Positions 1 to 64,000 of a stretch of DNA of 64,000 bases are shown here, in pieces. The number at the start of each line of letters is the position of its first letter. The stretch's first letter is position 1. The stretch lies in the IMG/VR virus record IMGVR_UViG_3300037264_003220, positions 26,281 through 90,280 of that record; one strand, given 5' to 3'. The notes under the pieces were generated by a model that had not been told where the DNA came from, ran no database searches, and worked only from the letters and a program-made list of their open reading frames with translations. The translations under genes and the position numbers were made by a program. This DNA comes from a virus.

Positions 1-466
1 CCAATACTATATCTCCTTGAAGACCAACAATGGCTCCAGTAACAGCAAGGGTGTTCACGCCGGACGACACGGCTCCCCCAGGCCCACCAAGGAACGAGCG
101 AGTGTCGACAACAGAAATGACGTTCGCAGGCCCAGTGAATACTCGCGCCAGTGGAACTGACAACGACGGGAACCCAGATACATTGAAAGTGATGACGCCG
201 ACATTGCTGACGAACACAAAATTGGTCGTGTTTGGGGATAGCGTCAGCGCTGTCTGACCAAGGAACGGATAAATAGAACCACCAATTTGAACCTGACCAG
301 GAGCAACGTTGACCTTTAATCCCCCAGCCACCGTCACCTGGAGAGCAATGTTGATGGTCGCTAAGCTATCTGAAATATCAAAGTTGCGGCGAAGTGGAGC
401 ATCCCACGCCTGGTCTCCGTGACTAGGCTTCTCAAATCCGGCGTTAGGCGTAAATGTACTAGCCAT
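1..466 (-). CDS. Tail fibre/tail-associated protein, N-terminal part (runs off window start; not in ORF track)
   Basis: Manual translation from ATG at 466: MASTFTPNAGFEKPSHGDQAWDAPLRRNFDISD..., open to position 1. The T-x-N-x-G-x-x-K-P...W...N-x-D start is typical of tail fibre proteins; lies downstream of baseplate genes. Confidence 0.65.
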   Translation of the reverse strand, partial: MASTFTPNAGFEKPSHGDQAWDAPLRRNFDISDSLATINIALQVTVAGGLKVNVAPGQVQIGGSIYPFLGQTALTLSPNTTNFVFVSNVGVITFNVSGFPSLSVPLARVFTGPANVISVVDTRSFLGGPGGAVSSGVNTLAVTGAIVGLQGDIVL

Positions 467-1217
467 TTTTAATTCTCCTTAAAACAGTATCAATGTTATT
501 GACATCATGCTCCCAGATGACAGCACATTTATATCCATGCTTAAGATAATAATCTTTACGTTCAAATTCATCACAATATTTTTGCGTTCTATTAGGAAAG
601 TGCTCTGGACATCCATGCCAATAACAGCCAAAAATTTCAACAATAATCTTTCTTTGTTTATGAATGAAATCTGGATTTTTAGAACCTATCCAATGTTTGC
701 CATTGCCAACATATGAAAATGGTAATTTTTCTTTTAAAGCAATTTTTTTAAACATTAATTCTGGTTGAGTCGGGCGAACATTACGATTAAAATTTGATGC
801 GTTTTTAACACGAGCCGATGTGTTTGTCTTATATTTTTTAAGCAATTTTTCACTCACTCTTTGTTTGGCTTCAGGCGTCCATCGAACAATAATTCTTTTC
901 TTTTTTGATGGCGTTCTGCCAAAAAGCAATCCAAGTCTTTCTATTCTATGACTCACGCTAAATTCACTGCGTTCAAGTTTAATTGCGATTTCTTTAGCAA
1001 AAAGTTTTTTAGCGTTTTTCCTTAAAAAATCATCTTCATATTCTGTCCAAAGACGATGACGATGTTCTTTCTTGACAATCGTCCCATTCTGTTTAAGAAG
1101 TCTAATAATTTTTTGCATAGTGTCTTTGCACATCCCAGGAGCCGATTCGCGCGTACTTTGATTTGAACGATAATAGTTCAAGACTTTTTCTTGTATTTCT
1201 GGTTTTTGAAAAATCAT
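459..1217 (-). CDS. Free-standing Vsr/DUF559-like (PD-(D/E)xK) endonuclease with N-terminal HTH/Myb-like repeats
   Basis: C-terminal YVGNGKHWIGSKNPDF...IVEIFGCYWHGCP...VIWEHD; N-terminal WTEYEDDFLR and WTPEAKQR repeats; AT-rich; overlaps both neighbours. Confidence 0.8.
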   Translation of the reverse strand: MIFQKPEIQEKVLNYYRSNQSTRESAPGMCKDTMQKIIRLLKQNGTIVKKEHRHRLWTEYEDDFLRKNAKKLFAKEIAIKLERSEFSVSHRIERLGLLFGRTPSKKKRIIVRWTPEAKQRVSEKLLKKYKTNTSARVKNASNFNRNVRPTQPELMFKKIALKEKLPFSYVGNGKHWIGSKNPDFIHKQRKIIVEIFGCYWHGCPEHFPNRTQKYCDEFERKDYYLKHGYKCAVIWEHDVNNIDTVLRRIKNG

Positions 1218-2581
1218 GCCATTATCACAATAGTGCCTGCATTATCTTTAACTGTTTTAACCTGCCCATCCGCCAAATTAAGCCACCGACGACCAGGAAA
1301 TAAATCAATCGTAAGCGGGTCAGTGAAGCGAAGTTCGGTATTGTTTTCGCCAGTAATCGCGCGTAAATCTTTCGGAGTTCTTAAAGCTGAATTATCAGGA
1401 TTACGAATATTCCCTCCGCCGCCAGCTGGGTCGAATGGAAGCCAATTTACGGCGAACAGAGGTAAATATTTATTAACAACGACAGTGTTCGCATAATCTG
1501 TCGTGATAGCGACATTACCGCTATTATCCAAATATCCATAATATGTGTTGGTCAATTGTCCAGCGAAAGAAATCGTAATAGGGTTGACGCCGCTCATGAT
1601 GTTGATAGCTGCTTTTCGAATGCCATTCACGTACACAGTTTCAGTGGCGGCGAGATTTTGAATATTAAGAAAATCGTTTCCTGGGTCAACAATAATGATT
1701 TGTGGATAAAGACCGCTGGTCAACAAAGTCGCGTCCGGCATGATGATTTTGTTGTCGTGAGTTTCTTTTTGATAAAGCTCATTCAATGGTTCTAAGCTGG
1801 ACACGATGCCGAGGTCTGCCAAGGTAAGACCGTGAGGATTGACTGGGGTGATTGTTCCTGTTCCAATGGAGCGAACATGGTCATCCACGACATGCAATTC
1901 TTCAGCGCCATAGGCAGTTACGGCGTCAGAGCGGTCAGCTTTCGGCGTTTTCGTTTTAACTGTTTGAAATTTCAGCAGCGCATAAGTTCTGTTCGTATAT
2001 GAAATATTAACCGATGGAATTGGATTCCCGATGCCTTGTCCTTTGACAGACCCGACATAAACGGCGTTCGCGAGAGGAGTGATGATGGGGTCGTTAATTG
2101 TGCTGATGATGACTTGATACCCGTCAGTTTGCCGAGTGAAGAATTTTTCAGATGTAATCGGATGAATGGAAATTTGAGAAACGTCGATTGTTTGCAAATA
2201 CTGAATCCAGATATAATTCAGCGCATTGAGAGTGTAATCCACCAAAGGAACGGCGATATTTCCAGTTGATTGAGGGGTCGGCTTGCCGGAACCAGGGTCT
2301 GTTTTAGATGGGTTTGTTGGGTCATAAAGAACGTTCGCATCAATAACGATTCTTTCTCCGCCAAAATACGCCACGCCAAAACTAATATCAACGCGAGTCT
2401 GGTCTAGAATATTCGGAGTCATGGTCATTTCGAAGGCGCCGCCCGATTCTGAATGGACGACGCCATTGCCGACATAATCAGACAATCTTTCCTTGATTGC
2501 TTGCTGCGTTTGTTGGCTTAAAGATACGTTAAAATCCTCAACGTATGGTTCTGTCCCGCTGGCGAGTATCAATCCCTTCAT
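1214..2581 (-). CDS. Baseplate/tail-fibre attachment structural protein
   Basis: 455 aa, beta-rich; VDISFGVAYFGGERI and NPHGLTLADLG motifs resemble baseplate wedge/fibre-anchor proteins; position in module. Confidence 0.55.
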   Translation of the reverse strand: MKGLILASGTEPYVEDFNVSLSQQTQQAIKERLSDYVGNGVVHSESGGAFEMTMTPNILDQTRVDISFGVAYFGGERIVIDANVLYDPTNPSKTDPGSGKPTPQSTGNIAVPLVDYTLNALNYIWIQYLQTIDVSQISIHPITSEKFFTRQTDGYQVIISTINDPIITPLANAVYVGSVKGQGIGNPIPSVNISYTNRTYALLKFQTVKTKTPKADRSDAVTAYGAEELHVVDDHVRSIGTGTITPVNPHGLTLADLGIVSSLEPLNELYQKETHDNKIIMPDATLLTSGLYPQIIIVDPGNDFLNIQNLAATETVYVNGIRKAAINIMSGVNPITISFAGQLTNTYYGYLDNSGNVAITTDYANTVVVNKYLPLFAVNWLPFDPAGGGGNIRNPDNSALRTPKDLRAITGENNTELRFTDPLTIDLFPGRRWLNLADGQVKTVKDNAGTIVIMA

Positions 2582-2627
2582 GACAACACCCCTAAAAATT
2601 TTTCTTTCATATTTATTTTCCTTATCA

Positions 2628-3746
2628 TCATGTTGTAAAAACCAGTTCTACCTTAGAGTCTGCCGGAATTAATTGAATTATCAACTGTCTGAGATAATCC
2701 TGGTCAATCGCTAATCCGAAAGTGTTATGCACAGTCAGAATGAAAGCATGAGCTTTTTCAGCTTTACTGTAAATAGTAACGATTGGGGAAAGGGTTGGGT
2801 TCAGCGGGTCGCGAATATAATAATGCGGTCTATTGGGTTCTGGGTCTGTTTTGGAAAAAATTCTCCACCCAGTTAAATCTTTGATTTGAATGATATCCGG
2901 CTCTCGACAAGTAAAGGCTTTAACGATTTTATTAACAGCGCTGATGGTGCCGGAATATTCATAAGCGTCTTTAAGCTGAATCAACTGCTCTCTATATTCT
3001 TGGAGGGTTTGATTGCGCGGGGAGAAGCTGTAAAGAATGCCAAAATTGTTGTACAGGGATTCGTCGCGAACGGACTCAAGATAGATGTCACGCTTCGCCC
3101 TTATAGATTCGAAGGACATCTCCTCGATTTGACGAGCGTACTCTTTGGCTAAAATATAAACGTAGGTGCTATTAACATCCTTCGTATAGACATTCTCATC
3201 AGGATACGTTGCAAAAATTCTGTTGGTTATATCGGTTTTCAGGCTATCGTCTCTTGTGAGCGTCTGGGTGTCCGTCCAAGGACTTTCCAGAGTTGCACTC
3301 AATACACGAACCCTCCAATAATATGGAATAGTTTGGTCTTCAGCTCTAATTGGGAATGCCACCTCATAAGAAATGACAAGTTGTCCCTTGCTGTATCCTA
3401 CTAAACCACGGGCGCCTCCAGTAAAGCCGCCAATGCCGAATCCGTCATCTCCGAAGCCGCCAATGCCAAATCCTGTAACAGCATCCATCCCATTGAAGCA
3501 TCTGAGATTTGGGCTTGAGAAAGTCGGGTCGGTGTCGATGCAAAGTTCAAAGTCATACTGATTGAATGGGGCTGGAGAGCCGCCGACACAAGTGGTGCAA
3601 CATTGCAATGTCCACAAGAACACGTAAGCATTCTCAGATGCGCCCAAATATGAGCGCGGATTTAAAGGAGTCAACACGCTTATTTTTGGAACAAATTGCG
3701 TGTTAAAAAGACTCGTGTTGAATTGTGATGTATTAAACCTTGCCAT
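2628..3746 (-). CDS. Baseplate wedge protein (Ig/Fn3-like N-terminus, gpI-like C-terminus)
   Basis: YYWRVRV Fn3-like strand; C-terminal LYNNFG...YREQL...SGTISAV...IPADSKV pattern of wedge proteins that follow gpJ. Confidence 0.6.
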   Translation of the reverse strand: MARFNTSQFNTSLFNTQFVPKISVLTPLNPRSYLGASENAYVFLWTLQCCTTCVGGSPAPFNQYDFELCIDTDPTFSSPNLRCFNGMDAVTGFGIGGFGDDGFGIGGFTGGARGLVGYSKGQLVISYEVAFPIRAEDQTIPYYWRVRVLSATLESPWTDTQTLTRDDSLKTDITNRIFATYPDENVYTKDVNSTYVYILAKEYARQIEEMSFESIRAKRDIYLESVRDESLYNNFGILYSFSPRNQTLQEYREQLIQLKDAYEYSGTISAVNKIVKAFTCREPDIIQIKDLTGWRIFSKTDPEPNRPHYYIRDPLNPTLSPIVTIYSKAEKAHAFILTVHNTFGLAIDQDYLRQLIIQLIPADSKVELVFTT

Positions 3747-3753
3747 TAAATTT

Positions 3754-4953
3754 TTAAACCACCTCGGCTGCCCATGATGCTAAAGTCGACAATCCAATTC
3801 CATATTCGCCAACGATTGTTGGTGTTATTGATAACGTAAAGCCAGTGATAAATGGTGCCGTTGTTCCAACGCTGGTGACATTAGCTATCGTGCCATTCAC
3901 AACGGTCACGCTCGGTAAGGACGCCTTTATCGCTCTATAAACGACAGGAGAATATTGAGCATTGGTCGACCCTGCATAAGCTCTCAATGAAAATTGATTC
4001 GATTCATAATATCTCAAACACCGTGACCAATCATCGGCGCTCTGGAAGGGCTGATATTCCATTGGCTTAGAGCCATTCACGAGCATGGCAGAATCAAGCC
4101 AAAATTGACTCAATGAAGGGGATATGTCAGCGAACCCAATACCGACTTCAAGAAATGCCGAGCCAACAGGAACCGTATACGTACAAGTCAAACGCTGCCA
4201 AGCCGTCCCTCCTGAATGAGCCACAGAAAAAGAAGTCGCTGGAGTGGCATTAGAGATAAATGCTTTGATTCCTGGGACAGTAGATTTAACCCAGATTGAA
4301 AATGAAACCGTTTTCCCTATGAAATCTTGATAATTTTCAACAAATTGTCGAATGAAATAAGATGTAGACCCGCCCACGGCAGAGATTTGACTGGAAAGAG
4401 ACGCGCTGCCGAGATTGATATTGGGAGCGGATGTGTCCTTGGTTATGGTAAATGACGGGGCGCCGGAATAACTCACCTTCCACTTATCTGCCGTAAAAGC
4501 GTCAGTGATGGGGCTGGCAAAAGAAGCGCCGCGCTGCCAGATTTCAAACCCAGGGTTGACCAATAAATTATTAAAAGCATTCAATCGAATGCCATTTACA
4601 AGGTCATTTTCAATGGCTTCAACTTCATCTTGAATTGAATTATGATGAAGCGCGACATGGTTGACAGCCACGGAAACACCCGACACATGAGTTGCTGCCG
4701 TCGTTCCATCTGCTCCGCGAGTATACCCAGTCAAATTGTTGCCGGAGATGCCAGTGTAAGTGACAATTTCACCGTCTTCAATAGTGACGACCCCAGCCGT
4801 CGGCATCCCTGCGGTACTCACAACGGCGATGCCGCTTCCTGCCGTATTATCTCCGCTGGCTCCAAGGCTGCCATTCAAAGTCGTGGCGAAATTGTTTATG
4901 GCTCGCGGGATGTTTATATCTGAAACGACCGCATTAGGATATTGAGCTGTCAT
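3754..4953 (-). CDS. Tail fibre/receptor-binding-like protein with carbohydrate-binding-like domain
   Basis: TRGADGTTAATH motif, NLLVNPGFEIWQRG...ADKW and RCLRYYE motifs common in phage tail fibre proteins. Confidence 0.65.
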   Translation of the reverse strand: MTAQYPNAVVSDINIPRAINNFATTLNGSLGASGDNTAGSGIAVVSTAGMPTAGVVTIEDGEIVTYTGISGNNLTGYTRGADGTTAATHVSGVSVAVNHVALHHNSIQDEVEAIENDLVNGIRLNAFNNLLVNPGFEIWQRGASFASPITDAFTADKWKVSYSGAPSFTITKDTSAPNINLGSASLSSQISAVGGSTSYFIRQFVENYQDFIGKTVSFSIWVKSTVPGIKAFISNATPATSFSVAHSGGTAWQRLTCTYTVPVGSAFLEVGIGFADISPSLSQFWLDSAMLVNGSKPMEYQPFQSADDWSRCLRYYESNQFSLRAYAGSTNAQYSPVVYRAIKASLPSVTVVNGTIANVTSVGTTAPFITGFTLSITPTIVGEYGIGLSTLASWAAEVV

Positions 4954-5708
4954 TATTGTACCCTCATTTGTAAATTTACGTTCACTGCTTGAAACGTCCC
5001 CACCAACACTTCAATAACAATGTCAATCAATCTTGGGTCTTGGCTATTCGTGTTGATGGATAAGTTGTTTAACCCAAGAACAATTTCTTCTGCTGGCAAA
5101 ATATCTATTTCCTGAGCTTGAATTTGAATCAAGCTCTGTACCGCATTGACGATAGACTGCTGAAGCTTGAAAAAAATCGTCGGCGTCAACTTTTCTCCAA
5201 TGGCTGAGTTTAACGTGCTCCCATAATCAGGATTGAAAACGTTATTCCCGATGACAGTCAATAGCATCTTTAAAATATTCTGCCTCGCTCTGTCTATTCC
5301 TGTCAAAGTTGTCAGCTGACCAAGCCTGTCAAAATTAACGTCTTTGACGAATTTAAGCCCCAAGCATTTAGGGCAGGTCGTCAAAGGCGTCAAATAATCA
5401 ACTTCGTAAATCTTGTTCGGGATGACTGATGTCAACCCCTCAACAAAATTAACTCCTGGAGCAAATAAGAGATTGTTGAACTGCAATCTCTGGCTCCCCT
5501 GAAGAACAAAATCAGTTATCCCGTCCAAGAAAAACACATAGTTCGGATTCTGCTCTGTGTTGTAATGCTCTCGAACCTGAATCTCGTTCGTGTTCATATT
5601 GGTCGGGAACCTCAAATCCGCGTAATAAAACGGACTCATCCCATCCAGCATTATGACTTCATCACGGATGTGGTGGTCGCAAACAGTGTTAATTTGCAAA
5701 TCAATCAT
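4953..5708 (-). CDS. Baseplate sheath-initiator (gp25/gpW-like) with Zn-ribbon
   Basis: CPKCLG followed by QNILKMLLT..G.NVFNPDYGSTL, the gp25-like motif. Confidence 0.75.
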   Translation of the reverse strand: MIDLQINTVCDHHIRDEVIMLDGMSPFYYADLRFPTNMNTNEIQVREHYNTEQNPNYVFFLDGITDFVLQGSQRLQFNNLLFAPGVNFVEGLTSVIPNKIYEVDYLTPLTTCPKCLGLKFVKDVNFDRLGQLTTLTGIDRARQNILKMLLTVIGNNVFNPDYGSTLNSAIGEKLTPTIFFKLQQSIVNAVQSLIQIQAQEIDILPAEEIVLGLNNLSINTNSQDPRLIDIVIEVLVGTFQAVNVNLQMRVQ

Positions 5709-7153
5709 TAAATCACCGACATCCCAAGTAAACTATTCCCATCAAGCCGCAAATACTCAGTCAAACTCGCCTGGACGAATTGGTTGCTGCCTGACGACCC
5801 GCGCCGCGCCAATGTCGCGAATGGAACCACAATGGATGCCACCCCAGGAACCTGGCTCCGAATCTGGTACACCAAATCGCTTTGTTCCACTTTCGCTCCC
5901 AAACCGCCAGAATTGACAATGGTATTTAAGGCGTTGATGACGCTTGTCAGCACGGCGCCCTTGTCATACCCGCCATTGGCGACCGCAGTGAACCCAATGT
6001 CTATTATGACCATTGTTGCCTCTTTAGCTAAAGTGTCTGCTGTTAAAATTTGGTTGTTTGGGTCGTCCAAAATCAACTGCGTGTCTGGGACGTTTTTGTC
6101 GTAAATATATGCCACGGTGAATAAAGAGGCATTATCTGGCTTCATCCCAGGAATTGTCCATTGAACCGCGTCTAAAGATTTGACGGATTTGGCATAGGGG
6201 GAGGTCGTATCGTTCACCAAGGCATAATCGACTCCTTGTGAAAATGTGAACGGTACTGAGTTCGACAATCCGAGAACTCCAACAATGGACAATACGGGCT
6301 TATTATCGAGCACGTAGGTCAACTGTGAATTGTAAAATGTAGTGACTTGCTGGGCTTGAATCGGGTTCGTGCCCAATAGATAAATGTCAACCTCGTTCCC
6401 AAATTGAGTGCGCACCGCCTCGGCATCATTCGGGCCTACCACGGAAGCATCCTGAACCCCTTGCTGACTGATGACCAAACTTCGATACCCCGCCTTGGTT
6501 CCCAAATTACGAGCTTCCGCTTTGGCTATGACTCTTTGAGCCAAAGCAGTGTTGCTCTCAATATCCAACCCGCCTGAAGTCGCCAGCCTATTTGTGATGG
6601 AATTGATACCAGGAACGGGCTGTTGAAGAACGACAACGTTATTGGAACCGACGTTCCCTGACGCTCCAGCAAACACGGCTATAATGGACGCGGTAACGTC
6701 ATACGTGCCATAGGTCAAATCCTGAACGGCTGTCGACTTCAAAAAGACAGTCTGGCTGGTCACAAATTGAACCACGGAACCATCGGCTTGGCTTCGAGTG
6801 CTGACAACGACGCCTCCAGAGCCATCACTGGCTCCGATTTGAATATCGGCAGTGGGTTTATTGAAAGCCGAAAACGTGACGAATCCAGTGGCGTAAGCAG
6901 GCTGTTTACGAGACAAATTGTAATTGGCAGCCAAAGCGTCCATTTCTTCAGTAGTGAGGTCTGCGGCAAAAGCGACAGACTGAGCTTGTTGCAGCGTGGC
7001 GATGCTGGAGTAAGCGCTTGCAATTTCATTGGCTACGGCTTCAATAACGATATCGCGGAGGACGGTTCCCTCTAAAATATCCGCGTCTGGGCGCTTCAGC
7101 TTTATGTATGACTCCATGTCTGACACTATGTCTGCAAATGATTTGATTGCCAT
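5708..7153 (-). CDS. Baseplate J-like wedge protein
   Basis: LDALAANYNLSRKQPAYATGFVTF-type segment, AGASGNV, TSGGLDIESNTALAQR and GT..GY motifs of the Baseplate_J family. Confidence 0.9.
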   Translation of the reverse strand: MAIKSFADIVSDMESYIKLKRPDADILEGTVLRDIVIEAVANEIASAYSSIATLQQAQSVAFAADLTTEEMDALAANYNLSRKQPAYATGFVTFSAFNKPTADIQIGASDGSGGVVVSTRSQADGSVVQFVTSQTVFLKSTAVQDLTYGTYDVTASIIAVFAGASGNVGSNNVVVLQQPVPGINSITNRLATSGGLDIESNTALAQRVIAKAEARNLGTKAGYRSLVISQQGVQDASVVGPNDAEAVRTQFGNEVDIYLLGTNPIQAQQVTTFYNSQLTYVLDNKPVLSIVGVLGLSNSVPFTFSQGVDYALVNDTTSPYAKSVKSLDAVQWTIPGMKPDNASLFTVAYIYDKNVPDTQLILDDPNNQILTADTLAKEATMVIIDIGFTAVANGGYDKGAVLTSVINALNTIVNSGGLGAKVEQSDLVYQIRSQVPGVASIVVPFATLARRGSSGSNQFVQASLTEYLRLDGNSLLGMSVI

Positions 7154-7155
7154 AA

Positions 7156-8406
7156 TTAACCCACCTTTGTAATAACTGAGCCGATTTGCGCAGGCGTCAG
7201 CGGTATGACTGGAGGCGCTGAAATTGCTGAACCAGGCCCATTAACAACTCCAGGAACCACATGAGTATGCGTATTAAATAAGGGCGCCAATATATCAGCC
7301 AACACAGCCGGATGAATTGCCAGCGGCCCACCTAAATTCACCATTGACCCGCTTGCACCAATATTTACATTGGTGCCAGTTAAGGTAATATTTTGACTTT
7401 GCACAATAACGTTATTATCTCGAATGTCGACCATGGTTCCATTTGGAGATTTTACCGTCGTCCCCCCAATTCCATCCATCGTCACTATGCCGCCAGCTGC
7501 GTCCGTGGCAACCATCGAACCATCAGGCTTTAACACAATCGACACTTCTTTTCCATTTGCCGATACCTTAATAGTGTATAAATCATTTGCGATATGCGTT
7601 TCTTTCCCAACTGTAGTTGTTTGAATATCTTTTGGAACAGTAACGCTCATGCTTCCTTCTGCATCGACTTGAACATTGAATCCGCTTTTATGCGTAGCGT
7701 CATAATTTACATCTTGCTGATTAAAGGATTGTTTCTTCTCATCTTTTCTACGAATTGTTGCCGTTTCTTCATTGGCCGCGATAAGAAATAAATCATTAAG
7801 ACGAGCCGTGCCTAAAGTGACATCCCATATTTTTTCTTTTTCAGTGGCACTATCAATCGTCAAATTTTGAACATTATTGTCTTCTACATCGTCACGCACC
7901 TGACGAATAATAGTCCGCAAATTGGCAAATCTGTCCATATAAATCTCTGCGCCTTGAAATGATTTTAAAAATACTTCCCCGCCAGTGAGGTAACGCGTTG
8001 GTCTATAAAGAATCTCGCCCCCAGACACTTCAGACGCAGACGGAGGCAGACGATTCCCTTGAGCATCAATAGAGCCGCGTTCATAATAAGGATTGCCCTG
8101 AAGATAACCGACAATGACCGCATATCCACCAGGTCTAAAGCCAACAACGACAATATCGCCAGTGCGAGGATAAGCGAAGATTCCCCAACCTTGACCAGAC
8201 GCGGGGAACGTTAAAGGAATCTGGTCAACAGTGCCAAGACGAGTATCTACCCATTGAACTTGAGCCGTCCCATATGTTTGACGACGAGACGAACCACCTT
8301 GTTGAGGCGCGTTATAATCAATTTGCGTCAACACTCCAATGCGCAAATATTCATAAAAGTTAGTTTTTTCTGTTCCTGAATAAGGCGATGAAAAAAGTTC
8401 ATTCAT
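7156..8406 (-). CDS. Baseplate central spike (gpV/gp5-like)
   Basis: OB-fold motif YPRTGDIVVVGF, beta-repeat region and C-terminal FNTHTH (HxH tip). Start placed at MNELFS (8406), just after the upstream stop. Confidence 0.8.
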   Translation of the reverse strand: MNELFSSPYSGTEKTNFYEYLRIGVLTQIDYNAPQQGGSSRRQTYGTAQVQWVDTRLGTVDQIPLTFPASGQGWGIFAYPRTGDIVVVGFRPGGYAVIVGYLQGNPYYERGSIDAQGNRLPPSASEVSGGEILYRPTRYLTGGEVFLKSFQGAEIYMDRFANLRTIIRQVRDDVEDNNVQNLTIDSATEKEKIWDVTLGTARLNDLFLIAANEETATIRRKDEKKQSFNQQDVNYDATHKSGFNVQVDAEGSMSVTVPKDIQTTTVGKETHIANDLYTIKVSANGKEVSIVLKPDGSMVATDAAGGIVTMDGIGGTTVKSPNGTMVDIRDNNVIVQSQNITLTGTNVNIGASGSMVNLGGPLAIHPAVLADILAPLFNTHTHVVPGVVNGPGSAISAPPVIPLTPAQIGSVITKVG

Positions 8407-8407
8407 A

Positions 8408-10711
8408 TTAATGAGCCAATGTCTGAGTCGTATCAAAATTAGTATTTGTCGGCATACCTGTTATTTTTGTCGCTTTAGTGCTTGCATTTTTATTATCTGC
8501 GGCAACTTGACCAGCGATATAGGCTTTTTCTATAGCTAAAGCATCTGCGAAATCAATATCGACGCCATATTCCCAAATATACCCACCATAATAAAATGGA
8601 CTTAAACTTGGAGATAACGCTTCTTTTGTGAACAATTTTTGTGGGTTATAAATATGAGCAATTTCATCAGGACTATACCCATTTACTTTCATTGTCGACA
8701 AAATAGAATTATAAGCAAGGTTTAATTGCCCAGCAGATAAAACAGTAAAAATTTCATTTTTTAAAATATCTCTATCGAGTTTGCGTTGCATCACATTTCT
8801 ATTTTCATCGTTTGAGGCGACAACAAAAACGCCAGCGCCCGTCACGACACTTCCAGCAATAAGACCAGCCAAATCAAGGACGGGCATTCGTCGATAAGTT
8901 AAATTCATTCTGCATGTATAACGAGAACCAGGAGCAATTGAATGCTCGATAGAGTCAACATAAAAAAGCATATTGCTTGATTTCAAATAAATGTAATTCC
9001 CTACACGATAACGCGAATCTCCAATTACTTCCAAAGAACCACCAGAGAAAGCTTTGCGATTAATTCTATTTAGCACCGAACTCGCCCAGACATTCAAGCT
9101 TGCATTAGTGATTAAGCCGATAACTGGCTGAATGTTCAGCATTTTTTCGCCATATTTTTTAATAAGACGATTATCTTTGATGTATCCAAAAATACCTAAA
9201 GCATCCAAATTGGTGCCCAGTCGAATTTTCCAATTTCCTGTCACGACAGCTACATTAGCGATGTCTGTATTATCTTCATAAGTGTTTTCTTGATAAATAT
9301 CAGTATCGGCTATGGCATTAATATTTGCAGGATTAACTAATTGTTGAAGACTAACATTCACAGGACGGAATCGAACCACTCCTTCTTCAGTAGCAAAAAA
9401 TTCAAAATTAACTATATTGGCAAACTCTTGAAATAATTTTTGAACCTCTTTCCATTCGGAAATCCACAAATCAAAACCATTTCTAAAAGCTACATCATAG
9501 GCTGGCTGAGCCGTACCTTCAATGACCATAATTGGTTTTTTAACAAAATTAGAAGCTTGAGCAGTTACAAGTGCTTTAGTGTTTTTAAAAATTTGTGTGC
9601 CTTGAACTTTCATCCCAGTAGAGCCAGATGTGTCAATATATTGTGTTATGTTGTTACTTCTGTCGTCTTCGATTTTTTTACGCAAATTAGCTATTTCAGT
9701 GTCAATAGCATCACCTCGCTCAATGCCGACATTGCCTGAATTAATCGCTCCAGCTAAATTTTGAGTTTGAGTTGAGAAAAAATTCTTTTGTTTATAAAGA
9801 ACGTTGTATTGGTTGATTGAGGACGAAATAGATGGGATTGAATTAATTGTTGAAAAAGAAAAAGCTCCTACATTGCTAACGACCTTCTCAACAGCTTCGG
9901 CGCCGCCGCCATCACCTTGAACCCATGGAAAAACAAAAGCGCTTAACGGTATATATTGAGCCTCTGGGTCTCGGTCAATAAGTGCCTTGCGAATTGCCAC
10001 GCGAGAATATCGCAATCTTTTAGTCACATCTTCACAATCAAGATTGATTGTGTTTTGATTTGGCGCCTTGTTGCGCGTCACTTTATTAATGAAGCCAGTA
10101 AAACATACACGCAAAACATTATTTTTATCTGGCAATCGAATTACAATAATATCGTCTGCTTCAAAAATTGTTTTTCCGACGAGAAGTGTATTTTTTTGAA
10201 AACAATATTTGTTTAAATCATTTTTAATTGTCACGGAAGCAGAGCCAGCAGAACTCACTGACAATCTAGTAGACACATTCAAAACATCCTCAATGCCATC
10301 TATAGCTGATGAACGAACCCTCACCGCCCATGCAGGTCTGCTTAAATCAATAATTCCGAGAGCGACAATATCAATATAAGACGCATTGATGTAAAGCTGA
10401 ACTGGAGCCGCATCTAAAGCTGGAGTAAAACCTGGGCCAATCGCCGAAGTACGAATTGGGAATGTTCCTGGTGATGGTCGAGTATCTATAATTGGCTGAA
10501 GAATGACATCTTTTCTTTTAAAAATAAAATCAAGCTTGCCCTTAATAGTCGATATAAATTCAGAGTAATAGCTTTGAAAATTCTTCAATTCCGTATCATA
10601 ATCTTGCGGCAAAGCTCGAAGCTGCTTAATAACGAAAACGTCAAATTCTCTATCAAGAGCGATTTGATTTTCAACCAACGCATCTTTGCCGCCTGCTGGA
10701 TAAATATTCAC
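8408..10711 (-). CDS. Baseplate hub (gp27/gpD-like)
   Basis: FTGFINKV...CEDVTKRL, EFFATEEGVVRFRP, GDSRYRVG...FYVDSIEHS pattern of hub proteins. Confidence 0.75.
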   Translation of the reverse strand: MNIYPAGGKDALVENQIALDREFDVFVIKQLRALPQDYDTELKNFQSYYSEFISTIKGKLDFIFKRKDVILQPIIDTRPSPGTFPIRTSAIGPGFTPALDAAPVQLYINASYIDIVALGIIDLSRPAWAVRVRSSAIDGIEDVLNVSTRLSVSSAGSASVTIKNDLNKYCFQKNTLLVGKTIFEADDIIVIRLPDKNNVLRVCFTGFINKVTRNKAPNQNTINLDCEDVTKRLRYSRVAIRKALIDRDPEAQYIPLSAFVFPWVQGDGGGAEAVEKVVSNVGAFSFSTINSIPSISSSINQYNVLYKQKNFFSTQTQNLAGAINSGNVGIERGDAIDTEIANLRKKIEDDRSNNITQYIDTSGSTGMKVQGTQIFKNTKALVTAQASNFVKKPIMVIEGTAQPAYDVAFRNGFDLWISEWKEVQKLFQEFANIVNFEFFATEEGVVRFRPVNVSLQQLVNPANINAIADTDIYQENTYEDNTDIANVAVVTGNWKIRLGTNLDALGIFGYIKDNRLIKKYGEKMLNIQPVIGLITNASLNVWASSVLNRINRKAFSGGSLEVIGDSRYRVGNYIYLKSSNMLFYVDSIEHSIAPGSRYTCRMNLTYRRMPVLDLAGLIAGSVVTGAGVFVVASNDENRNVMQRKLDRDILKNEIFTVLSAGQLNLAYNSILSTMKVNGYSPDEIAHIYNPQKLFTKEALSPSLSPFYYGGYIWEYGVDIDFADALAIEKAYIAGQVAADNKNASTKATKITGMPTNTNFDTTQTLAH

Positions 10712-11379
10712 GCCGCACCTGCCGAAAGAAATCCTGGAGCGCTCGTGATAGCTTGAATTGGGCCTGCCATGGCAAGCTTGGCGCTGTCAGGAAAATTCAC
10801 CAAAAGCTGACGACAAATATAATCTGTCGATGAAAATGTCACTACAAATTCAAAGCTGTAATCGTAGACACGAGGTCTATCAATCTGTTCAGACCAAGAA
10901 AATGACGTAAAAAATCCAAGATAAAGCGTATAGCGGTAAACGATAAATGACTGAGCCAAATCTTTTAAACTCTTTTGTTTCTGACCAGTCACTTGGTCTT
11001 GAATTGATTTTTCTCCAGAATTTAAGTTCGTAACAGATGAGCCAGCCGGAAGCGTGTTTGGACTGAACATCTTCATAAAACTCACCATACGTTCTTTGTC
11101 AATTTTAAACAACTGTTGAAGCTTCAAAATTTGATAATCCACCATGGCAAAATCAGTAGCTGTTCCGACTTTCCTGGTTGTCCAACCAACGCAAGAGATA
11201 ACATCAGGTCGATTGCCCCAATGCTCATACACGAAAGAGCCAAGAGTTTGCGCTTCAGAAAATGATTTACGAGACGTAATTCTAAAATTTTGAGGATTTG
11301 GCTTGGTGATAATCAAAAAAGGAACAGTCGAGTTCCCAATAATCATCTGCGAAACTAAATCACGAGCACTAAAAGCCAT
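10708..11379 (-). CDS. Tail tube initiator/baseplate tube-like protein
   Basis: PNPQNF...YEHWG...YLGFFTSFSWSE...YDYSFEF; follows the tape measure gene. Confidence 0.65.
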   Translation of the reverse strand: MAFSARDLVSQMIIGNSTVPFLIITKPNPQNFRITSRKSFSEAQTLGSFVYEHWGNRPDVISCVGWTTRKVGTATDFAMVDYQILKLQQLFKIDKERMVSFMKMFSPNTLPAGSSVTNLNSGEKSIQDQVTGQKQKSLKDLAQSFIVYRYTLYLGFFTSFSWSEQIDRPRVYDYSFEFVVTFSSTDYICRQLLVNFPDSAKLAMAGPIQAITSAPGFLSAGAA

Positions 11380-13502
11380 TAGTTGCTCCCCCTATCTGTA
11401 GCTTGTGAAAATTGAAATTTCTTACGAAGCGCCATTACCACGGCTTCAATCAATGCTTCTGGATTTCCACCTGTCGATGTGACGTTCACATTTACGGTTG
11501 TTCCTTGGCCGCCAGATTGTGAGCCTTGCACAGGTTGTCTAGTTGATGTCGAAGTTGTGGTCTGTCTTTGTGCCGGAGCCACAGGAGTCGTGATATTTGG
11601 CAAATTTGGTATTAATGTAAATTTTGCAATGTCCATCGTGTTCGATACAGGATTCGCCATGAATTTTTTTTCAGGAACGCCCATGCGCTCCTGCTGTCTC
11701 CTCAAAGCTTCTTGATTTGCTATCTCAGGAGGCATGATTTTTGACAATGAAATTTTTTCTTTTTGTGTTCGTTCTGATTCTTCGTGAAGGACACTTTGAA
11801 TCTTTTTTAATTTAACTTGAGATTCAACGTCCCCGTGTGCCGCTTTCTCTCGAAGGTCAGAAAGTTCAGCTGAACGATATTTAGTTTTTGCCGCAAAAGC
11901 TTCTTCTTTAGCTCCGCCTCCTCCACCAAATAAAGTCACCCTAAATGCTGTGGCTTCACTGACGGCTTTTAAAGCGTCCGCTATCGCTCTCGTGCTTAAA
12001 CTCGTATCCTTGGCGAATCCAATTAAATCAGCAGTTTGTTCGGCTGGGTCTTTGCCTCCCGCTTTCTTGATTTCAGCTTGCATCTTTGCTAAATCATTAA
12101 CGCCGTCAACAATATTGTTCAAACTTTCATTCGATAAACTTTGAAGACTTTTTAACGCAGGGAATTCCTGCATTGTGAGTCTCATCGCTCCCATTTTTTC
12201 TTCTGAAGTTGCTCCGGCAGGAGTGATTTGATTCGCTAAAGCTTTCATGGTATTGACTTGAAGCTCAAGTAGAGCAGCTGGGTCTTTGCCTCCCATCATT
12301 CCAATGGCTCCCAATGGACTCATATTTCGTGGAATATTAGGCGTTCGCACATTCATTTGCTGCGCCAAAGCATAAATACCAGCCTGACGACCAAAATCTG
12401 CTTGGCGCATGGCTCCTGCCATCTGCGAAAATTGTTGAATCGACATAACGCCACTTATTAATTCTTTACCGAATTTGCGAACAATGGCTTCAGAAAAAGA
12501 CACTTCTTTGGTGTAATTTACAGTCGATTGAGATAATTCTGTCACAAGGCTCGTGTACATGTTTGTTGACATTCCAGCGGCTTTTGCCCCGTTTTCAAAG
12601 CCCATCAATGTCGCTCCAGCTTTATTGGCGGACATCCCAAATCTCTGAATCAAATTAATTGTAGCGGCTTGAGCGACATCCTGAGATACATTTGCGACTG
12701 TGGCGAAAGCAGCCGAAACTTCGGCAGCCTTCATAACCAGGCTTGTTCCCATATTGTTAAAATTGGCTCCGAACACACGAGTCATGGCAAGAACTTCGTC
12801 AGCAGCTTGCGTCGAAGTACGTCCCATTAAAATAAGGTTGGCGATAGTTTTTCCTGAAGCTTCGCGTAATTCGTCGGTGGCTTGATATGCGCGTACCCCG
12901 CCAAAACCAGCGGCGCCGCCAACTCGTCCTTGACCAATCCCCATCATTCCAATTGTCGCCCTGCGAGTTTGGATGTCGATATTCTCAATTCCTTTGGCTA
13001 AGTCAAGACCGACGCCAGCCCAGCCATATCTCATACTGGTGAAATTGCCCGTAGCTTGTTTGGCAAGTTCATTCATTGAAATCATCCCGCCTGCAAGCTT
13101 TCGTTTGAAATCAGTTATCGTCATCGTCCCAAGGTCAAATTCTTTAGAAACACTATTAAGACGACGACCAAATAAATCCATCCCCGCAGCCAGTTTCTCA
13201 GGGGCTACCCCCATTGAGCGTAGCGCTTGGCTCATTTGTTCAAGACCTCGCCTAGCGCTAGAATAAGACATAGCAGATTGAGCATTGGCTTCAATTAAAC
13301 CCAATATTGATTTTTTTGCTTCATCAGTTTTGAAGCCCATTAATTCTAATTCAAGATTTAAGTCACGAGTGGTCGTATTGTATTTTCTCGTGGCTGAATC
13401 TATGCGACCAATCTGCTCCAATAAGCCTTTAATTGTTTTTTGCATTGCTTCAAGGCTTGTTGAGTCAACTGGCTGTTGCGGATTTGTGGGGTCAATTGCC
13501 AT
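11379..13502 (-). CDS. Tape measure protein
   Basis: 707 aa Ala/Gly/Met-rich helical protein directly after the tail chaperone; C-terminal TVNVNV segment. Confidence 0.75.
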   Translation of the reverse strand: MAIDPTNPQQPVDSTSLEAMQKTIKGLLEQIGRIDSATRKYNTTTRDLNLELELMGFKTDEAKKSILGLIEANAQSAMSYSSARRGLEQMSQALRSMGVAPEKLAAGMDLFGRRLNSVSKEFDLGTMTITDFKRKLAGGMISMNELAKQATGNFTSMRYGWAGVGLDLAKGIENIDIQTRRATIGMMGIGQGRVGGAAGFGGVRAYQATDELREASGKTIANLILMGRTSTQAADEVLAMTRVFGANFNNMGTSLVMKAAEVSAAFATVANVSQDVAQAATINLIQRFGMSANKAGATLMGFENGAKAAGMSTNMYTSLVTELSQSTVNYTKEVSFSEAIVRKFGKELISGVMSIQQFSQMAGAMRQADFGRQAGIYALAQQMNVRTPNIPRNMSPLGAIGMMGGKDPAALLELQVNTMKALANQITPAGATSEEKMGAMRLTMQEFPALKSLQSLSNESLNNIVDGVNDLAKMQAEIKKAGGKDPAEQTADLIGFAKDTSLSTRAIADALKAVSEATAFRVTLFGGGGGAKEEAFAAKTKYRSAELSDLREKAAHGDVESQVKLKKIQSVLHEESERTQKEKISLSKIMPPEIANQEALRRQQERMGVPEKKFMANPVSNTMDIAKFTLIPNLPNITTPVAPAQRQTTTSTSTRQPVQGSQSGGQGTTVNVNVTSTGGNPEALIEAVVMALRKKFQFSQATDRGSN

Positions 13503-14259
13503 TATTCAATCACCTGCATAGAATCGCCTTCGTCTTCATTTTCGTCTTCTCCCTCAAACACGATGTCGCCCAAATTAATTTTGGACACATCAATTCCTTG
13601 AGACCTAAGCATGTCAAGATATTCCGACTTCCGCTGTTCCTGATATCGCTTTTTACCTTCTTTTTCTTTTTCCATCCCTGACCATAGCTCATAGTTGACC
13701 CATGGCAGCAAGGACTTGATTCTGTCCCCTAATTCCTCCTCGTCGGCAACGATGTTTTCACGAGACCAATCCCAATGAACAGCTTCAAACTCGCTTATTA
13801 AGCGGGCTGGAGTTGCGCCGAGTTTTGAGCAGACTTTCCAGAGGAGTCTGCCGATTGGCCCCTTGAGGAGTTTTTTAGTGAATCAAGCTCCTTCCCACGT
13901 TCCTGTACCAGGTCGGAATAGCAATAGGTGAAAATGTATTCCACCATGCTCCAATCCATATCAGACAGGACTTGCTCAACGGCTTGCGCAACCGCCATTG
14001 AAGGGTCATTCCTTAATTTCTCACGCACTTCCGGCTGACCATCAATAGGGACATTATTAATGGATACCATTGAACGCGCGAGAATCGGAATTTTCGATGT
14101 CTCAATTTGAGACATATAATCCAACCCTCTATTGCCAGTGACTCTGCTTATTTCCGCCTGTTCTCCGGCTGTCAAAGTCTGCATCATCACTTTCGCCTCT
14201 CCGACCTGGTACTCTTTCAATTTGCGTTGACCAAGCAACGCGTCTATAAGCTTTTGCAT
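13502..14259 (-). CDS. Tail assembly chaperone, -1 frameshifted form (GT, ~250 aa)
   Basis: The -1 frame after the slippery site is open from 13870 (LLKGPIGRLLWKVCSKLGATP...) into the 13502..13711 ORF and ends at the tape measure start. Confidence 0.8.
13798..14259 (-). CDS. Tail assembly chaperone (G form)
   Basis: Lies between tube and tape measure; carries the LKN slippery site near its C-terminus. Confidence 0.8.
   Translation of the reverse strand: MQKLIDALLGQRKLKEYQVGEAKVMMQTLTAGEQAEISRVTGNRGLDYMSQIETSKIPILARSMVSINNVPIDGQPEVREKLRNDPSMAVAQAVEQVLSDMDWSMVEYIFTYCYSDLVQERGKELDSLKNSSRGQSADSSGKSAQNSAQLQPA
13870..13876 (-). promoter_or_regulatory. -1 ribosomal frameshift slippery heptamer A AAA AAC
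   Basis: CTA AAA AAC in the chaperone frame fits X XXY YYZ. Confidence 0.8.
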
Positions 14260-14307
14260 AATTTCTCCCCTTCAGTGTTCTGTTTTCGAATCACTTCATG
14301 TCAAGGC

Positions 14308-14847
14308 TTAGAAGCCTTGAGATTGAAGCGCTGGCGTCTCAACTTGACCGTAAACAATGGTGGCGTTTTCGATTTCTCGAATATCTCCGCCGGACACGTC
14401 ACGAGTCGAGTCGTATCTGCTAATCCAAGCATCCTTGTATATCTTCTGCACCACTTCAGTGGCTGGCGCCGAGATATTGGGAGTGCCATCTTGATTGAAT
14501 TGAGGCGTCGACACGCTTTCATGGATTTCAAAAGGCGTATCCATTTCAAAGAGCGTTTGCGTCCCAACTTTGGCTCCGAGAGCTTCCATGAGGTTCGCCC
14601 GATACAGCCGAATCCTTTTCACGGTAAGCGATTTTTCCCTGACAAGACCAGGAACCATTTCAAATGGTTCGCCAATTCTCTTGCCAAGCGTCGTACCAAT
14701 CTCAAACGAGGCGGTTACGTCCCTCGATTCAGACGGGTTGATGGTTTGGATAGCGCCTACATCAACAAGTGCTCCTGCACTATTTTTCACCCTGATGATG
14801 TAGGAGGTCGCTAACTGTATTCTTGTACTGGCTGGCTTGATGCTCAT
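14308..14847 (-). CDS. Tail tube protein
   Basis: VGAIQTINPSESR...FEIG...EMVPG...LTVKRIRLY...YKDAWISRY; position after the sheath. Confidence 0.85.
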   Translation of the reverse strand: MSIKPASTRIQLATSYIIRVKNSAGALVDVGAIQTINPSESRDVTASFEIGTTLGKRIGEPFEMVPGLVREKSLTVKRIRLYRANLMEALGAKVGTQTLFEMDTPFEIHESVSTPQFNQDGTPNISAPATEVVQKIYKDAWISRYDSTRDVSGGDIREIENATIVYGQVETPALQSQGF

Positions 14848-15752
14848 TTCGTGTTTCCTCCTGTAATAAATAATTTAGAAATTATTTCTTCGGCAGTTCG
14901 TGATTTCAGTTCATGTTCCCAAATGATTTTTGATTGAATGCCATATTTTGCAAATGCTTTAGTTCTAAATTCAGCATCTTTTTGCTGTTCTACTTCTTTA
15001 TTAGGATGGCATTTTGGACAACCATGCCAATAACAGCCAAAAAGCTCAACGACTTCTTTCTTCCCGTTTACATTGACAAAATCTGGGTTCATGTTTTCAA
15101 CCCAAAATTTGCCATTGCCAACATACTGATAAGGAAGTTTGAATTTTGCAAATGCTTTGATGAATTTTCCTTCAAAACCATTCGGGTGGCTTTGCCCAAA
15201 TCCACCATGCCCAAGTCTACGAATCGCGTGCTCTCTAAGATTATTTTTGACTTTATCTTGATTCGCCCAAAGAGTGACTGCTTTAGAAATATTCCGACAA
15301 GTTTCTTTTGACCTTTTTTTACCTGTATGCAATTTGCTGATAAATTTCTTGAATTTTTGTGAACGTTTTTTTCCAAGCCATGAGCCGGAATGAGTCGAAT
15401 ACCATTTGTTCAATGATAAGCTGGTTTTCTTTTTCCATTCATCAGTATGATGCTTGCCAAATAAATAATGTTTTAGACCAGATTGAGCCTTGCTCATTTT
15501 TCTTTTTGTCGTTTCGGAATGATGCTTCCCAAGCATTCCATATGTTGCGCATCTTGCATCGCCCTTGCGTTGTTCGCTCATTTTTCTTTTTGTTTTTTCA
15601 CTATGGCGTTTCCCTTTCATTGGGCTGATTCTTCCAATTTGGCTTAAACCAATATTGGCTCTACGCTCGGCAGACAATGTTCTGCCGAGTTTCGCCAGAC
15701 GCATTTTGCGCCTAGTTTTCTCAGATATATGACTACCGAGCATAGAACTCAT
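14844..15752 (-). CDS. Vsr/DUF559-like endonuclease with NUMOD3 repeats
   Basis: Repeated H-S-E-x-T-K-R-K-M-S NUMOD3 motifs; MNPDFVNVNGKKEVVELFGCYWHGC...IIWEHE; inserted between sheath and tube. Confidence 0.85.
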   Translation of the reverse strand: MSSMLGSHISEKTRRKMRLAKLGRTLSAERRANIGLSQIGRISPMKGKRHSEKTKRKMSEQRKGDARCATYGMLGKHHSETTKRKMSKAQSGLKHYLFGKHHTDEWKKKTSLSLNKWYSTHSGSWLGKKRSQKFKKFISKLHTGKKRSKETCRNISKAVTLWANQDKVKNNLREHAIRRLGHGGFGQSHPNGFEGKFIKAFAKFKLPYQYVGNGKFWVENMNPDFVNVNGKKEVVELFGCYWHGCPKCHPNKEVEQQKDAEFRTKAFAKYGIQSKIIWEHELKSRTAEEIISKLFITGGNTK

Positions 15753-15765
15753 TATTGTTGCCTTA

Positions 15766-17118
15766 TTATAGTGCCGAGTTCACGAATATACTGAACGAAA
15801 CATTCACGAAACGAAGTGGAAACACGGGCGCGATTTCAAACGACACATTCACCTGGCGCGGGTCAACAGAGTCAAGTTTGGCACTGATATTGCGGAACGC
15901 CGTAATAAGAGTCGAGCTGATGAAGTTCGACAGAATCGCCTGAACACTGGCTTGAATATTGCTCAGACTTCCTGTCAACAGCTTCGTACCGATGTATCGG
16001 GTATTCAGCGTGTCTCTTACGACTTTACGCAATAAGTCTTTGATGCGCCGAACACTGGGTTCGACACGTTCAATGCTGGATGTGTCAGTCGTCGACGCTT
16101 CCTTCACATAGACTCCATTGGAATCCTGTTGGAGGATAGTCACGCCAGAGCGAAGCATGAACAGAATTTCGCTTCTGATGTATTTGTAGCTATTCACGTC
16201 GAGACGAGACGGCAGCCGTTTCCGTAGAAGCGGCGTAGCCGCGTCATTGGCGGTTTCAATGCCAGCAAGAGCCGCCCCAGCATAAACTGAGGAAACCACG
16301 AGCCGAGCATCAGTAGTCGTTCCCACATCTTTCAACGTAATCCCGACAGACGGAGGAGCAACCATATTCACGCGGTCGCTATTGATTCCGTCAGCAAGAG
16401 TGCCAATGGTCTGCACGGTGTCATTCAGATTCGCCGGAGCAATCCAAGCATGACGTTCTTTCTGATTGAAGTCGGTCGACATCGCCTGCACATGGTTAAT
16501 GACGGCGCTTCTCACTTGCGTATTGGTCACGCCAGTCACAATCAAGGTATCAACTTCTTCCCGCTCTAATTGAGTCAAGGCATCAATATACGAGCTGGTC
16601 TGCCCATCAACGGCTTGACAGGTGACGACGATGGTTCCGTCTCCTCCTGATTCAAATGTCAACAGCGCAGCCAAAGTGATTTCGCTGATGACCCCATTAT
16701 TCAATTCTGCTCCGTAAATCGCTCGAACATCGTCAATGCTGAACAATGTTTTCGGCGTGTAATAAGTGGCGTCTTTCACTAATTTATACGACACATAATA
16801 AAGCGCCGCCGTAGAAGGCTGTTGACCAATCCACACAATCGTATTGTTGACGATGTTGTAGTCAACTCCTGCTACAAAGTCGAAAAACCCTGGGGAACTT
16901 CCCACTCCAAGAACCGAAGCGACGTTGCTGACGGTCGTGTTTGGGATAGTGTCAGTGCCGTTGAAGGCACCTTTGGTCACTTCGGCATTATCCACTTCCA
17001 CGGTGGCGCTCGCAGTGCCGACAATCCCAGTGACATTCACTGTCCCCGCTCCAATCGCCAACGACGGGTTTTCAATTTCAGAAACAACCACACCAGATTC
17101 TCTAACTGTTACTGACAT
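15766..17118 (-). CDS. Contractile tail sheath protein
   Basis: GVVVSEI N-terminus; SVRRIKD...YIG...VDPRQVNVSFEIAPVFPLRFVNVSF C-terminus. Confidence 0.92.
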   Translation of the reverse strand: MSVTVRESGVVVSEIENPSLAIGAGTVNVTGIVGTASATVEVDNAEVTKGAFNGTDTIPNTTVSNVASVLGVGSSPGFFDFVAGVDYNIVNNTIVWIGQQPSTAALYYVSYKLVKDATYYTPKTLFSIDDVRAIYGAELNNGVISEITLAALLTFESGGDGTIVVTCQAVDGQTSSYIDALTQLEREEVDTLIVTGVTNTQVRSAVINHVQAMSTDFNQKERHAWIAPANLNDTVQTIGTLADGINSDRVNMVAPPSVGITLKDVGTTTDARLVVSSVYAGAALAGIETANDAATPLLRKRLPSRLDVNSYKYIRSEILFMLRSGVTILQQDSNGVYVKEASTTDTSSIERVEPSVRRIKDLLRKVVRDTLNTRYIGTKLLTGSLSNIQASVQAILSNFISSTLITAFRNISAKLDSVDPRQVNVSFEIAPVFPLRFVNVSFSIFVNSAL

Positions 17119-17132
17119 AATAATCCTCCTCT

Positions 17133-17816
17133 TTAAAAGTTCGGGTCTGTAATACCATCAACAATCGTTATAAGACCGTTGACATCTGGTATTTGAATCT
17201 TGTCAATCAATTCAGCTTCGGCTATGGACAATGTGTCTTCAAATTCGGTGTAAACTTCAACATTCAATTCGTGAGAGAAAATAGGGTCATTGCCTATTTT
17301 TTCATAACTTTCTCCGACAAGATTAATATCGGTTATCTCAATTCCAGCAATTCTGAATTTTTCAAAAACCAAAAATCGCAGCGCCGAGATAAGCTTATCC
17401 GTAATTCTCTCAACTTTCTTGGGGTTATAATCATAGACCTTAATGTTGACGCTCAAATTTAATGGGCCGCCGTATCTTTCGCCTACGACTCCTGTCTGAG
17501 TCATGCCGTTTAAAAATACGTCACCCATCAATGGCTCTTGAAACTCTCTATTCAAGGAACGGAAGAAGCTTCTCCCGCCGACAATATCAACCACGATAAT
17601 GGGATAAATTCGGAACTGAACAGGAAAATGCTCAACTACGGTAATCTTCGTCGTCTTGTTGTCGGCGTTCCAAGTAAAGTCTGTATCAGACGCCGGAACA
17701 GGCGGTGACTGTTCAGGAAATTGCGCGTCCGGCAACCCGCTTATGGCGAAAAATTGCTGGATTATGCTGATGAACGTCATTCGTGTAAATCGTTTCGCGC
17801 GTAAAATCATCAGCAC
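17133..17816 (-). CDS. Tail terminator/neck protein
   Basis: Immediately upstream of the sheath; YPIIVV...SVNIKVY alpha/beta pattern. Confidence 0.55.
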   Translation of the reverse strand: MLMILRAKRFTRMTFISIIQQFFAISGLPDAQFPEQSPPVPASDTDFTWNADNKTTKITVVEHFPVQFRIYPIIVVDIVGGRSFFRSLNREFQEPLMGDVFLNGMTQTGVVGERYGGPLNLSVNIKVYDYNPKKVERITDKLISALRFLVFEKFRIAGIEITDINLVGESYEKIGNDPIFSHELNVEVYTEFEDTLSIAEAELIDKIQIPDVNGLITIVDGITDPNF

Positions 17817-18694
17817 GCCCCTCCTTGTAAATATGGAGCCAACAAGTCTGGCGCTATCAATTGTGGATGTTTATAAGCCAAGTCTGTACGTTCCAGCTCA
17901 TTCATTTCAAAATCCTGATGCGTAATCAGGTCACGTTGAAAATAAGGCGTCACGTTCAAAATTTCAAATCGTCTATTTTCTCGGTCAATCAAAATATCCC
18001 TATCATGCAGTCTAGGCGTCCAAATCGTCCATGACCGTGGAACTCGCTGCTTCCTGAGTCCATACGTCGCCAGTTCTTTCAAAGCTGCCATGTTGTAATA
18101 CCGAACCCTAATTTTGATAGGGTTAAAATAAGTCACTGTGTCGGCGCGACCATAATCTTCTTCTGTGTTGGCATTGATTTCTTTCTGTTGGCGCTTAAAC
18201 AGCCAAAAATCGCCGCCATCCTGCTCCAAAAGCCACATATTTCGGCGCCTTATTTCTTCAAAGAAAAATTTCTGCTGGATGTTGGTCGGATACATGCCGC
18301 TGCGCGATTCAATCGTGACCGTGCTAATTTTTGTCTGTGGGGCTGTGAAAGTCATATTCATATCCCCAAAAGGAGACACGTCAAACGCTGGCAAATTCTC
18401 ATATGTAATCGGATTCGACGGCGGACTTTCACCAAGCAAATTCACCGACGTAACGGAATAATACGGGTCTGTGTCGATAATAATAGGGACATTGCTATCT
18501 AAGAAACTCGTCGACTGAATCAAAGACACATTCAATTTCGTGAAATCACCATACGGCGTATAATTTCGATAAACATTAAATCCGCTCACGCCATTGAGTG
18601 CGTCCCAATAAAGACGCACTTGCGTCTCAGGGAGATTTTGCCCTGTTGCCAACAGATTGCGAGCTATGACGTTACTAGGCGGTACGCATGACAT
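17810..18694 (-). CDS. Head closure/neck protein with N-terminal Fn3-like domain
   Basis: VRLYWDA...GFNVYR...YYSVTSVN..GES (Fn3); WTIWTPRLHDRDILID..NRRFEI stopper-like barrel. Confidence 0.6.
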   Translation of the reverse strand: MSCVPPSNVIARNLLATGQNLPETQVRLYWDALNGVSGFNVYRNYTPYGDFTKLNVSLIQSTSFLDSNVPIIIDTDPYYSVTSVNLLGESPPSNPITYENLPAFDVSPFGDMNMTFTAPQTKISTVTIESRSGMYPTNIQQKFFFEEIRRRNMWLLEQDGGDFWLFKRQQKEINANTEEDYGRADTVTYFNPIKIRVRYYNMAALKELATYGLRKQRVPRSWTIWTPRLHDRDILIDRENRRFEILNVTPYFQRDLITHQDFEMNELERTDLAYKHPQLIAPDLLAPYLQGGAC

Positions 18695-19169
18695 AATCAA
18701 TAACTCCACTCGATGCTAATTCATTCGGACTGACCAGTGTCTCTTTCACAGATGTCAATGGGAACCCTGCCTTTTTATAAGCTTCATCAACCCATCCAGA
18801 ACAAACTTGGTGACAATGCAAAAGTCCCATTCTTCCCAAAACCATATCAATAAAGCTGTAATGCTCTCCAATATTCAAATAACACCATGAAATAGCTCGT
18901 GTTTTAATAATGTCTCCACACATGGGTCGATAAATAACTTTCGCTCTTATATCATCAGCGATGAATCGAAATCGTGGGCGCGGCCACACCATTTCAACCG
19001 CTAAATCAGGCTCGGTACTCACCATCGCCACATGTGTATACCCTGGATAAGTCATCTTCCCCATCTCGCCACCAATCTTCTGAAGCCAGGAAAATATTCG
19101 ATGTTTCCAATTCCCATCATCTGGATAAAAAATCAAATCTCCTGGCTTCAAAATACTCACTGCGTTCAT
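18675..19169 (-). CDS. Permuted papain-like NlpC/P60 (YiiX-like) amidase/peptidase
   Basis: LKPGDLIF, THVAM (His) and VCSGWV..AY (Cys) in permuted order, SPNEL end; start at MNAVS via ATGA overlap. Confidence 0.75.
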   Translation of the reverse strand: MNAVSILKPGDLIFYPDDGNWKHRIFSWLQKIGGEMGKMTYPGYTHVAMVSTEPDLAVEMVWPRPRFRFIADDIRAKVIYRPMCGDIIKTRAISWCYLNIGEHYSFIDMVLGRMGLLHCHQVCSGWVDEAYKKAGFPLTSVKETLVSPNELASSGVIDYVMRTA

Positions 19170-19807
19170 TGAAAAAATTCCGTTAAAATATTGAAATATT
19201 TTATTTCTGTCGCGCTTAGTCCATTCGGACAATAACAATGAACCCGAAGTTTCATATATGTCGGGAATGCCATTGATTCATCACTAAGAAAGCTTAATTG
19301 AACTCCTGATGCAGTGTGAACATTCTGAATCATATTTGGCATCAACATTTGGTCTGTTGGATTCATTAAAACGTCGGCGCTAATGTAATCATTTTCGTCA
19401 TTAAAGTTTGAATAAAGATGCCCGCCACGGAAATAAACCGTTGCAGGCCAAGACAAATCTACAAATGAATATGTCATTCCTGGCGCCACAATTGCTTGAA
19501 ATCCTTTCCATTTGTTGTAAGTATTTGCAGGCTGCGGAGAAATGGATACCCTAGCGGGGCGCCCAACCCCTGCGCGAATAATCAAAGATTGATTAAATGA
19601 AGCCATGTAATTATTCTCGAATTCCGTAGCATCTGGATTCGCACTTCCGTCAATTAATTTAGGCAAATCGTATTGCCAATTAATGCCATTAGAGTCAGGC
19701 CCAACGAGACGGTAAGAGCTACCAATATCAACATACTGATTGGTAAGTCCTTTAGAAATAATGCAGAGATTTTTAAAGTCAGCCCACGTTTTAATTATTA
19801 ATTCCAT
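19166..19807 (-). CDS. Hypothetical virion-associated protein
   Basis: Start MELIIK (TAATG overlap); beta-rich C-terminus; in the structural operon. Confidence 0.5.
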   Translation of the reverse strand: MELIIKTWADFKNLCIISKGLTNQYVDIGSSYRLVGPDSNGINWQYDLPKLIDGSANPDATEFENNYMASFNQSLIIRAGVGRPARVSISPQPANTYNKWKGFQAIVAPGMTYSFVDLSWPATVYFRGGHLYSNFNDENDYISADVLMNPTDQMLMPNMIQNVHTASGVQLSFLSDESMAFPTYMKLRVHCYCPNGLSATEIKYFNILTEFFQ

Positions 19808-22800
19808 TAAACTTCCTCCACCCATTCCACAACATAACTAAAGTTCCCACCTGTAACGGTGACTCCATTAAAGTTGACGGCTACCCCTTCTCCCGCGCCG
19901 CGCAAAGTAATAGCTTTATCTGGTTTAAGAGCCAAAAATAAATCATAAGGCGGAGAAGTCGTAGCGCCAGATGAGCCAGGTGCGACAGCTGGAATCATCA
20001 TGCGGTATGACGCTGTTGTCCCGACTGCCGCGCCAAGCCCAGTCGGATTAGCCGTATAAGAACGAACTGTTGCCGTGGCTGCCGCATCTGTCGAATCATG
20101 CGAGACAGCTGTTTGCAAAGCAGATGTCCCACCCGTGTTCACGGCGGAACGTTTAATTAAACGCACATCTTCAATGCTTTGAGTTGTTTGCGAACCAGAT
20201 ATGGCAATTCGCATAATGCGAATAGTTTTTGTTGCAGACCCATAAATCGTAAACACATCTGTTGCTGTTGCCGCAGAAGCAATGCTGGGAGCAGAAGCGG
20301 AATACGTAACTTGTTCTGACGTGCCTTGCAAAGCAACCTTTAAACTGCCCGCTTGCGTCAATGCTCGCGGTAACGCTTCAACAACTGGGCACAGCGCAGT
20401 CAATAATCTCAAATAAGTTGTCGCTATCGCTCCATTATTCGTTACCAATATTCTGAAATATAAACACACGGCTTGAAATGTCCTGCCGTCTCCAATTCCA
20501 GCTCGCGGAGTGAATGAATCAACAATATCCCAATTAACATTGTCGGTTGATTGTTGAACTTGAATAGTGCAATCCTGGCTCGCAATGAAATTAATTTGTA
20601 TCCCAGAAATTCCTACAGTTGTTTCACCAGCGCCTGTAAAAGTAGCCCCAGCAGCCAAATTTGCAGTAGAGTTATTAGATTGAGATGTTTCAACATCCTG
20701 AGTAATGCCAACAGCTAAATAACGATTGTTGTTCCGAACTATCCCTTCCATATACCCAACGCCATCTGTCACTCGAACAGGCAAATAATTTAAAGCAGAA
20801 AGCGTTAAACCATTTACAAGTGTCAAGTTTTCAGGAATCGCTGTTTGGTCTGCGGCAACGACAACAGGTAAAGACCCGCTCATTGCTTTTTGCCCATTTG
20901 TAAGACCAATAACGGCAGACGAAACAATGGTGGTAAGTTGACTGACCTGCTGCGATTCATAAAGTTGAATCGTCGTCAATTGAGACACTTCAAGTGCCAC
21001 GGCAGCATTCAAATTACTTAACTGCGTTATCTCTTGAGACATTAAAACATTGGCTGTTAATCCATTTACGACCTGTTGACTATTGGACGAATTCAATGTG
21101 CTGAGTTGGGCAACTTCTTGAGCCAATGTCGTATTGATTGTCGTTAATTGAGTTATTTCTAAAACTACGGCAGCGTTAAGATTTGAAAGCTCAGTGACTT
21201 CTTGACTCGATAAAACTATTTGAGCCGCTTGAGCTGACGCCGTTGCCACGGAAGTATTAAGAGTTGACAATTGAGCCACTTGTTGACTTTCATAAAGTTG
21301 GATGGTTGTGAGCTGCCCCACTTCAACGGACACAGCCATATTTAAGTTAGAAAGTTGAGTAATTTGTTGAGAAACAAGAATATTTTCAGCACTCTCAAAA
21401 CCAGTGTTTGAAATAATTTGAGATAGCTGAGAGACCTCTTGAGCCAACAAAGAGACCTGGTTATCGCTGGACGTGTTCAATGTTGAAAGCTGAGCAACCT
21501 CTTGGACTAAAGTCGTATTGACAGTCGTTAATTGAGAAACCTCTAAAGCAACGGCTAAATTGAGATTGGTTAATTGATTAACCTGTTGAACCATCAAATA
21601 AACATCCGAATCTGGCGTCGTCAAAAGTTGTGATAACTGAGAAACTTCTTGCGCTCCATATAATTGCAATGTCGATAATTGAGTTATCTCCTGAGATAAA
21701 TAGGGACGAGTGTCGATTGATGGAGACCCCGTATTGGTCATAATCTGAGACAACTGAGAAATTTCCTGGGAGCCGTATAGTTCAAGCGTTGTCATTTGAG
21801 TCACAACGTTTGACAGCCTGGCATCAATCGAAGTCAATTGCGAAACCTGTTGAGCCTCGTAAATTCCAATCGTGGTCAGTTGAGCCACTTCCAGAGAAAC
21901 AGACACCTCAAGATTGCTGAGTTGACCAACTTGCTGAGCGCCATAAAGCTCAAGCGTTGATAATTGAGTTATTTCCTGAGCTAAATAAGGGCGAATGTCG
22001 ACTTGAGAAACGCCAGTGTTGGCGATAATTTGAGAAAGCTGCCCTACCTCTTGAACCAATAAAGTTGTCTGAGCATCTTGTTTATTTTGAACTTGCGTAA
22101 GCTGTCCGACCTGCTGCGATTCATAAAGTTCGATTGTCGTTAATTGAGTAACGACAGTGGACAGGCGCCCATCAATACTGGTCAATTGCGCGACCTGTTC
22201 GTACTCATACAGACCGATAGTCGTCAATTGACTAACTTCTAAAACAACGGAAACATTCAAATCGTTGAGTTGTGAGATTTGTTGAGAGCCATAAAATTCA
22301 ATCGTGGAAAGCTGAGAAACTTGCTGATTTAAGATGGGCCTCGTATCAATATCGGCTACGCCAGTGTTGGTGATAATTTGACTTAATTGTGAAATTTCAT
22401 GAGATAATAATACGGTCTGGTCTTGCTGGTTTGTTTCGACCTGAGAAAGTTGAGCAACCTGTTGATTGGCGACAACAACAATATTGGTTAAACCGTCTTG
22501 AAGTGATTCTGTTGTAGATTTAATTTTGTCGAAAGTTTGAGTAAATCCATCGGCAATGGTGGCGATAGAAACGCGATTCAATAATTCCAATTCATCCGTA
22601 TTAAGATTTATGCTGTCGACGTTAATAGACAGCCCAGCCAATGATTGCAGGATGCTTAACTGAGTCGCTTCTGTAGAAACGCGAATTTGAATATCGGACA
22701 ATTGACCGACTTCTTGAGTCAATAATAAAGATATGTCACTTAATTGACTGACTTGCTGAATCGTCCCAGTAGTTTCGACCGCTATTTTATTAAGCGCATC

Positions 22801-22917
22801 CGAATCTTCCTGAGATAAATTGACAGTGCCTACTCTCGCCGATATTTCTCTGCCAGTTGTGCCGTCGGCATTATGAATATTGACATCGTTGCCGCCTGTT
22901 ATTCCACCAAAACTCAT
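19807..22917 (-). CDS. Long fibre/whisker-like protein with 14-residue Q-[EQ]-[VI]-x-Q-L-[ST] repeats and C-terminal beta domains
   Basis: Dozens of QEVSQLS/QQVSQLT repeats. Start at MSFGG (22917) by ATGA overlap. Confidence 0.6.
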   Translation of the reverse strand: MSFGGITGGNDVNIHNADGTTGREISARVGTVNLSQEDSDALNKIAVETTGTIQQVSQLSDISLLLTQEVGQLSDIQIRVSTEATQLSILQSLAGLSINVDSINLNTDELELLNRVSIATIADGFTQTFDKIKSTTESLQDGLTNIVVVANQQVAQLSQVETNQQDQTVLLSHEISQLSQIITNTGVADIDTRPILNQQVSQLSTIEFYGSQQISQLNDLNVSVVLEVSQLTTIGLYEYEQVAQLTSIDGRLSTVVTQLTTIELYESQQVGQLTQVQNKQDAQTTLLVQEVGQLSQIIANTGVSQVDIRPYLAQEITQLSTLELYGAQQVGQLSNLEVSVSLEVAQLTTIGIYEAQQVSQLTSIDARLSNVVTQMTTLELYGSQEISQLSQIMTNTGSPSIDTRPYLSQEITQLSTLQLYGAQEVSQLSQLLTTPDSDVYLMVQQVNQLTNLNLAVALEVSQLTTVNTTLVQEVAQLSTLNTSSDNQVSLLAQEVSQLSQIISNTGFESAENILVSQQITQLSNLNMAVSVEVGQLTTIQLYESQQVAQLSTLNTSVATASAQAAQIVLSSQEVTELSNLNAAVVLEITQLTTINTTLAQEVAQLSTLNSSNSQQVVNGLTANVLMSQEITQLSNLNAAVALEVSQLTTIQLYESQQVSQLTTIVSSAVIGLTNGQKAMSGSLPVVVAADQTAIPENLTLVNGLTLSALNYLPVRVTDGVGYMEGIVRNNNRYLAVGITQDVETSQSNNSTANLAAGATFTGAGETTVGISGIQINFIASQDCTIQVQQSTDNVNWDIVDSFTPRAGIGDGRTFQAVCLYFRILVTNNGAIATTYLRLLTALCPVVEALPRALTQAGSLKVALQGTSEQVTYSASAPSIASAATATDVFTIYGSATKTIRIMRIAISGSQTTQSIEDVRLIKRSAVNTGGTSALQTAVSHDSTDAAATATVRSYTANPTGLGAAVGTTASYRMMIPAVAPGSSGATTSPPYDLFLALKPDKAITLRGAGEGVAVNFNGVTVTGGNFSYVVEWVEEV

Positions 22918-24191
22918 ACGGTTCCTCCATTTGCATAAATCTGCAAATTCGTCGTCACTGTAGTTGTGACGTATATTTTTTCCGCGTTCTGCCAATTAAA
23001 ATCAAATTGACCCTTAAACACGGGAATCGGCGTACTCAATGTTGAATTAAATTTCACAGATACTGGCTGCGACACCGACAAATAAACATCCTGCATCCGT
23101 GCGCCAAAATCATAAAGAACGTCCGTTAATCCAGCTGCCTGAGTCGCCTCATTTACATAATACTTTCCATGAGGCGAAGCGATAGTGACACTAACAGAAA
23201 GCCCTTCCAAAGTTTGCAGGACGCTCAACTGCGTCACTTCTTGATTTAACGTCGTTGAACTAAAGTTGAAACACAGTCCCTGCAAATCTTGAAGGATGCT
23301 CAACTGCGTCACTTCCTGAGCCAAAGAAGGAGCGTCAAAATTGATGCACAATCCTTCCAACTCTTGAAGAATACTCAGTTGCGTCGTTTCTTGAGCCAAT
23401 GCCGGAGAGTCAAATGTCAATCCTTGCAGCTGGCTTAAAATACTAAGCTGAGTGACCTCAGTTGAAACACGAATTTGAATATCTGAAAGTTGAGTCACTT
23501 CTTGAGATAAAAGACTCTCAACGCTTAAAGACTGTTGACGAATAAGACTCTCCAATGTGCTCAACTGCGTCACTTCCTGGGCGACCAAAGTAATAATATT
23601 GGTCAACCCTTCGAGCAGCTCAAGCTTCATGTCAGTCAATCCGTCTTGAATGGAGATAGTGGACGATTGCATGGTCGCCAACATGAGCGTTATTCCATCG
23701 GCAACCGTGGCAGTGTTAAGCCTCATCAATAATTCAAGCTCGTCCGTGTTGACATCAATCTTCCCAATATTGATGCACAGCCCGTTTAAGGCACTTATAA
23801 TGTTTGTCATGCCTTCGCTATTGGAAACAATCAGCTTATCCAAAAGCGCAATTTGTGTAAGCTGGCTAGATTCCTGAGCCAACGTCGGACTTTCAACGCT
23901 CAGGCTCCACATCCCATCCGCATTTGGTAATGCTTCAAGGTCATGCTTTAACCCTTGAGTGTCAATTCCCTGAATAATAACTTTGCCAATGGTGATTGGC
24001 GGCAGCGAAATTTCCGTATTAACCGTCAGCGCGTATTGGTCTGTGGTTCCGTCGACCAACGCAACTTGCAGCGGGACAATCACTCCATCAGAGCGCTGCC
24101 CCGCCAATACAGAAACCCATTCCGAGTCTGCGCTCCTCGGAAAGTGTTTCTTATTGAGATTCGGATGCCATTCAGGGAATGTTTCTGACAA
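22914..24191 (-). CDS. Shorter paralogous fibre-like protein with QEVTQLS repeats
   Basis: Shares [IL]N[VI]..I.[LV]NTDELELL.R...AT[IV]ADG and the repeats with the 19807..22917 protein. Confidence 0.6.
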   Translation of the reverse strand: MSETFPEWHPNLNKKHFPRSADSEWVSVLAGQRSDGVIVPLQVALVDGTTDQYALTVNTEISLPPITIGKVIIQGIDTQGLKHDLEALPNADGMWSLSVESPTLAQESSQLTQIALLDKLIVSNSEGMTNIISALNGLCINIGKIDVNTDELELLMRLNTATVADGITLMLATMQSSTISIQDGLTDMKLELLEGLTNIITLVAQEVTQLSTLESLIRQQSLSVESLLSQEVTQLSDIQIRVSTEVTQLSILSQLQGLTFDSPALAQETTQLSILQELEGLCINFDAPSLAQEVTQLSILQDLQGLCFNFSSTTLNQEVTQLSVLQTLEGLSVSVTIASPHGKYYVNEATQAAGLTDVLYDFGARMQDVYLSVSQPVSVKFNSTLSTPIPVFKGQFDFNWQNAEKIYVTTTVTTNLQIYANGGTV

Positions 24192-24192
24192 T

Positions 24193-26652
24193 TTAGGCTA
24201 CTCCTGCTGGTTCAAGTTTTTGCTGTTGAATCTTTTGAAGCATGGCGTCAGTAGCCTTCAAGTTATCTTCGATTTTTTTAACATGAGACGAATGGCTATT
24301 GGAACTAATAGCTTCTTTGGCTTTCACAAAAGCGTCTTTCGCTTCCACGTATTTACCTTTGTTGAAAAGAATGACTCCGATATCGTTCCAGGCTCCCCAC
24401 AGTTTCGGGTCAAGCTCCACCGTCTTTTGATACAACACAAAAGCTTCGTCATATTTTTTGTTGTGATAAAGATGAATCGCGCGAATAAAATAAGGACGTG
24501 GGTCTTTGGGAGTCAGTTCACACTGGCGCTCCGCCAAAGCGTAATACCAGTCATGCTTGGCTGTCAAAGAATGCTTCTCTTTCAAATATCCGAAGTGGTA
24601 AAGAGGAACCTGCGTTCGCACTATGTTTACCTTTCTTGATTTCCCCATCTCAGCCAAGCTATCGTCAATGTCCTCATGAACGAGCCGCGTGTAAAATATG
24701 CGCGGGTCATTCACGAACATGCGTAGCGTCTCTGACAAAACCCAATTGGCATCCCACCCATTCTCGAATGGATTGGCTTGGTAATTCCGAATCGGAACCA
24801 AATAAGCGTCGACGTTCTCTACTTGCGCCAATTTCCATACATTTAAAAGATGGTCTTTAGGCACGATTTCGTCTGCATCAAGCCTCAAAATCCATGGTTT
24901 TGTACAGGCTCTTATGGCAGCGTTCCGTGGCTCTGAAAAGCCCTTAGACGGGATATCCCATGGAAACTCGACAACGCGGGCGCCCAGAGACTTGGCAATT
25001 TCTATGGTCTTATCCGTGCTGCCTGTGTCGCACACCACAACCTCATCTACAATAGGCAGGGCGCTTTGAATTGCCTGCGCTATGTTCTTTTCCTCATTCT
25101 TAGCCATGATAGATAGACTGATTTGGTTATAGCGAGGCAGTTTAGACCGCCAATCCTTAAATTTCGTTATTTCGTCAGCCAAACGCTTTTCTTCTTCTTC
25201 GGCTCGTTTAGCTTTCACCTCTGGGGACTCAACCAAGTTCTCCGGCTTCTCCAAATGGTCAGGAGTGAAATATGTGTCAGCCCAGAGCTTATAGCCTGCG
25301 CACATCGCACGCACACAGAAATCCCTGTCTTCGCCGCGAACGTTGCTGGGGAGGTTTTGAACGCGGCTGTATCCAACGCCACGGCTGATAGGCTCTCTGC
25401 CAATCAAGGTGCAGGCGCCGAGACCTCCAACAGGATACGTCCCAGGGCGTTTTAACATGGATAGGAACTCAGCATTGATTTCATACCCGCCACGAATCCA
25501 CACATTGGGGAGTGGCTGCGCATCTTTATGTCCCCAAGTTGCCCAAAATACTTCGGACACGATAGGGCGCTCCAGACCAACCAAATGCTTAAGCAAGCGC
25601 GGGTGTTTCATCACGATATCCGAATCCACCATGAACACGGCTTCGGATTGGAATCTATCTAAAGAGCCAAGCACGCGATTACGCATGAAAGCCATATTCG
25701 CCAGCTTCTGGTCTTCCCAGGAATGCTCTTTATCGCTGGCGTTCCCAAAATTAATGGTCTCTATTTCAACAAGCTTGTAAACCTTGTCTTTGCTCTCTGC
25801 CCACTTCTTCAATATCTCAAACGTGCCATCCTGAGAGTCATTGACGATAAAATAGAAGCTCAATTTTTCCTTTGGGTAATCCAGCAAGTCCATCCCAGCC
25901 AAAAATTTATCAATGACCCATTCACGGTTGCGAACCAATGAAGCCACGACAATGTTGGGCCATTCAATTTCATTTCTGAATGGCTTTAATTGAGCTGGCT
26001 TAAATATGCTATGGGCGTGCTCAAGATTGATGCCAGTCGCTCTCTGCAAGTAAAACTCATATTTACGTTCTTTATCTTTATCGTCAGCCCATCCCCAATG
26101 ATTCAAAAACAAATCAGAGCGAGCCATGCCGCGCATTGATTGAGACACGTAAGACGGCACGCACCCGCAATGAATGTTGCCAGCGTACCCAAATGGTTTA
26201 TCCTGATAACGGAACAAACGCGTAATCAGAGGACTCCAATAGCCATCTGTGCGATATTCGGTTTCATTCCACATGTCCAATAAGCGAACCGAGTACCAGT
26301 CATATTCCGTGGTCTTGATAAGCTCAGGCAATTCTTTAATAAAGCTGTCACTGAAGGTTTCATCGGCATCCTGACTGATTATCCAATCACCGTCTTTGGC
26401 GAAGCTTTTAGTCATCTCCCATTGCGTATTGCGTAGTTTGGATTCGTCTATTCCAAACATGGATTGCTCATATTGAGACGTGAAAAATTTGACCTTGGGA
26501 TACGACCGACACAATGATTCAGTCTTCCCGCCGTCATCGCTCTTGTCATCTAAAACAAGAATCAGGTCGGCAAACGCTGACGCGTTGTCAAGCATCCGCT
26601 TCAAATATCTCTCGCTTTCATTTCTTACCAACAGTTGAACTATGACACTCAT
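24193..26652 (-). CDS. Multi-domain glycosyltransferase (three GT-A/GT2-like domains plus TPRs)
   Basis: DxD motifs WIISQDADE, MVDSDIV and WILRLDADE; VVCDTGSTDKT; GEDRDFC; HFGY; C-terminal TPR helices. Confidence 0.9.
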   Translation of the reverse strand: MSVIVQLLVRNESERYLKRMLDNASAFADLILVLDDKSDDGGKTESLCRSYPKVKFFTSQYEQSMFGIDESKLRNTQWEMTKSFAKDGDWIISQDADETFSDSFIKELPELIKTTEYDWYSVRLLDMWNETEYRTDGYWSPLITRLFRYQDKPFGYAGNIHCGCVPSYVSQSMRGMARSDLFLNHWGWADDKDKERKYEFYLQRATGINLEHAHSIFKPAQLKPFRNEIEWPNIVVASLVRNREWVIDKFLAGMDLLDYPKEKLSFYFIVNDSQDGTFEILKKWAESKDKVYKLVEIETINFGNASDKEHSWEDQKLANMAFMRNRVLGSLDRFQSEAVFMVDSDIVMKHPRLLKHLVGLERPIVSEVFWATWGHKDAQPLPNVWIRGGYEINAEFLSMLKRPGTYPVGGLGACTLIGREPISRGVGYSRVQNLPSNVRGEDRDFCVRAMCAGYKLWADTYFTPDHLEKPENLVESPEVKAKRAEEEEKRLADEITKFKDWRSKLPRYNQISLSIMAKNEEKNIAQAIQSALPIVDEVVVCDTGSTDKTIEIAKSLGARVVEFPWDIPSKGFSEPRNAAIRACTKPWILRLDADEIVPKDHLLNVWKLAQVENVDAYLVPIRNYQANPFENGWDANWVLSETLRMFVNDPRIFYTRLVHEDIDDSLAEMGKSRKVNIVRTQVPLYHFGYLKEKHSLTAKHDWYYALAERQCELTPKDPRPYFIRAIHLYHNKKYDEAFVLYQKTVELDPKLWGAWNDIGVILFNKGKYVEAKDAFVKAKEAISSNSHSSHVKKIEDNLKATDAMLQKIQQQKLEPAGVA

Positions 26653-27362
26653 TTTAAGTCTCCTTTCATTTTTTCGATTTTCAATTCCTCTAATATCACT
26701 GACGTGGTTACTGATTTGGCATGTTCCAAATCAAAACCAACTGCTCTACCGTCGAGATAAAATTTTTGTTTAGCCAGTCTCTTGGCTTCGTCCGCCCAGC
26801 CCCAATGAATAATTTTCACGTCACGTCGCTCTATGCCATTGTGACTTTGCAAGATGTATTGCGGCAACAATGGAATATGATTAACGCCAGCGGGCAAATT
26901 TGCTGGTTCATCTTGATATCTAAAAAATATCTCTTTGACCGGAGACCACATGCCGTCCACGCGAAAATGTGTTGGCGACCACATGTCTAAAATTCTGAAT
27001 CTATACCAGTCATAAATTCCTTTGGTTAGGTCGTCGACGACCTGAGCAAATGATTTATCCATTTCTTCGTCGGCGTCAAGAACGAGAATCCAGTCGCCCT
27101 TCTTCGCCACTTCACGAACTTTCTCCCATTGGACTTCACGCAACTTCGGTTCATTGATAGGGTACATGGACACATCAAACGAGGATTCATGAAAAATAAC
27201 TTTTGGGTATGATTTAAAGAGAAACTTTGTCGCGCCTCCGTCGTTGCTTTTATCATCCAGTACCACAAAAGAATCAACAATGTCTCGAACGGATTCCAAC
27301 ACTCGCTCAATATAAGGCGAATGGGCTTCGTTCTTCACTATCATAGTGGCTATAATCGACAT
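26649..27362 (-). CDS. Glycosyltransferase family 2
   Basis: VKNEA, VLDDKSNDG, WILVLDADE, IIHWGWA; paralogous to domain 1 of the 819-aa GT. Confidence 0.88.
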   Translation of the reverse strand: MSIIATMIVKNEAHSPYIERVLESVRDIVDSFVVLDDKSNDGGATKFLFKSYPKVIFHESSFDVSMYPINEPKLREVQWEKVREVAKKGDWILVLDADEEMDKSFAQVVDDLTKGIYDWYRFRILDMWSPTHFRVDGMWSPVKEIFFRYQDEPANLPAGVNHIPLLPQYILQSHNGIERRDVKIIHWGWADEAKRLAKQKFYLDGRAVGFDLEHAKSVTTSVILEELKIEKMKGDLK

Positions 27363-27992
27363 TTATTTCTCCACGGCAAAAGCATAAACCGCTAATTGGT
27401 CAACGTGGCAATCAACATCATATTCGCGGCTACGCAAAACATCCACTGGCATGACGGGATTGACGCCAAGGTTCTTGGCGAACCTGACAAAGTTATCCAA
27501 CGAAAAATCATACGGACTTGGTTCGATGCTGACATCCACAGTCAAATAGAATTTTCCACCAGGTTTTATCACTCTCATACATTCATTAAATGGAATCATG
27601 GGGTCGTCGCCAACATGCTCCAAAACGCTGATACAAAATGCAGCATCAAAACTGCAATCTTGGAACGGCATTTTTCTTATGTCGGCAACGCACGCAGAAA
27701 GGTTGGCAATCTCTTTCTCGTGCACGACCACGGCTGAGTCAATATCCACGTTAATGACTTGCTTGGCTTTTTTGCACAGGTACTTTTGAAGCACGGAATG
27801 TCCGGCGCCAGCATCAAGAACTTTATGAGTTTCATTCAACCAATTACTTTGAATAATCGCCCAAGGATATTCGACTTGTCTACTCCATGCTAAGCGACCA
27901 TGATTTAAAATTTCTAAATCAGATTTAATTTTTATGAAATCTGGGTCACTCAACCACGTTTTCAACATAAATCCATGATTCATTATTTTCAT
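27363..27992 (-). CDS. Class I SAM-dependent methyltransferase
   Basis: VLDAGAG, ADIRKMPFQDCSFD, CISVLEH, RVIKPGG. Confidence 0.9.
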   Translation of the reverse strand: MKIMNHGFMLKTWLSDPDFIKIKSDLEILNHGRLAWSRQVEYPWAIIQSNWLNETHKVLDAGAGHSVLQKYLCKKAKQVINVDIDSAVVVHEKEIANLSACVADIRKMPFQDCSFDAAFCISVLEHVGDDPMIPFNECMRVIKPGGKFYLTVDVSIEPSPYDFSLDNFVRFAKNLGVNPVMPVDVLRSREYDVDCHVDQLAVYAFAVEK

Positions 27993-28744
27993 TTGCTTAA
28001 CCTTTTAATGAGACAATCACGAAAATTTGACTTATTTAGCTCGTGTTCCCAAATAACCTTACAATTAAACCCATATCGTTTAAATGCTGCCACTCTTTGT
28101 TGACGATTATTTTTTATCCCGCCAACTCCGCCATTGGGATAACATTTTTGACAACCATGCCAATAACAACCAAAAAGCTCAACGACTTCTTTCTTCCCAT
28201 TTACATTGACGAAATCTGGATTCATCCATCCAACGGTAAAGCTACCATCGCCGACATATTTATATGGCAAATTGGCGTCGTCAATAATTTTTTGCAATTC
28301 TAGTTCCGTCTTATTCGGCTTCATAGAAAACTTGCCATCATTCATCATTTGCGCCGCCACTTCTCTATGAAGCTTCATCATGGTTTTACTTTTATGAAAC
28401 TTTTTCATTTTCAAAAGTTCTTCTTTTGTATGCTTGCGACCAAAGGTCGGACTTTTACTGCCAGACAAGCCATACATAGGGTTATTTTTTCCAATTTTCA
28501 ATTCAGAGATTCTTTTCAATCGAGAATCTGTTTCTTTAGTAAGACCATAATTCCACAATTTTTTCCCATAAGACGGATTATCTTTCCCGAACATCACATG
28601 CTTATTTTTTCTCATGCGTTCTTTCGTTGCTTCACTGTGCTTCTTCCCATAAAAAGAATTATCAGCGCCCATCCTTGAAACAGAAATACGCTTCATGCCA
28701 GGATGTAAATCCTTTGTAATTCCTTTATTCCAAGCTATTCGCAT
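27989..28744 (-). CDS. Vsr/DUF559-like endonuclease with NUMOD3-type repeats
   Basis: WNKGITK, YGKKHSEATKERM; MNPDFVNVNGKKEVVELFGCYWHGC...VIWEHE. Confidence 0.85.
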   Translation of the reverse strand: MRIAWNKGITKDLHPGMKRISVSRMGADNSFYGKKHSEATKERMRKNKHVMFGKDNPSYGKKLWNYGLTKETDSRLKRISELKIGKNNPMYGLSGSKSPTFGRKHTKEELLKMKKFHKSKTMMKLHREVAAQMMNDGKFSMKPNKTELELQKIIDDANLPYKYVGDGSFTVGWMNPDFVNVNGKKEVVELFGCYWHGCQKCYPNGGVGGIKNNRQQRVAAFKRYGFNCKVIWEHELNKSNFRDCLIKRLSK

Positions 28745-28747
28745 TAT

Positions 28748-29632
28748 TTATTCTATGACGTTAAGCTCGTGCGCCCAGAATGCGCCTTCTTTCCCGTCAT
28801 TCCACTTTATCGCGAAAGAGCCATCCTTGTTTTTCTTCTGAACTGTCCCAATGGCGTTTCCTTTGGCAACTTTAGCAAGACGAGTCACGGGCTTATATCC
28901 TTCTTCTTTTGGAACGGAGAATGAGGCTTTCTTTTCCATCTGCGGAACACTGAGAACGCTCAAAACGGCGCTCGCGATACGCAAAGACGTTTCCCGCTTC
29001 TTATTTGTTTCAATGAATTCATCCAAAGATGTTTTGTCTGAAACAGCGCCAAACTTTTTGAAAGAACAAAATTCTTTCGCATTGGCTTTGAGATAAAACG
29101 GACACGGCTCGTCTCCGCTTGTTCCCCTGCACGCTTTCACTTCAATCTTACTGGTGTCGATAGGACAGGTAACGCATTCAGCTTTCAACTCAGCAAACAC
29201 TTCAATCCCTGGTCTGGCTTTCTGGGCATTCTCAATTTGCACAAGAGAGAATCCGGCTTCCCAATCCAAGTCAAGAATCTTCGCTTTGCGATTACCATAT
29301 TTCTTGGCAATGTATGCCAAAACTTCCTTACCAATAACATTCGCGTCCCATTTGGTATTATTGGCATCTTTCAAATCCCACTGCGCAGCTACAAACAACG
29401 AATCGTCCTGCGACGAATAATGAGACCATTGTTCAGTCACCTTCCCAGCATCGACCGCCATGTATTCCTGCGGCTCATTCTGAGGTCTGGCTTCCCATAT
29501 GGTTTTTGCCGTATTCCACTTCCATGTTTTACCAGCCCCAGCATCGGTCATCGGTTTTGGAACGGCTGGCTTATCTGCCACCCTTGTGTGTCTTTGCTCC
29601 TTTATTTGTTGGAGCCTATCTTTAATATTCAT
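28748..29632 (-). CDS. Hypothetical head-associated protein (Cys cluster, C-terminal SH3-like domain)
   Basis: RVA/RIA/KKA/KVA motifs; C-terminal GTVQKK...FAIKWNDG..G.FWAHEL. Confidence 0.45.
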   Translation of the reverse strand: MNIKDRLQQIKEQRHTRVADKPAVPKPMTDAGAGKTWKWNTAKTIWEARPQNEPQEYMAVDAGKVTEQWSHYSSQDDSLFVAAQWDLKDANNTKWDANVIGKEVLAYIAKKYGNRKAKILDLDWEAGFSLVQIENAQKARPGIEVFAELKAECVTCPIDTSKIEVKACRGTSGDEPCPFYLKANAKEFCSFKKFGAVSDKTSLDEFIETNKKRETSLRIASAVLSVLSVPQMEKKASFSVPKEEGYKPVTRLAKVAKGNAIGTVQKKNKDGSFAIKWNDGKEGAFWAHELNVIE

Positions 29633-29673
29633 TGTGTGTTCCTCCTCCTCGATTTAAAACTACGATACGACGA

Positions 29674-31656
29674 TTACTTTGGTTTTTTAACGCAAAGCGA
29701 CCGCCGATTCATGTAATCTTCAACTTCGAACATTTCATCAGTCATTGGGTCTTTCACTGTCGGTTCTCTGAAAAAAACCATTACCTGCCATCTATTGAGC
29801 GGCTGCACAAATATTGCCATGGCTTTATAAAACGGGACGCATTTTGAGCCGTCGTCATTTAATAAATGCCCATTCAAATCAGGCTGGCTCTCAGAAGGAA
29901 CCCCATCGGGTAAGACGGGACGGCTGGTAGATTTTTGTTCAGGGGCTTTCTTTTGCGGCGCCTTTTCTTCTGATTGCTCTTGAGAATATTCGCTTTGCGG
30001 AGTCGAGATTTTGGTTTGTTTAAATCTTTCATTGGCTACTCCTGTAATCACCCCAGAAGCGTCGTCAATCATCTCTTGCGCGTTCTCATAAATGGCAGTC
30101 AGTGACGTTCTGAAATCAATCAAATTATCCGCTATTTCTTCAGGGTCGACTATTTGCAAACTGCCGTCGGACGTGTCATTGTCGACAGCCCAAAACAAAC
30201 GCCCATCAGCTGAATCTATGTGACCAACGGCTCGATACAATCCTAAGCCAGGCTTATACTCATCCCAATCTATAACGATTTCATTGGGGCTAAAAAATCC
30301 AGACGCCTCGCGAATGCCGTAATCCATCCTGGTCATCAACCCTTTGCTTTCAAGAGCGCTTTCTTCGTAATAACGCCAATCCAAATCTTTCAAAACTTCA
30401 TCATCGGTTTTGCGACGCACGAATTCGATTTCATTGGGATGAACTTCAAAAATGGTTTGACCATTTATCGGAGTCTCCCATCGAACCACGATATCAACAT
30501 CCGCTTCATGGTGCATTTTAGAAATCGCAATGACCTCGCCCTGAGTCTTCGTGTTGATATCTTTGACGATATCGCCAACGCTTAAGGTCAAGGTCTTGTC
30601 TATTTCAGAGCCAAGCTTCATCAAAGAATAATTCCCGTATCCATCCTGAACAAAGGTTCCTTTGCGCAGGAAGCTAAACAAGGAATCCATGGGGTATTTT
30701 TGATGAGACTGGCGCAGTAGCTCGGCTAAATAAGGGGTGATACGCTGGATAAAGATGGGCTGCTGGAGCGGAGAGACTTCGCCATGACTCAAGGTCACGG
30801 CTTTGATGGCTGCCAATTCTTTCTTGTCTCTCACGAGCGGCAGAATATTGTCGATTGAAAATGAAACGCTATTTGCCGTAATCTTGAACTCGCGCCGAAG
30901 CCACGGATTATAAACGGCTCGCACGAACATAGGAGACACGGAAGCGACAGGCGTATAGAAATTCACATCACTCCCAGCGTCACCTGGTACGTCTTCAACA
31001 AGATTCTTGGGCACGCGCATAACTGCAATTTGGTAGCCCTTATGATTCGAGGCAATACTGAGAGAATCCGATAGTGTTTCATCGGCTTTTAACCCTGTCA
31101 TGGTCGGGTCTGTGAATCTGTCCACGGCGGCGTAGAGCGTCAAAAAAGATTGAGCTGACGACTTATAAGAAATCCCCAAATACTGCTCCACCAAAGACCA
31201 GGCAGCGTCAATCTTGCCCTGGTCAATCAATTTTTTGAATTGAGCAATATCTTCCTCGTCAGCCTGCTGTAAAAACTTGGCTGTTTCCATGACTCCCATC
31301 CATCCAGGATAAAACACGGAACGGCGCCGTAGCCGAGATTGAACAGTTCCTTCCGGCTTGCTTACGGATACGATACAGGCTGGGTCTATGATTTTCTTGG
31401 CATAGATTCCCAGAGGTTCAATGATTGTCACAGCGTCTTTAGGAACATCCAACTCGACTACGGCAGGCTTTCCGAGCATGGCGTCTGGGAAAGCCAGTTT
31501 AAAATCATCACTGACGTTTGATTGAATCAACGCAAATGAAAGAGCTTCGTCAAACGAATCTGTTAAAAAGGCGGGCTGCTTGTTTGACCAATCCCAAATT
31601 CCAATTTTCGCCACTTTGCTGGCTATAATGTCCGTCGTTCCGTAAAAGAGTTTCAT
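29674..31656 (-). CDS. Multi-domain protein with two degenerate ADP-ribosyltransferase-like domains and an SH3-like domain
   Basis: MKLFYGTT...AFLTDSFDEALSFA...PAVVELDVP; second copy LTLYAA...IAVMRVP...VSPMFV; LSVGDIVKD. Confidence 0.45.
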   Translation of the reverse strand: MKLFYGTTDIIASKVAKIGIWDWSNKQPAFLTDSFDEALSFALIQSNVSDDFKLAFPDAMLGKPAVVELDVPKDAVTIIEPLGIYAKKIIDPACIVSVSKPEGTVQSRLRRRSVFYPGWMGVMETAKFLQQADEEDIAQFKKLIDQGKIDAAWSLVEQYLGISYKSSAQSFLTLYAAVDRFTDPTMTGLKADETLSDSLSIASNHKGYQIAVMRVPKNLVEDVPGDAGSDVNFYTPVASVSPMFVRAVYNPWLRREFKITANSVSFSIDNILPLVRDKKELAAIKAVTLSHGEVSPLQQPIFIQRITPYLAELLRQSHQKYPMDSLFSFLRKGTFVQDGYGNYSLMKLGSEIDKTLTLSVGDIVKDINTKTQGEVIAISKMHHEADVDIVVRWETPINGQTIFEVHPNEIEFVRRKTDDEVLKDLDWRYYEESALESKGLMTRMDYGIREASGFFSPNEIVIDWDEYKPGLGLYRAVGHIDSADGRLFWAVDNDTSDGSLQIVDPEEIADNLIDFRTSLTAIYENAQEMIDDASGVITGVANERFKQTKISTPQSEYSQEQSEEKAPQKKAPEQKSTSRPVLPDGVPSESQPDLNGHLLNDDGSKCVPFYKAMAIFVQPLNRWQVMVFFREPTVKDPMTDEMFEVEDYMNRRSLCVKKPK

Positions 31657-32096
31657 ATGTTCGTCTCCCCCTGAAGTCCAAAACTATCAACACGAATGGG
31701 CCTTAATTCAGCATTGTCGCGGCAATAAATGATGAGAGAACAACTTTTGTCGCCAGGATGTGAGCGCTCAAATAGAGGGGCGTCGTGCATCAGACCACTC
31801 AAAAACTGCGTCAAGTCCCAACGCTGCCCATGCAAAGCCACGCACACGTCATGGGTCGACGCGCCGCTGTCCCATTGCACGGTGTCATATCCGCGTGATT
31901 GAAGGCTTTGCAAAATCGGGCGCGACATGTCCTTGCGGTGATTGCCTGGCCCAGGCCCAGTTTGCACAGTAGGAGATTTTGGGGTCTTCTTGGGCGCGGG
32001 TGTTTGAGTTGGCGACAGCTTGCGCTTAAGCCAATTCCAAGCGTCTCCGATTCCGAGAGCTTTTCTGGTGATATTTGAGACCGTTGTCCAGCTCAT
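31653..32096 (-). CDS. MuF-like (head morphogenesis) small protein
   Basis: VQWD...DVCVALHG...SHPGDKSC resembles the MuF W...C..C..L.G...HP.C.C motif; MSWTTVS leader. Confidence 0.5.
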   Translation of the reverse strand: MSWTTVSNITRKALGIGDAWNWLKRKLSPTQTPAPKKTPKSPTVQTGPGPGNHRKDMSRPILQSLQSRGYDTVQWDSGASTHDVCVALHGQRWDLTQFLSGLMHDAPLFERSHPGDKSCSLIIYCRDNAELRPIRVDSFGLQGETNI

Positions 32097-32192
32097 TTTT
32101 ATCGTCCCTCAAAAACAATCTTATAAATCAATACGTTTTTCATTTATGATTCACGCAACTCAATCGTATTCTTTAAGTAGGAGGGTACAAAT

Positions 32193-32663
32193 ATGAAACC
32201 GAACAAAGTCTGGTTCCCGCAATTGGGAAAATATGTCGAAGTCAGCTACAAGCCTTTCAAATGTCAAGCATGGGAAAGCCTGCAAAACACTCATAAAAGC
32301 AGTTACTGGTCTAACTTCAACGTCTTCGAGTTTCTGTTTCGACTTGTCGTTTTCTTGTTCGTATTCCTGCCACTCAGTTACTTCTGTCTCGCCGTTTATT
32401 TCGGCATGTTTGGTGCAAAATGGGGCTTCATTATCATTGGCGTCGCCTACTGTCTTATCATTGCGTGCATCTTGAGCAACACCAAGCCAACGCAATTCAT
32501 TCCCACTGTTGGGATGATTATTCAAGGTACTGCTTTGTTGCCATTCCTATTCATTGGCGGATTCATCCTGGGGCAAGCCCCTTTCGGAAGTTCCACCATT
32601 GCGGGCATCGGCGCAAGCCTTGTGTCAGCATCCCCTCCAGGGAGTAAAAGCCATGACAATTAA
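32193..32663 (+). CDS. Multi-pass membrane protein on the opposite strand (moron-like)
   Basis: AGGAGG RBS before ATG; 3-4 hydrophobic segments; AT-rich upstream gap. Confidence 0.65.
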   Translation: MKPNKVWFPQLGKYVEVSYKPFKCQAWESLQNTHKSSYWSNFNVFEFLFRLVVFLFVFLPLSYFCLAVYFGMFGAKWGFIIIGVAYCLIIACILSNTKPTQFIPTVGMIIQGTALLPFLFIGGFILGQAPFGSSTIAGIGASLVSASPPGSKSHDN

Positions 32664-32808
32664 TCTTCTCAAAAACTTCATCCGTTACAAATTGGGGCTG
32701 TCCAAAACGTCCTTCAAGGGTCGCCGTCCCTGGCTCATCCTGTTTTGGACATGCCTCTGGCTCGACCTATCTCGATTCTTTACCCGCCATCCCTCGGAGG
32801 CTGAGTAA
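32653..32808 (+). CDS. Small basic/hydrophobic protein (51 aa)
   Basis: GGAG at 32641 then ATG at 32653: MTINLLKNFIRYKLG...; coupled to the preceding + gene. Confidence 0.4.
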   Translation: MTINLLKNFIRYKLGLSKTSFKGRRPWLILFWTCLWLDLSRFFTRHPSEAE

Positions 32809-33187
32809 CCCTGTCCATTATCTCTGAATGACCTGCCGGAGGGCTGGCGGGGTCGATGATGGGCTGATTCTTGTATTTGGGTCTCAACCTATCTCGTTCC
32901 CTGGTATATCCCTGCGCCGCGTCTTCCTCGGTGGTTGGGTCGGCGCCCATGGCTGATGGGGACTCGCCTTCACCGTCATCCGTAAAATTATCCCCAGTTT
33001 GAACCGTAGAAGGATTGGCATCGTTCAAATCCCAACGACCAGCTTCAATATCGGCAGACGTAATGACCCAATGGGAATCAAGACCATAAACGCGGCTGCG
33101 CAGCCCGATTTTGCCGTTTTGAAGCCATTTCACAAAACCATGGCGATGCCCCACTTTGTCAATCAACCAATCCCCGACTTTAAGCAC
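32780..33187 (-). CDS. Hypothetical protein with N-terminal SH3/KOW-like domain
   Basis: LKVGDWLID..G..G.V; AAGGAG RBS. Confidence 0.55.
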   Translation of the reverse strand: MLKVGDWLIDKVGHRHGFVKWLQNGKIGLRSRVYGLDSHWVITSADIEAGRWDLNDANPSTVQTGDNFTDDGEGESPSAMGADPTTEEDAAQGYTRERDRLRPKYKNQPIIDPASPPAGHSEIMDRVTQPPRDGG

Positions 33188-33386
33188 CAGCGGTCTCCTT
33201 TTGAGCCTTGAACGCTTTCATTTCATCAACCGTGTCGAATCTTGGACACTTGCCCTTTACCAGTTCCTTGGTGCTGACGATGCAATGGCACACCGAACAC
33301 CGCAATATGCCAATGTAAACACCAAACAAATCCCGCTTACTTAGCGGGCATTGGCTACACACTTCGTTTGAAACGACGAATGCCAT
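33180..33386 (-). CDS. Small Cys-rich (Zn-binding) protein
   Basis: CSQC, CSVC, C; start at MAFVV. Confidence 0.45.
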   Translation of the reverse strand: MAFVVSNEVCSQCPLSKRDLFGVYIGILRCSVCHCIVSTKELVKGKCPRFDTVDEMKAFKAQKETAGA

Positions 33387-33579
33387 TTTGACTCGATATT
33401 TTGAATTTCTGTCTATGTTCCAACAAATGCGGTGCGCAAAGAACATGACCTGGAGCCGCCTTCTCTTTGCACAGAGGGCATAATCCCATTCTTTTTAAAC
33501 ACTCGTATTGCTGTTTCGCATTACAAGCAAAGACTGAGACTCGTCCATTCCCGTTCGGGCCGCAAGCCGTTTTTTTCAT
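33355..33579 (-). CDS. Small Zn-finger protein
   Basis: MKKTA start; GLCPLC...LC..H; ATGA overlap with the upstream gene. Confidence 0.5.
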   Translation of the reverse strand: MKKTACGPNGNGRVSVFACNAKQQYECLKRMGLCPLCKEKAAPGHVLCAPHLLEHRQKFKISSQNGIRRFKRSV

Positions 33580-35003
33580 CTTTTGGTAAAGTCTGTCGGA
33601 ACCAAGCCTTTTTCAATGTTGCCAATAATGGCGTCAAAACACCCTTTACAGTCAAACCTGTAATGAGCCAATTTAATCAAGTCCACATCTTTCCGGCTGG
33701 CAAATTTCTTCGCCATTTCAACGCTGACCGCGCTCACTTCGTCCTGGCTCGCAATCTTCTTCGCAAACTCCGGCTCGGCGCTGGCTCGCTTGCTGATGGA
33801 TTCGATAATCGTCTTCGCCAAGTCAGCTTCAGGAACCGATGCTTCGATTTTGACTTCAGCAGTCGTCGGAGCGGCAGTTGCCGTGGTCGTCACGCAATCA
33901 AGGCATGAAGTATAAGCAGCCTGCTTCTTGGTTTTGCCTTTCTGACCCTTGAACCCAGCGTCAGCGATTTTGGCTTCCACGCATTTATCCAGGGCTTCCG
34001 CTTCTTCGCGCGTCTTGGCAACCACGTGGATGCCTTCGTCCCGCTTCATGAATCCGCCCATGGCTTCCTTCCAGCCGCCCATTTGACGAGGTTTCACTCG
34101 GTCAAGAGTGCGGGCAATGGCGGTAATCATCTTGTCGATTCTTTCCACCATGTTATTGGAAGACTCAATCCCGATATGAGCAAGAGCCTTGCCGAACATT
34201 TCCTGGTCGACAGTCTCATTGGTGGCTTGGCAGTAAAACCCGTAGAGAGTGGCATATTCATTCGCCATCTCAGAGTAAGAAGCAAACCGCGAAGGAAGCG
34301 CTGGTTCCGCATCCTGAACTTCAGGATTTTTCAACCAAGCATTGATTTTTTCCAAGCTGGCATCCTTCTCAGTCATCTTCTTGCCTTTCTCTTTGTAATC
34401 TTCGCCGCTTACATCTGATTTATGAGTTTCAGATTTGATGGCGCCTTGGTCGCCTTCCGGCGCCTTGGTCTTTTCTTGATTGCCTTCTTCTTTATATTCC
34501 TCGCCAATCTTTTCATCTTTGGTGGTTTTCTGAGAAATAGATTTCTGGTCTCCGCTCGGTTCATCAAGAACCTTGGTCGACTCTCCATCTTTTTCCTTAA
34601 AGTCATATCCAATGGATTTATCCGTTGTGCCTGGTTTGATATCCTTGTTGGCTACGCCAGGAGTCGCGTCGGCTTTCTTAAGCCATTTCGCTGTCATGGT
34701 CTTGCCTTCAGACATGACATCGAGCGCCGGAGCTTCTGTGGTGGTTTTCTGCGAGATTGCTTTCTGGTCTCCTTCAGGAGCGTTGGTCTTTTCCTGGTTG
34801 TCGACGCGTTTGTATTCCGCGCCAATAGCTTCGTCCGGCTTCGTTGTTTCTTTGGGTTCTGCCTGAGTTCCTTCCGGCTCGTCCATTATTTTCGCTTTAT
34901 CTTCTTCTTTAAATTCTTGCCCAATCGTTGAATCTTCCGTCCCTGGTTTAATGTCCTTGTTAGGAACGCCCGTGGTTACATCTGCTTTTTTAGACCATTG
35001 CAT
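33576..35003 (-). CDS. Acidic, internally repeated putative internal head protein
   Basis: MQWSKKAD leader; duplicated KKADxTxGVxNKDIKPGT modules; strong AAGGAGG RBS. Confidence 0.6.
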   Translation of the reverse strand: MQWSKKADVTTGVPNKDIKPGTEDSTIGQEFKEEDKAKIMDEPEGTQAEPKETTKPDEAIGAEYKRVDNQEKTNAPEGDQKAISQKTTTEAPALDVMSEGKTMTAKWLKKADATPGVANKDIKPGTTDKSIGYDFKEKDGESTKVLDEPSGDQKSISQKTTKDEKIGEEYKEEGNQEKTKAPEGDQGAIKSETHKSDVSGEDYKEKGKKMTEKDASLEKINAWLKNPEVQDAEPALPSRFASYSEMANEYATLYGFYCQATNETVDQEMFGKALAHIGIESSNNMVERIDKMITAIARTLDRVKPRQMGGWKEAMGGFMKRDEGIHVVAKTREEAEALDKCVEAKIADAGFKGQKGKTKKQAAYTSCLDCVTTTATAAPTTAEVKIEASVPEADLAKTIIESISKRASAEPEFAKKIASQDEVSAVSVEMAKKFASRKDVDLIKLAHYRFDCKGCFDAIIGNIEKGLVPTDFTKR

Positions 35004-35102
35004 TGTGATTCCTCCTTAAATTAACTTTATAAGTTCATTCGGCTTTTGCTCGGTGAATCACCAACGCATCCGCCATTTACGACAGAAATCTTTTCGTTTT
35101 CT

Positions 35103-35867
35103 TTATCGACCCATCGAATTAAAAATATCGAGAATGTTCGAAACGCCTCTCGACATGACGCCGCCAATACCGACGGGCAATTGCATAGTGCCGACGCTCT
35201 CGCCTTGGAACGCAAATTCAAGTTTGATAAGAGCCAGAAGGTCGTTCACTATTTTTTGCACGTTCGTCAGCGCCTGATTTATTTTGGCGCCACGGTCAAT
35301 ATTGAGAGACAATCCGTTGTCGCTGTAACTGAAGTCGTTGATGGAAAGCCCCAGGTATTTATTCATCAGCGTAAACAACTGAGCCAAATACATCAACATG
35401 GCTTCATACCCGCAGCAAGGGAAATTCTCAATAGTGAAGCACGTCACAGGCGGATAAATATTGAAGGCGCCAAGCGCGAAATTAAGACCGACGAGAAGCT
35501 CTTGGTCTGTAAATTGCTTCCCCGTATTTGGGTCGGCGGTCAAAACAGTTCCCAACATCTCCCTGAGCAGGTAAACGAGACGCGCTTCTTTCGGCGTCAG
35601 GTCGAGAAAGGCAGGGTTATATCCAGAAGCTTGATTCGCAACTGAATCAAAAAACTTAATGGTATAGAATTTATCCCTGCCATTCTCGGCTGAACTGTCG
35701 ACATAAGAAGTGATAAACGCGGGCGGGCAATTCGCAATTCCAGAAGGAACCGTGGCAATCAGGAAATAAGGGTTCGCTTCTGAAGTTGACCGATAAATCT
35801 GAATCTGGTCATAATTGGCTTGACCAGCGATACTCGGCGGAATTGTCCAGTTTATCTGTGTGCTCAA
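35103..35867 (-). CDS. Head-tail adaptor (neck) protein
   Basis: LREML...FTDQELL...ALGAFNIYPP...DFSYSDNGLSLNIDR helical adaptor pattern with an Ig-like N-terminus. Confidence 0.65.
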   Translation of the reverse strand: MSTQINWTIPPSIAGQANYDQIQIYRSTSEANPYFLIATVPSGIANCPPAFITSYVDSSAENGRDKFYTIKFFDSVANQASGYNPAFLDLTPKEARLVYLLREMLGTVLTADPNTGKQFTDQELLVGLNFALGAFNIYPPVTCFTIENFPCCGYEAMLMYLAQLFTLMNKYLGLSINDFSYSDNGLSLNIDRGAKINQALTNVQKIVNDLLALIKLEFAFQGESVGTMQLPVGIGGVMSRGVSNILDIFNSMGR

Positions 35868-36460
35868 GAAGCCTCCTCGTGGGCCGCGTCGTCAACCAAT
35901 ATTTCAGGAACAGAATCATCCTTCACTATAATGACCTTCCGCTTCCCTTCCTTCATTTCATCAGGGTTCATCACAACCACGGGCAAGCACATGACTCCGC
36001 CATGTTCAACCAAAGGAAGCTTGAACCATTTTCTTTTGGCAGAGGCATATCCGTACATGTGCTCATTCTTGCGGCTATCGTCCTTTTCGTAAGGCGGCAA
36101 CACGCCATAGCTGTGAACCTTGATGCGAGCTTCCAATTGTTCGTCAGGAACATCGACAGAGCCGAACATAACTTTAAACCAATAGTCTTCCTGTGACGAT
36201 AAGCGGTTGTCCTCGTGACGAACCAGAGCCATATCAGTTTCAGGAATTTCAATTTTAATGCCTTCGCCAGAAGCCGTCCCGTATCTCACGGGACGGTAAA
36301 TGTCATTGTCTTCAACGGCGATAGAAATGTTGTCTTTTTGATTCGGGCTTAATCCCTTGGTATCCCACAGAAGCGTGATAAGCTCCTGCGTCCGGCGATA
36401 AACTCGCAATCGAATGGGCGGCTTTTGAAGCTGTCCTTGTGTTGGCGTTGTAATTGTCAT
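35864..36460 (-). CDS. Hypothetical protein (Ig/Fn3-like)
   Basis: ITLLWD...DYWFKV; GGAG RBS. Confidence 0.5.
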   Translation of the reverse strand: MTITTPTQGQLQKPPIRLRVYRRTQELITLLWDTKGLSPNQKDNISIAVEDNDIYRPVRYGTASGEGIKIEIPETDMALVRHEDNRLSSQEDYWFKVMFGSVDVPDEQLEARIKVHSYGVLPPYEKDDSRKNEHMYGYASAKRKWFKLPLVEHGGVMCLPVVVMNPDEMKEGKRKVIIVKDDSVPEILVDDAAHEEAS

Positions 36461-36479
36461 TTCAGTTTTCTCCTAATTA

Positions 36480-37757
36480 TTAAACGATTTGAAGTTGAGC
36501 TATCCGTTGTTCAATCATCTTATGAACGGGAAGTTCATGCGGAATGTGCTCAGCCATAACCGCTAACTTTTCAACGTCATTTTCTTTCACAACAAACATC
36601 TTCTGCTCATTCAGACTCTTGGCTAAAAAATCAACAACAAACTTCGGAGCAGCCTTACTTGCTGTCGGCTTTTCCGCTTGCTTAGCGCCTTCTTTTTGCG
36701 CCTTCAGCTTTTTTTGATAATTTTTATTCCATAGACGTTTCTTTTCGGTTTGCGACATCTCTCGCGCCGTGTGCTTAATAGCGCTTGATACCATCTCTCC
36801 CGTGGTAATTTCTTCACCGCCAAGAGGATTGGCTTTAGAGCCATTCATCACAATAGAGCTTTCGTCTATTTCAACTTCCGGCACGTCTGATGTTGCAACC
36901 GCGCGATGCAGCTTCTCGGACACAAGCGTTTCCGAATTGACCAGCTGTCCGTCCATTACTATTTCCACTCCGCCATGCACAGGCGGTCTGCTCTTGACTT
37001 CATCAGTGGTGAAGCGCCGCCCTGAAACAGGCGTATCGACTTCGGGACGTGACGGTCTCCCCTGCATTTGGCTGGCGGGAAGGCTGGTTCGATTACGAAT
37101 CACGTCATCGGCGTGCATCCTGGAATTATTCTTAACATCGAAGTTCTTTTGCTGAGCCGGAGTAACCAATCCGCGCTTCAACACTTCAGATGCTTTTAGG
37201 GTGGTGCGCTGAGCTTCAGTAGGCTGACTCACGGCATACTGGTCAACAGTGAGCATCGCGTCTTCAACGGCGTAAGCCACGCGCCCATCGGAGAGCTTGA
37301 TTTGCCATCGCCCGTCGGTTCCTCTACGCCCAGATATCTTGCCGGACATATTGGATGGGCCTTTGATGTAAACAAAGTCTCCAATGTTAAATTTTGGATT
37401 TACGAACTCAGTTCCTTGGGACGCGACCGTGCTGGCGCCGCGCTCTCCCAAATCCTGGACATCAACTCCTTCCGGCACAACGCGCCGTAACGGTGGGTTA
37501 AATTCCGGCGTGCGCGACAAAGGATTAGTCTTGCCGGACTTCTTTAAAGGAGGGAATGATTCTTCAATGTCTTCTTCTTGGGTTAAAATACCCAAATGAA
37601 AAAAGCGGCGAAGGTCGCTTGATTGGCGAACCTCGTCGGCTGAGAAACTACGGCTGACTTCACGAGGCGCAATGCTGGCGGGCCTCGAAAGGTCGTTAAT
37701 AATGATTGTACTGTCGGTTGTATTGCGAAACCAATAATATTCTTGTTCTGTAGTCAT
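36480..37757 (-). CDS. Hypothetical protein downstream of capsid, SH3-like domain
   Basis: AAGGAG RBS; FNIGDFVYIKG...SGKI...WQIKLSDG. Confidence 0.6.
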   Translation of the reverse strand: MTTEQEYYWFRNTTDSTIIINDLSRPASIAPREVSRSFSADEVRQSSDLRRFFHLGILTQEEDIEESFPPLKKSGKTNPLSRTPEFNPPLRRVVPEGVDVQDLGERGASTVASQGTEFVNPKFNIGDFVYIKGPSNMSGKISGRRGTDGRWQIKLSDGRVAYAVEDAMLTVDQYAVSQPTEAQRTTLKASEVLKRGLVTPAQQKNFDVKNNSRMHADDVIRNRTSLPASQMQGRPSRPEVDTPVSGRRFTTDEVKSRPPVHGGVEIVMDGQLVNSETLVSEKLHRAVATSDVPEVEIDESSIVMNGSKANPLGGEEITTGEMVSSAIKHTAREMSQTEKKRLWNKNYQKKLKAQKEGAKQAEKPTASKAAPKFVVDFLAKSLNEQKMFVVKENDVEKLAVMAEHIPHELPVHKMIEQRIAQLQIV

Positions 37758-37830
37758 GATGTATCTCCTTTTCTTTTTATCAGAGTTCTAGTTCGAGACT
37801 TCTTGAACTTTGCTTCTTTACTTCAGTAAG

Positions 37831-37870
37831 GGAGTGGGGAGCCGAGCCTTTCAGCCCGACTCCCCAATCC
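37831..37870 (-). terminator. GC-rich hairpin after the major capsid gene (terminator or mRNA stabiliser)
   Basis: GGGGAGTCGGGCT-GAAA-GGCTCGGCTCCCC; U-tract weak. Confidence 0.55.
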
Positions 37871-37894
37871 AGTGAATCAATAACTCTCTAGGAC

Positions 37895-38893
37895 TTAAAC
37901 GATGTCGAGTTCAACAACACCAGCGGTGTTATGGATACCCATACCGATTTGTTCCCAGCCGTAAATATCATACTGACCTTGCGGAACGTTATCGAAGATT
38001 TTCACTTCGACTTTTTTCCGTTCAGGCAGACGACCGAGTTTATCAGGTGTAGTAACCACAAACACTTTACCAACTGGATTACGAGTGCTGACAATCAGCT
38101 TCATCCCGAAGATGCTGCCGAAATATCCTGTTTCCACGACAGTGTTCAGTGTTACCTGGTCAATGTCGTTCGACGGGAATTTCAACAGGTCTGCATATTG
38201 CTTGGGGTTCATGAGAACCGTGGAAGCAATGAGCTGATTCGATGTGATGGAACCCACCATGTCGGCCAACACTGTCTTTGTGACAGCGCTAGACGAGAAC
38301 GGTGTGTTCGGGGACACGGCAGAAGCCGCAGCCAACACACGGAAAAACTCATCATCCTCAGCAATCGCCATCGCTATGGCGACGCGCTCTTTGGCGCGGT
38401 CGAACACAGGATAACGACGAACTTGGATGTCTTCATATTTCACGACTTCATCAATCCCCAAAACAAATGTCGGGAACTGCACACGACGAACGTTTGTCTC
38501 AAAGACGGTGGGAGACCCAAGAGCGGCGAGTTTAACCGCGCCGAATTCGGGAATATCAACGTCATAGATAGGGAAGTCACCTTGCGGCATTTCGTCCACA
38601 AGAAGAACCTTTCTATCCACAGAGACATAATCCAAACGAGTCTTCAAGGGCAACTGCATGGAATAAGCCAGTCTACGGAAGCCATTCGGCCCCGAAAGAA
38701 TCTGGGAAAGCGCATCTTCCATCTGCTGGGGCGGAACGCTGGGAAGCAGAGGAGCATTACCCGCAGTGCGGGCAAAGCCTCCATTTCCGAGCTGTCCTGA
38801 ACCAACAGAGGAAGCGGCCTTCATGATTTGGGCAATGAAACGGTCTTTAGCCGCTCCATTTAATTCGCCCATCAGGTTTTGTCCTGGTAGCAT
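37895..38893 (-). CDS. Major capsid protein (HK97 fold)
   Basis: RLDYVSVDRKVLLVDEMPQG..P.YD, AMAIAED..F, LMNPKQYADL, G.IFGMKLIVS, GWEQIGMGI.N..GV; canonical gene order. Confidence 0.9.
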   Translation of the reverse strand: MLPGQNLMGELNGAAKDRFIAQIMKAASSVGSGQLGNGGFARTAGNAPLLPSVPPQQMEDALSQILSGPNGFRRLAYSMQLPLKTRLDYVSVDRKVLLVDEMPQGDFPIYDVDIPEFGAVKLAALGSPTVFETNVRRVQFPTFVLGIDEVVKYEDIQVRRYPVFDRAKERVAIAMAIAEDDEFFRVLAAASAVSPNTPFSSSAVTKTVLADMVGSITSNQLIASTVLMNPKQYADLLKFPSNDIDQVTLNTVVETGYFGSIFGMKLIVSTRNPVGKVFVVTTPDKLGRLPERKKVEVKIFDNVPQGQYDIYGWEQIGMGIHNTAGVVELDIV

Positions 38894-38921
38894 GTTAGTC
38901 TCCTGTTTAGTTCAAGTCCGC

Positions 38922-39392
38922 TTAGGCAAGAAGCCCAAGTCGAATCTCTAAGTTTGGATTTGTGTTCGTCGGGGGCACATTCACTCGTCCAATGAAGTTG
39001 GTCAAGCCATTGGCTTGTCCCGCATCATTCGTGATGACGCCTGTGGAAGAAACCCACAGATTGTCGTTCACGTTATACGTCTTCGAGGAGTCGTACACGT
39101 CGATTGTGGTTGTGCCATTGACAGTCGAATAAAGAGAAGGGGCAACGGTGACAATACCAGCTTTAACTACGTTGATTTTGCCTGAACCGAATGCACCGAA
39201 CTCTCCAAACGTGTCGTCGCGATAAGAATTCTTATCGTTTTTGGACAGACCATAAACGAGAGTAGCTTGAGTGGAGGCGATGACCTGCGCATTGGAATCC
39301 AACGACACTGGGCGTCCGGCATAGACCACCGCAGCAGCGTTAGCAACCTTTGTTGAGTCTTCTTCCACTCTCCTATCCGTATTAATGGACAT
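38922..39392 (-). CDS. Capsid decoration/cement protein
   Basis: 156 aa beta-rich gene directly before the capsid gene; GSGKINV...IGRV..PPT motif. Confidence 0.65.
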   Translation of the reverse strand: MSINTDRRVEEDSTKVANAAAVVYAGRPVSLDSNAQVIASTQATLVYGLSKNDKNSYRDDTFGEFGAFGSGKINVVKAGIVTVAPSLYSTVNGTTTIDVYDSSKTYNVNDNLWVSSTGVITNDAGQANGLTNFIGRVNVPPTNTNPNLEIRLGLLA

Positions 39393-39432
39393 AATTATGT
39401 CCTCCGATTTTGGAGTATTTTTGCCGCTCTTA

Positions 39433-40455
39433 TTAGGAGCGAGCTATGGTGTCTTGAGTCCACAGATTTGAGAGGCGTTCGACCACGCTTCCCTGTGCGG
39501 TCTTTTCAGGACTCAGCACAACAGGGAGCACATCTCCTTCACCCTCGTCAAGGCTTCCATATGAGGCCATTCCTTCTTTCGGTGCAACTTCATTTTTCGG
39601 TTGTCCTGCTTGAGAATCTTTAGCTTCGATTTTCTCAACGATGTCCTGCAAGGCAAGCAAGGCTTTTTCGTCGAGACCAGAGAGAGCTTTACGGCAAGCT
39701 TCGAGTTCCGCTTCTTTAACGCCAAGCTCAGTCAGCTCATGGAGAATGCCGTCGATATGTTCGGCGACCACTCTTTGAGCGTCGTCTTCGGCTTTCTTTT
39801 TAAGTTCGGCTTTCGCTTGAGCGGCTTCTTTCTTCGCCAGTTCCGCTTCTCTCATGAGAACGTTCTTTTCTTCGAGCGCTCTCTTTAACAACTTCATCGG
39901 GCCATTTAGATTTTTGGATTTGAGGTCAATTGCTTTGGCAGGTTCGCCAACGCCACCCGCGTCGGGCAGACGATTGAAGAAGTCCTTGATTTTACGACCG
40001 TGCCCAGGAACCGAAGACGGCTTTTCAGCCAATTTTTTATTGGCAGCCACTTCTTCTTCGCTGAGAGCGCTCGTAACTCCGTCTTTGCTCGCGTCTTGAC
40101 GGGGAACTTCCTTCTCGTTGATAGCCCAGTTTGCATAATCAAAGTCTTTGTCGCCGGAAGTCGCAACGCGCTTCAGGTCGGCTTTGACAGTGACTTTCTG
40201 GCTATCCACCCATTTCAGGAATCCATTAAAGGTGTTGCCTGATTCTTTCTTAATCATTTCGCAAATCTGTTCGGGTTCCAAGACCTCAGATTGTTTGCCT
40301 TTCACGATAAGTTTCTGCACTTCAACAGGGACAATGTTTGCGGCTTTAATGACTTTAGCCCGTCCAGACCCTTCGCGAGCGATGAAGAAACTGCGCAGGA
40401 AAGAATCTTTCGGGTTTGCACCATCTTGAACAACGTATTTAAGTGAGAAGTCCAT
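39433..40455 (-). CDS. Scaffold-like protein
   Basis: Charged coiled-coil between protease and capsid genes; ends RLSNLW. Confidence 0.6.
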   Translation of the reverse strand: MDFSLKYVVQDGANPKDSFLRSFFIAREGSGRAKVIKAANIVPVEVQKLIVKGKQSEVLEPEQICEMIKKESGNTFNGFLKWVDSQKVTVKADLKRVATSGDKDFDYANWAINEKEVPRQDASKDGVTSALSEEEVAANKKLAEKPSSVPGHGRKIKDFFNRLPDAGGVGEPAKAIDLKSKNLNGPMKLLKRALEEKNVLMREAELAKKEAAQAKAELKKKAEDDAQRVVAEHIDGILHELTELGVKEAELEACRKALSGLDEKALLALQDIVEKIEAKDSQAGQPKNEVAPKEGMASYGSLDEGEGDVLPVVLSPEKTAQGSVVERLSNLWTQDTIARS

Positions 40456-40476
40456 TTTGTTTGCCTCCTATGGCAT

Positions 40477-42111
40477 TCAGTATTTCGGCGTTTCCGCCGT
40501 GTCTGTTTTCATGTCTATTCCAAGCAACTCGCGCCACCGTGCTATTTTCTGCATTTCAGACATTTCAGGGTTCAGAGGTTCGAGCAAAACGCCCGTCGCT
40601 TTTCCACTTCGATACAACCGAAGCAAATCTTTACCAGCTTCTTTAATCAATTTCATTTCAGGCCCAATTTCAATTGCTGCCGCTGGTTCAGCAGTCTGGG
40701 AGCCTGCATACAAATGAGTCAACAGCACGTTCGATAACGCATGAATCGCCTTATCCAACAATATCGTCGCTGCCGTTCTTGCGCCGTAAAATTCTTCTGG
40801 AGCGCACGCGTCTTGAGGAGGCGCCATAATTTCCTCTTTCACTTTATTGATTTCCTGCACGACTTCATCCGTGTGCTCCACGACTTTTTTCGTAACTTCA
40901 TTAATAATAGGAAGTTGCGCGTCAACAAGAAGACCTGATAACAGCGCGTCTACCTGTCGCATAACTTCTTCAGAAACAATCCCATCTATCTTGGATTTAA
41001 TGGCTTCCTTAATTTTTTCATCAATCTTGTCTCCGACAGGCTTCATTTCTTCCTGAATAACGGTCATGAGGTCAGGAGATGTGACGGGCGCGGTCGGGTC
41101 AATCATGACATTGGATTGTTTCTTGGGAGGGAATGAGGGTTTCTTCTTGGGAATTTTATTGAGAGGGTCTTCAATATTACCGCTGCCGGATGTATTCGAC
41201 GGCATGGCTTGCATGATTTGCTTTGGATTGGCGCCGCCAGAATCAACGGCTGGGTTCCCCTGGAATGTCGAAGGCGATTGAACATTGAGAGCGGTCTTTT
41301 GCAAGCTGGCTCGAAGCGCGAGCCGTTCTTCCGGCGTTAAACGAGCGATAGCCACATCAAGCGTGCAACGCCCATCAGGACATCCCGCCGCAATTGCTTT
41401 TTTACTTTGGTAATCGGCGGCATGGCGGAGAAGGCTCTGCTGTATGCTGGCGAACACTTCAAACACGTGCGCTTCCACATCAGCAGGCTGAGCCACGCCA
41501 GACAACTCCGAGAACGTCACTTTGCGATTGATTTCATGAGCCTTAATACCATCCGGCATTATCCGCCCTTTGCAATAAGCGCCCGACATCGGGTTCATGT
41601 GAACGCACAAATCATTCTGGGTATGCGCGACGTTCCCGCACAGAGAGCACTCCGCTTCTTCAACAGAACACCCCATGGATACTGCGTTAAGGATTCCAGC
41701 TTCAACTTGACGAGCGATATCTGCATGAGCCTTGCGGTCAACGGCAACGAGACACTCAATGTATTTGCCTTCTGGATACCAAACACTGTCAAGAATAATA
41801 CCCTTGGCTTTTTCAATGCTATCACTGTCATGTTCAATATAAAAACCTTTGCCGACAAACGAGCCATACGCCGTCGCCAATTCTTTCTCGTCAAAATAAT
41901 CACCATTGCCATTTGGAACATTGGCTGTGATAGAGCGAGCGCGGAAATAAACAAAATTGTCGGGGTCGTACTCGAATGCCTCTGTCGGCAGGAAGTCGCC
42001 CTTTTTAACAAGTGTCGACTTCTTTACCACATCAGTCCAAGACCATTTTTTTGATGTCGTGTCTTGAGACAAAATATCGGATATTTGCATGGTTGCTCGT
42101 CGTATAAACAT
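40477..42111 (-). CDS. Prohead (capsid maturation) protease with Zn-finger insertion
   Basis: PNGNGDYF, YIEHD (His), AVSMGC (Ser), CSLCGN...C.H, FSELSGVAQPAD. Confidence 0.85.
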   Translation of the reverse strand: MFIRRATMQISDILSQDTTSKKWSWTDVVKKSTLVKKGDFLPTEAFEYDPDNFVYFRARSITANVPNGNGDYFDEKELATAYGSFVGKGFYIEHDSDSIEKAKGIILDSVWYPEGKYIECLVAVDRKAHADIARQVEAGILNAVSMGCSVEEAECSLCGNVAHTQNDLCVHMNPMSGAYCKGRIMPDGIKAHEINRKVTFSELSGVAQPADVEAHVFEVFASIQQSLLRHAADYQSKKAIAAGCPDGRCTLDVAIARLTPEERLALRASLQKTALNVQSPSTFQGNPAVDSGGANPKQIMQAMPSNTSGSGNIEDPLNKIPKKKPSFPPKKQSNVMIDPTAPVTSPDLMTVIQEEMKPVGDKIDEKIKEAIKSKIDGIVSEEVMRQVDALLSGLLVDAQLPIINEVTKKVVEHTDEVVQEINKVKEEIMAPPQDACAPEEFYGARTAATILLDKAIHALSNVLLTHLYAGSQTAEPAAAIEIGPEMKLIKEAGKDLLRLYRSGKATGVLLEPLNPEMSEMQKIARWRELLGIDMKTDTAETPKY

Positions 42112-42329
42112 TATTCCTCCACAACCTCTTTAAATTCAATTTCGCCGCCGCACTTGGGACATCTAATTCCTCTGCTGCTTAATACGGCAATTCCGCCAAA
42201 AGTCTTTATCACTCCATGTGACACGGTTCCCACTTTCTCTCCGCACACGCACGTCACATTTTGCGCGTCGTCAAGAATGTATTGACACGTTTTAATCGGT
42301 TCCGGCGTTCCTTTTCTTTCAAAGCTCAT
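42111..42329 (-). CDS. Small Zn-ribbon protein
   Basis: CVCG...IRCPKCG (Com-like spacing). Confidence 0.6.
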   Translation of the reverse strand: MSFERKGTPEPIKTCQYILDDAQNVTCVCGEKVGTVSHGVIKTFGGIAVLSSRGIRCPKCGGEIEFKEVVEE

Positions 42330-42712
42330 ATGGATTTTGTTATGTTCCTCATAAATTCTTTTTCACTTTCTTCTTTCGCCCTGTACCAACGCCAAAATTT
42401 ATCACACGCTCTGTCTCTGACGCTCCCGCCCATCTTGCGTTCGGCTCGTTTTAACAACGCTCTCAGTATCAGAACGCACTCTTTAAAATACACCTTACCG
42501 TCACGCATCTTCGCAACTCCATGGTCAGGTCTGTCATCCCCGAACATAGCGTCAGCGGCATGGTCAAGAAACAGGTTGAGCGCTGGTATTAATCCCCGTG
42601 GGATTCTTATATTGGCTTTGTCGTCCCACAGCGCTTTTGCCGCTTTCTCTAACTCCCCGTCCCGCTTCCCTATCAATGTCTTCAAAGATTTTCGTTCTTT
42701 TTTCATTTGCAT
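42326..42712 (-). CDS. Hypothetical protein
   Basis: ATGA-coupled to the downstream gene; overlaps the upstream ORF by 149 nt, so the start is uncertain. Confidence 0.45.
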   Translation of the reverse strand: MQMKKERKSLKTLIGKRDGELEKAAKALWDDKANIRIPRGLIPALNLFLDHAADAMFGDDRPDHGVAKMRDGKVYFKECVLILRALLKRAERKMGGSVRDRACDKFWRWYRAKEESEKEFMRNITKSI

Positions 42713-42893
42713 ATTCGGTTATCTGCCTTCCTAATTTTTGTAATTCAACTGCCAATCCAGTCACTTCAGAATAAAAAAGACCCATGTCTTCATCATTCAA
42801 AATCCGCATCAACTGACCAAACGCTCTGTCGACCTGACTCATATAATGCAGACTGTCATTCTCAAATTCGTTCAAAGATTCCAAGCTGCTCAT
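42564..42893 (-). CDS. Hypothetical helical protein
   Basis: ATGA-coupled to the portal stop. Confidence 0.5.
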   Translation of the reverse strand: MSSLESLNEFENDSLHYMSQVDRAFGQLMRILNDEDMGLFYSEVTGLAVELQKLGRQITEYANEKRTKIFEDIDREAGRGVRESGKSAVGRQSQYKNPTGINTSAQPVS

Positions 42894-44785
42894 ATGGCTG
42901 GGCCTTCAGCGCCTGGAGTCGTCGGCAAGGTTTCCTTTTCTTCGGGAGATTCACCCGCGCCTGGCGCTCCTGGCGTCTTGGCTGGCTCAGACAATGGGGG
43001 AGGAAGTTCGCCCATCGGCCCGCCACCCATACCACCAGCCGGAGCTTCATTCAAATCCTTCAGTTTCGGCGGGCGCCGTCCGCCTGGCTTCTTGCTGTCT
43101 GCCTTCTCTTGAACCTGTTCTTTCATGGCAAGGTCATTCAAAATGTCTTGAACCTTCTCACCTTTCAGGAAGCGGTCGCGTAATTCCTTATTCTCAGCGT
43201 CATCAAGGTACGCTTTCTTAAGTTCCTGCCAGTCCTTGTCGAGATAGGTGGCTTCTTCCTTCTGGAACTGGCTCACTATGGTTTTGGATGTCAGCCCGAA
43301 CACGTCATTGATAATTTCCTGCGGGATGCGACCATCATTGCGCAAGCGTAACATCATCTCCTGCTCCTGCGTGTTATTGAGCAGGTTCAACTTCTGCCAG
43401 ATAAAGCTCGGAAGGAAATATTTTTCATCAGGAATGTTGCCGCCGCGAATCTTGATTTTATGCTCGACCTCTGCCTTGGTAGGACGAATCAACTGCTGCT
43501 CGCGAGCCATGGGAAGGAAAATCTTGTATTTGAAAATCTTTTCTATTTCAGCGCGGTCAGTGATGTAACGATGAAACAACATTTTCAGGTTCACGGTTTG
43601 TCCGGCATACGATGGCGCTTCCCCGCCGATAAGTGCTTCATTGGCAAACAAACCCACCATGATGCGCTTGCCCACCCAATCAAACCATGGAATCAAATTC
43701 TCAATCTTGTCCTTTGTCCCCACGTAATCCACGGTAAGACCAAAGTGATAGATGATGTTGTAATCAGGGTCATTCGCCGCCGACACAAGCAACTGTTTAA
43801 ATTTATCGAAATGCTTCTTTGATGGAATCCAGCCTTTGGACTCCGAGCCGAGCTTGAAAATTTTGATGGGGAACATGTGGCGGTCGACGAAAGTATATTG
43901 GAGGTAACGCAGCTTGTCTTCAAACAACAGGTCTTTCAAAACTCGCTTCACCAATGAAAGACCGCGCAACGTGTATTTCGATGTTCGATTCGCAAAGTGA
44001 ACGACCCTGTTCCCATCCAGCATATGCGGCTTGCCTCGCCCAACTGATTCGACGAATTGCTTCGGCATGAGTCCTACAATGGCTTTGTCTATGGGGTCAT
44101 TGGAGCCGACAATCTTTTGAAGCTCTGGGTCGGGGAGGAGAAAGTAAGCGGCAGAATTGGAAACATACGTCCTCTTGATGTCTATATATTCGGGAGGGTA
44201 TTGGTTCCATTCCTGCCACTCGAAATTAGTTTTGTCCCAGTTGCCATACCACACGGACTCGCCAAGCAAATGCTTGTCGCGGAGCATCCATACCGCCATC
44301 TGAAGCAGGTCAAGTTTTTCCTTGGTGTAATTGAAATAAGATTTAACTCCAGCATCATCAACATGAAGTTCAAAATCTGACAGCGGGAACGTGCTATGGA
44401 TGTCGATAACGGAGCCGACATAAGGTTGGAACTTGTAATAGTGACGAAGGCGCTTGTTGACTTCTTTGAGATTGTCTTCAGGAAAGAGAAGGAGAACGGT
44501 ATCCCATAATGGGTCGACATAAAGGAGAGGCGTGCGCACGGTATCTGACGCGGAGCTGCTTTGAAACAACTGCTGGAACTCAGCCGTTCTCTTGAACCCT
44601 TTTCCATCGCCAAGCTGACCGCCGGAGCCTATGCGGTTGAATCCCTGACTTCCTGTCCCATCGGCTTGCGCCTGTTCATAAAGCGCTTCTTTGGCTGATT
44701 CAAGCAGCTCTTGCTGGGCGGCGTTGCGATGTAGGTTCGCGCTTACGCCATCACCAACGAAATCTTCTTCAGCAGTTTTTGCCAC
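42890..44785 (-). CDS. Portal protein
   Basis: YYKFQPYVGSVIDIHSTFPLSDF, LLGESV, RVVHFA...RGLSLVKRV, PIKIFKLG; Pro/Gly-rich tail; upstream of the protease. Confidence 0.88.
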   Translation of the reverse strand: MAKTAEEDFVGDGVSANLHRNAAQQELLESAKEALYEQAQADGTGSQGFNRIGSGGQLGDGKGFKRTAEFQQLFQSSSASDTVRTPLLYVDPLWDTVLLLFPEDNLKEVNKRLRHYYKFQPYVGSVIDIHSTFPLSDFELHVDDAGVKSYFNYTKEKLDLLQMAVWMLRDKHLLGESVWYGNWDKTNFEWQEWNQYPPEYIDIKRTYVSNSAAYFLLPDPELQKIVGSNDPIDKAIVGLMPKQFVESVGRGKPHMLDGNRVVHFANRTSKYTLRGLSLVKRVLKDLLFEDKLRYLQYTFVDRHMFPIKIFKLGSESKGWIPSKKHFDKFKQLLVSAANDPDYNIIYHFGLTVDYVGTKDKIENLIPWFDWVGKRIMVGLFANEALIGGEAPSYAGQTVNLKMLFHRYITDRAEIEKIFKYKIFLPMAREQQLIRPTKAEVEHKIKIRGGNIPDEKYFLPSFIWQKLNLLNNTQEQEMMLRLRNDGRIPQEIINDVFGLTSKTIVSQFQKEEATYLDKDWQELKKAYLDDAENKELRDRFLKGEKVQDILNDLAMKEQVQEKADSKKPGGRRPPKLKDLNEAPAGGMGGGPMGELPPPLSEPAKTPGAPGAGESPEEKETLPTTPGAEGPAI

Positions 44786-45149
44786 TAAACACTCCCGTTT
44801 CTTGAAGTTTTTGAATTTGCTCAGCTTTCGGGTTCAAGGCATCGCAAATTATCGCCGTCATCTTGTTCACCACTGCGCTTTGCTGCGTCCACAACTGATT
44901 CAGTTCTTCCTTCTGCCCTTCCGCTAAATCGCTCACATACTCATATGGCACAGACACTTTCACGGCAAGACCAGTTTTGGACTGAACCATAAAAACAAAC
45001 ATACAGTTCACCACGTCATCAACCAGTCTTAATTTCCATCCCTGACTTTCCAGCGCCATCAACTCTTTTAACTGCGCTACTATTTCCGGCAATGGGACGC
45101 GCGTCAGGTTCACCACGTTCGTCAAATACCTTTCCCGCATGGCTTCCAC
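44769..45149 (-). CDS. Hypothetical protein
   Basis: Coupled ORF in the operon. Confidence 0.5.
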   Translation of the reverse strand: MEAMRERYLTNVVNLTRVPLPEIVAQLKELMALESQGWKLRLVDDVVNCMFVFMVQSKTGLAVKVSVPYEYVSDLAEGQKEELNQLWTQQSAVVNKMTAIICDALNPKAEQIQKLQETGVFSGKNC

Positions 45150-45673
45150 TATTCGAATAGAACCAGGAAGCCTCCGTAAACACCGTAACGAGTAATGTGC
45201 GTTTTAAAATCACGTCCAGTCCAGGCGCCAGCAGTAAGATATTTCAACAGACCCTGGTCGAATCCGGCATTGTCGACCGCCGCGCGTAAGGCGGGAGTGT
45301 TATTTATCAAGGTTCCACCATGAAAGTTGAGACCAACAATAGGAATGGCGCCATTCTCGGCTGCCTGGTTATCAATGGACTTCACCACGCCAACATCGGC
45401 GCTCAAAGCGCGATAACGATAAATCGCAGTCGTGCCGCCCGCCATCAAGGTGTGCTCATTGAAATCATAGAAGGTCGCCGGAGTAAGGTTGTCCAAGAGA
45501 TGAAACGAGCTATTGGATGAGACATCTCCCCAGATTTTCCCAAAGAACCCATCAACCGCAACAACGGTATTGGTGCTGGCGGCGCGAGCCGGAGCCGCAA
45601 ACAATGCCATCGCAGTCGCCATCGCCAACGCAATCCACAACACATTTTTAATCAACTTTCGTTTCATTTTCAT
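45149..45673 (-). CDS. Secreted or outer-membrane protein with signal peptide
   Basis: Basic N-region, hydrophobic core and ARA cleavage site; alternating beta strands; aromatic C-terminus (YGVYGGFLVLFE). Confidence 0.6.
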   Translation of the reverse strand: MKMKRKLIKNVLWIALAMATAMALFAAPARAASTNTVVAVDGFFGKIWGDVSSNSSFHLLDNLTPATFYDFNEHTLMAGGTTAIYRYRALSADVGVVKSIDNQAAENGAIPIVGLNFHGGTLINNTPALRAAVDNAGFDQGLLKYLTAGAWTGRDFKTHITRYGVYGGFLVLFE

Positions 45674-45678
45674 TCTCC

Positions 45679-45987
45679 TTATGCGCTGATTTCAAAGCAA
45701 TTTTTTTCTTTCAAGAACTTGAATTGCGCCCCACATGTAATCGTCTTCATCCCCTGACCCTTTCGAGGGTCGAATATCTGTCGAAACGAATGAGACACCA
45801 TGGTCTTTCCGAACGACTGAGACGCATTCAAAATAATGTCTCCAAAACATTTCGGGCACGACACTATGACTTCCGGCCCGAACGTGCCGTCAGCCTTGGA
45901 CAATAACGCCCAAGAACCTGGCGACATACTGTCTTTGCGCCAGCCCGCCAATCCAGTTGGCGCTCTCGTGGCGGCAAAGACCTTCAT
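45679..45987 (-). CDS. Small Zn-binding protein
   Basis: SCPKC...H...TCG. Confidence 0.5.
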   Translation of the reverse strand: MKVFAATRAPTGLAGWRKDSMSPGSWALLSKADGTFGPEVIVSCPKCFGDIILNASQSFGKTMVSHSFRQIFDPRKGQGMKTITCGAQFKFLKEKNCFEISA

Positions 45988-45989
45988 TG

Positions 45990-46313
45990 TTACAGCCAGT
46001 TTCCGTTGGCTCCGCCGTTCACGGCAACAGGAGCGGCATTGCTGCCAGCGTGCGGGCGCCCATCTTGTTTGTCCAAGATAGCGGGGCCGAAGCTTCTGCC
46101 ATCATATTTCACATTGGGAACGCTCTTGGTCTGGAGAGACAGAGTTCCAATACCAGTCGGTTCGCCAATAACGGCGCTTTCATTCATGGTCACGCGAGAT
46201 TCGAGAACGGTTTTGATGGGCTTGTCATCCTGAAGCGGAACGCCCTGACTGGAGATGGGTTCAGCGTTAAGAATCGGGGGAATGGCTTTGCCTGTAAAGT
46301 CGATGTATGTCAT
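45990..46313 (-). CDS. Hypothetical protein
   Basis: Strong AAGGAGG RBS. Confidence 0.6.
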   Translation of the reverse strand: MTYIDFTGKAIPPILNAEPISSQGVPLQDDKPIKTVLESRVTMNESAVIGEPTGIGTLSLQTKSVPNVKYDGRSFGPAILDKQDGRPHAGSNAAPVAVNGGANGNWL

Positions 46314-46386
46314 TTGAGTGTCCTCCTTAAATGTCCCCTTAATGGGGCGATAACCACGCCACTTCGGTTTTCGTTTTCAAAATCGT

Positions 46387-46459
46387 ATAGCCAACAAAAA
46401 AGGGGCTGAAACTGCTTAATGAATTCTTAAGCAATCTCAGCCCCTAAATGGCTGGCTAT
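46387..46459 (-). terminator. Long hairpin with U-tract (intrinsic terminator or structured leader)
   Basis: AGGGGCTGA...TGCTTAA-loop-TTAAGCA...TCAGCCCC-TTTTTT, enclosed by an outer helix ATAGCCAGC/GTTGGCTAT. Confidence 0.65.
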
Positions 46460-46718
46460 GTCGGTCGGGATTTAGGCCCGTTCGGGGTAATTACTCCCCT
46501 ACCGTTTTGCAAATTTGGTTGGCACACTTACGCGGAAATTTTCACCTTCCTCCCCTGCCAACTGGGTCAGAAGGAATAATCAGCCGCGCCGAACTAAAAA
46601 CTTTGGATGACCCCAATCAATAAACTTCTTATGAGAGCACCCCATCAACAACAAAAGCGCATAACACGTCGCCGCGAGGAGAACCCATCCCATCGGGCGG
46701 AATCTTACTGGATACTTA

Positions 46719-47033
46719 TCAGGCATCCTTCATCACGGCAAGCGTCTTTTCTTTATCTGCCACTGCGGTAAATCCTTTGACATTGTTGACGCCCGCGCTG
46801 GCGGTCTCAACAGAGATTGATTCAGGGATTGCAGTCAAAGGAGCATACGGAGGACTCTGACCAATGGCGGCGGCTTGATAATTCGTGTTCACGGTTTGAA
46901 TAACTGGCTTGCTGAAATTGTTTATTGCGGGCTGGTTGGGCACGACGCCCTGATTTTCATATTTGGTTATAAAACTACTTAGCGACGGAGAATCAATCGG
47001 TGCCGCCTTCTGCTCATTAAAAGAAAACCCCAT
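46719..47033 (-). CDS. Hypothetical protein
   Basis: 104-aa ORF in the operon. Confidence 0.5.
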   Translation of the reverse strand: MGFSFNEQKAAPIDSPSLSSFITKYENQGVVPNQPAINNFSKPVIQTVNTNYQAAAIGQSPPYAPLTAIPESISVETASAGVNNVKGFTAVADKEKTLAVMKDA

Positions 47034-47034
47034 A

Positions 47035-47658
47035 TTAAACCCCCACAGTTAAAGATTTTTTAACATCCCAACCACTTTTGAATCTATACCATAATGTTCC
47101 AGTTGATAATCCTATTTTTTCAGCCCAAGCAGACATTGGCATAGTTAAACCATTAAATGAAATCATCTTATTTCTTGATGTATTTCTTTGCTGTTCCTTT
47201 CTTGTTGCCCATCTAACATTTCCTGGTTCATAATTACCGTCGTTATTAATGCGGTCGAGAGAATATTCAGGAGACGGTCTAAGTCCATTATCGGCTATGA
47301 AATTTTCAAATTTGTGCCAAGGCGGATGGACTGCAATATTGCGACCGCCGTAATTTTTATAACCTTTAGTGTTTCGATTCTCGCAACGTTGAATCATCAT
47401 ATTCCAAATAGAATATTCGGCAGCTCTATTACTTCTTGTCGAATATCCATGTTTTAAATTTCTATCAATCGTCGTCTTTCTCACCAAGCATCCGCACGAT
47501 TGAGCCTGCCCGCCTTGTAAGTTACTATGAAGAATTAATTTAATATTTCCGCAATCACATTGGCACAACCAGTAATGCCTATATCCGCGCATTTCTCCAA
47601 AACCAATAACTTTTAACAAACCAAATACACGACTCATTAAATCAGAGCGAATCTTCAT
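47035..47658 (-). CDS. HNH homing endonuclease
   Basis: WLCQCDCG, SCGC, YGGRNI, SLDRINNDGNYEPGNVRWAT. Confidence 0.88.
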   Translation of the reverse strand: MKIRSDLMSRVFGLLKVIGFGEMRGYRHYWLCQCDCGNIKLILHSNLQGGQAQSCGCLVRKTTIDRNLKHGYSTRSNRAAEYSIWNMMIQRCENRNTKGYKNYGGRNIAVHPPWHKFENFIADNGLRPSPEYSLDRINNDGNYEPGNVRWATRKEQQRNTSRNKMISFNGLTMPMSAWAEKIGLSTGTLWYRFKSGWDVKKSLTVGV

Positions 47659-47670
47659 ATCGCCTCCGAA

Positions 47671-47889
47671 TTAATAGTCTTGAATGATAGGCTGTTCGCG
47701 GCAAGAAATCCATTGCTTAGCTTCCGCAATAGGGAGTCCGCTTTTGATGAAAAAAGACAAAAGCTCTGCTTCGCTCTCATATTGAGTGCTGGCAAGAATT
47801 GTCCGAACCCAAGCCGTGCGTGTTGAGACCAAAGAGTTGTCACTCTTTTGAGAAGATTTCCGTTGGTCTGACACTTTAGTCCACTGCAT
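47671..47889 (-). CDS. Small protein with MQWTKVS leader
   Basis: AAGGA RBS; leader shared with neighbouring genes; internal TRTA. Confidence 0.55.
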   Translation of the reverse strand: MQWTKVSDQRKSSQKSDNSLVSTRTAWVRTILASTQYESEAELLSFFIKSGLPIAEAKQWISCREQPIIQDY

Positions 47890-48040
47890 TTTAGTTTTCC
47901 TTTATTACACTGATTTTCAGAGCGGTTCGCGTTCATGTTCTGTTTTCCTTTAACATCCGCAATTTTGCTTTGTCTTCTTAAGCATATTCGCTTTATACTT
48001 CCGCAGTATCGCGGCTGAGCTTACAATAACGATAATCAAC

Positions 48041-48069
48041 ATTATAAGTGAAAACAGCACAATTTTCAT
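48041..48069 (-). promoter_or_regulatory. Putative sigma70-type promoter (ATGAAA-N17-TATAAT)
   Basis: Perfect -10 box and 4/6 -35 box in an AT-rich intergenic gap. Confidence 0.35.
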
Positions 48070-48078
48070 ACTTGTTTT

Positions 48079-48294
48079 TCAAACTCCCGCTGGTCTATAT
48101 ACTCCAACTCCGCTCAAATCCTGAACTCCTATCTGCCCGCCTGAGAACGCCATCGCAATTTCCAGAGGCGCTTTCGTATATTCCGTGTAAAGCGTTAAAC
48201 CAATCTGAGAAACGATGATGTCACTTAATGGTATCGGTGCAAATTCTTTCCCCGCTGGGCCGCCGCCAAAGTTGACGCCAGAATCGTCACTCAT
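48079..48294 (-). CDS. Hypothetical protein
   Basis: TAATG-coupled ORF. Confidence 0.5.
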   Translation of the reverse strand: MSDDSGVNFGGGPAGKEFAPIPLSDIIVSQIGLTLYTEYTKAPLEIAMAFSGGQIGVQDLSGVGVYRPAGV

Positions 48295-48689
48295 TAAAAT
48301 TCAGCCTGCCATTGTTCTTTGTACCAATCCAAACTCTTTGGCGCCAACTGTTTCCAACCTTCTTCTCCAGGCTCAATGCTAACTTTAACATTTGAAATAT
48401 GAACTGTCTGAGACTCCTGCTTGTAATCATCAGTAGAATCATCAAACACTTCGTATTCCACGGTAATGTCCTGGTCAGGGACAGTCACCATAACACCATC
48501 AATGCCCCAATCACGAACGTCAAGCTGCGCCGACCATTTCAACGTAATTGGCTTGACTGATTCCATCCCAGCTTCTTTATAATTCAATTCCACATCAGAC
48601 GTTTCAAAATTCATTGCGCTGGCTGAACGAACCCATGCTGGCGCCTGAAGTTCAGCAACAATATCTTTTGTTGTTCGAGTCCAGTCCAT
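48294..48689 (-). CDS. Acidic protein with MDWTRTT leader
   Basis: TAATG-coupled; WVRSA and YKEAG internal motifs. Confidence 0.6.
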   Translation of the reverse strand: MDWTRTTKDIVAELQAPAWVRSASAMNFETSDVELNYKEAGMESVKPITLKWSAQLDVRDWGIDGVMVTVPDQDITVEYEVFDDSTDDYKQESQTVHISNVKVSIEPGEEGWKQLAPKSLDWYKEQWQAEF

Positions 48690-48943
48690 TAACGACCTTC
48701 ACCGTGAAGCAAATCTTCGCCCGTGTTCTCATTGATAATAGTCCAACGTAAGTTATCATTTACCCATTCCTGTTCTTCCGTGGTCAAATCAAGACCACTA
48801 ATTAAATTGCGCCATTGCTCGCCGACAAAATCTTCAAGCGCTTCCGATAAAGCATAGGCAATTTCACGTTGTCGTATATCATCAAGTACGACTTCTGTTT
48901 CTTTTTCGCCTTCGGGTATTTCTTTAGCTGTTTTTGTCCACAT
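48689..48943 (-). CDS. Acidic small protein with MWTKTA leader
   Basis: Start lies within the 29-bp repeat. Confidence 0.65.
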   Translation of the reverse strand: MWTKTAKEIPEGEKETEVVLDDIRQREIAYALSEALEDFVGEQWRNLISGLDLTTEEQEWVNDNLRWTIINENTGEDLLHGEGR

Positions 48944-49183
48944 AAATTATCCCTTGCCTCCATATCCTCGTGCATCCAACTCTTGTTGTAATTGTTCAGT
49001 AGTCATATGTCGATAGCCTTGAAATCCATCACGCAAGCAACTCTCAATCCAATCCGGCGAACCTTGGTCAATCGCAATTTTCCAATCAGATTCAATCAGG
49101 ATATCGACGAGTTTTTCTTTGGCTTCATCAAATTCATTTTGTTTCTTATGAAGGGCTGTTTTTGTCCACATAAATTATCCCTT
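48927..49183. repeat. Perfect 29-bp direct repeat (48927-48955 and 49155-49183) encoding RBS + stop + MWTKTA
   Basis: gctgtttttgtccacataaattatccctt twice; minus strand reads AAGGGA TAA TTT ATG TGG ACA AAA ACA GC. Confidence 0.9.
48947..49171 (-). CDS. Small protein with MWTKTA leader
   Basis: Start lies within the 29-bp repeat. Confidence 0.65.
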   Translation of the reverse strand: MWTKTALHKKQNEFDEAKEKLVDILIESDWKIAIDQGSPDWIESCLRDGFQGYRHMTTEQLQQELDARGYGGKG

Positions 49184-49900
49184 TACGGCGTAACAGCCAA
49201 CCGTTTTCATAATTTTATCAGCAACAACATCAAATTTATTATTTATATCTCGTTCCCAAAATCGCAAAACAGTATGCCCATGACTTAATAAATAATCATT
49301 TTGAGACTTATCTCGTTCAGTTCCATGTGGATAATGATGCCAGTAATCACCATCGGCAAAGATACACACGCAGCCATCAATTAAAAAATCAGGAGTAGCG
49401 CCTCCAATTCGTGCTTGAAAACGAAACGGTATTTTTTTATCAATCAAAAACTTCTTAATCTTTCTCTCTATCGACGAATTAGCATACTTATTATGCCTAC
49501 TCCCATAAATAGCTCGGCACGTTTTAGAACAAGTTTTCTGTTTATCAAATAGTCTTTTTTCAACAAGAAACACCTTACTGCATATGGCACAAATCTTTGC
49601 CATTCTTGGAATCCAATGAGATGAATTTTGCCCTGATTTTGTTTTAGATAAATGTTGACCGTAACATTTGTTTGAACAAAATCTACTACCACCAATCTTC
49701 AAAAGATTAGTTCGTGGGCGAAACGCCGTTCCGCAAATTTCACACGGTTTCATCAGAGGTATCCGCTCATCATCACGTCGAGCTAATTTAGCGCTACATG
49801 ACAAACTGCAAGTGCGCCCTCCGCCACGTCTCACCTGACACGGAGGCGATTGAAACCACTTACCACACACGACACAATGACAATCAATTAAGATTTTCAT
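49175..49900 (-). CDS. Vsr/DUF559-like endonuclease with CxxC Zn-finger repeats
   Basis: Three C..CG..F...CS..C repeats; SSIE, TPDF, FADGDYWH, VLRFWERD. Confidence 0.85.
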   Translation of the reverse strand: MKILIDCHCVVCGKWFQSPPCQVRRGGGRTCSLSCSAKLARRDDERIPLMKPCEICGTAFRPRTNLLKIGGSRFCSNKCYGQHLSKTKSGQNSSHWIPRMAKICAICSKVFLVEKRLFDKQKTCSKTCRAIYGSRHNKYANSSIERKIKKFLIDKKIPFRFQARIGGATPDFLIDGCVCIFADGDYWHHYPHGTERDKSQNDYLLSHGHTVLRFWERDINNKFDVVADKIMKTVGCYAVKG

Positions 49901-50685
49901 TCTCTAAAATAAACCAACCCTTTTTCAGTTGTTTCATAATCTCCAGAATAATGAGATAAAAAGTGCGCCCAACCATCAGTGCTCACGGCGTCTTCGGCGG
50001 CAGCGTCAATATCAATCAGATTATTTTTCATAACTAATTTCTTAGCTTCGTCTTCACCAAAATTGCTCACATAATAATCGTAACCGCCCATGCCTTCTCG
50101 AATTTGGTCTTCAGTCATTTTCTCCACGAACGCATCAATATGCTCCTGCGCATCGAATCCTTCGGCAAGCGCTTCGTCCTTGTCAACAATCTGACGCTCC
50201 ACTAATTCATCTGCAAGGCGGCTGGACAATCCTTCATGAGACGGCTCGCCATCAATGTCCGTGGCGTAACTCTGGTTCCATTCATTGTAAACTTCGCTGA
50301 AAAAGTCGCGAGCCTTGCCTTCATCAATTTGCGAATTCAACCATTCCTGATTAAACAGCTCCGGCTCATTCTCAAGGTCGTTATGCACTTGTTCAGTGGC
50401 AACCCGTTCCGCCACGTCTTCAGTCCAGAAAAATCGGTATTCAACGCCTTCAGCCTTGAATGTTCCGCCATCATCACTGTCGACTTTGAAATCGGTTATC
50501 TCGGCAACGTCAACGCTGAGAGACTTTGCCAAGTCAGCGACCGCTTTCTCGTCAAACTTGCCCACTGCTTCGGCGTCGTTTTCTGATTCGGCAATCCTCT
50601 GCATCTCCGCTACAGCTTCATCAGTGTTTTTGCCTTGATGAGCGAACTGTTCGAGCTTTACCAATTTATCCGTCTTCTGCTTCAT
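49897..50685 (-). CDS. Highly acidic hypothetical phage protein
   Basis: Start MKQK (GGAGGA RBS, TGATG overlap); DAVSTDGWAHFLSHYSG motif. Confidence 0.6.
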   Translation of the reverse strand: MKQKTDKLVKLEQFAHQGKNTDEAVAEMQRIAESENDAEAVGKFDEKAVADLAKSLSVDVAEITDFKVDSDDGGTFKAEGVEYRFFWTEDVAERVATEQVHNDLENEPELFNQEWLNSQIDEGKARDFFSEVYNEWNQSYATDIDGEPSHEGLSSRLADELVERQIVDKDEALAEGFDAQEHIDAFVEKMTEDQIREGMGGYDYYVSNFGEDEAKKLVMKNNLIDIDAAAEDAVSTDGWAHFLSHYSGDYETTEKGLVYFRE

Positions 50686-51305
50686 CACAATCCTCCAGCC
50701 GTAACGCACACAGCTTTTTCTGGAACAATACCCTTGCTTAACCGCGACCTAATCGTTGAATGATTTACACCAAATTTTCTTGACCACTCCATTACCGTTT
50801 TTGATTGATTACCAATTTTTAAAATCCATGAATCACTTTTATTTCTATTTTGCTTCTCAACAGTAGACCAACGAATATTCCCTGGAACATAACCTTTATT
50901 ATTGTCAATACGGTCAAGAGAATATTCAGCGGAAGGACGACGACCGATTGTTTTTAAAATATAAGCTAAAAATTCTTTGTAAGAATTTCTCCATATTGGA
51001 TACATCGTTATTCCATTGCCGCCGTAATAAATAAAGTCTTTATTATTTCTATTCCCTGTTCTACATTTTATTCCATGCCACAGCCTATATTCAGGTGTCT
51101 TGCCCGACTCGCCGTGAGTTCGTCTTTTGATGTACTTGCATTGCTCACATGATTGTACGCCTTGCGCCAAATTCGCATAAAATACTTCTCGAACAATTCC
51201 ACAATTACATCGACAAAGCCATTTAGTATGACGACCGCTTGATTTGGCTCTCGCCACAATCACATAGCTGCCATAAACGTCGCCAATTTTGGCTTTGGTT
51301 TTCAT
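50685..51305 (-). CDS. HNH homing endonuclease
   Basis: WLCRCNCG, YYGGNGI, RPSAEYSLDRIDNNKGYVPGNIRWST. Confidence 0.88.
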   Translation of the reverse strand: MKTKAKIGDVYGSYVIVARAKSSGRHTKWLCRCNCGIVREVFYANLAQGVQSCEQCKYIKRRTHGESGKTPEYRLWHGIKCRTGNRNNKDFIYYGGNGITMYPIWRNSYKEFLAYILKTIGRRPSAEYSLDRIDNNKGYVPGNIRWSTVEKQNRNKSDSWILKIGNQSKTVMEWSRKFGVNHSTIRSRLSKGIVPEKAVCVTAGGL

Positions 51306-52909
51306 AATTCGCCAGCCGCTTCCGAATGGGCTTGCTGTCTTTCTCTGAAAAATGCCTTGGCAAATCCTTCTTCACTGACCGCGTAAATCTTATTGTCAGA
51401 GAATTTGGAAGTGTCATCAAACACCACTTGCCCTTCCGCGATAACAAACACCAAAAGAGCTGGCTTGGTATTGATTTCTTCCGGCAAGGAATTATCAATG
51501 ACATCCACGAGCACGGAAAGAATGGCGTTGGCGCTAAAGAATTGGTCGACATCTTGTCCAGGCACTTGAATATCATTCTCAAGCTTCTCCGACAACTCGC
51601 GACCATGGTATTTGAAAGAGCTTACCCGCATGATGAAATTCCGCAACACAGAATTTTTTTGCTTGATGTATTCAAGAACCTTCGCTACGTTTTCTGTTGC
51701 AGCCTTGTCCACGTCAACTTCTTCCTGCTGCGCGTCAAAGTATTCCGATGGCGTCACCTGGTTCTTTTCGTCATCAAACGGCTTGCTCTTGATGCCGTCT
51801 TCGACTTCCATAAGCTTTTCCGACATACCTGTTTCTGTCGCCTTATCCTGAGAGTCGGTCGCTGGCTTCAAAGTCGTGTCCGGCTCGCCAGGGACGAGAG
51901 CGGTGCGAATCCAATCTGCTTCACTCGCAGTAATGTGCCCAAACTCAAGCGCTCCCTCAATCATAATTCGCACGTCATTGGTTGACGTTCCTCTCATACT
52001 GAGCTGGCGATAAAGGCTGGAGGCTCGTTCGCTAAGTTGTTTTGCAGACCCTTCCCTGCCAACGATGCCGTTCTCCGCAAATTCATCAGCCAACTCAGGA
52101 AACTTATCAGCAAGCTGTTTGAAATAGGAATCCCACTCAGCAACCTCTCTCCAGCTCATGCTTTCTGCACTCTGCGCTGATTGCCAATCAACTGCAATCT
52201 GTCTGGCTTCTCCGGCTGTCGCCACTTCTTCAACTGGCTTTCTGGCAGATGCCTGCAAAAGTATGCTCGGATTTGAGTCCAGGGTTGACAGCTCCGGCCC
52301 TTCATCTTTGAAGTCTTTCATCACGTCTTTCGTGAGAGGTTCGTCGAACAACATGGCTTCCTTCACATGGTCTTTTAAGCCTGCGATAGCCTTGTCGGAA
52401 GTGATGTACATTTCCACGACATCACGCTGAGTATCTCCCTTCTGACCAAACAGGGCGAAACCCCAGTTGTAGGGATTGATGAAGTAGAAGTCATAAGTCT
52501 TGTCTTTGGCGACGCCCCAGCCCATGGATATGCCTGGAATCGTGGGAGGAGTCGATAAGAACTTGCCAGGGTTGAGGAGGTCATAAGGATGGATGCCAGT
52601 CAAGTGCTTGAACGCCCGCACGATTTCATCCCGCTGATAGCCCAAAGAAATCAAGTAGCCTTCCATGAACTTATACGAAAAGCGCCCCTCGTTAATCATT
52701 CTCTTGAGGTTTCTTTCCAACTCAATACGCTCAGGACGAGTGTTGGTTCCGGCATAAAAAACGTCAGCATACTGATGACTGATGTTCCAGTCACGCGCTG
52801 ACGCTTTTCGCTTGGTTTCTTCTTTGGTTTTCAAATCGTTAAGAACGGGGTCAAATTCTTCCCCATCAAAATTGACATCTTCTTTTTCAAGCCAAGTTGA
52901 CATTGCCAT
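51302..52909 (-). CDS. Acidic multi-domain hypothetical (putative internal head) protein
   Basis: CAGGAGG RBS near 52915; KRKAS, QAS and RTA motifs. Confidence 0.6.
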   Translation of the reverse strand: MAMSTWLEKEDVNFDGEEFDPVLNDLKTKEETKRKASARDWNISHQYADVFYAGTNTRPERIELERNLKRMINEGRFSYKFMEGYLISLGYQRDEIVRAFKHLTGIHPYDLLNPGKFLSTPPTIPGISMGWGVAKDKTYDFYFINPYNWGFALFGQKGDTQRDVVEMYITSDKAIAGLKDHVKEAMLFDEPLTKDVMKDFKDEGPELSTLDSNPSILLQASARKPVEEVATAGEARQIAVDWQSAQSAESMSWREVAEWDSYFKQLADKFPELADEFAENGIVGREGSAKQLSERASSLYRQLSMRGTSTNDVRIMIEGALEFGHITASEADWIRTALVPGEPDTTLKPATDSQDKATETGMSEKLMEVEDGIKSKPFDDEKNQVTPSEYFDAQQEEVDVDKAATENVAKVLEYIKQKNSVLRNFIMRVSSFKYHGRELSEKLENDIQVPGQDVDQFFSANAILSVLVDVIDNSLPEEINTKPALLVFVIAEGQVVFDDTSKFSDNKIYAVSEEGFAKAFFRERQQAHSEAAGEL

Positions 52910-53006
52910 TTCCTCCTGAAATATAGTGTATTTTTTACCATTTTTCCACAACAGCTTGTGGAATCTCTGTTATTCTCCACAACCTATTGGTGTTCTCCGT
53001 CGAGAC

Positions 53007-53195
53007 TTATTTTCCAGAGCAAGACTTCAGAGCCTGGAGAGACTTCTCGTCAAGCGCGGACTCAAGACTAAAACCTTTTTTCACAACTTTAAACTCTCGC
53101 CTCGGCGGTCGCGTGTCTCGTCTCACCATCGGCTGCGGCATCTTGCGAGCCACATTATTCAAGGCGTCTATGGCTTTGTCCAAACTTCCCTTCAT
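53007..53195 (-). CDS. Small hypothetical protein
   Basis: ATGA-coupled; starts MKGSLDKA, the same KGSLDKA string as a linker in the upstream giant protein. Confidence 0.5.
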   Translation of the reverse strand: MKGSLDKAIDALNNVARKMPQPMVRRDTRPPRREFKVVKKGFSLESALDEKSLQALKSCSGK

Positions 53196-56100
53196 ACTGG
53201 CATGGCTTCCTTTTCTTTGATTGTGAACGTGGCGCCCGTGGGCTGGTCATATGTGTCCAGAATAACGGCGTCGTATTTCTTATCTTCCGCGATAAGCGCC
53301 GCGTGCCGCTTCACTATCTGCGCTTTGTCGCCGTTATACAACCACACTTTGTCGCCTTCACGAAACTTATACCCAGCGTTCTTAAAGAACTCTGCCGTGG
53401 ATTGGATTTTCAAGTTCTGCTTCTTCCGTTTCAGCCTGCGGGATTCTTTGTCAAGCTCCCACGCGCTGCCGGACAAGTCAGAGCTTTTGAATTGGTCGAA
53501 GTATTTGGCATAACGCTTTTGAGACGAATTAACTTCTTTGTCTTCCGGCGCCAATGTAAACACGGTCTTGCCTGTTTCGGCAAGGTCTTCAAGAGGAGAC
53601 CAAACTTGATAATTCGGATACCACCAAATATTGACGCCTTCTTCGGCGCGTAAATGACCAGCGTCATCAAGCACTGCATCAGAAAGAATCGGAGCCGACG
53701 TAAGAGCGCCGATGTCTTCTGGGTTGACCCACATTAAACCAGCGTCAGTGACAGGCTCAAAAACTTCATACATGAGGTTATCACTCGTATCGCCTGCCGC
53801 AACTTTTTCTTTTAATTCAGCTTGACCTTCAGCGTCAATGGAAATTTCTAAATCACTATTTGGTAATTGCTTCCAAACCGTAATCCAATACGATGCTTTC
53901 TTATCCAACGCCGCATGACGTTCCGGCGGGATACGGTCTGTCTCCCATATTTTATTGATGGGACGCGTCACGATTCCGCTGCCATCTTCCATATCAATTT
54001 TCATATTGCCTTCGGCGTCCGGCTCCGATACTGCCCATCCATACCAGCCATCGACTTCAAGATACTTGCCAATCCACGGCCCGCGCTTTGGGTCTATGTG
54101 GGCAGTTTTTTCCACGGCGCCACCAGCTTGTCTAGTCACGACCACATCATGCCCTTCATGTTCACTCTTTCTATTTGGGAAGAAAGGCATTTCACAAGTC
54201 CGACACCAATATTCATCAGCGCCAGCTTGACGCGCCACGACAGATTGCTTCTGCACGAATTCCATGGCTTGGTCAATCATTTGTTGACGACGTTCGCCTT
54301 CGGCAGCATCAAACGCTCCACCTGTCCACATGGACAAAGCGCTTTCCACGGCTTTGCGTTCGTCGCCCTTATCAAGCTCAAGGCATTCTTTGTAAACATC
54401 TAGAAAGGAAACTTCCTCGGCGTTCTTGCCAAATGAAGCCGTCTTCGTCGCAATGGTATCAAGCAACTTATGCACGGCTTCGGTCACGTCTTCGCCGCGC
54501 ACATACGCTGCTTCAGCAACTTTATAAACCTTTCCAATGTCCATGATATTGATTTGATATCCATACACGGCATCCTGAACAACTCTGTCCAATTCAGCCT
54601 GTTGCTTCTTGGGCAACTTGGATTCTCTTACCGCAGCTATCTTGGTGACTTGCGAAGTTTCGCAATGAGGGCAATAGATAGTTTCATTGGCGCGATTACG
54701 AACAAATTTATATCCACATTTTTCACATTGAAAATTCGTAGGCTCGCCCGCCGCTGCCGTTACTTCTGTCTTCGCCGCTTCCTCAGCTGCTTTGGCTTTT
54801 TCTTCCTTCTTGGTCTTGCGCGTCTCCTGCTGGTCTTTAAGACGCTTTTCCAATTTCTCAAGCGCGTCCACTGTTGAAGCAATCTCAGATGGGTCGGCTT
54901 TGTCCACGTCCAAATCCTTCAGTTTCCGGCGCAACGACTTCACTTGGTCAGACAAGCCAGCTCTCCGGCTCCCGCCAAGCTTCTTATTTACGGCGGCGGC
55001 AATTTCTTGAGCATTGTCTTCCATCCAACGAACGAATGCAGGATTATCCAAATCGCCAACAGCATCCGCTCCGCCGCTCACTTCACTCATTGCCCAATTA
55101 TAAAGCCCTTCATCATTGAGCACCCATTCCGTGAGCGAGTCCAAATCATTGGGAGCAATTTCAAGAATAGCCTTCCGAAGCGCACCCGTTTCATCGAACC
55201 CTTCTTCGGCAGTATCCGCCAAGATGCCTTCCCATTCTTTTTGTGCTTCTGCTTCAGACGCATATCCCTTTGATTCAACAAATCCCTGTTCACCTGTCCA
55301 AAGAATGATAAACGGATTCGCCTCGAACCATTGCTTTTCTTCGGCAGTAAGCGGAGCAACTTCAAGCTCGGTCGCAACCTTCTCGGCTTCCTCGGCAGTC
55401 ACACTGCGTAACAGACCATACCAGCCGCCTGTTTCAACGCTGCCAGCTTCTTCGCCAAGTCCATCCAAACTCATAGTCCAAAGGATTTCGTCAATGATGG
55501 TGCTGAACTTTCCTGGCCCCTTGCGTCTGATTCCTTCTGCCGCCGCTTTGTCCAATGAGCCTTTGACTGTATGCTCGCGGTCTAACTTAGCCCACTCCGC
55601 ATACGGCATATCATAAAGAGTTTTGGGGTCGACGCCCATTTTCTGAGCAACCTCATCTTTGCGTTCCTTCTGATAAATCATAGAGTCCTTGTCTTCAATC
55701 CCATAAAATCGTGCCTGCTTCATACTGCCCTCCAAATAAAGTTTGTTGTCGTCTCCAATGACAAGATTTATTTCACCAAACGAATGCGCAATCTCAGTCA
55801 GCTTATCACCAACTTCGCCAAGACCTCTATCCCAAAACCCAGCACCATGCCCATTGCGAGTCAACCAGAAGTCATGCCCAGCCTGTTCCTCATCAATACC
55901 ATTCAGCAGCTCGCCCGCTTTCTCTTTGAACGCCGCGCAATCTGCCTTGGCTTTATCCATACTCTCCGGCGATATGTCGGCGAAATCATAATTCTTGTCA
56001 AGCGGGTCTCCGCCTTGCTCATCAGATTGGTCTAACTCAGACCACAACGCCGCTTCAAGATAGGCGCCAACGAACTTGCCCAAGCCTTGATACGATTCAT

Positions 56101-58447
56101 CGGCAGCTGTCTTTGTTGTGCCGCCGCCAGCAATAAGGTCAGCCACTTCGCGGAACGCATCAACCTCGACATCTTTCTCTAAAGACAAAGCATGTTCGCC
56201 ATTCACGCTCACATCAATGGCGCCATCATCCGCATAAGAGAATGTAAACTGCCAATCTTCCGTATCAATCGTTCCTGCTGGAGGATTCGGCAAACGCATC
56301 TCGTTCATGTAATCAAAGACTTTGGGCGGCAGCTGCTCAAAACGCAAAGTGACAGAGCCTCCCTGCGCAGCCGTCTTCTGTTTCACTTCCTTGCGAACCT
56401 TGCTGTTGCAACGCTCGCAAAAGTCAGAGCCATCCTCTTTAATGCCCAAGCCGCATTGAATACACAGATTGTCCTGCGCACTGATAATCTTCTTTTCCTC
56501 AAACTCTTTGCGATGCTCGCGCTCTTGCTCAATGGTATGCTCAAGCACTTTCTGAAGGTCTGGGCTGGCGTCTTCCTTCTGCCCACGGTATTCATCTATG
56601 GCAGCTTGCTCAAGCTCCACATCGCGTTTCACTATTTCTTCGTCGCGGCTGGCGGTCTTTGAACTTGCTTCTGTGCCCATATCGCTTTCGGCTATGATTT
56701 CGGCAACAATTTTATTGGCGTCAGCACCGTAATGCTCAGAAACTTCCTTCATCCCGCCACCGTAATAAGACTTCACAGCATCTTCAAGTTGTTGTGCTGA
56801 ATAATCTTTCAAATCAATATCGAATAACACTCCATGGTCAAACACCATAAACTCATTTTCAGATATTTTCTTTACCCACTGATTCGTATCTTCATCTGTG
56901 CGAGTAAACCCATTTTGTTTGAAATAAGATTCGCCGTACATTCCTTCATCGCGACTGGCGGTCTTGTTCCCATGCTTCCTACCAAGATATTCACCGAAAT
57001 TACCATCAATGCTGGCGTTGCCGTGGTCAGATATCTGCCACACATTCGGGTAATAATTCTCCTTCTGCATCCAAGCATAAATGTCGCCATAGAACTTGTC
57101 CCAATCATCATGCAGCTTGGCGATTTTTTTGCCGCCTGCGTAAGCGACAGTCTCGGCGCCCAACGTGCCTTCGCCTTGAATAATGACATCTTCTTCAGAT
57201 GGGCCGCCATTTATCCCCATGTCATCTATAATTTCGTCATCAGGGATGCCATGTTCGTCGGCGAAGTCGGCTTTCTTATTTAATGACGCTTTCTTGGTAT
57301 CCCGCCACGTCGACCAATCCTGAAAATACTCAGCCGCCATTTCCATGGTCACATCAATACCAGCTTCATTGTCAGCGATATCTCGGATATAACTAATCAA
57401 ATCATCTTGGTCAGGAACCATATGCGCCTTGGCAAAATAATCCTGTGACTCTTGAAGAACCTTGTCTGTCCATTCTGGGTCGCCAACGCCAGGCGCGTCA
57501 GCGTCTTCGCCCATTTCATCAAGCGCCGTCACGAGCCGCTTCACCATACCAGCTTTCTTCTCGCCGCCTGGTTTAGAGCCATAATAAAAATAAGCCACGG
57601 TCACTTGGTTGTTTTGCATATCTGGTTCTTTAACGGCATACCCACTCCACGCCGTCACGGTATCAAAACCGATATACCCAAGATTCGCCAACTCGTCATT
57701 CTCCACGACCACGAACTCTCCCAAGTCAAACACGTCGCCATCAAACCTAAAGAAATTCCCCTGACCAGATTCTTCTGATTTAAAGTAATCAACCGTTTTC
57801 TTTTCTTCATCAGTCAATTCGTCAAAGTCAACCAACGGCACGGTTTCTTCCTTTTGAATGATGAGTTGGTCATCGGCTTGTTTCTTCATGCCAGCTTCTT
57901 TCTTAAACGAGCATTGCACTTGCTCCGGCTTCAGGTCTTTATGTTCAGCCAAATATTTCTCTTTGGCTTCTTGACAGGTCTTCGCCCATGTCGTGGTTGC
58001 CTTGTATTCCTTATCAACAAAGATTTCTATTTTGGGATGGCTGCGTTTATCGCCGTAGGCAGCTTCTAACTTCGGCAATCTTCCCGTGCCTTCACACGCC
58101 GGACATTCCTTGCCATCCATATGCCCTTCACCGCCGCATTCGGTGCAGGTTTCCCAGTCCTTGGCAACCTTTGTCCAGGAAGCAGCCTTCACAATCTTAA
58201 GATGATATCGCGCACCACAATCTTCACATTCCTCCACCTTGGAATAAGCGTCAGGGGAATTGAAAGTTGTTTTATGACCAAGCTCGTTATGTTTCTGATA
58301 AGGAGTTTTCTCGCTCGCCGACGCCATGCAACCGCAAGCACCGTTGCACTTGGCGCATGTTTCCGATTCCTGCTTTATCTTGGCAGGAGCCATTCTGTCT
58401 TTCGGTTCGTTCATCAATCGTTTCTTCGGCGGAATTAAATTATCCAT
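53192..58447 (-). CDS. Giant acidic multi-module protein (~1751 aa), putative head-packaged polyprotein
   Basis: Start MDNL after AAAGGAG; many short unrelated modules (Zn ribbons, ferritin-like helices, SH3-like) joined by [KR]-x-A linkers. Confidence 0.7.
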   Translation of the reverse strand: MDNLIPPKKRLMNEPKDRMAPAKIKQESETCAKCNGACGCMASASEKTPYQKHNELGHKTTFNSPDAYSKVEECEDCGARYHLKIVKAASWTKVAKDWETCTECGGEGHMDGKECPACEGTGRLPKLEAAYGDKRSHPKIEIFVDKEYKATTTWAKTCQEAKEKYLAEHKDLKPEQVQCSFKKEAGMKKQADDQLIIQKEETVPLVDFDELTDEEKKTVDYFKSEESGQGNFFRFDGDVFDLGEFVVVENDELANLGYIGFDTVTAWSGYAVKEPDMQNNQVTVAYFYYGSKPGGEKKAGMVKRLVTALDEMGEDADAPGVGDPEWTDKVLQESQDYFAKAHMVPDQDDLISYIRDIADNEAGIDVTMEMAAEYFQDWSTWRDTKKASLNKKADFADEHGIPDDEIIDDMGINGGPSEEDVIIQGEGTLGAETVAYAGGKKIAKLHDDWDKFYGDIYAWMQKENYYPNVWQISDHGNASIDGNFGEYLGRKHGNKTASRDEGMYGESYFKQNGFTRTDEDTNQWVKKISENEFMVFDHGVLFDIDLKDYSAQQLEDAVKSYYGGGMKEVSEHYGADANKIVAEIIAESDMGTEASSKTASRDEEIVKRDVELEQAAIDEYRGQKEDASPDLQKVLEHTIEQEREHRKEFEEKKIISAQDNLCIQCGLGIKEDGSDFCERCNSKVRKEVKQKTAAQGGSVTLRFEQLPPKVFDYMNEMRLPNPPAGTIDTEDWQFTFSYADDGAIDVSVNGEHALSLEKDVEVDAFREVADLIAGGGTTKTAADESYQGLGKFVGAYLEAALWSELDQSDEQGGDPLDKNYDFADISPESMDKAKADCAAFKEKAGELLNGIDEEQAGHDFWLTRNGHGAGFWDRGLGEVGDKLTEIAHSFGEINLVIGDDNKLYLEGSMKQARFYGIEDKDSMIYQKERKDEVAQKMGVDPKTLYDMPYAEWAKLDREHTVKGSLDKAAAEGIRRKGPGKFSTIIDEILWTMSLDGLGEEAGSVETGGWYGLLRSVTAEEAEKVATELEVAPLTAEEKQWFEANPFIILWTGEQGFVESKGYASEAEAQKEWEGILADTAEEGFDETGALRKAILEIAPNDLDSLTEWVLNDEGLYNWAMSEVSGGADAVGDLDNPAFVRWMEDNAQEIAAAVNKKLGGSRRAGLSDQVKSLRRKLKDLDVDKADPSEIASTVDALEKLEKRLKDQQETRKTKKEEKAKAAEEAAKTEVTAAAGEPTNFQCEKCGYKFVRNRANETIYCPHCETSQVTKIAAVRESKLPKKQQAELDRVVQDAVYGYQINIMDIGKVYKVAEAAYVRGEDVTEAVHKLLDTIATKTASFGKNAEEVSFLDVYKECLELDKGDERKAVESALSMWTGGAFDAAEGERRQQMIDQAMEFVQKQSVVARQAGADEYWCRTCEMPFFPNRKSEHEGHDVVVTRQAGGAVEKTAHIDPKRGPWIGKYLEVDGWYGWAVSEPDAEGNMKIDMEDGSGIVTRPINKIWETDRIPPERHAALDKKASYWITVWKQLPNSDLEISIDAEGQAELKEKVAAGDTSDNLMYEVFEPVTDAGLMWVNPEDIGALTSAPILSDAVLDDAGHLRAEEGVNIWWYPNYQVWSPLEDLAETGKTVFTLAPEDKEVNSSQKRYAKYFDQFKSSDLSGSAWELDKESRRLKRKKQNLKIQSTAEFFKNAGYKFREGDKVWLYNGDKAQIVKRHAALIAEDKKYDAVILDTYDQPTGATFTIKEKEAMPV

Positions 58448-58460
58448 TGAAATCTCTCCT

Positions 58461-58925
58461 TTAATGCAAAGCTGCGACAGCTTCCTGATACATCGCGCTC
58501 GCCTCTTGTTCGCTGTTAAAGCTCCCAAGGTTCTTATTTTTTCCCGAAAATCTTATTTGGGCAATCCATTTGTTACGTTTTTTATCCCAAGTCACGCCAA
58601 TGTATTTTGAATAAGTTTTACCATTCCTTCTCGCAGTTCGATTAGAACTATTGACCCGTTGAGTCACAATTCTTAAATTTTCTCTCTGATTATTTAAGCC
58701 GTCTCCATCCTTATGGTCAACCATCATGCCTTTGATACGAGGGAACCCAATAATAAAATGGTGCATATATTCTGCTCTTTGAACCCCATCAACAGTATTT
58801 ACATGACGCGCAGCATAAAAAACATTTCGACTCTTAACGGCGAACCAATTTAATGAATTCAAAATATCAAAAATACTATCATCAACTATTGCCACTTTAC
58901 CTTTGGTAAGTTCAATTTCTTTCAT
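58461..58925 (-). CDS. HNH-AP2 homing endonuclease
   Basis: MHHFI...VDHKDGDGLNNQRENLR; SKYIGVTW...WIAQI...LGSF..E.EA AP2 domain. Confidence 0.9.
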   Translation of the reverse strand: MKEIELTKGKVAIVDDSIFDILNSLNWFAVKSRNVFYAARHVNTVDGVQRAEYMHHFIIGFPRIKGMMVDHKDGDGLNNQRENLRIVTQRVNSSNRTARRNGKTYSKYIGVTWDKKRNKWIAQIRFSGKNKNLGSFNSEQEASAMYQEAVAALH

Positions 58926-61900
58926 CGGCTATTTCCCCATCAAGAACATCAAATGCCTGCGCTTCCGTAATTTTAAATTGACCCATTAAATCTTCAACGA
59001 TTTCATTCTCATTCATAGTGCCCAGCTTAACTAAATCTTTTGCTAATTGCTGTGTACTATTAACAGGGATAGTAGGCATAGGAGCGCCAGCATTTGGAAA
59101 AACATCCTTTGTCCCTGTCTCAACCGCATCTTCAAAACGGTCTCTATCTCTTGCCGCAGGCGATATGGTTTGTGAACCATCGTTTCTTTCTGGAGCAGTA
59201 TCAGTATGAGCATGTTGAGTCGCTGGCTTCACCCACCCAAGCTGAACCAGATAAGCGTAAAGGTCTTTCTCGGTTTTGTCGGCGCCGTATCCTGGTGCTG
59301 ACTCAGCATGATAACGCTTCGCAACTGTCTCAGCCTGCTTCTCGTTCAGGAACGGGGTTTGGTTCGGGTCGACTTCGTACCCCATCACGTCAAAGGCAAG
59401 ATTGAGCAGATTTTCTTTATGGTCTACAGCGTCCGCCTTCACCTTCAACACCCGCGCGTCGGCACGCAGAGACGCTTCCAGCTCAAGCAGAGCAACAAAT
59501 TCTTTATCGCTCGCGCACTTCCCTGGAATCCATTCAAACCGACTCCTGTCTCCACGCGCCCGCGCCGTCTTCCAATGCGGATGGTTATTAATGAGAGCGA
59601 AATAACTCTGCCATGTTTTTTCCACGGCAGCATTTATATGGAGATTAGGAACCTTATCGGATTGTGATAACTTTGACTTATCCACAGAGTTATCAGACTT
59701 ATCCACAGGCACGAAGCCGCTGCCCCGCTTCACTGCCATCATACGGCTGATTATCTTGGGCTGGGGGCGCGGGGTCGGTGCGCTTGGATTGGTCTTGATG
59801 ACAGGCTCCTGACCAGGAACGAGAGCGGGTTCTTCGTCGGACGAGGACGGTGCGCTGGGTTGTTCCGGCTGGGCTGGTTTGGCAATCTCCTCCACAGGAG
59901 TTGGCGGCATGACGGGCTTTGCTTGCGGCCCAACGCCTTCCACGTCCTCCGGCTTGGGTTCTTTGGGCGGCGGCGCCTCTATGCCAGTCTGCTTGGACAG
60001 CTGGTCATGAATCTTGCGCACGTCTTCCTTGGTATATTTCAATTGGTTGCGGGACAGCCAGGTATAAATCTCATGTTGAATCCCTTCAAAGTCCATGCCC
60101 TTCAGATTTTCTATGGTGATGCCGTCCAAGATACGGTTTGCCACGTACACGGGCTGAAGGCTTATAGCGGCTTCAAATTCAAACTCGGCATCATGTTTTT
60201 CATCCTCGTCAATTTGATTATTCACCTCTATTTCGCAATCTGCGCACATGCCATGACTGGTGCGCTCCGCATTGGGGTCGCCCTTCAAATGCTTGCCGCA
60301 CCATGCGCACACGGTTTTGGTGGGAATCTGCGCCGCCGTGCGCCCAAAGAAATAATGAATATCCTTTGCGCCATCGTAAGCCCAAACCAATGACGCATCC
60401 TCCGCCTTCCAAAAGCTCACAGCCTTGCTCGTTGGCACAGCACTCATGTCACCCACCGCGTCAACAAACTCCGGCTCGGTCATCTCCACCCCGCTCTCCA
60501 CAGCCTGAGCCATCTCTGTAGCGTCACCAAATGGCGAGGATGGGTCTTCAAGAATATCCACGCACGTGCCCACGAAACCAAACTGGGCGCCCGTTTTCTT
60601 TTGACTCGCCCACTTTTTCATGTCCTCGATAGACACGTCCACATCAGCAAGGTCATCCCAATATTCCTGACCATCCTTGCCAGGGTTGACGCCGGATTCA
60701 ATAGTGCCGGATAAGGTCAAGCGCATCTCCCCGTCCTTCACGCCCGTCGCCTTATTCAACAATTCCACGAACACATCCGCGAACACCATGCCTTCAGCCG
60801 AATCAAGATTGGTCAAGACCACATTGGTTTTGTAATTGGCGGGGTCAAATTCAAAATACATCGACACAAGGTCGGGCAGCACGCGCTCAACATTGGTGGT
60901 CACTTCGTCGTTCCATTTCCACGCCGGATTCTTGTCGGCTGGCTCCGTTGGCGATGCGGGACGGGGGTCGGAAGGCGACAGCACAGTCAACTTTTGGGGG
61001 GTCGTCTCATTATCTGTCGCAAGCGATTCATCATCAAGCTCTTTCAACGGTTCGTCCACCGCCGCCGCTGGCATTGGCGGTTTGTCGCCACGTTCAATCG
61101 CTTTGGGTTGATTATCAATAACTCTTGGTTCACCTGGTTCCTGCGCCGTCCGTGTCCAGCTGGCTTGGCAATTGATACAGCCCCCGTCGTCGTTTATCTC
61201 AATAGGCGGCTTGGGAGACCCACAATCTTTACAATACACGGCTTCCGCCGCACGCCAAAATGTTCCACGTGGAACATTTTTCGACGCCCTTTTGTCCCCC
61301 ATATCCGTAGAAGATTCGTCCAGCACTTCCTCCACTTTGTCAACCTGACTGACATCCAATGAAGGGTTCTCGTCCGCATCTCCAAGTATTTTTTCCAGGT
61401 TCTTCCACAACCAAATATAGCCGAACTTCTGGAGGTATTTGAATGTGATGTTTTCCTCCGAATCCGGCTCATAGTCTACATCCCGCTCATCAGAGACTTC
61501 CTGCGCTTTATCCATAATAGCAATCAGCTCGTTCTCTAATTCCTCGGTACGTTCTTGTAGGCGGTTCTGAAATTTTGAACGGGAGGCAGAGTCCATGGTC
61601 TCAATAGCTTCTTTCAGAGCATCAATGTTTTTGATGTCTCTCTTTGCGTTCCCGATAGCCACGTCAAGTTCCTGCACCATGCCTTCAGCATCATCAATGA
61701 TTGACGAGTAAACCGACTCAGGGTCGAAATCAGTATCCACGGTACGCGGCGCCTGTTCCCACGTATCCGTTTTCAAATCATAAATTCCATCCGTGGTATG
61801 CGCCTGCATATGCGGAGTCTCAAACGAAACCTCGAAAGGATGTTCAGTATCCAGCACTTTCCATTGCTGGTCACGCATTTCATCCTTATACGAATCCAAG

Positions 61901-62181
61901 ATTTCATCGAGGTCGTCTTGAGAAAGACCAGGATATTCCGCTTTAAGCTTATCCCAATCCACCACGATATGAAGGTCAAGGTCGGAACGGCGATTCCATT
62001 GAAACGAAGTGAGAGAGCCGAGGATGCGCATGGTTTCAATCCAGGGCACGTCCTGAAGATAGGGTTCTATTTTAGATAGGATGTCTTCTTTGACAGCCTG
62101 CTTAAGGGTTCCGTCACTCTCCCAAATGGATTGGTCGAGTCCGCTCATGCTGTAATCGAGAACGTTGCCTTGTTTTTTCAT
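58912..62181 (-). CDS. Multi-module protein with N-terminal Pol-beta-type nucleotidyltransferase domain
   Basis: ILGSLTSFQW...SDLDLHIVVD (GS + DxD) and GIYDLKTDTW; followed by Zn ribbons and modules separated by KRA/RTA/KTG motifs. Confidence 0.7.
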   Translation of the reverse strand: MKKQGNVLDYSMSGLDQSIWESDGTLKQAVKEDILSKIEPYLQDVPWIETMRILGSLTSFQWNRRSDLDLHIVVDWDKLKAEYPGLSQDDLDEILDSYKDEMRDQQWKVLDTEHPFEVSFETPHMQAHTTDGIYDLKTDTWEQAPRTVDTDFDPESVYSSIIDDAEGMVQELDVAIGNAKRDIKNIDALKEAIETMDSASRSKFQNRLQERTEELENELIAIMDKAQEVSDERDVDYEPDSEENITFKYLQKFGYIWLWKNLEKILGDADENPSLDVSQVDKVEEVLDESSTDMGDKRASKNVPRGTFWRAAEAVYCKDCGSPKPPIEINDDGGCINCQASWTRTAQEPGEPRVIDNQPKAIERGDKPPMPAAAVDEPLKELDDESLATDNETTPQKLTVLSPSDPRPASPTEPADKNPAWKWNDEVTTNVERVLPDLVSMYFEFDPANYKTNVVLTNLDSAEGMVFADVFVELLNKATGVKDGEMRLTLSGTIESGVNPGKDGQEYWDDLADVDVSIEDMKKWASQKKTGAQFGFVGTCVDILEDPSSPFGDATEMAQAVESGVEMTEPEFVDAVGDMSAVPTSKAVSFWKAEDASLVWAYDGAKDIHYFFGRTAAQIPTKTVCAWCGKHLKGDPNAERTSHGMCADCEIEVNNQIDEDEKHDAEFEFEAAISLQPVYVANRILDGITIENLKGMDFEGIQHEIYTWLSRNQLKYTKEDVRKIHDQLSKQTGIEAPPPKEPKPEDVEGVGPQAKPVMPPTPVEEIAKPAQPEQPSAPSSSDEEPALVPGQEPVIKTNPSAPTPRPQPKIISRMMAVKRGSGFVPVDKSDNSVDKSKLSQSDKVPNLHINAAVEKTWQSYFALINNHPHWKTARARGDRSRFEWIPGKCASDKEFVALLELEASLRADARVLKVKADAVDHKENLLNLAFDVMGYEVDPNQTPFLNEKQAETVAKRYHAESAPGYGADKTEKDLYAYLVQLGWVKPATQHAHTDTAPERNDGSQTISPAARDRDRFEDAVETGTKDVFPNAGAPMPTIPVNSTQQLAKDLVKLGTMNENEIVEDLMGQFKITEAQAFDVLDGEIADERN

Positions 62182-62184
62182 ATT

Positions 62185-62430
62185 TTAATTCCAGTCCACT
62201 TTAACCTTGGTAAATCCCACGGGTCGCCTTGCATACAATCCTGGCTCCAACCTAACCACTTCAACCCATATCTCGCTGTCCGGCTTGTCAAATTCAACCA
62301 CGGGCCAGAACTCGCCCTTGATGTACCGCCGCATGGTCATTACTGATGGGATGGTATCGAACAACCACTCATCATGCGCCAGTACACGGTCAAAAATAAC
62401 CCGATATCGTTCCGGCAGCTGAACGTTCAT
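62185..62430 (-). CDS. Hypothetical protein
   Basis: TAATG-coupled ORF. Confidence 0.5.
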   Translation of the reverse strand: MNVQLPERYRVIFDRVLAHDEWLFDTIPSVMTMRRYIKGEFWPVVEFDKPDSEIWVEVVRLEPGLYARRPVGFTKVKVDWN

Positions 62431-62606
62431 TAATAATTCGACAACACCGCGCCAATCTTGTCCAGCTCATTGATGATGCCGTCCAAATCAGCAGGGCTTG
62501 GATTCCCCGCGTCCAAAGCATCAGCGATGAGTCTCAACTGCTGCGCCATCCCAGGCAAAGTGTCTGGGTCTCCACCAAATGTCTCCGCTTGTTTTGTCCA
62601 GCTCAT
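62430..62606 (-). CDS. Small protein with MSWTKQA leader (58 aa)
   Basis: GGAGGA RBS at 62611-62616 places the start at 62606. Confidence 0.6.
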   Translation of the reverse strand: MSWTKQAETFGGDPDTLPGMAQQLRLIADALDAGNPSPADLDGIINELDKIGAVLSNY

Positions 62607-62607
62607 G

Positions 62608-62862
62608 TCATCCTCCAATATATTCTGCGCCAGCAATCCCAATAACCCAGGCGTCTGTCGCTGCCACGTACACACCGCTATGAAAATCCAATCCGTTCGG
62701 AAAGTCATGACTGCCAGCCAAAAGCAAAACTGTCATGGTCAATCCATTGGCTCCTGTCGCACTGTCAAAAAGCTGGGCACTTGTCGTCACCTGAACCGAC
62801 GTAACCTTCCCCGTTCCTACAATCGCTTGAGCGTTGCCTGTGTTCCAAATCGGCTTAGCCAT
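62608..62862 (-). CDS. Small beta-rich virion-like protein
   Basis: LFDSATG...FPNGLDFHSGVYV pattern; GGAGG RBS. Confidence 0.55.
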   Translation of the reverse strand: MAKPIWNTGNAQAIVGTGKVTSVQVTTSAQLFDSATGANGLTMTVLLLAGSHDFPNGLDFHSGVYVAATDAWVIGIAGAEYIGG

Positions 62863-63106
62863 AAATCATTCCTCCCTCGTTATTGAAGTCTCCCAATATA
62901 ACCTGAGATTCCTTCGCTTTACTTAAAATGCTCTGCAAAATTTGCCGCTTGTCTTCATCCATGGATTCTTCAATAAGAGCGGTCATCAACGTGTCTTCCA
63001 AATGCTCAAGCAGCCCACCTAAAATCAAACGCGTGTTCGATAATTGCTTGAGAGCTTTCATCAAATCGTGCCGTGGCACAAATGCAAAATAACTTTCGCA
63101 AGCCAA
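62855..63106 (-). CDS. Hypothetical protein
   Basis: Helical ORF; start uncertain. Confidence 0.4.
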   Translation of the reverse strand: MACESYFAFVPRHDLMKALKQLSNTRLILGGLLEHLEDTLMTALIEESMDEDKRQILQSILSKAKESQVILGDFNNEGGMIYG

Positions 63107-63176
63107 TACCCAAACGTTCCGCCAAATCCCATCAAAAACCCATTCACTATTGTTTTAATCAAATCCACATTCTCTC

Positions 63177-63977
63177 CTACGCTATCGCATGTAACTCCTG
63201 ATTGATTTCTTCCCACTGCGCATTGTCAGACTCTATGGAACCCAAAGTGATTGAGAATAAGCTCTTAAGTTCATTGAACCAAGCCTTCAAGGTATCCCAT
63301 GCGCTCGCCGCAACCTTCAATGAACTTCTTGGCCCAAGCAACTTCTTCAAATCTTCCGGCGCCATGGCTTCCCAATTGGGTTCCTGCAATTCCTTGGGGC
63401 GCTTCTTCTGCTCAGTTTGAAGATATTCTGACCAGCCTTCTTTCACATCTTCCATTTTAAAGAGTTGGAGCTTAAGTTCTTCCCAAGCTTTCAACTTGCT
63501 TGGCTTTACCATGGCGTTGATTTTGCTGATAACGTCGTTCATGGCATCAATGGACTTGGGCGCCACCACGTTCCGCTCCGACGCTTCTCTAAGCGTATAA
63601 ACCATGCTCTCTATCAGGGCTTCGTGTTGAGGCAAGGCTCGGATGGCATCTTTAATGAAAGAGATTACCTTGGAGTATTCTTCCTGAAGCTTAGGGATAT
63701 TGAACTGCTCCATCTGCTTCTCTTGGTACTTGGCTACTTCGTCTTGAACAGACTTGAGGGCTGAGTAGTACGCCTCCACTTTAGCGCTGGCGTTCAACAC
63801 TCGCTTCTTCAAAATCTCCGGCGCCGACATCTCCGCTTCTTCAGCTTGCGACGGGCTTTCCTTTGGCTCCGTCTTCTTCCCAAATCCAAATGCTTGTCTG
63901 TCCATAAACTCCTCCGTTAAATCTTTGTTGCTGGCGATAATATTTAAAGCGATTATTTGTATGGATTCTTGATTCAT
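63177..63977 (-). CDS. Coiled-coil hypothetical (putative head) protein
   Basis: RQA and KVA motifs followed by FGFG and AWDTLKAWF; RBS-like GGAAGG. Confidence 0.6.
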   Translation of the reverse strand: MNQESIQIIALNIIASNKDLTEEFMDRQAFGFGKKTEPKESPSQAEEAEMSAPEILKKRVLNASAKVEAYYSALKSVQDEVAKYQEKQMEQFNIPKLQEEYSKVISFIKDAIRALPQHEALIESMVYTLREASERNVVAPKSIDAMNDVISKINAMVKPSKLKAWEELKLQLFKMEDVKEGWSEYLQTEQKKRPKELQEPNWEAMAPEDLKKLLGPRSSLKVAASAWDTLKAWFNELKSLFSITLGSIESDNAQWEEINQELHAIA

Positions 63978-64000
63978 ATAGCCTTCCCCGTAAAAGTTAT

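Follow-up and report, generated by a model that had tools for sequence, protein, structure and literature searches.

The prohead protease of phage T4 cuts at motifs ending in Glu. The T4 internal proteins IPI-III and Alt are non-essential head cargo and bear a short N-terminal leader on otherwise unrelated proteins. The prohead protease gp21 cleaves off this capsid-targeting sequence, roughly 10 aa long, and the cargo is injected with the DNA (PMC9958956). In phiKZ-like phages many head proteins, with portal, capsid protein and protease among them, share one short motif, A-x-E, at which gp175/gp245 cleaves; in SPN3US, nine head proteins are cut there by the protease. Phages of this kind also eject a large mass of proteins (PMC10052503). 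Polyvalent proteins (Iyer, Burroughs, Anand, de Souza and Aravind, 2017; PMC5512222) are very large polypeptides in which several unrelated domains, from 2 to 15 or more, are combined; in phages they are encoded beside virion genes. Their domain content varies among relatives, and it is predicted that they are packaged and then delivered along with the DNA.

The window analysed here is a stretch of 64,000 nucleotides of DNA from an uncultured phage (IMG/VR record IMGVR_UViG_3300037264_003220, positions 26,281 to 90,280). It contains a giant gene whose product is probably a set of small proteins that enters the capsid as one chain and is cut apart there. We interpret this product as a new variation on the cargo known from polyvalent proteins or T4 internal proteins. 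That the gene encodes a late, head-associated cargo polyprotein, with predicted packaging, cleavage and injection, is given a probability of about 0.5. No published description of such a [KR]-x-A cargo polyprotein was found in the literature searched. The gene and its conserved ends are:

53192..58447, minus strand: giant modular gene (open reading frame with ribosome-binding site, composition, relatives P0003-P0005 with shuffled modules)
58313..58447, minus strand: conserved N-terminal segment, residues 1-45, with a Cys cluster and R-x-A at 18-20 (64% identity to residues 1-43 of P0004; matches residues 15-74 of P0005)
53195..53503, minus strand: conserved C-terminal domain, residues 1649-1751, about 103 aa (63-69% identity to the C-ends of P0003-P0005)

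The first-pass annotation had placed an acidic modular protein of ~1751 aa at 53192-58447 without stating the strand, and the open reading frame, ribosome-binding site and composition bear this out. The ATG lies at 58447, preceded by the ribosome-binding site AAAGGAGAG, and the stop codon occupies 53192-53194. The acidic product (1751 aa, 196 kDa, pI 4.7) is a chain of ~23 modules. Three relatives (P0003-P0005, 1970-2444 aa) have the same two ends and interior modules that differ in order and set, with modules swapped, reordered or duplicated. The phrog_1915 module, for instance, occupies residues 789-905 here and residues 873-991, 1210-1325 and 181-301 in P0003-P0005, respectively, and a BLAST map reveals more reordering. 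This shuffled order supports the earlier description of a concatenated library of small unrelated modules. The C-terminal domain is also present in P0014 and P0061, and a distant match, P0007, alone carries DUF2958. Residues 1-45 and 1649-1751 are candidate loading handles.

The union of ~23 modules in one polypeptide and the position upstream of the portal, protease and capsid genes, all on one strand, are features shared with polyvalent proteins, as is the domain content that varies among relatives. The modules here are small (30-130 aa) and without assigned function, unlike the published polyvalent repertoire, and the conflict domains of that repertoire (MuF, ART, zincin-like peptidase, ParB-like, methylase, helicase) gave no Pfam match at E<=1. 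For polyvalent proteins, autoproteolysis via an internal metallopeptidase has been proposed (PMC5512222), whereas no peptidase domain was found in the giant protein with Pfam or PHROGs, and its junctions have a motif in common with the head proteins. The available text of PMC5512222 describes no defined junction peptide with a matching single-gene leader, both of which occur here, and "linker" has 0 occurrences in its main text.

The modules with the clearest relatives are:

58040..58162, minus strand: zinc-finger module, DnaJ CxxCxGxG-like, residues 96-136 (Pfam PF00684, E 3.6e-4, below the cut-off; phrog_3931)
55721..56104, minus strand: phrog_1915 module, residues 782-909 (E 2.2e-33, profile positions 9-140 of 141)
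55178..55540, minus strand: module of residues 970-1090 (14 stand-alone matches of 116-157 aa, projected C-end median 1091)
54446..54634, minus strand: helical module of residues 1272-1334 (stand-alone P0049, P0155 and P0162, 62-70 aa, align end to end)
53516..53893, minus strand: module of residues about 1519-1644 (62 stand-alone matches of 103-159 aa, projected N-end median 1521.5, C-end 1636)

At least five modules are independent homology units with separate relatives, and at least four are known elsewhere as stand-alone phage proteins of 60-160 aa. A resemblance to stand-alone phage proteins had been proposed in the first-pass annotation; homologue searches confirm it for residues 782-909, 970-1090, 1272-1334 and 1519-1640. 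The phrog_1915 module is a stand-alone gene in cultured phages and has tblastn matches in 459 of 50,697 phage records. Among the matches listed, 60 of 60 fall inside residues 749-906, and stand-alone forms include P0011 (117 aa) and P0012 (136 aa). The zinc-finger module has counterparts at residues 238-287 of P0003 and 633-690 of P0004.

No function was found for any module with Pfam, PHROGs and further searches. PHROGs returned families of unknown function only, and Pfam at E<=1 gave weak zinc-finger/zinc-ribbon, MutS_III, COQ7 and ADK-lid matches, all below the cut-off. The fold labels proposed earlier fare unevenly: the DnaJ-type finger and the zinc ribbons (E 0.01-0.08) persist as sub-threshold matches, the ferritin-like label rests on a COQ7 match of E 0.65, and for the SH3-like barrels no SH3 family in Pfam matched the giant protein.

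The junctions between modules carry [KR]-x-A, and the next residue is small or acidic. All 17 linkers named from the sequence earlier are present in [KR].A contexts (residues 87/93, 183/189, 297, 385/391, 495, 597, 691, 779, 910, 967, 1161, 1269, 1335/1341, 1406, 1439, 1447 and 1516). The giant protein holds 34 [KR].A tripeptides against 21.2 +/- 4.1 in shuffled sequences, with 1 of 1000 shuffles reaching 34. For [KR].A[ASGDE], a pattern refined after inspection of the data, there are 24 against 9.0 +/- 2.9 expected, and none of 1000 shuffles reaches that count.

The motif also tracks module boundaries. Of the 164 internal HSP ends among the four giant proteins, 87 have a [KR].A no more than 8 residues away, compared to 42.3 +/- 5.7 (maximum 61) for random ends in 2000 trials and to 10-51 for ten control tripeptide patterns; the other 77 ends have no [KR].A nearby. 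The projected extents of stand-alone homologues are residues 1521.5-1636 (n=62), up to 1091 (n=14) and 1277-1341 (n=3), and [KR].A sites stand beside these ends at 1516-1518, 1091-1093, 1269-1271 and 1335-1337. In the comparison of homologue boundaries with linkers that the first-pass annotation had proposed, several stand-alone homologues, by their projected ends, thus stop at junctions. The AlphaFold comparison proposed with it was made for one module. The prediction (60 sequences) has pLDDT 90-98 over residues 1520-1629, apart from one 10-residue block at 87, and 46-59 for residues 1490-1519 ahead of the folded module, placing the junctions outside the fold. A [KR].A at residues 1548-1550 lies within a helix of pLDDT >90. 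Another folded part contains one at residues 1023-1025. As the tripeptide occurs in a confidently folded helix, it is by itself insufficient to define a site, and exposure or further residues must therefore matter.

This looseness of the motif, its presence inside folds and the lack of enrichment in P0003 (27 [KR].A against 21.7; 124 of 1000 shuffles reach 27) are compatible with a multidomain polyvalent protein that is never cleaved and is possibly packaged whole, with [KR]-x-A as flexible linkers left from the leaders of fused genes. The virion RNA polymerase of N4, a polyvalent protein, is packaged unprocessed (PMC5512222). Such an uncleaved protein is considered rather unlikely here, if worth keeping in view. 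A relic would decay, yet the motif is kept at 23 junctions with varied codons; no DNA repeat common to these junctions was found. In 30 other, unrelated long proteins that embed these modules, [KR].A stands at the projected N-boundary in 16 and at the projected C-boundary in 16, against a chance of 0.24 per boundary window (binomial P about 4e-4 each side), with 14 of 30 lacking it on a given side. Since the motif borders the modules in half of these proteins, the architecture is not peculiar to one contig, and this recurrence also speaks against a mere remnant of fusion.

The same peptide is found at the start of single genes:

48689..49171, minus strand: two adjacent genes (84 and 74 aa), both starting with M-W-T-K-T-A, their sequences unrelated beyond the Ala
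62430..62606, minus strand: 58-aa gene with leader M-S-W-T-K-x-A (orthologue in the relative G002)
33576..35003, minus strand: 475-aa protein with leader M-Q-W-S-K-K-A, downstream of the capsid gene
47671..47889, minus strand: 72-aa gene with leader variant M-Q-W-T-K-V-S

In three related phages, 15 gene starts have the form M-x(0-1)-W-T-[KR]-x-A, with codons that differ among copies, so that a short conserved leader stands on otherwise unrelated head-region proteins, as in T4. Starts of the form M-x(0-2)-W-[TS]-[KR] occur in 4 of the 106 called genes here, against 0.13 expected (Poisson P 1e-5). This genome has two more leader genes under other start calls, and the two relatives have nine more, each behind a good ribosome-binding site and located in the head region. 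The adjacent gene pair shares an exact 29-nt repeat (family D5) from the ribosome-binding site to the Ala codon. The 475-aa protein has the second-highest excess of [KR].A[ASGDE] in the genome, and in the distant phage G003 a 119-aa gene begins with a K-T-A leader. The leader here is 5-7 residues long and its sequence is unlike the T4 capsid-targeting sequence; no homology to the T4 leader, internal proteins or gp21 was found, and the PHROGs search returned no T4 internal-protein family. The stand-alone module homologues in other phages lack the leader, and packaging is therefore not required for module function.

The leaders bear on the uncleaved alternative in both directions. Internal junctions with the full W-T-K-x-A, such as the one preceding the zinc-finger module, resemble former gene starts, which fits fusion remnants; a leader on stand-alone genes, on the other hand, requires a function of its own.

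The cargo reading draws further on the genes around the giant gene:

42890..44785, minus strand: portal protein, K-R-[TQ]-A near residue 65, ahead of the conserved body (phrog_16240; alignment with a relative)
40477..42111, minus strand: prohead protease, 544 aa, catalytic part about 52-225 followed by a C-terminal extension (phrog_18299, E 2.6e-21)
39433..40455, minus strand: scaffold-like 340-aa protein between the protease and capsid genes, conserved K-T-[AS] near the C-end (alignment)
37895..38893, minus strand: major capsid protein, N-extension of ~49 aa with R-[TS]-A at 42-44 (phrog_2522)
51302..52951, minus strand: 549-aa neighbour, conserved K-x-A-S near residue 50, insert 237-316 absent from both orthologues
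58912..62181, minus strand: second modular protein, 1089 aa, directly upstream of the giant gene (alignment with the relatives' 1077-aa and 544-aa forms)

One minus-strand block comprises the giant gene and, downstream of it, the portal, prohead protease, scaffold-like and capsid genes, an arrangement that is syntenic in two relatives and similar in G003. Four HNH endonuclease genes interrupt the head region. The 1089-aa protein varies at its N-terminus and in its interior, and it contains an internal W-T-R-x-A junction. Residues 237-316 of the 549-aa neighbour are 42.5% identical to residues 2193-2272 of P0005; judged by this alignment, one module has moved between the neighbour here and a relative's giant protein.

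The nearest named relative of the protease is gp19 of phage G, with 36% identity over residues 51-222 and aligned H-D and S-M-G-C blocks, which are conserved and contain His and Ser. It is of the phage G gp19 kind and not of the T4 kind, and the presumed cut is after Ala following a basic residue, where T4 uses Glu. The protease had no sequence match to solved structures at E<=1. No cleavage sites for this kind of protease (gp19, phrog_18299) were found in the literature searched, and the available text of the phage G paper (PMC12484599) gives none.

The motif is conserved across the three phages in the capsid N-extension, the portal, the scaffold-like C-end, the protease behind its catalytic part and the 549-aa protein. 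With capsid proteins 92% identical, conservation among phages this close is weak evidence. In the protease, the C-terminal extension follows [KR]-[TS]-A at about 272-274, a site conserved in two relatives, while a site at residues 445-447 is not retained in them; in the G003 protease, K-x-A sites at residues 30 and 297 flank the catalytic part. The capsid site is kept in two relatives, and the capsid protein of phage G (282 aa) has no N-extension and begins at residue ~50 here, 5 residues past the site. Shared by head proteins and leaders, the motif has the distribution expected if a prohead-protease site were combined with a T4-like loading tag. Capsid, portal, scaffold-like protein and protease are not fusion products, and their conserved motif is a further point against uncleaved fusion linkers.

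It is improbable that the giant protein is a cytoplasmic polyprotein or multidomain protein that just happens to be encoded next to the head genes, stays out of the virion and, should it be processed, is cut by a host protease or another phage protease. For such a protein it can be said that packaging is deduced from sequence, that the four HNH genes indicate a fluid gene order and that the stand-alone homologues elsewhere are non-head genes. Its synteny beside the portal gene in two close relatives and one distant one, the conserved N- and C-terminal ends flanking a variable interior, the junction motif common to head proteins and the missing peptidase domain all point the other way.

Equally doubtful is a sacrificial core or scaffold, cut at the junctions only for clearance before DNA entry and with modules that have no role in the host. 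T4 gp22, gp67 and gp68 are broken down to small peptides that leave the prohead (PMC9958956), many pieces here would be small (30-60 aa) and the gene is situated among head-assembly genes. Scaffolds are, however, conserved and mostly helical, whereas the interior here consists of shuffled globular domains and zinc ribbons. Hundreds of other phages encode these domains as stand-alone accessory genes, with one of the domains in an array of tiny genes of the cultured phage Lacusarx, and this genome already has a separate scaffold-like gene, situated between those for the protease and the capsid protein.

The cargo-polyprotein interpretation of the first-pass annotation is thus partly supported, by the modular library, the boundary-respecting homologues and the recurrence of the motif in head proteins and leaders. 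The conserved ends would bring the chain into the assembling prohead, and the phage-G-type serine prohead protease (40477..42111) would cut after the Ala of exposed junctions. At sites of this type it would also trim the N-extension of the capsid protein, the portal, the scaffold-like protein and its own C-terminal extension. Modules released in this way would stay within the capsid and enter the cell with the DNA, and small proteins that other phages encode separately would already be present at infection. The leader M-x(0-1)-W-T-[KR]-x-A on neighbouring genes would be the single-gene form of the tag, and internal junctions may have arisen by in-frame fusion of leader-bearing genes. As a counterpoint, pieces of 30-60 aa might leak from the prohead. 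Each T4 cargo is a separate gene (PMC9958956), whereas ~23 would be joined in one chain here, and phiKZ-like substrates lose propeptides at a motif ending in Glu (PMC10052503), in contrast to the shuffled module strings of this locus.

More tentatively, W-T-[KR]-x-A / [KR]-x-A may serve as a portable load-and-cut tag in a large group of phages, mostly uncultured, whose head proteases are of the phage G type. Tagged small genes, single or fused between two handles, would then be virion cargo, and cassette exchange at the tags would give each phage a kit of ~20 or more pre-made early-type proteins, injected together with the DNA and ahead of phage gene expression. The injected proteome could then be read from sequence, and foreign proteins could be loaded into such capsids.

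If the cargo reading is correct, one gene would reveal the small "hypothetical" phage proteins required at the very onset of infection, prior to transcription. Among such proteins, phrog_1915 and three other widespread families included, one would look first for agents of counter-defence or host takeover. With basic-x-Ala, a second and unrelated protease specificity would be added to the one-motif rule of T4 and phiKZ for head substrates, and in-frame fusion of tagged cassette genes would explain very large phage open reading frames without recognisable domains. Injected proteins of uncultured phages would become predictable from sequence alone.

The giant gene occupies a minus-strand open reading frame (53192..58447), with its ATG at 58447 preceded by a AAAGGAGAG site and its stop codon at 53192-53194. 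The product comprises 1751 aa, with a mass of 196 kDa and a pI of 4.7. The source IMG/VR virus record spans 90,280 bases and is rated 53% complete, and its gene map places nearly all genes on the minus strand. In transcription order, the giant gene and the head genes are arranged as follows.

58912..62181, minus strand: 1089-aa protein of unknown function, first in order
58461-58925, minus strand: HNH endonuclease, between the 1089-aa gene and the giant gene
53192..58447, minus strand: giant gene, third in order
51302-52951, minus strand: 549-aa protein of unknown function, next after the giant gene
Between the 549-aa gene and the portal gene: three further HNH-type genes and several small genes
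42890..44785, minus strand: portal, after the HNH-type and small genes
40477..42111, minus strand: prohead protease, catalytic part about residues 52-225
After the protease gene: scaffold-like protein of 340 aa
Between the scaffold-like and capsid genes: 156-aa protein
37895..38893, minus strand: major capsid protein, last of these head genes

The head region is interspersed with four genes for HNH or Vsr-type endonucleases (58461-58925, 50685-51305, 49175-49900 and 47035-47658, all on the minus strand), which are probably homing endonucleases. Both phrog_374 and phrog_3377 are matched by two of the four, 206 and 207 aa in length. The upstream 1089-aa protein (58912-62181, minus strand) is likewise modular. 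A match to phrog_36119 covers its first ~195 residues, which were labelled a nucleotidyltransferase in the first-pass annotation. One relative has a 1077-aa orthologue without this part, the other a 544-aa form only. In G003, a more distant phage record, a 695-aa protein occupies the equivalent position just before the portal gene, its N-terminal part appearing nucleotidyltransferase-like by eye.

The giant protein belongs to a group of chains with conserved ends and shuffled interiors. No Pfam family passed its cut-off; a DnaJ-type zinc finger (E 3.6e-4) and some weak zinc ribbons fell below. PHROGs returned one strong match, in which residues 789-905 cover positions 9-140 of the 141 positions of phrog_1915 (E 2.2e-33), and weak matches to other small families. 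No match was obtained with the giant gene by megablast against phages, with the whole giant protein in an initial scan of viral contigs, or with P0154, another giant, in a scan of viral contigs. A search of 5.8 billion proteins revealed three relatives, 1970, 2320 and 2444 aa long and encoded on ~145-kb contigs, as well as four additional giants that have only the phrog_1915 module in common. In BLAST comparisons with the three relatives, the N-terminal residues 1-43 and the C-terminal residues 1636-1750 are conserved, while the intervening blocks are reordered. The phrog_1915 module, for instance, lies at residues 873-991, 1210-1325 and 181-301 in the relatives, and a coiled-coil module present once here occurs in two copies in two of them. 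For two relatives the viral contig was obtained; gene order is unchanged in both, and identity to the window's proteins is 92% for the capsid protein and 62-69% for the protease.

The 549-aa neighbour contains an 80-residue insert (residues 237-316) that is missing in both orthologues and is 42.5% identical to a module in the giant protein of one relative, which argues that modules move between carrier proteins. When the giants were compared by BLAST with all open frames of the fetched relatives, this insert was the only shared item; hence, for the small leader-bearing genes of the window, described below, homology to modules in the giants of the relatives is not detectable.

Several modules also exist as stand-alone proteins. 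With the whole giant protein, tblastn matched 459 of 50,697 phage records, and all 60 rows listed fall within residues 749-906, under short genes annotated as "hypothetical protein". Against cultured phages, residues 1-775 matched one record and residues 911-1751 two, and a word-indexed search for shorter proteins found only three. When residues 911-1751 were searched exhaustively with phmmer, 687 of 1.84 billion representatives matched at E<=0.001. Among the 150 matches listed, 62 proteins of 103-159 aa span ~1523-1637 almost completely, 14 proteins of 116-157 aa span ~968-1087, three proteins of 62-70 aa span 1274-1337, and single proteins correspond to 1343-1400 and to the C-terminal domain. 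The ends of these proteins were projected onto the giant protein via HMMER coordinates, since a MAFFT alignment misplaced the first Met of many sequences to column 1. For the 62-protein family, the median N-terminal end is 1521.5 (interquartile range 1518-1523) and the C-terminal end 1636. The 14-protein family ends at 1091, with more variable N-terminal ends (median 960.5), and the three-protein family has ends at 1277 and 1341. Lys/Arg-x-Ala ([KR].A) sites lie near the projected ends, at 1516-1518, 967-969, 1091-1093, 1269-1271 and 1335-1337.

AlphaFold modelling of residues 1490-1660 with 59 stand-alone homologues reached a mean pLDDT of 82.8. Values are 46-59 at residues 1490-1519, 90-98 at 1520-1629 (one 10-residue block at 87) and 59-70 after 1640; thus the junctions flank the fold of this module. 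A model of residues 911-1751 without an alignment was uninformative (mean pLDDT 42). The first-pass annotation had described a putative cargo polyprotein of small modules joined by K/R-x-A linkers. The outcome named there as refuting it, with linkers inside folds or homologues disregarding the boundaries, was not seen wherever the check could be made. In the Sphingobium phage Lacusarx, a homologue of the 1519-1644 module is encoded in a series of very small hypothetical genes close to the end of the genome, which would be a typical site for accessory early genes. Regarding module function, Foldseek gave no match in the PDB at E<=0.001, BFVD returned uncharacterised viral proteins only, and the Atlas returned unnamed viral clusters or nothing.

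The giant protein contains 34 [KR].A sites compared with 21.2 +/- 4.1 in shuffled sequences, a count reached by one shuffle in 1000. Two relatives are also enriched (37 vs 26.0, 12/1000; 51 vs 34.1, 3/1000), while the other one is not (27 vs 21.7, 124/1000). Among the internal BLAST alignment ends of the four giants, 87 of 164 lie within 8 residues of a [KR].A site, although these ends are not independent, as a single junction may count several times. Randomly placed ends gave 42.3 +/- 5.7 and at most 61 across 2000 trials, and ten other tripeptide patterns gave 10-51. At the 66 sites near breakpoints, the positions three and four residues ahead of the basic residue are mostly S, A or G, the residue between the basic residue and Ala is most often K (17), followed by A (8), T (8) and E (6), and Ala is followed by A, S, D, E, K or G. 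The refined motif [KR].A[ASGDE] is derived from these same data. Since [KR].A is found inside folds as well, for example at 1548-1550 in a confidently modelled helix, the tripeptide alone cannot define a site. Codons vary at the 23 junctions, and the only DNA repeat within the giant gene is one 26-nt pair of 88% identity. Selection thus acts on the junction peptide.

The border motif extends to other proteins. In 30 other long proteins, taken as cluster representatives at <=50% identity and each embedding one of three well-sampled modules, [KR].A falls within a 22-residue border window at 16 of 30 N-terminal and 16 of 30 C-terminal borders (chance 0.24, binomial P about 4e-4 per side). The 14 that lack it on a given side may use other linkers. 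Separately, the giants P0117, P0125, P0042 and P0154 of uncultured phages carry nearly invariant six-residue basic-x-Ala junctions, 6-8 per protein, with a regularity much stricter than in the window. G003, whose capsid protein is 28% identical to that of the window, encodes giant and medium modular proteins upstream of the portal, punctuated by K-[KT]-T-A-type junctions. It further encodes a 754-aa protein with nine K-x-A-type sites, a protease with K-x-A at residues 30 and 297 flanking the catalytic part, and a 119-aa protein with a K-T-A leader. The portal gene of G003 (L015, its sequence, 14745-17897, plus strand) encodes 1050 aa with a large mid-protein insertion that, on visual inspection of the translation, resembles an intein containing a homing-endonuclease part.

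A related peptide opens single genes. Six window genes start with Met, at most one further residue and then W-[TS]-[KR].

48947..49171: leader continuing x-A
48689..48943: leader continuing x-A
62430..62606: leader continuing x-A
33576..35003: leader continuing x-A
48294..48689: variant residue T at the Ala position
47671..47889: variant residue S at the Ala position

With crude gene calls, the leader start occurs in 4 of 106 genes against 0.13 expected (Poisson P about 1e-5). All six genes lie in the head-gene region, and none is found among the tail or early genes. The two relatives add nine more leader starts with good ribosome-binding sites, likewise in the head region. Some leader genes are mutually orthologous, and most are unrelated beyond the Ala. 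Leader codons vary among copies, the exception being two adjacent window genes, where an exact 29-nt direct repeat (48927-48955 and 49155-49183) covers the ribosome-binding site, start codon and leader codons and ends at the Ala codon. That the junctions are DNA-level recombination repeats was rejected, given the varied codons and only this exact pair at two leader genes besides the 26-nt pair. The same five leader residues occur internally in the giant protein (91-95), in its relatives and in the 1089-aa protein encoded upstream. Most simply, single genes carrying the tag would have been fused in frame, with the conserved unit ending at Ala.

The leader gene 33576-35003 (minus strand), downstream of the capsid gene, encodes an acidic 475-aa protein with four copies of the refined motif compared with 1.0 expected. 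It has leader-bearing orthologues in both relatives, matched no PHROG family, and is a candidate cargo or head-internal protein.

The junction motif is also conserved in head proteins of three of three close phages.

Capsid protein: residues 42-44
Portal: about residue 65
Scaffold-like protein: near the C-terminal end
Protease: about 272-274, just past the catalytic part
549-aa protein: about residue 50

Given the high similarity of the three close genomes, this conservation weighs little. Among cultured phages, the closest relatives of the capsid protein and protease are those of Bacillus phage G (gp27, gp19), cluster C mycobacteriophages and some Erwinia phages, at 25-36% identity. Residue 7 of the 282-aa phage G capsid protein aligns with window residue 56, so the window protein is extended N-terminally by ~49 aa, with the motif five residues ahead of where the phage G protein starts. 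A sequence search with the protease against solved structures gave no match at E<=1. In the protease (40477-42111, minus strand), a Cys-x-x-Cys ... Cys-x-His cluster at residues ~150-175 follows directly after the catalytic Ser block and aligns with the equivalent cluster of phage G gp19; this cluster may represent a structural metal site characteristic of gp19-like proteases. The T4 prohead protease follows a Glu rule for cleavage, and herpesvirus assemblin cleaves between Ala and Ser. A cut between Ala and Ser/Ala, as proposed here, would resemble the assemblin rule.

Among published concepts, the polyvalent protein (PMC5512222) comes closest. In terms of the accessible part of that source, the giant protein shows the architecture and context that characterise polyvalent proteins but lacks any domain of the published repertoire and an embedded peptidase, and no junction peptide is described there. 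That the giant is a polyvalent protein which stays uncut, its linkers being leftovers, is an unlikely reading. A sacrificial core protein and a cytoplasmic protein that never enters the capsid are both quite improbable. In the accessible portions of the phage polyvalent, prohead-protease and polyprotein literature, no description of a shuffled-module chain with basic-x-Ala junctions was found.

The preferred reading, comprising prohead loading, cutting by the protease and ejection with DNA, is given a probability of about one half. It is modelled by analogy on two precedents. According to the available part of PMC9958956, T4 internal proteins are directed to the core by a leader of ~10 residues, which gp21 removes, and in that of PMC10052503, an A-x-E motif serves the portal, capsid protein, ejection proteins and the protease itself in SPN3US and phiKZ. 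The system proposed here would work like that of the T4 internal proteins but is not homologous to it. The conserved ends of the giants and the leader of the single genes would bring these proteins into the prohead, where the protease would cut exposed [KR]-x-A junctions after Ala, and the resulting pieces would be ejected together with the DNA.
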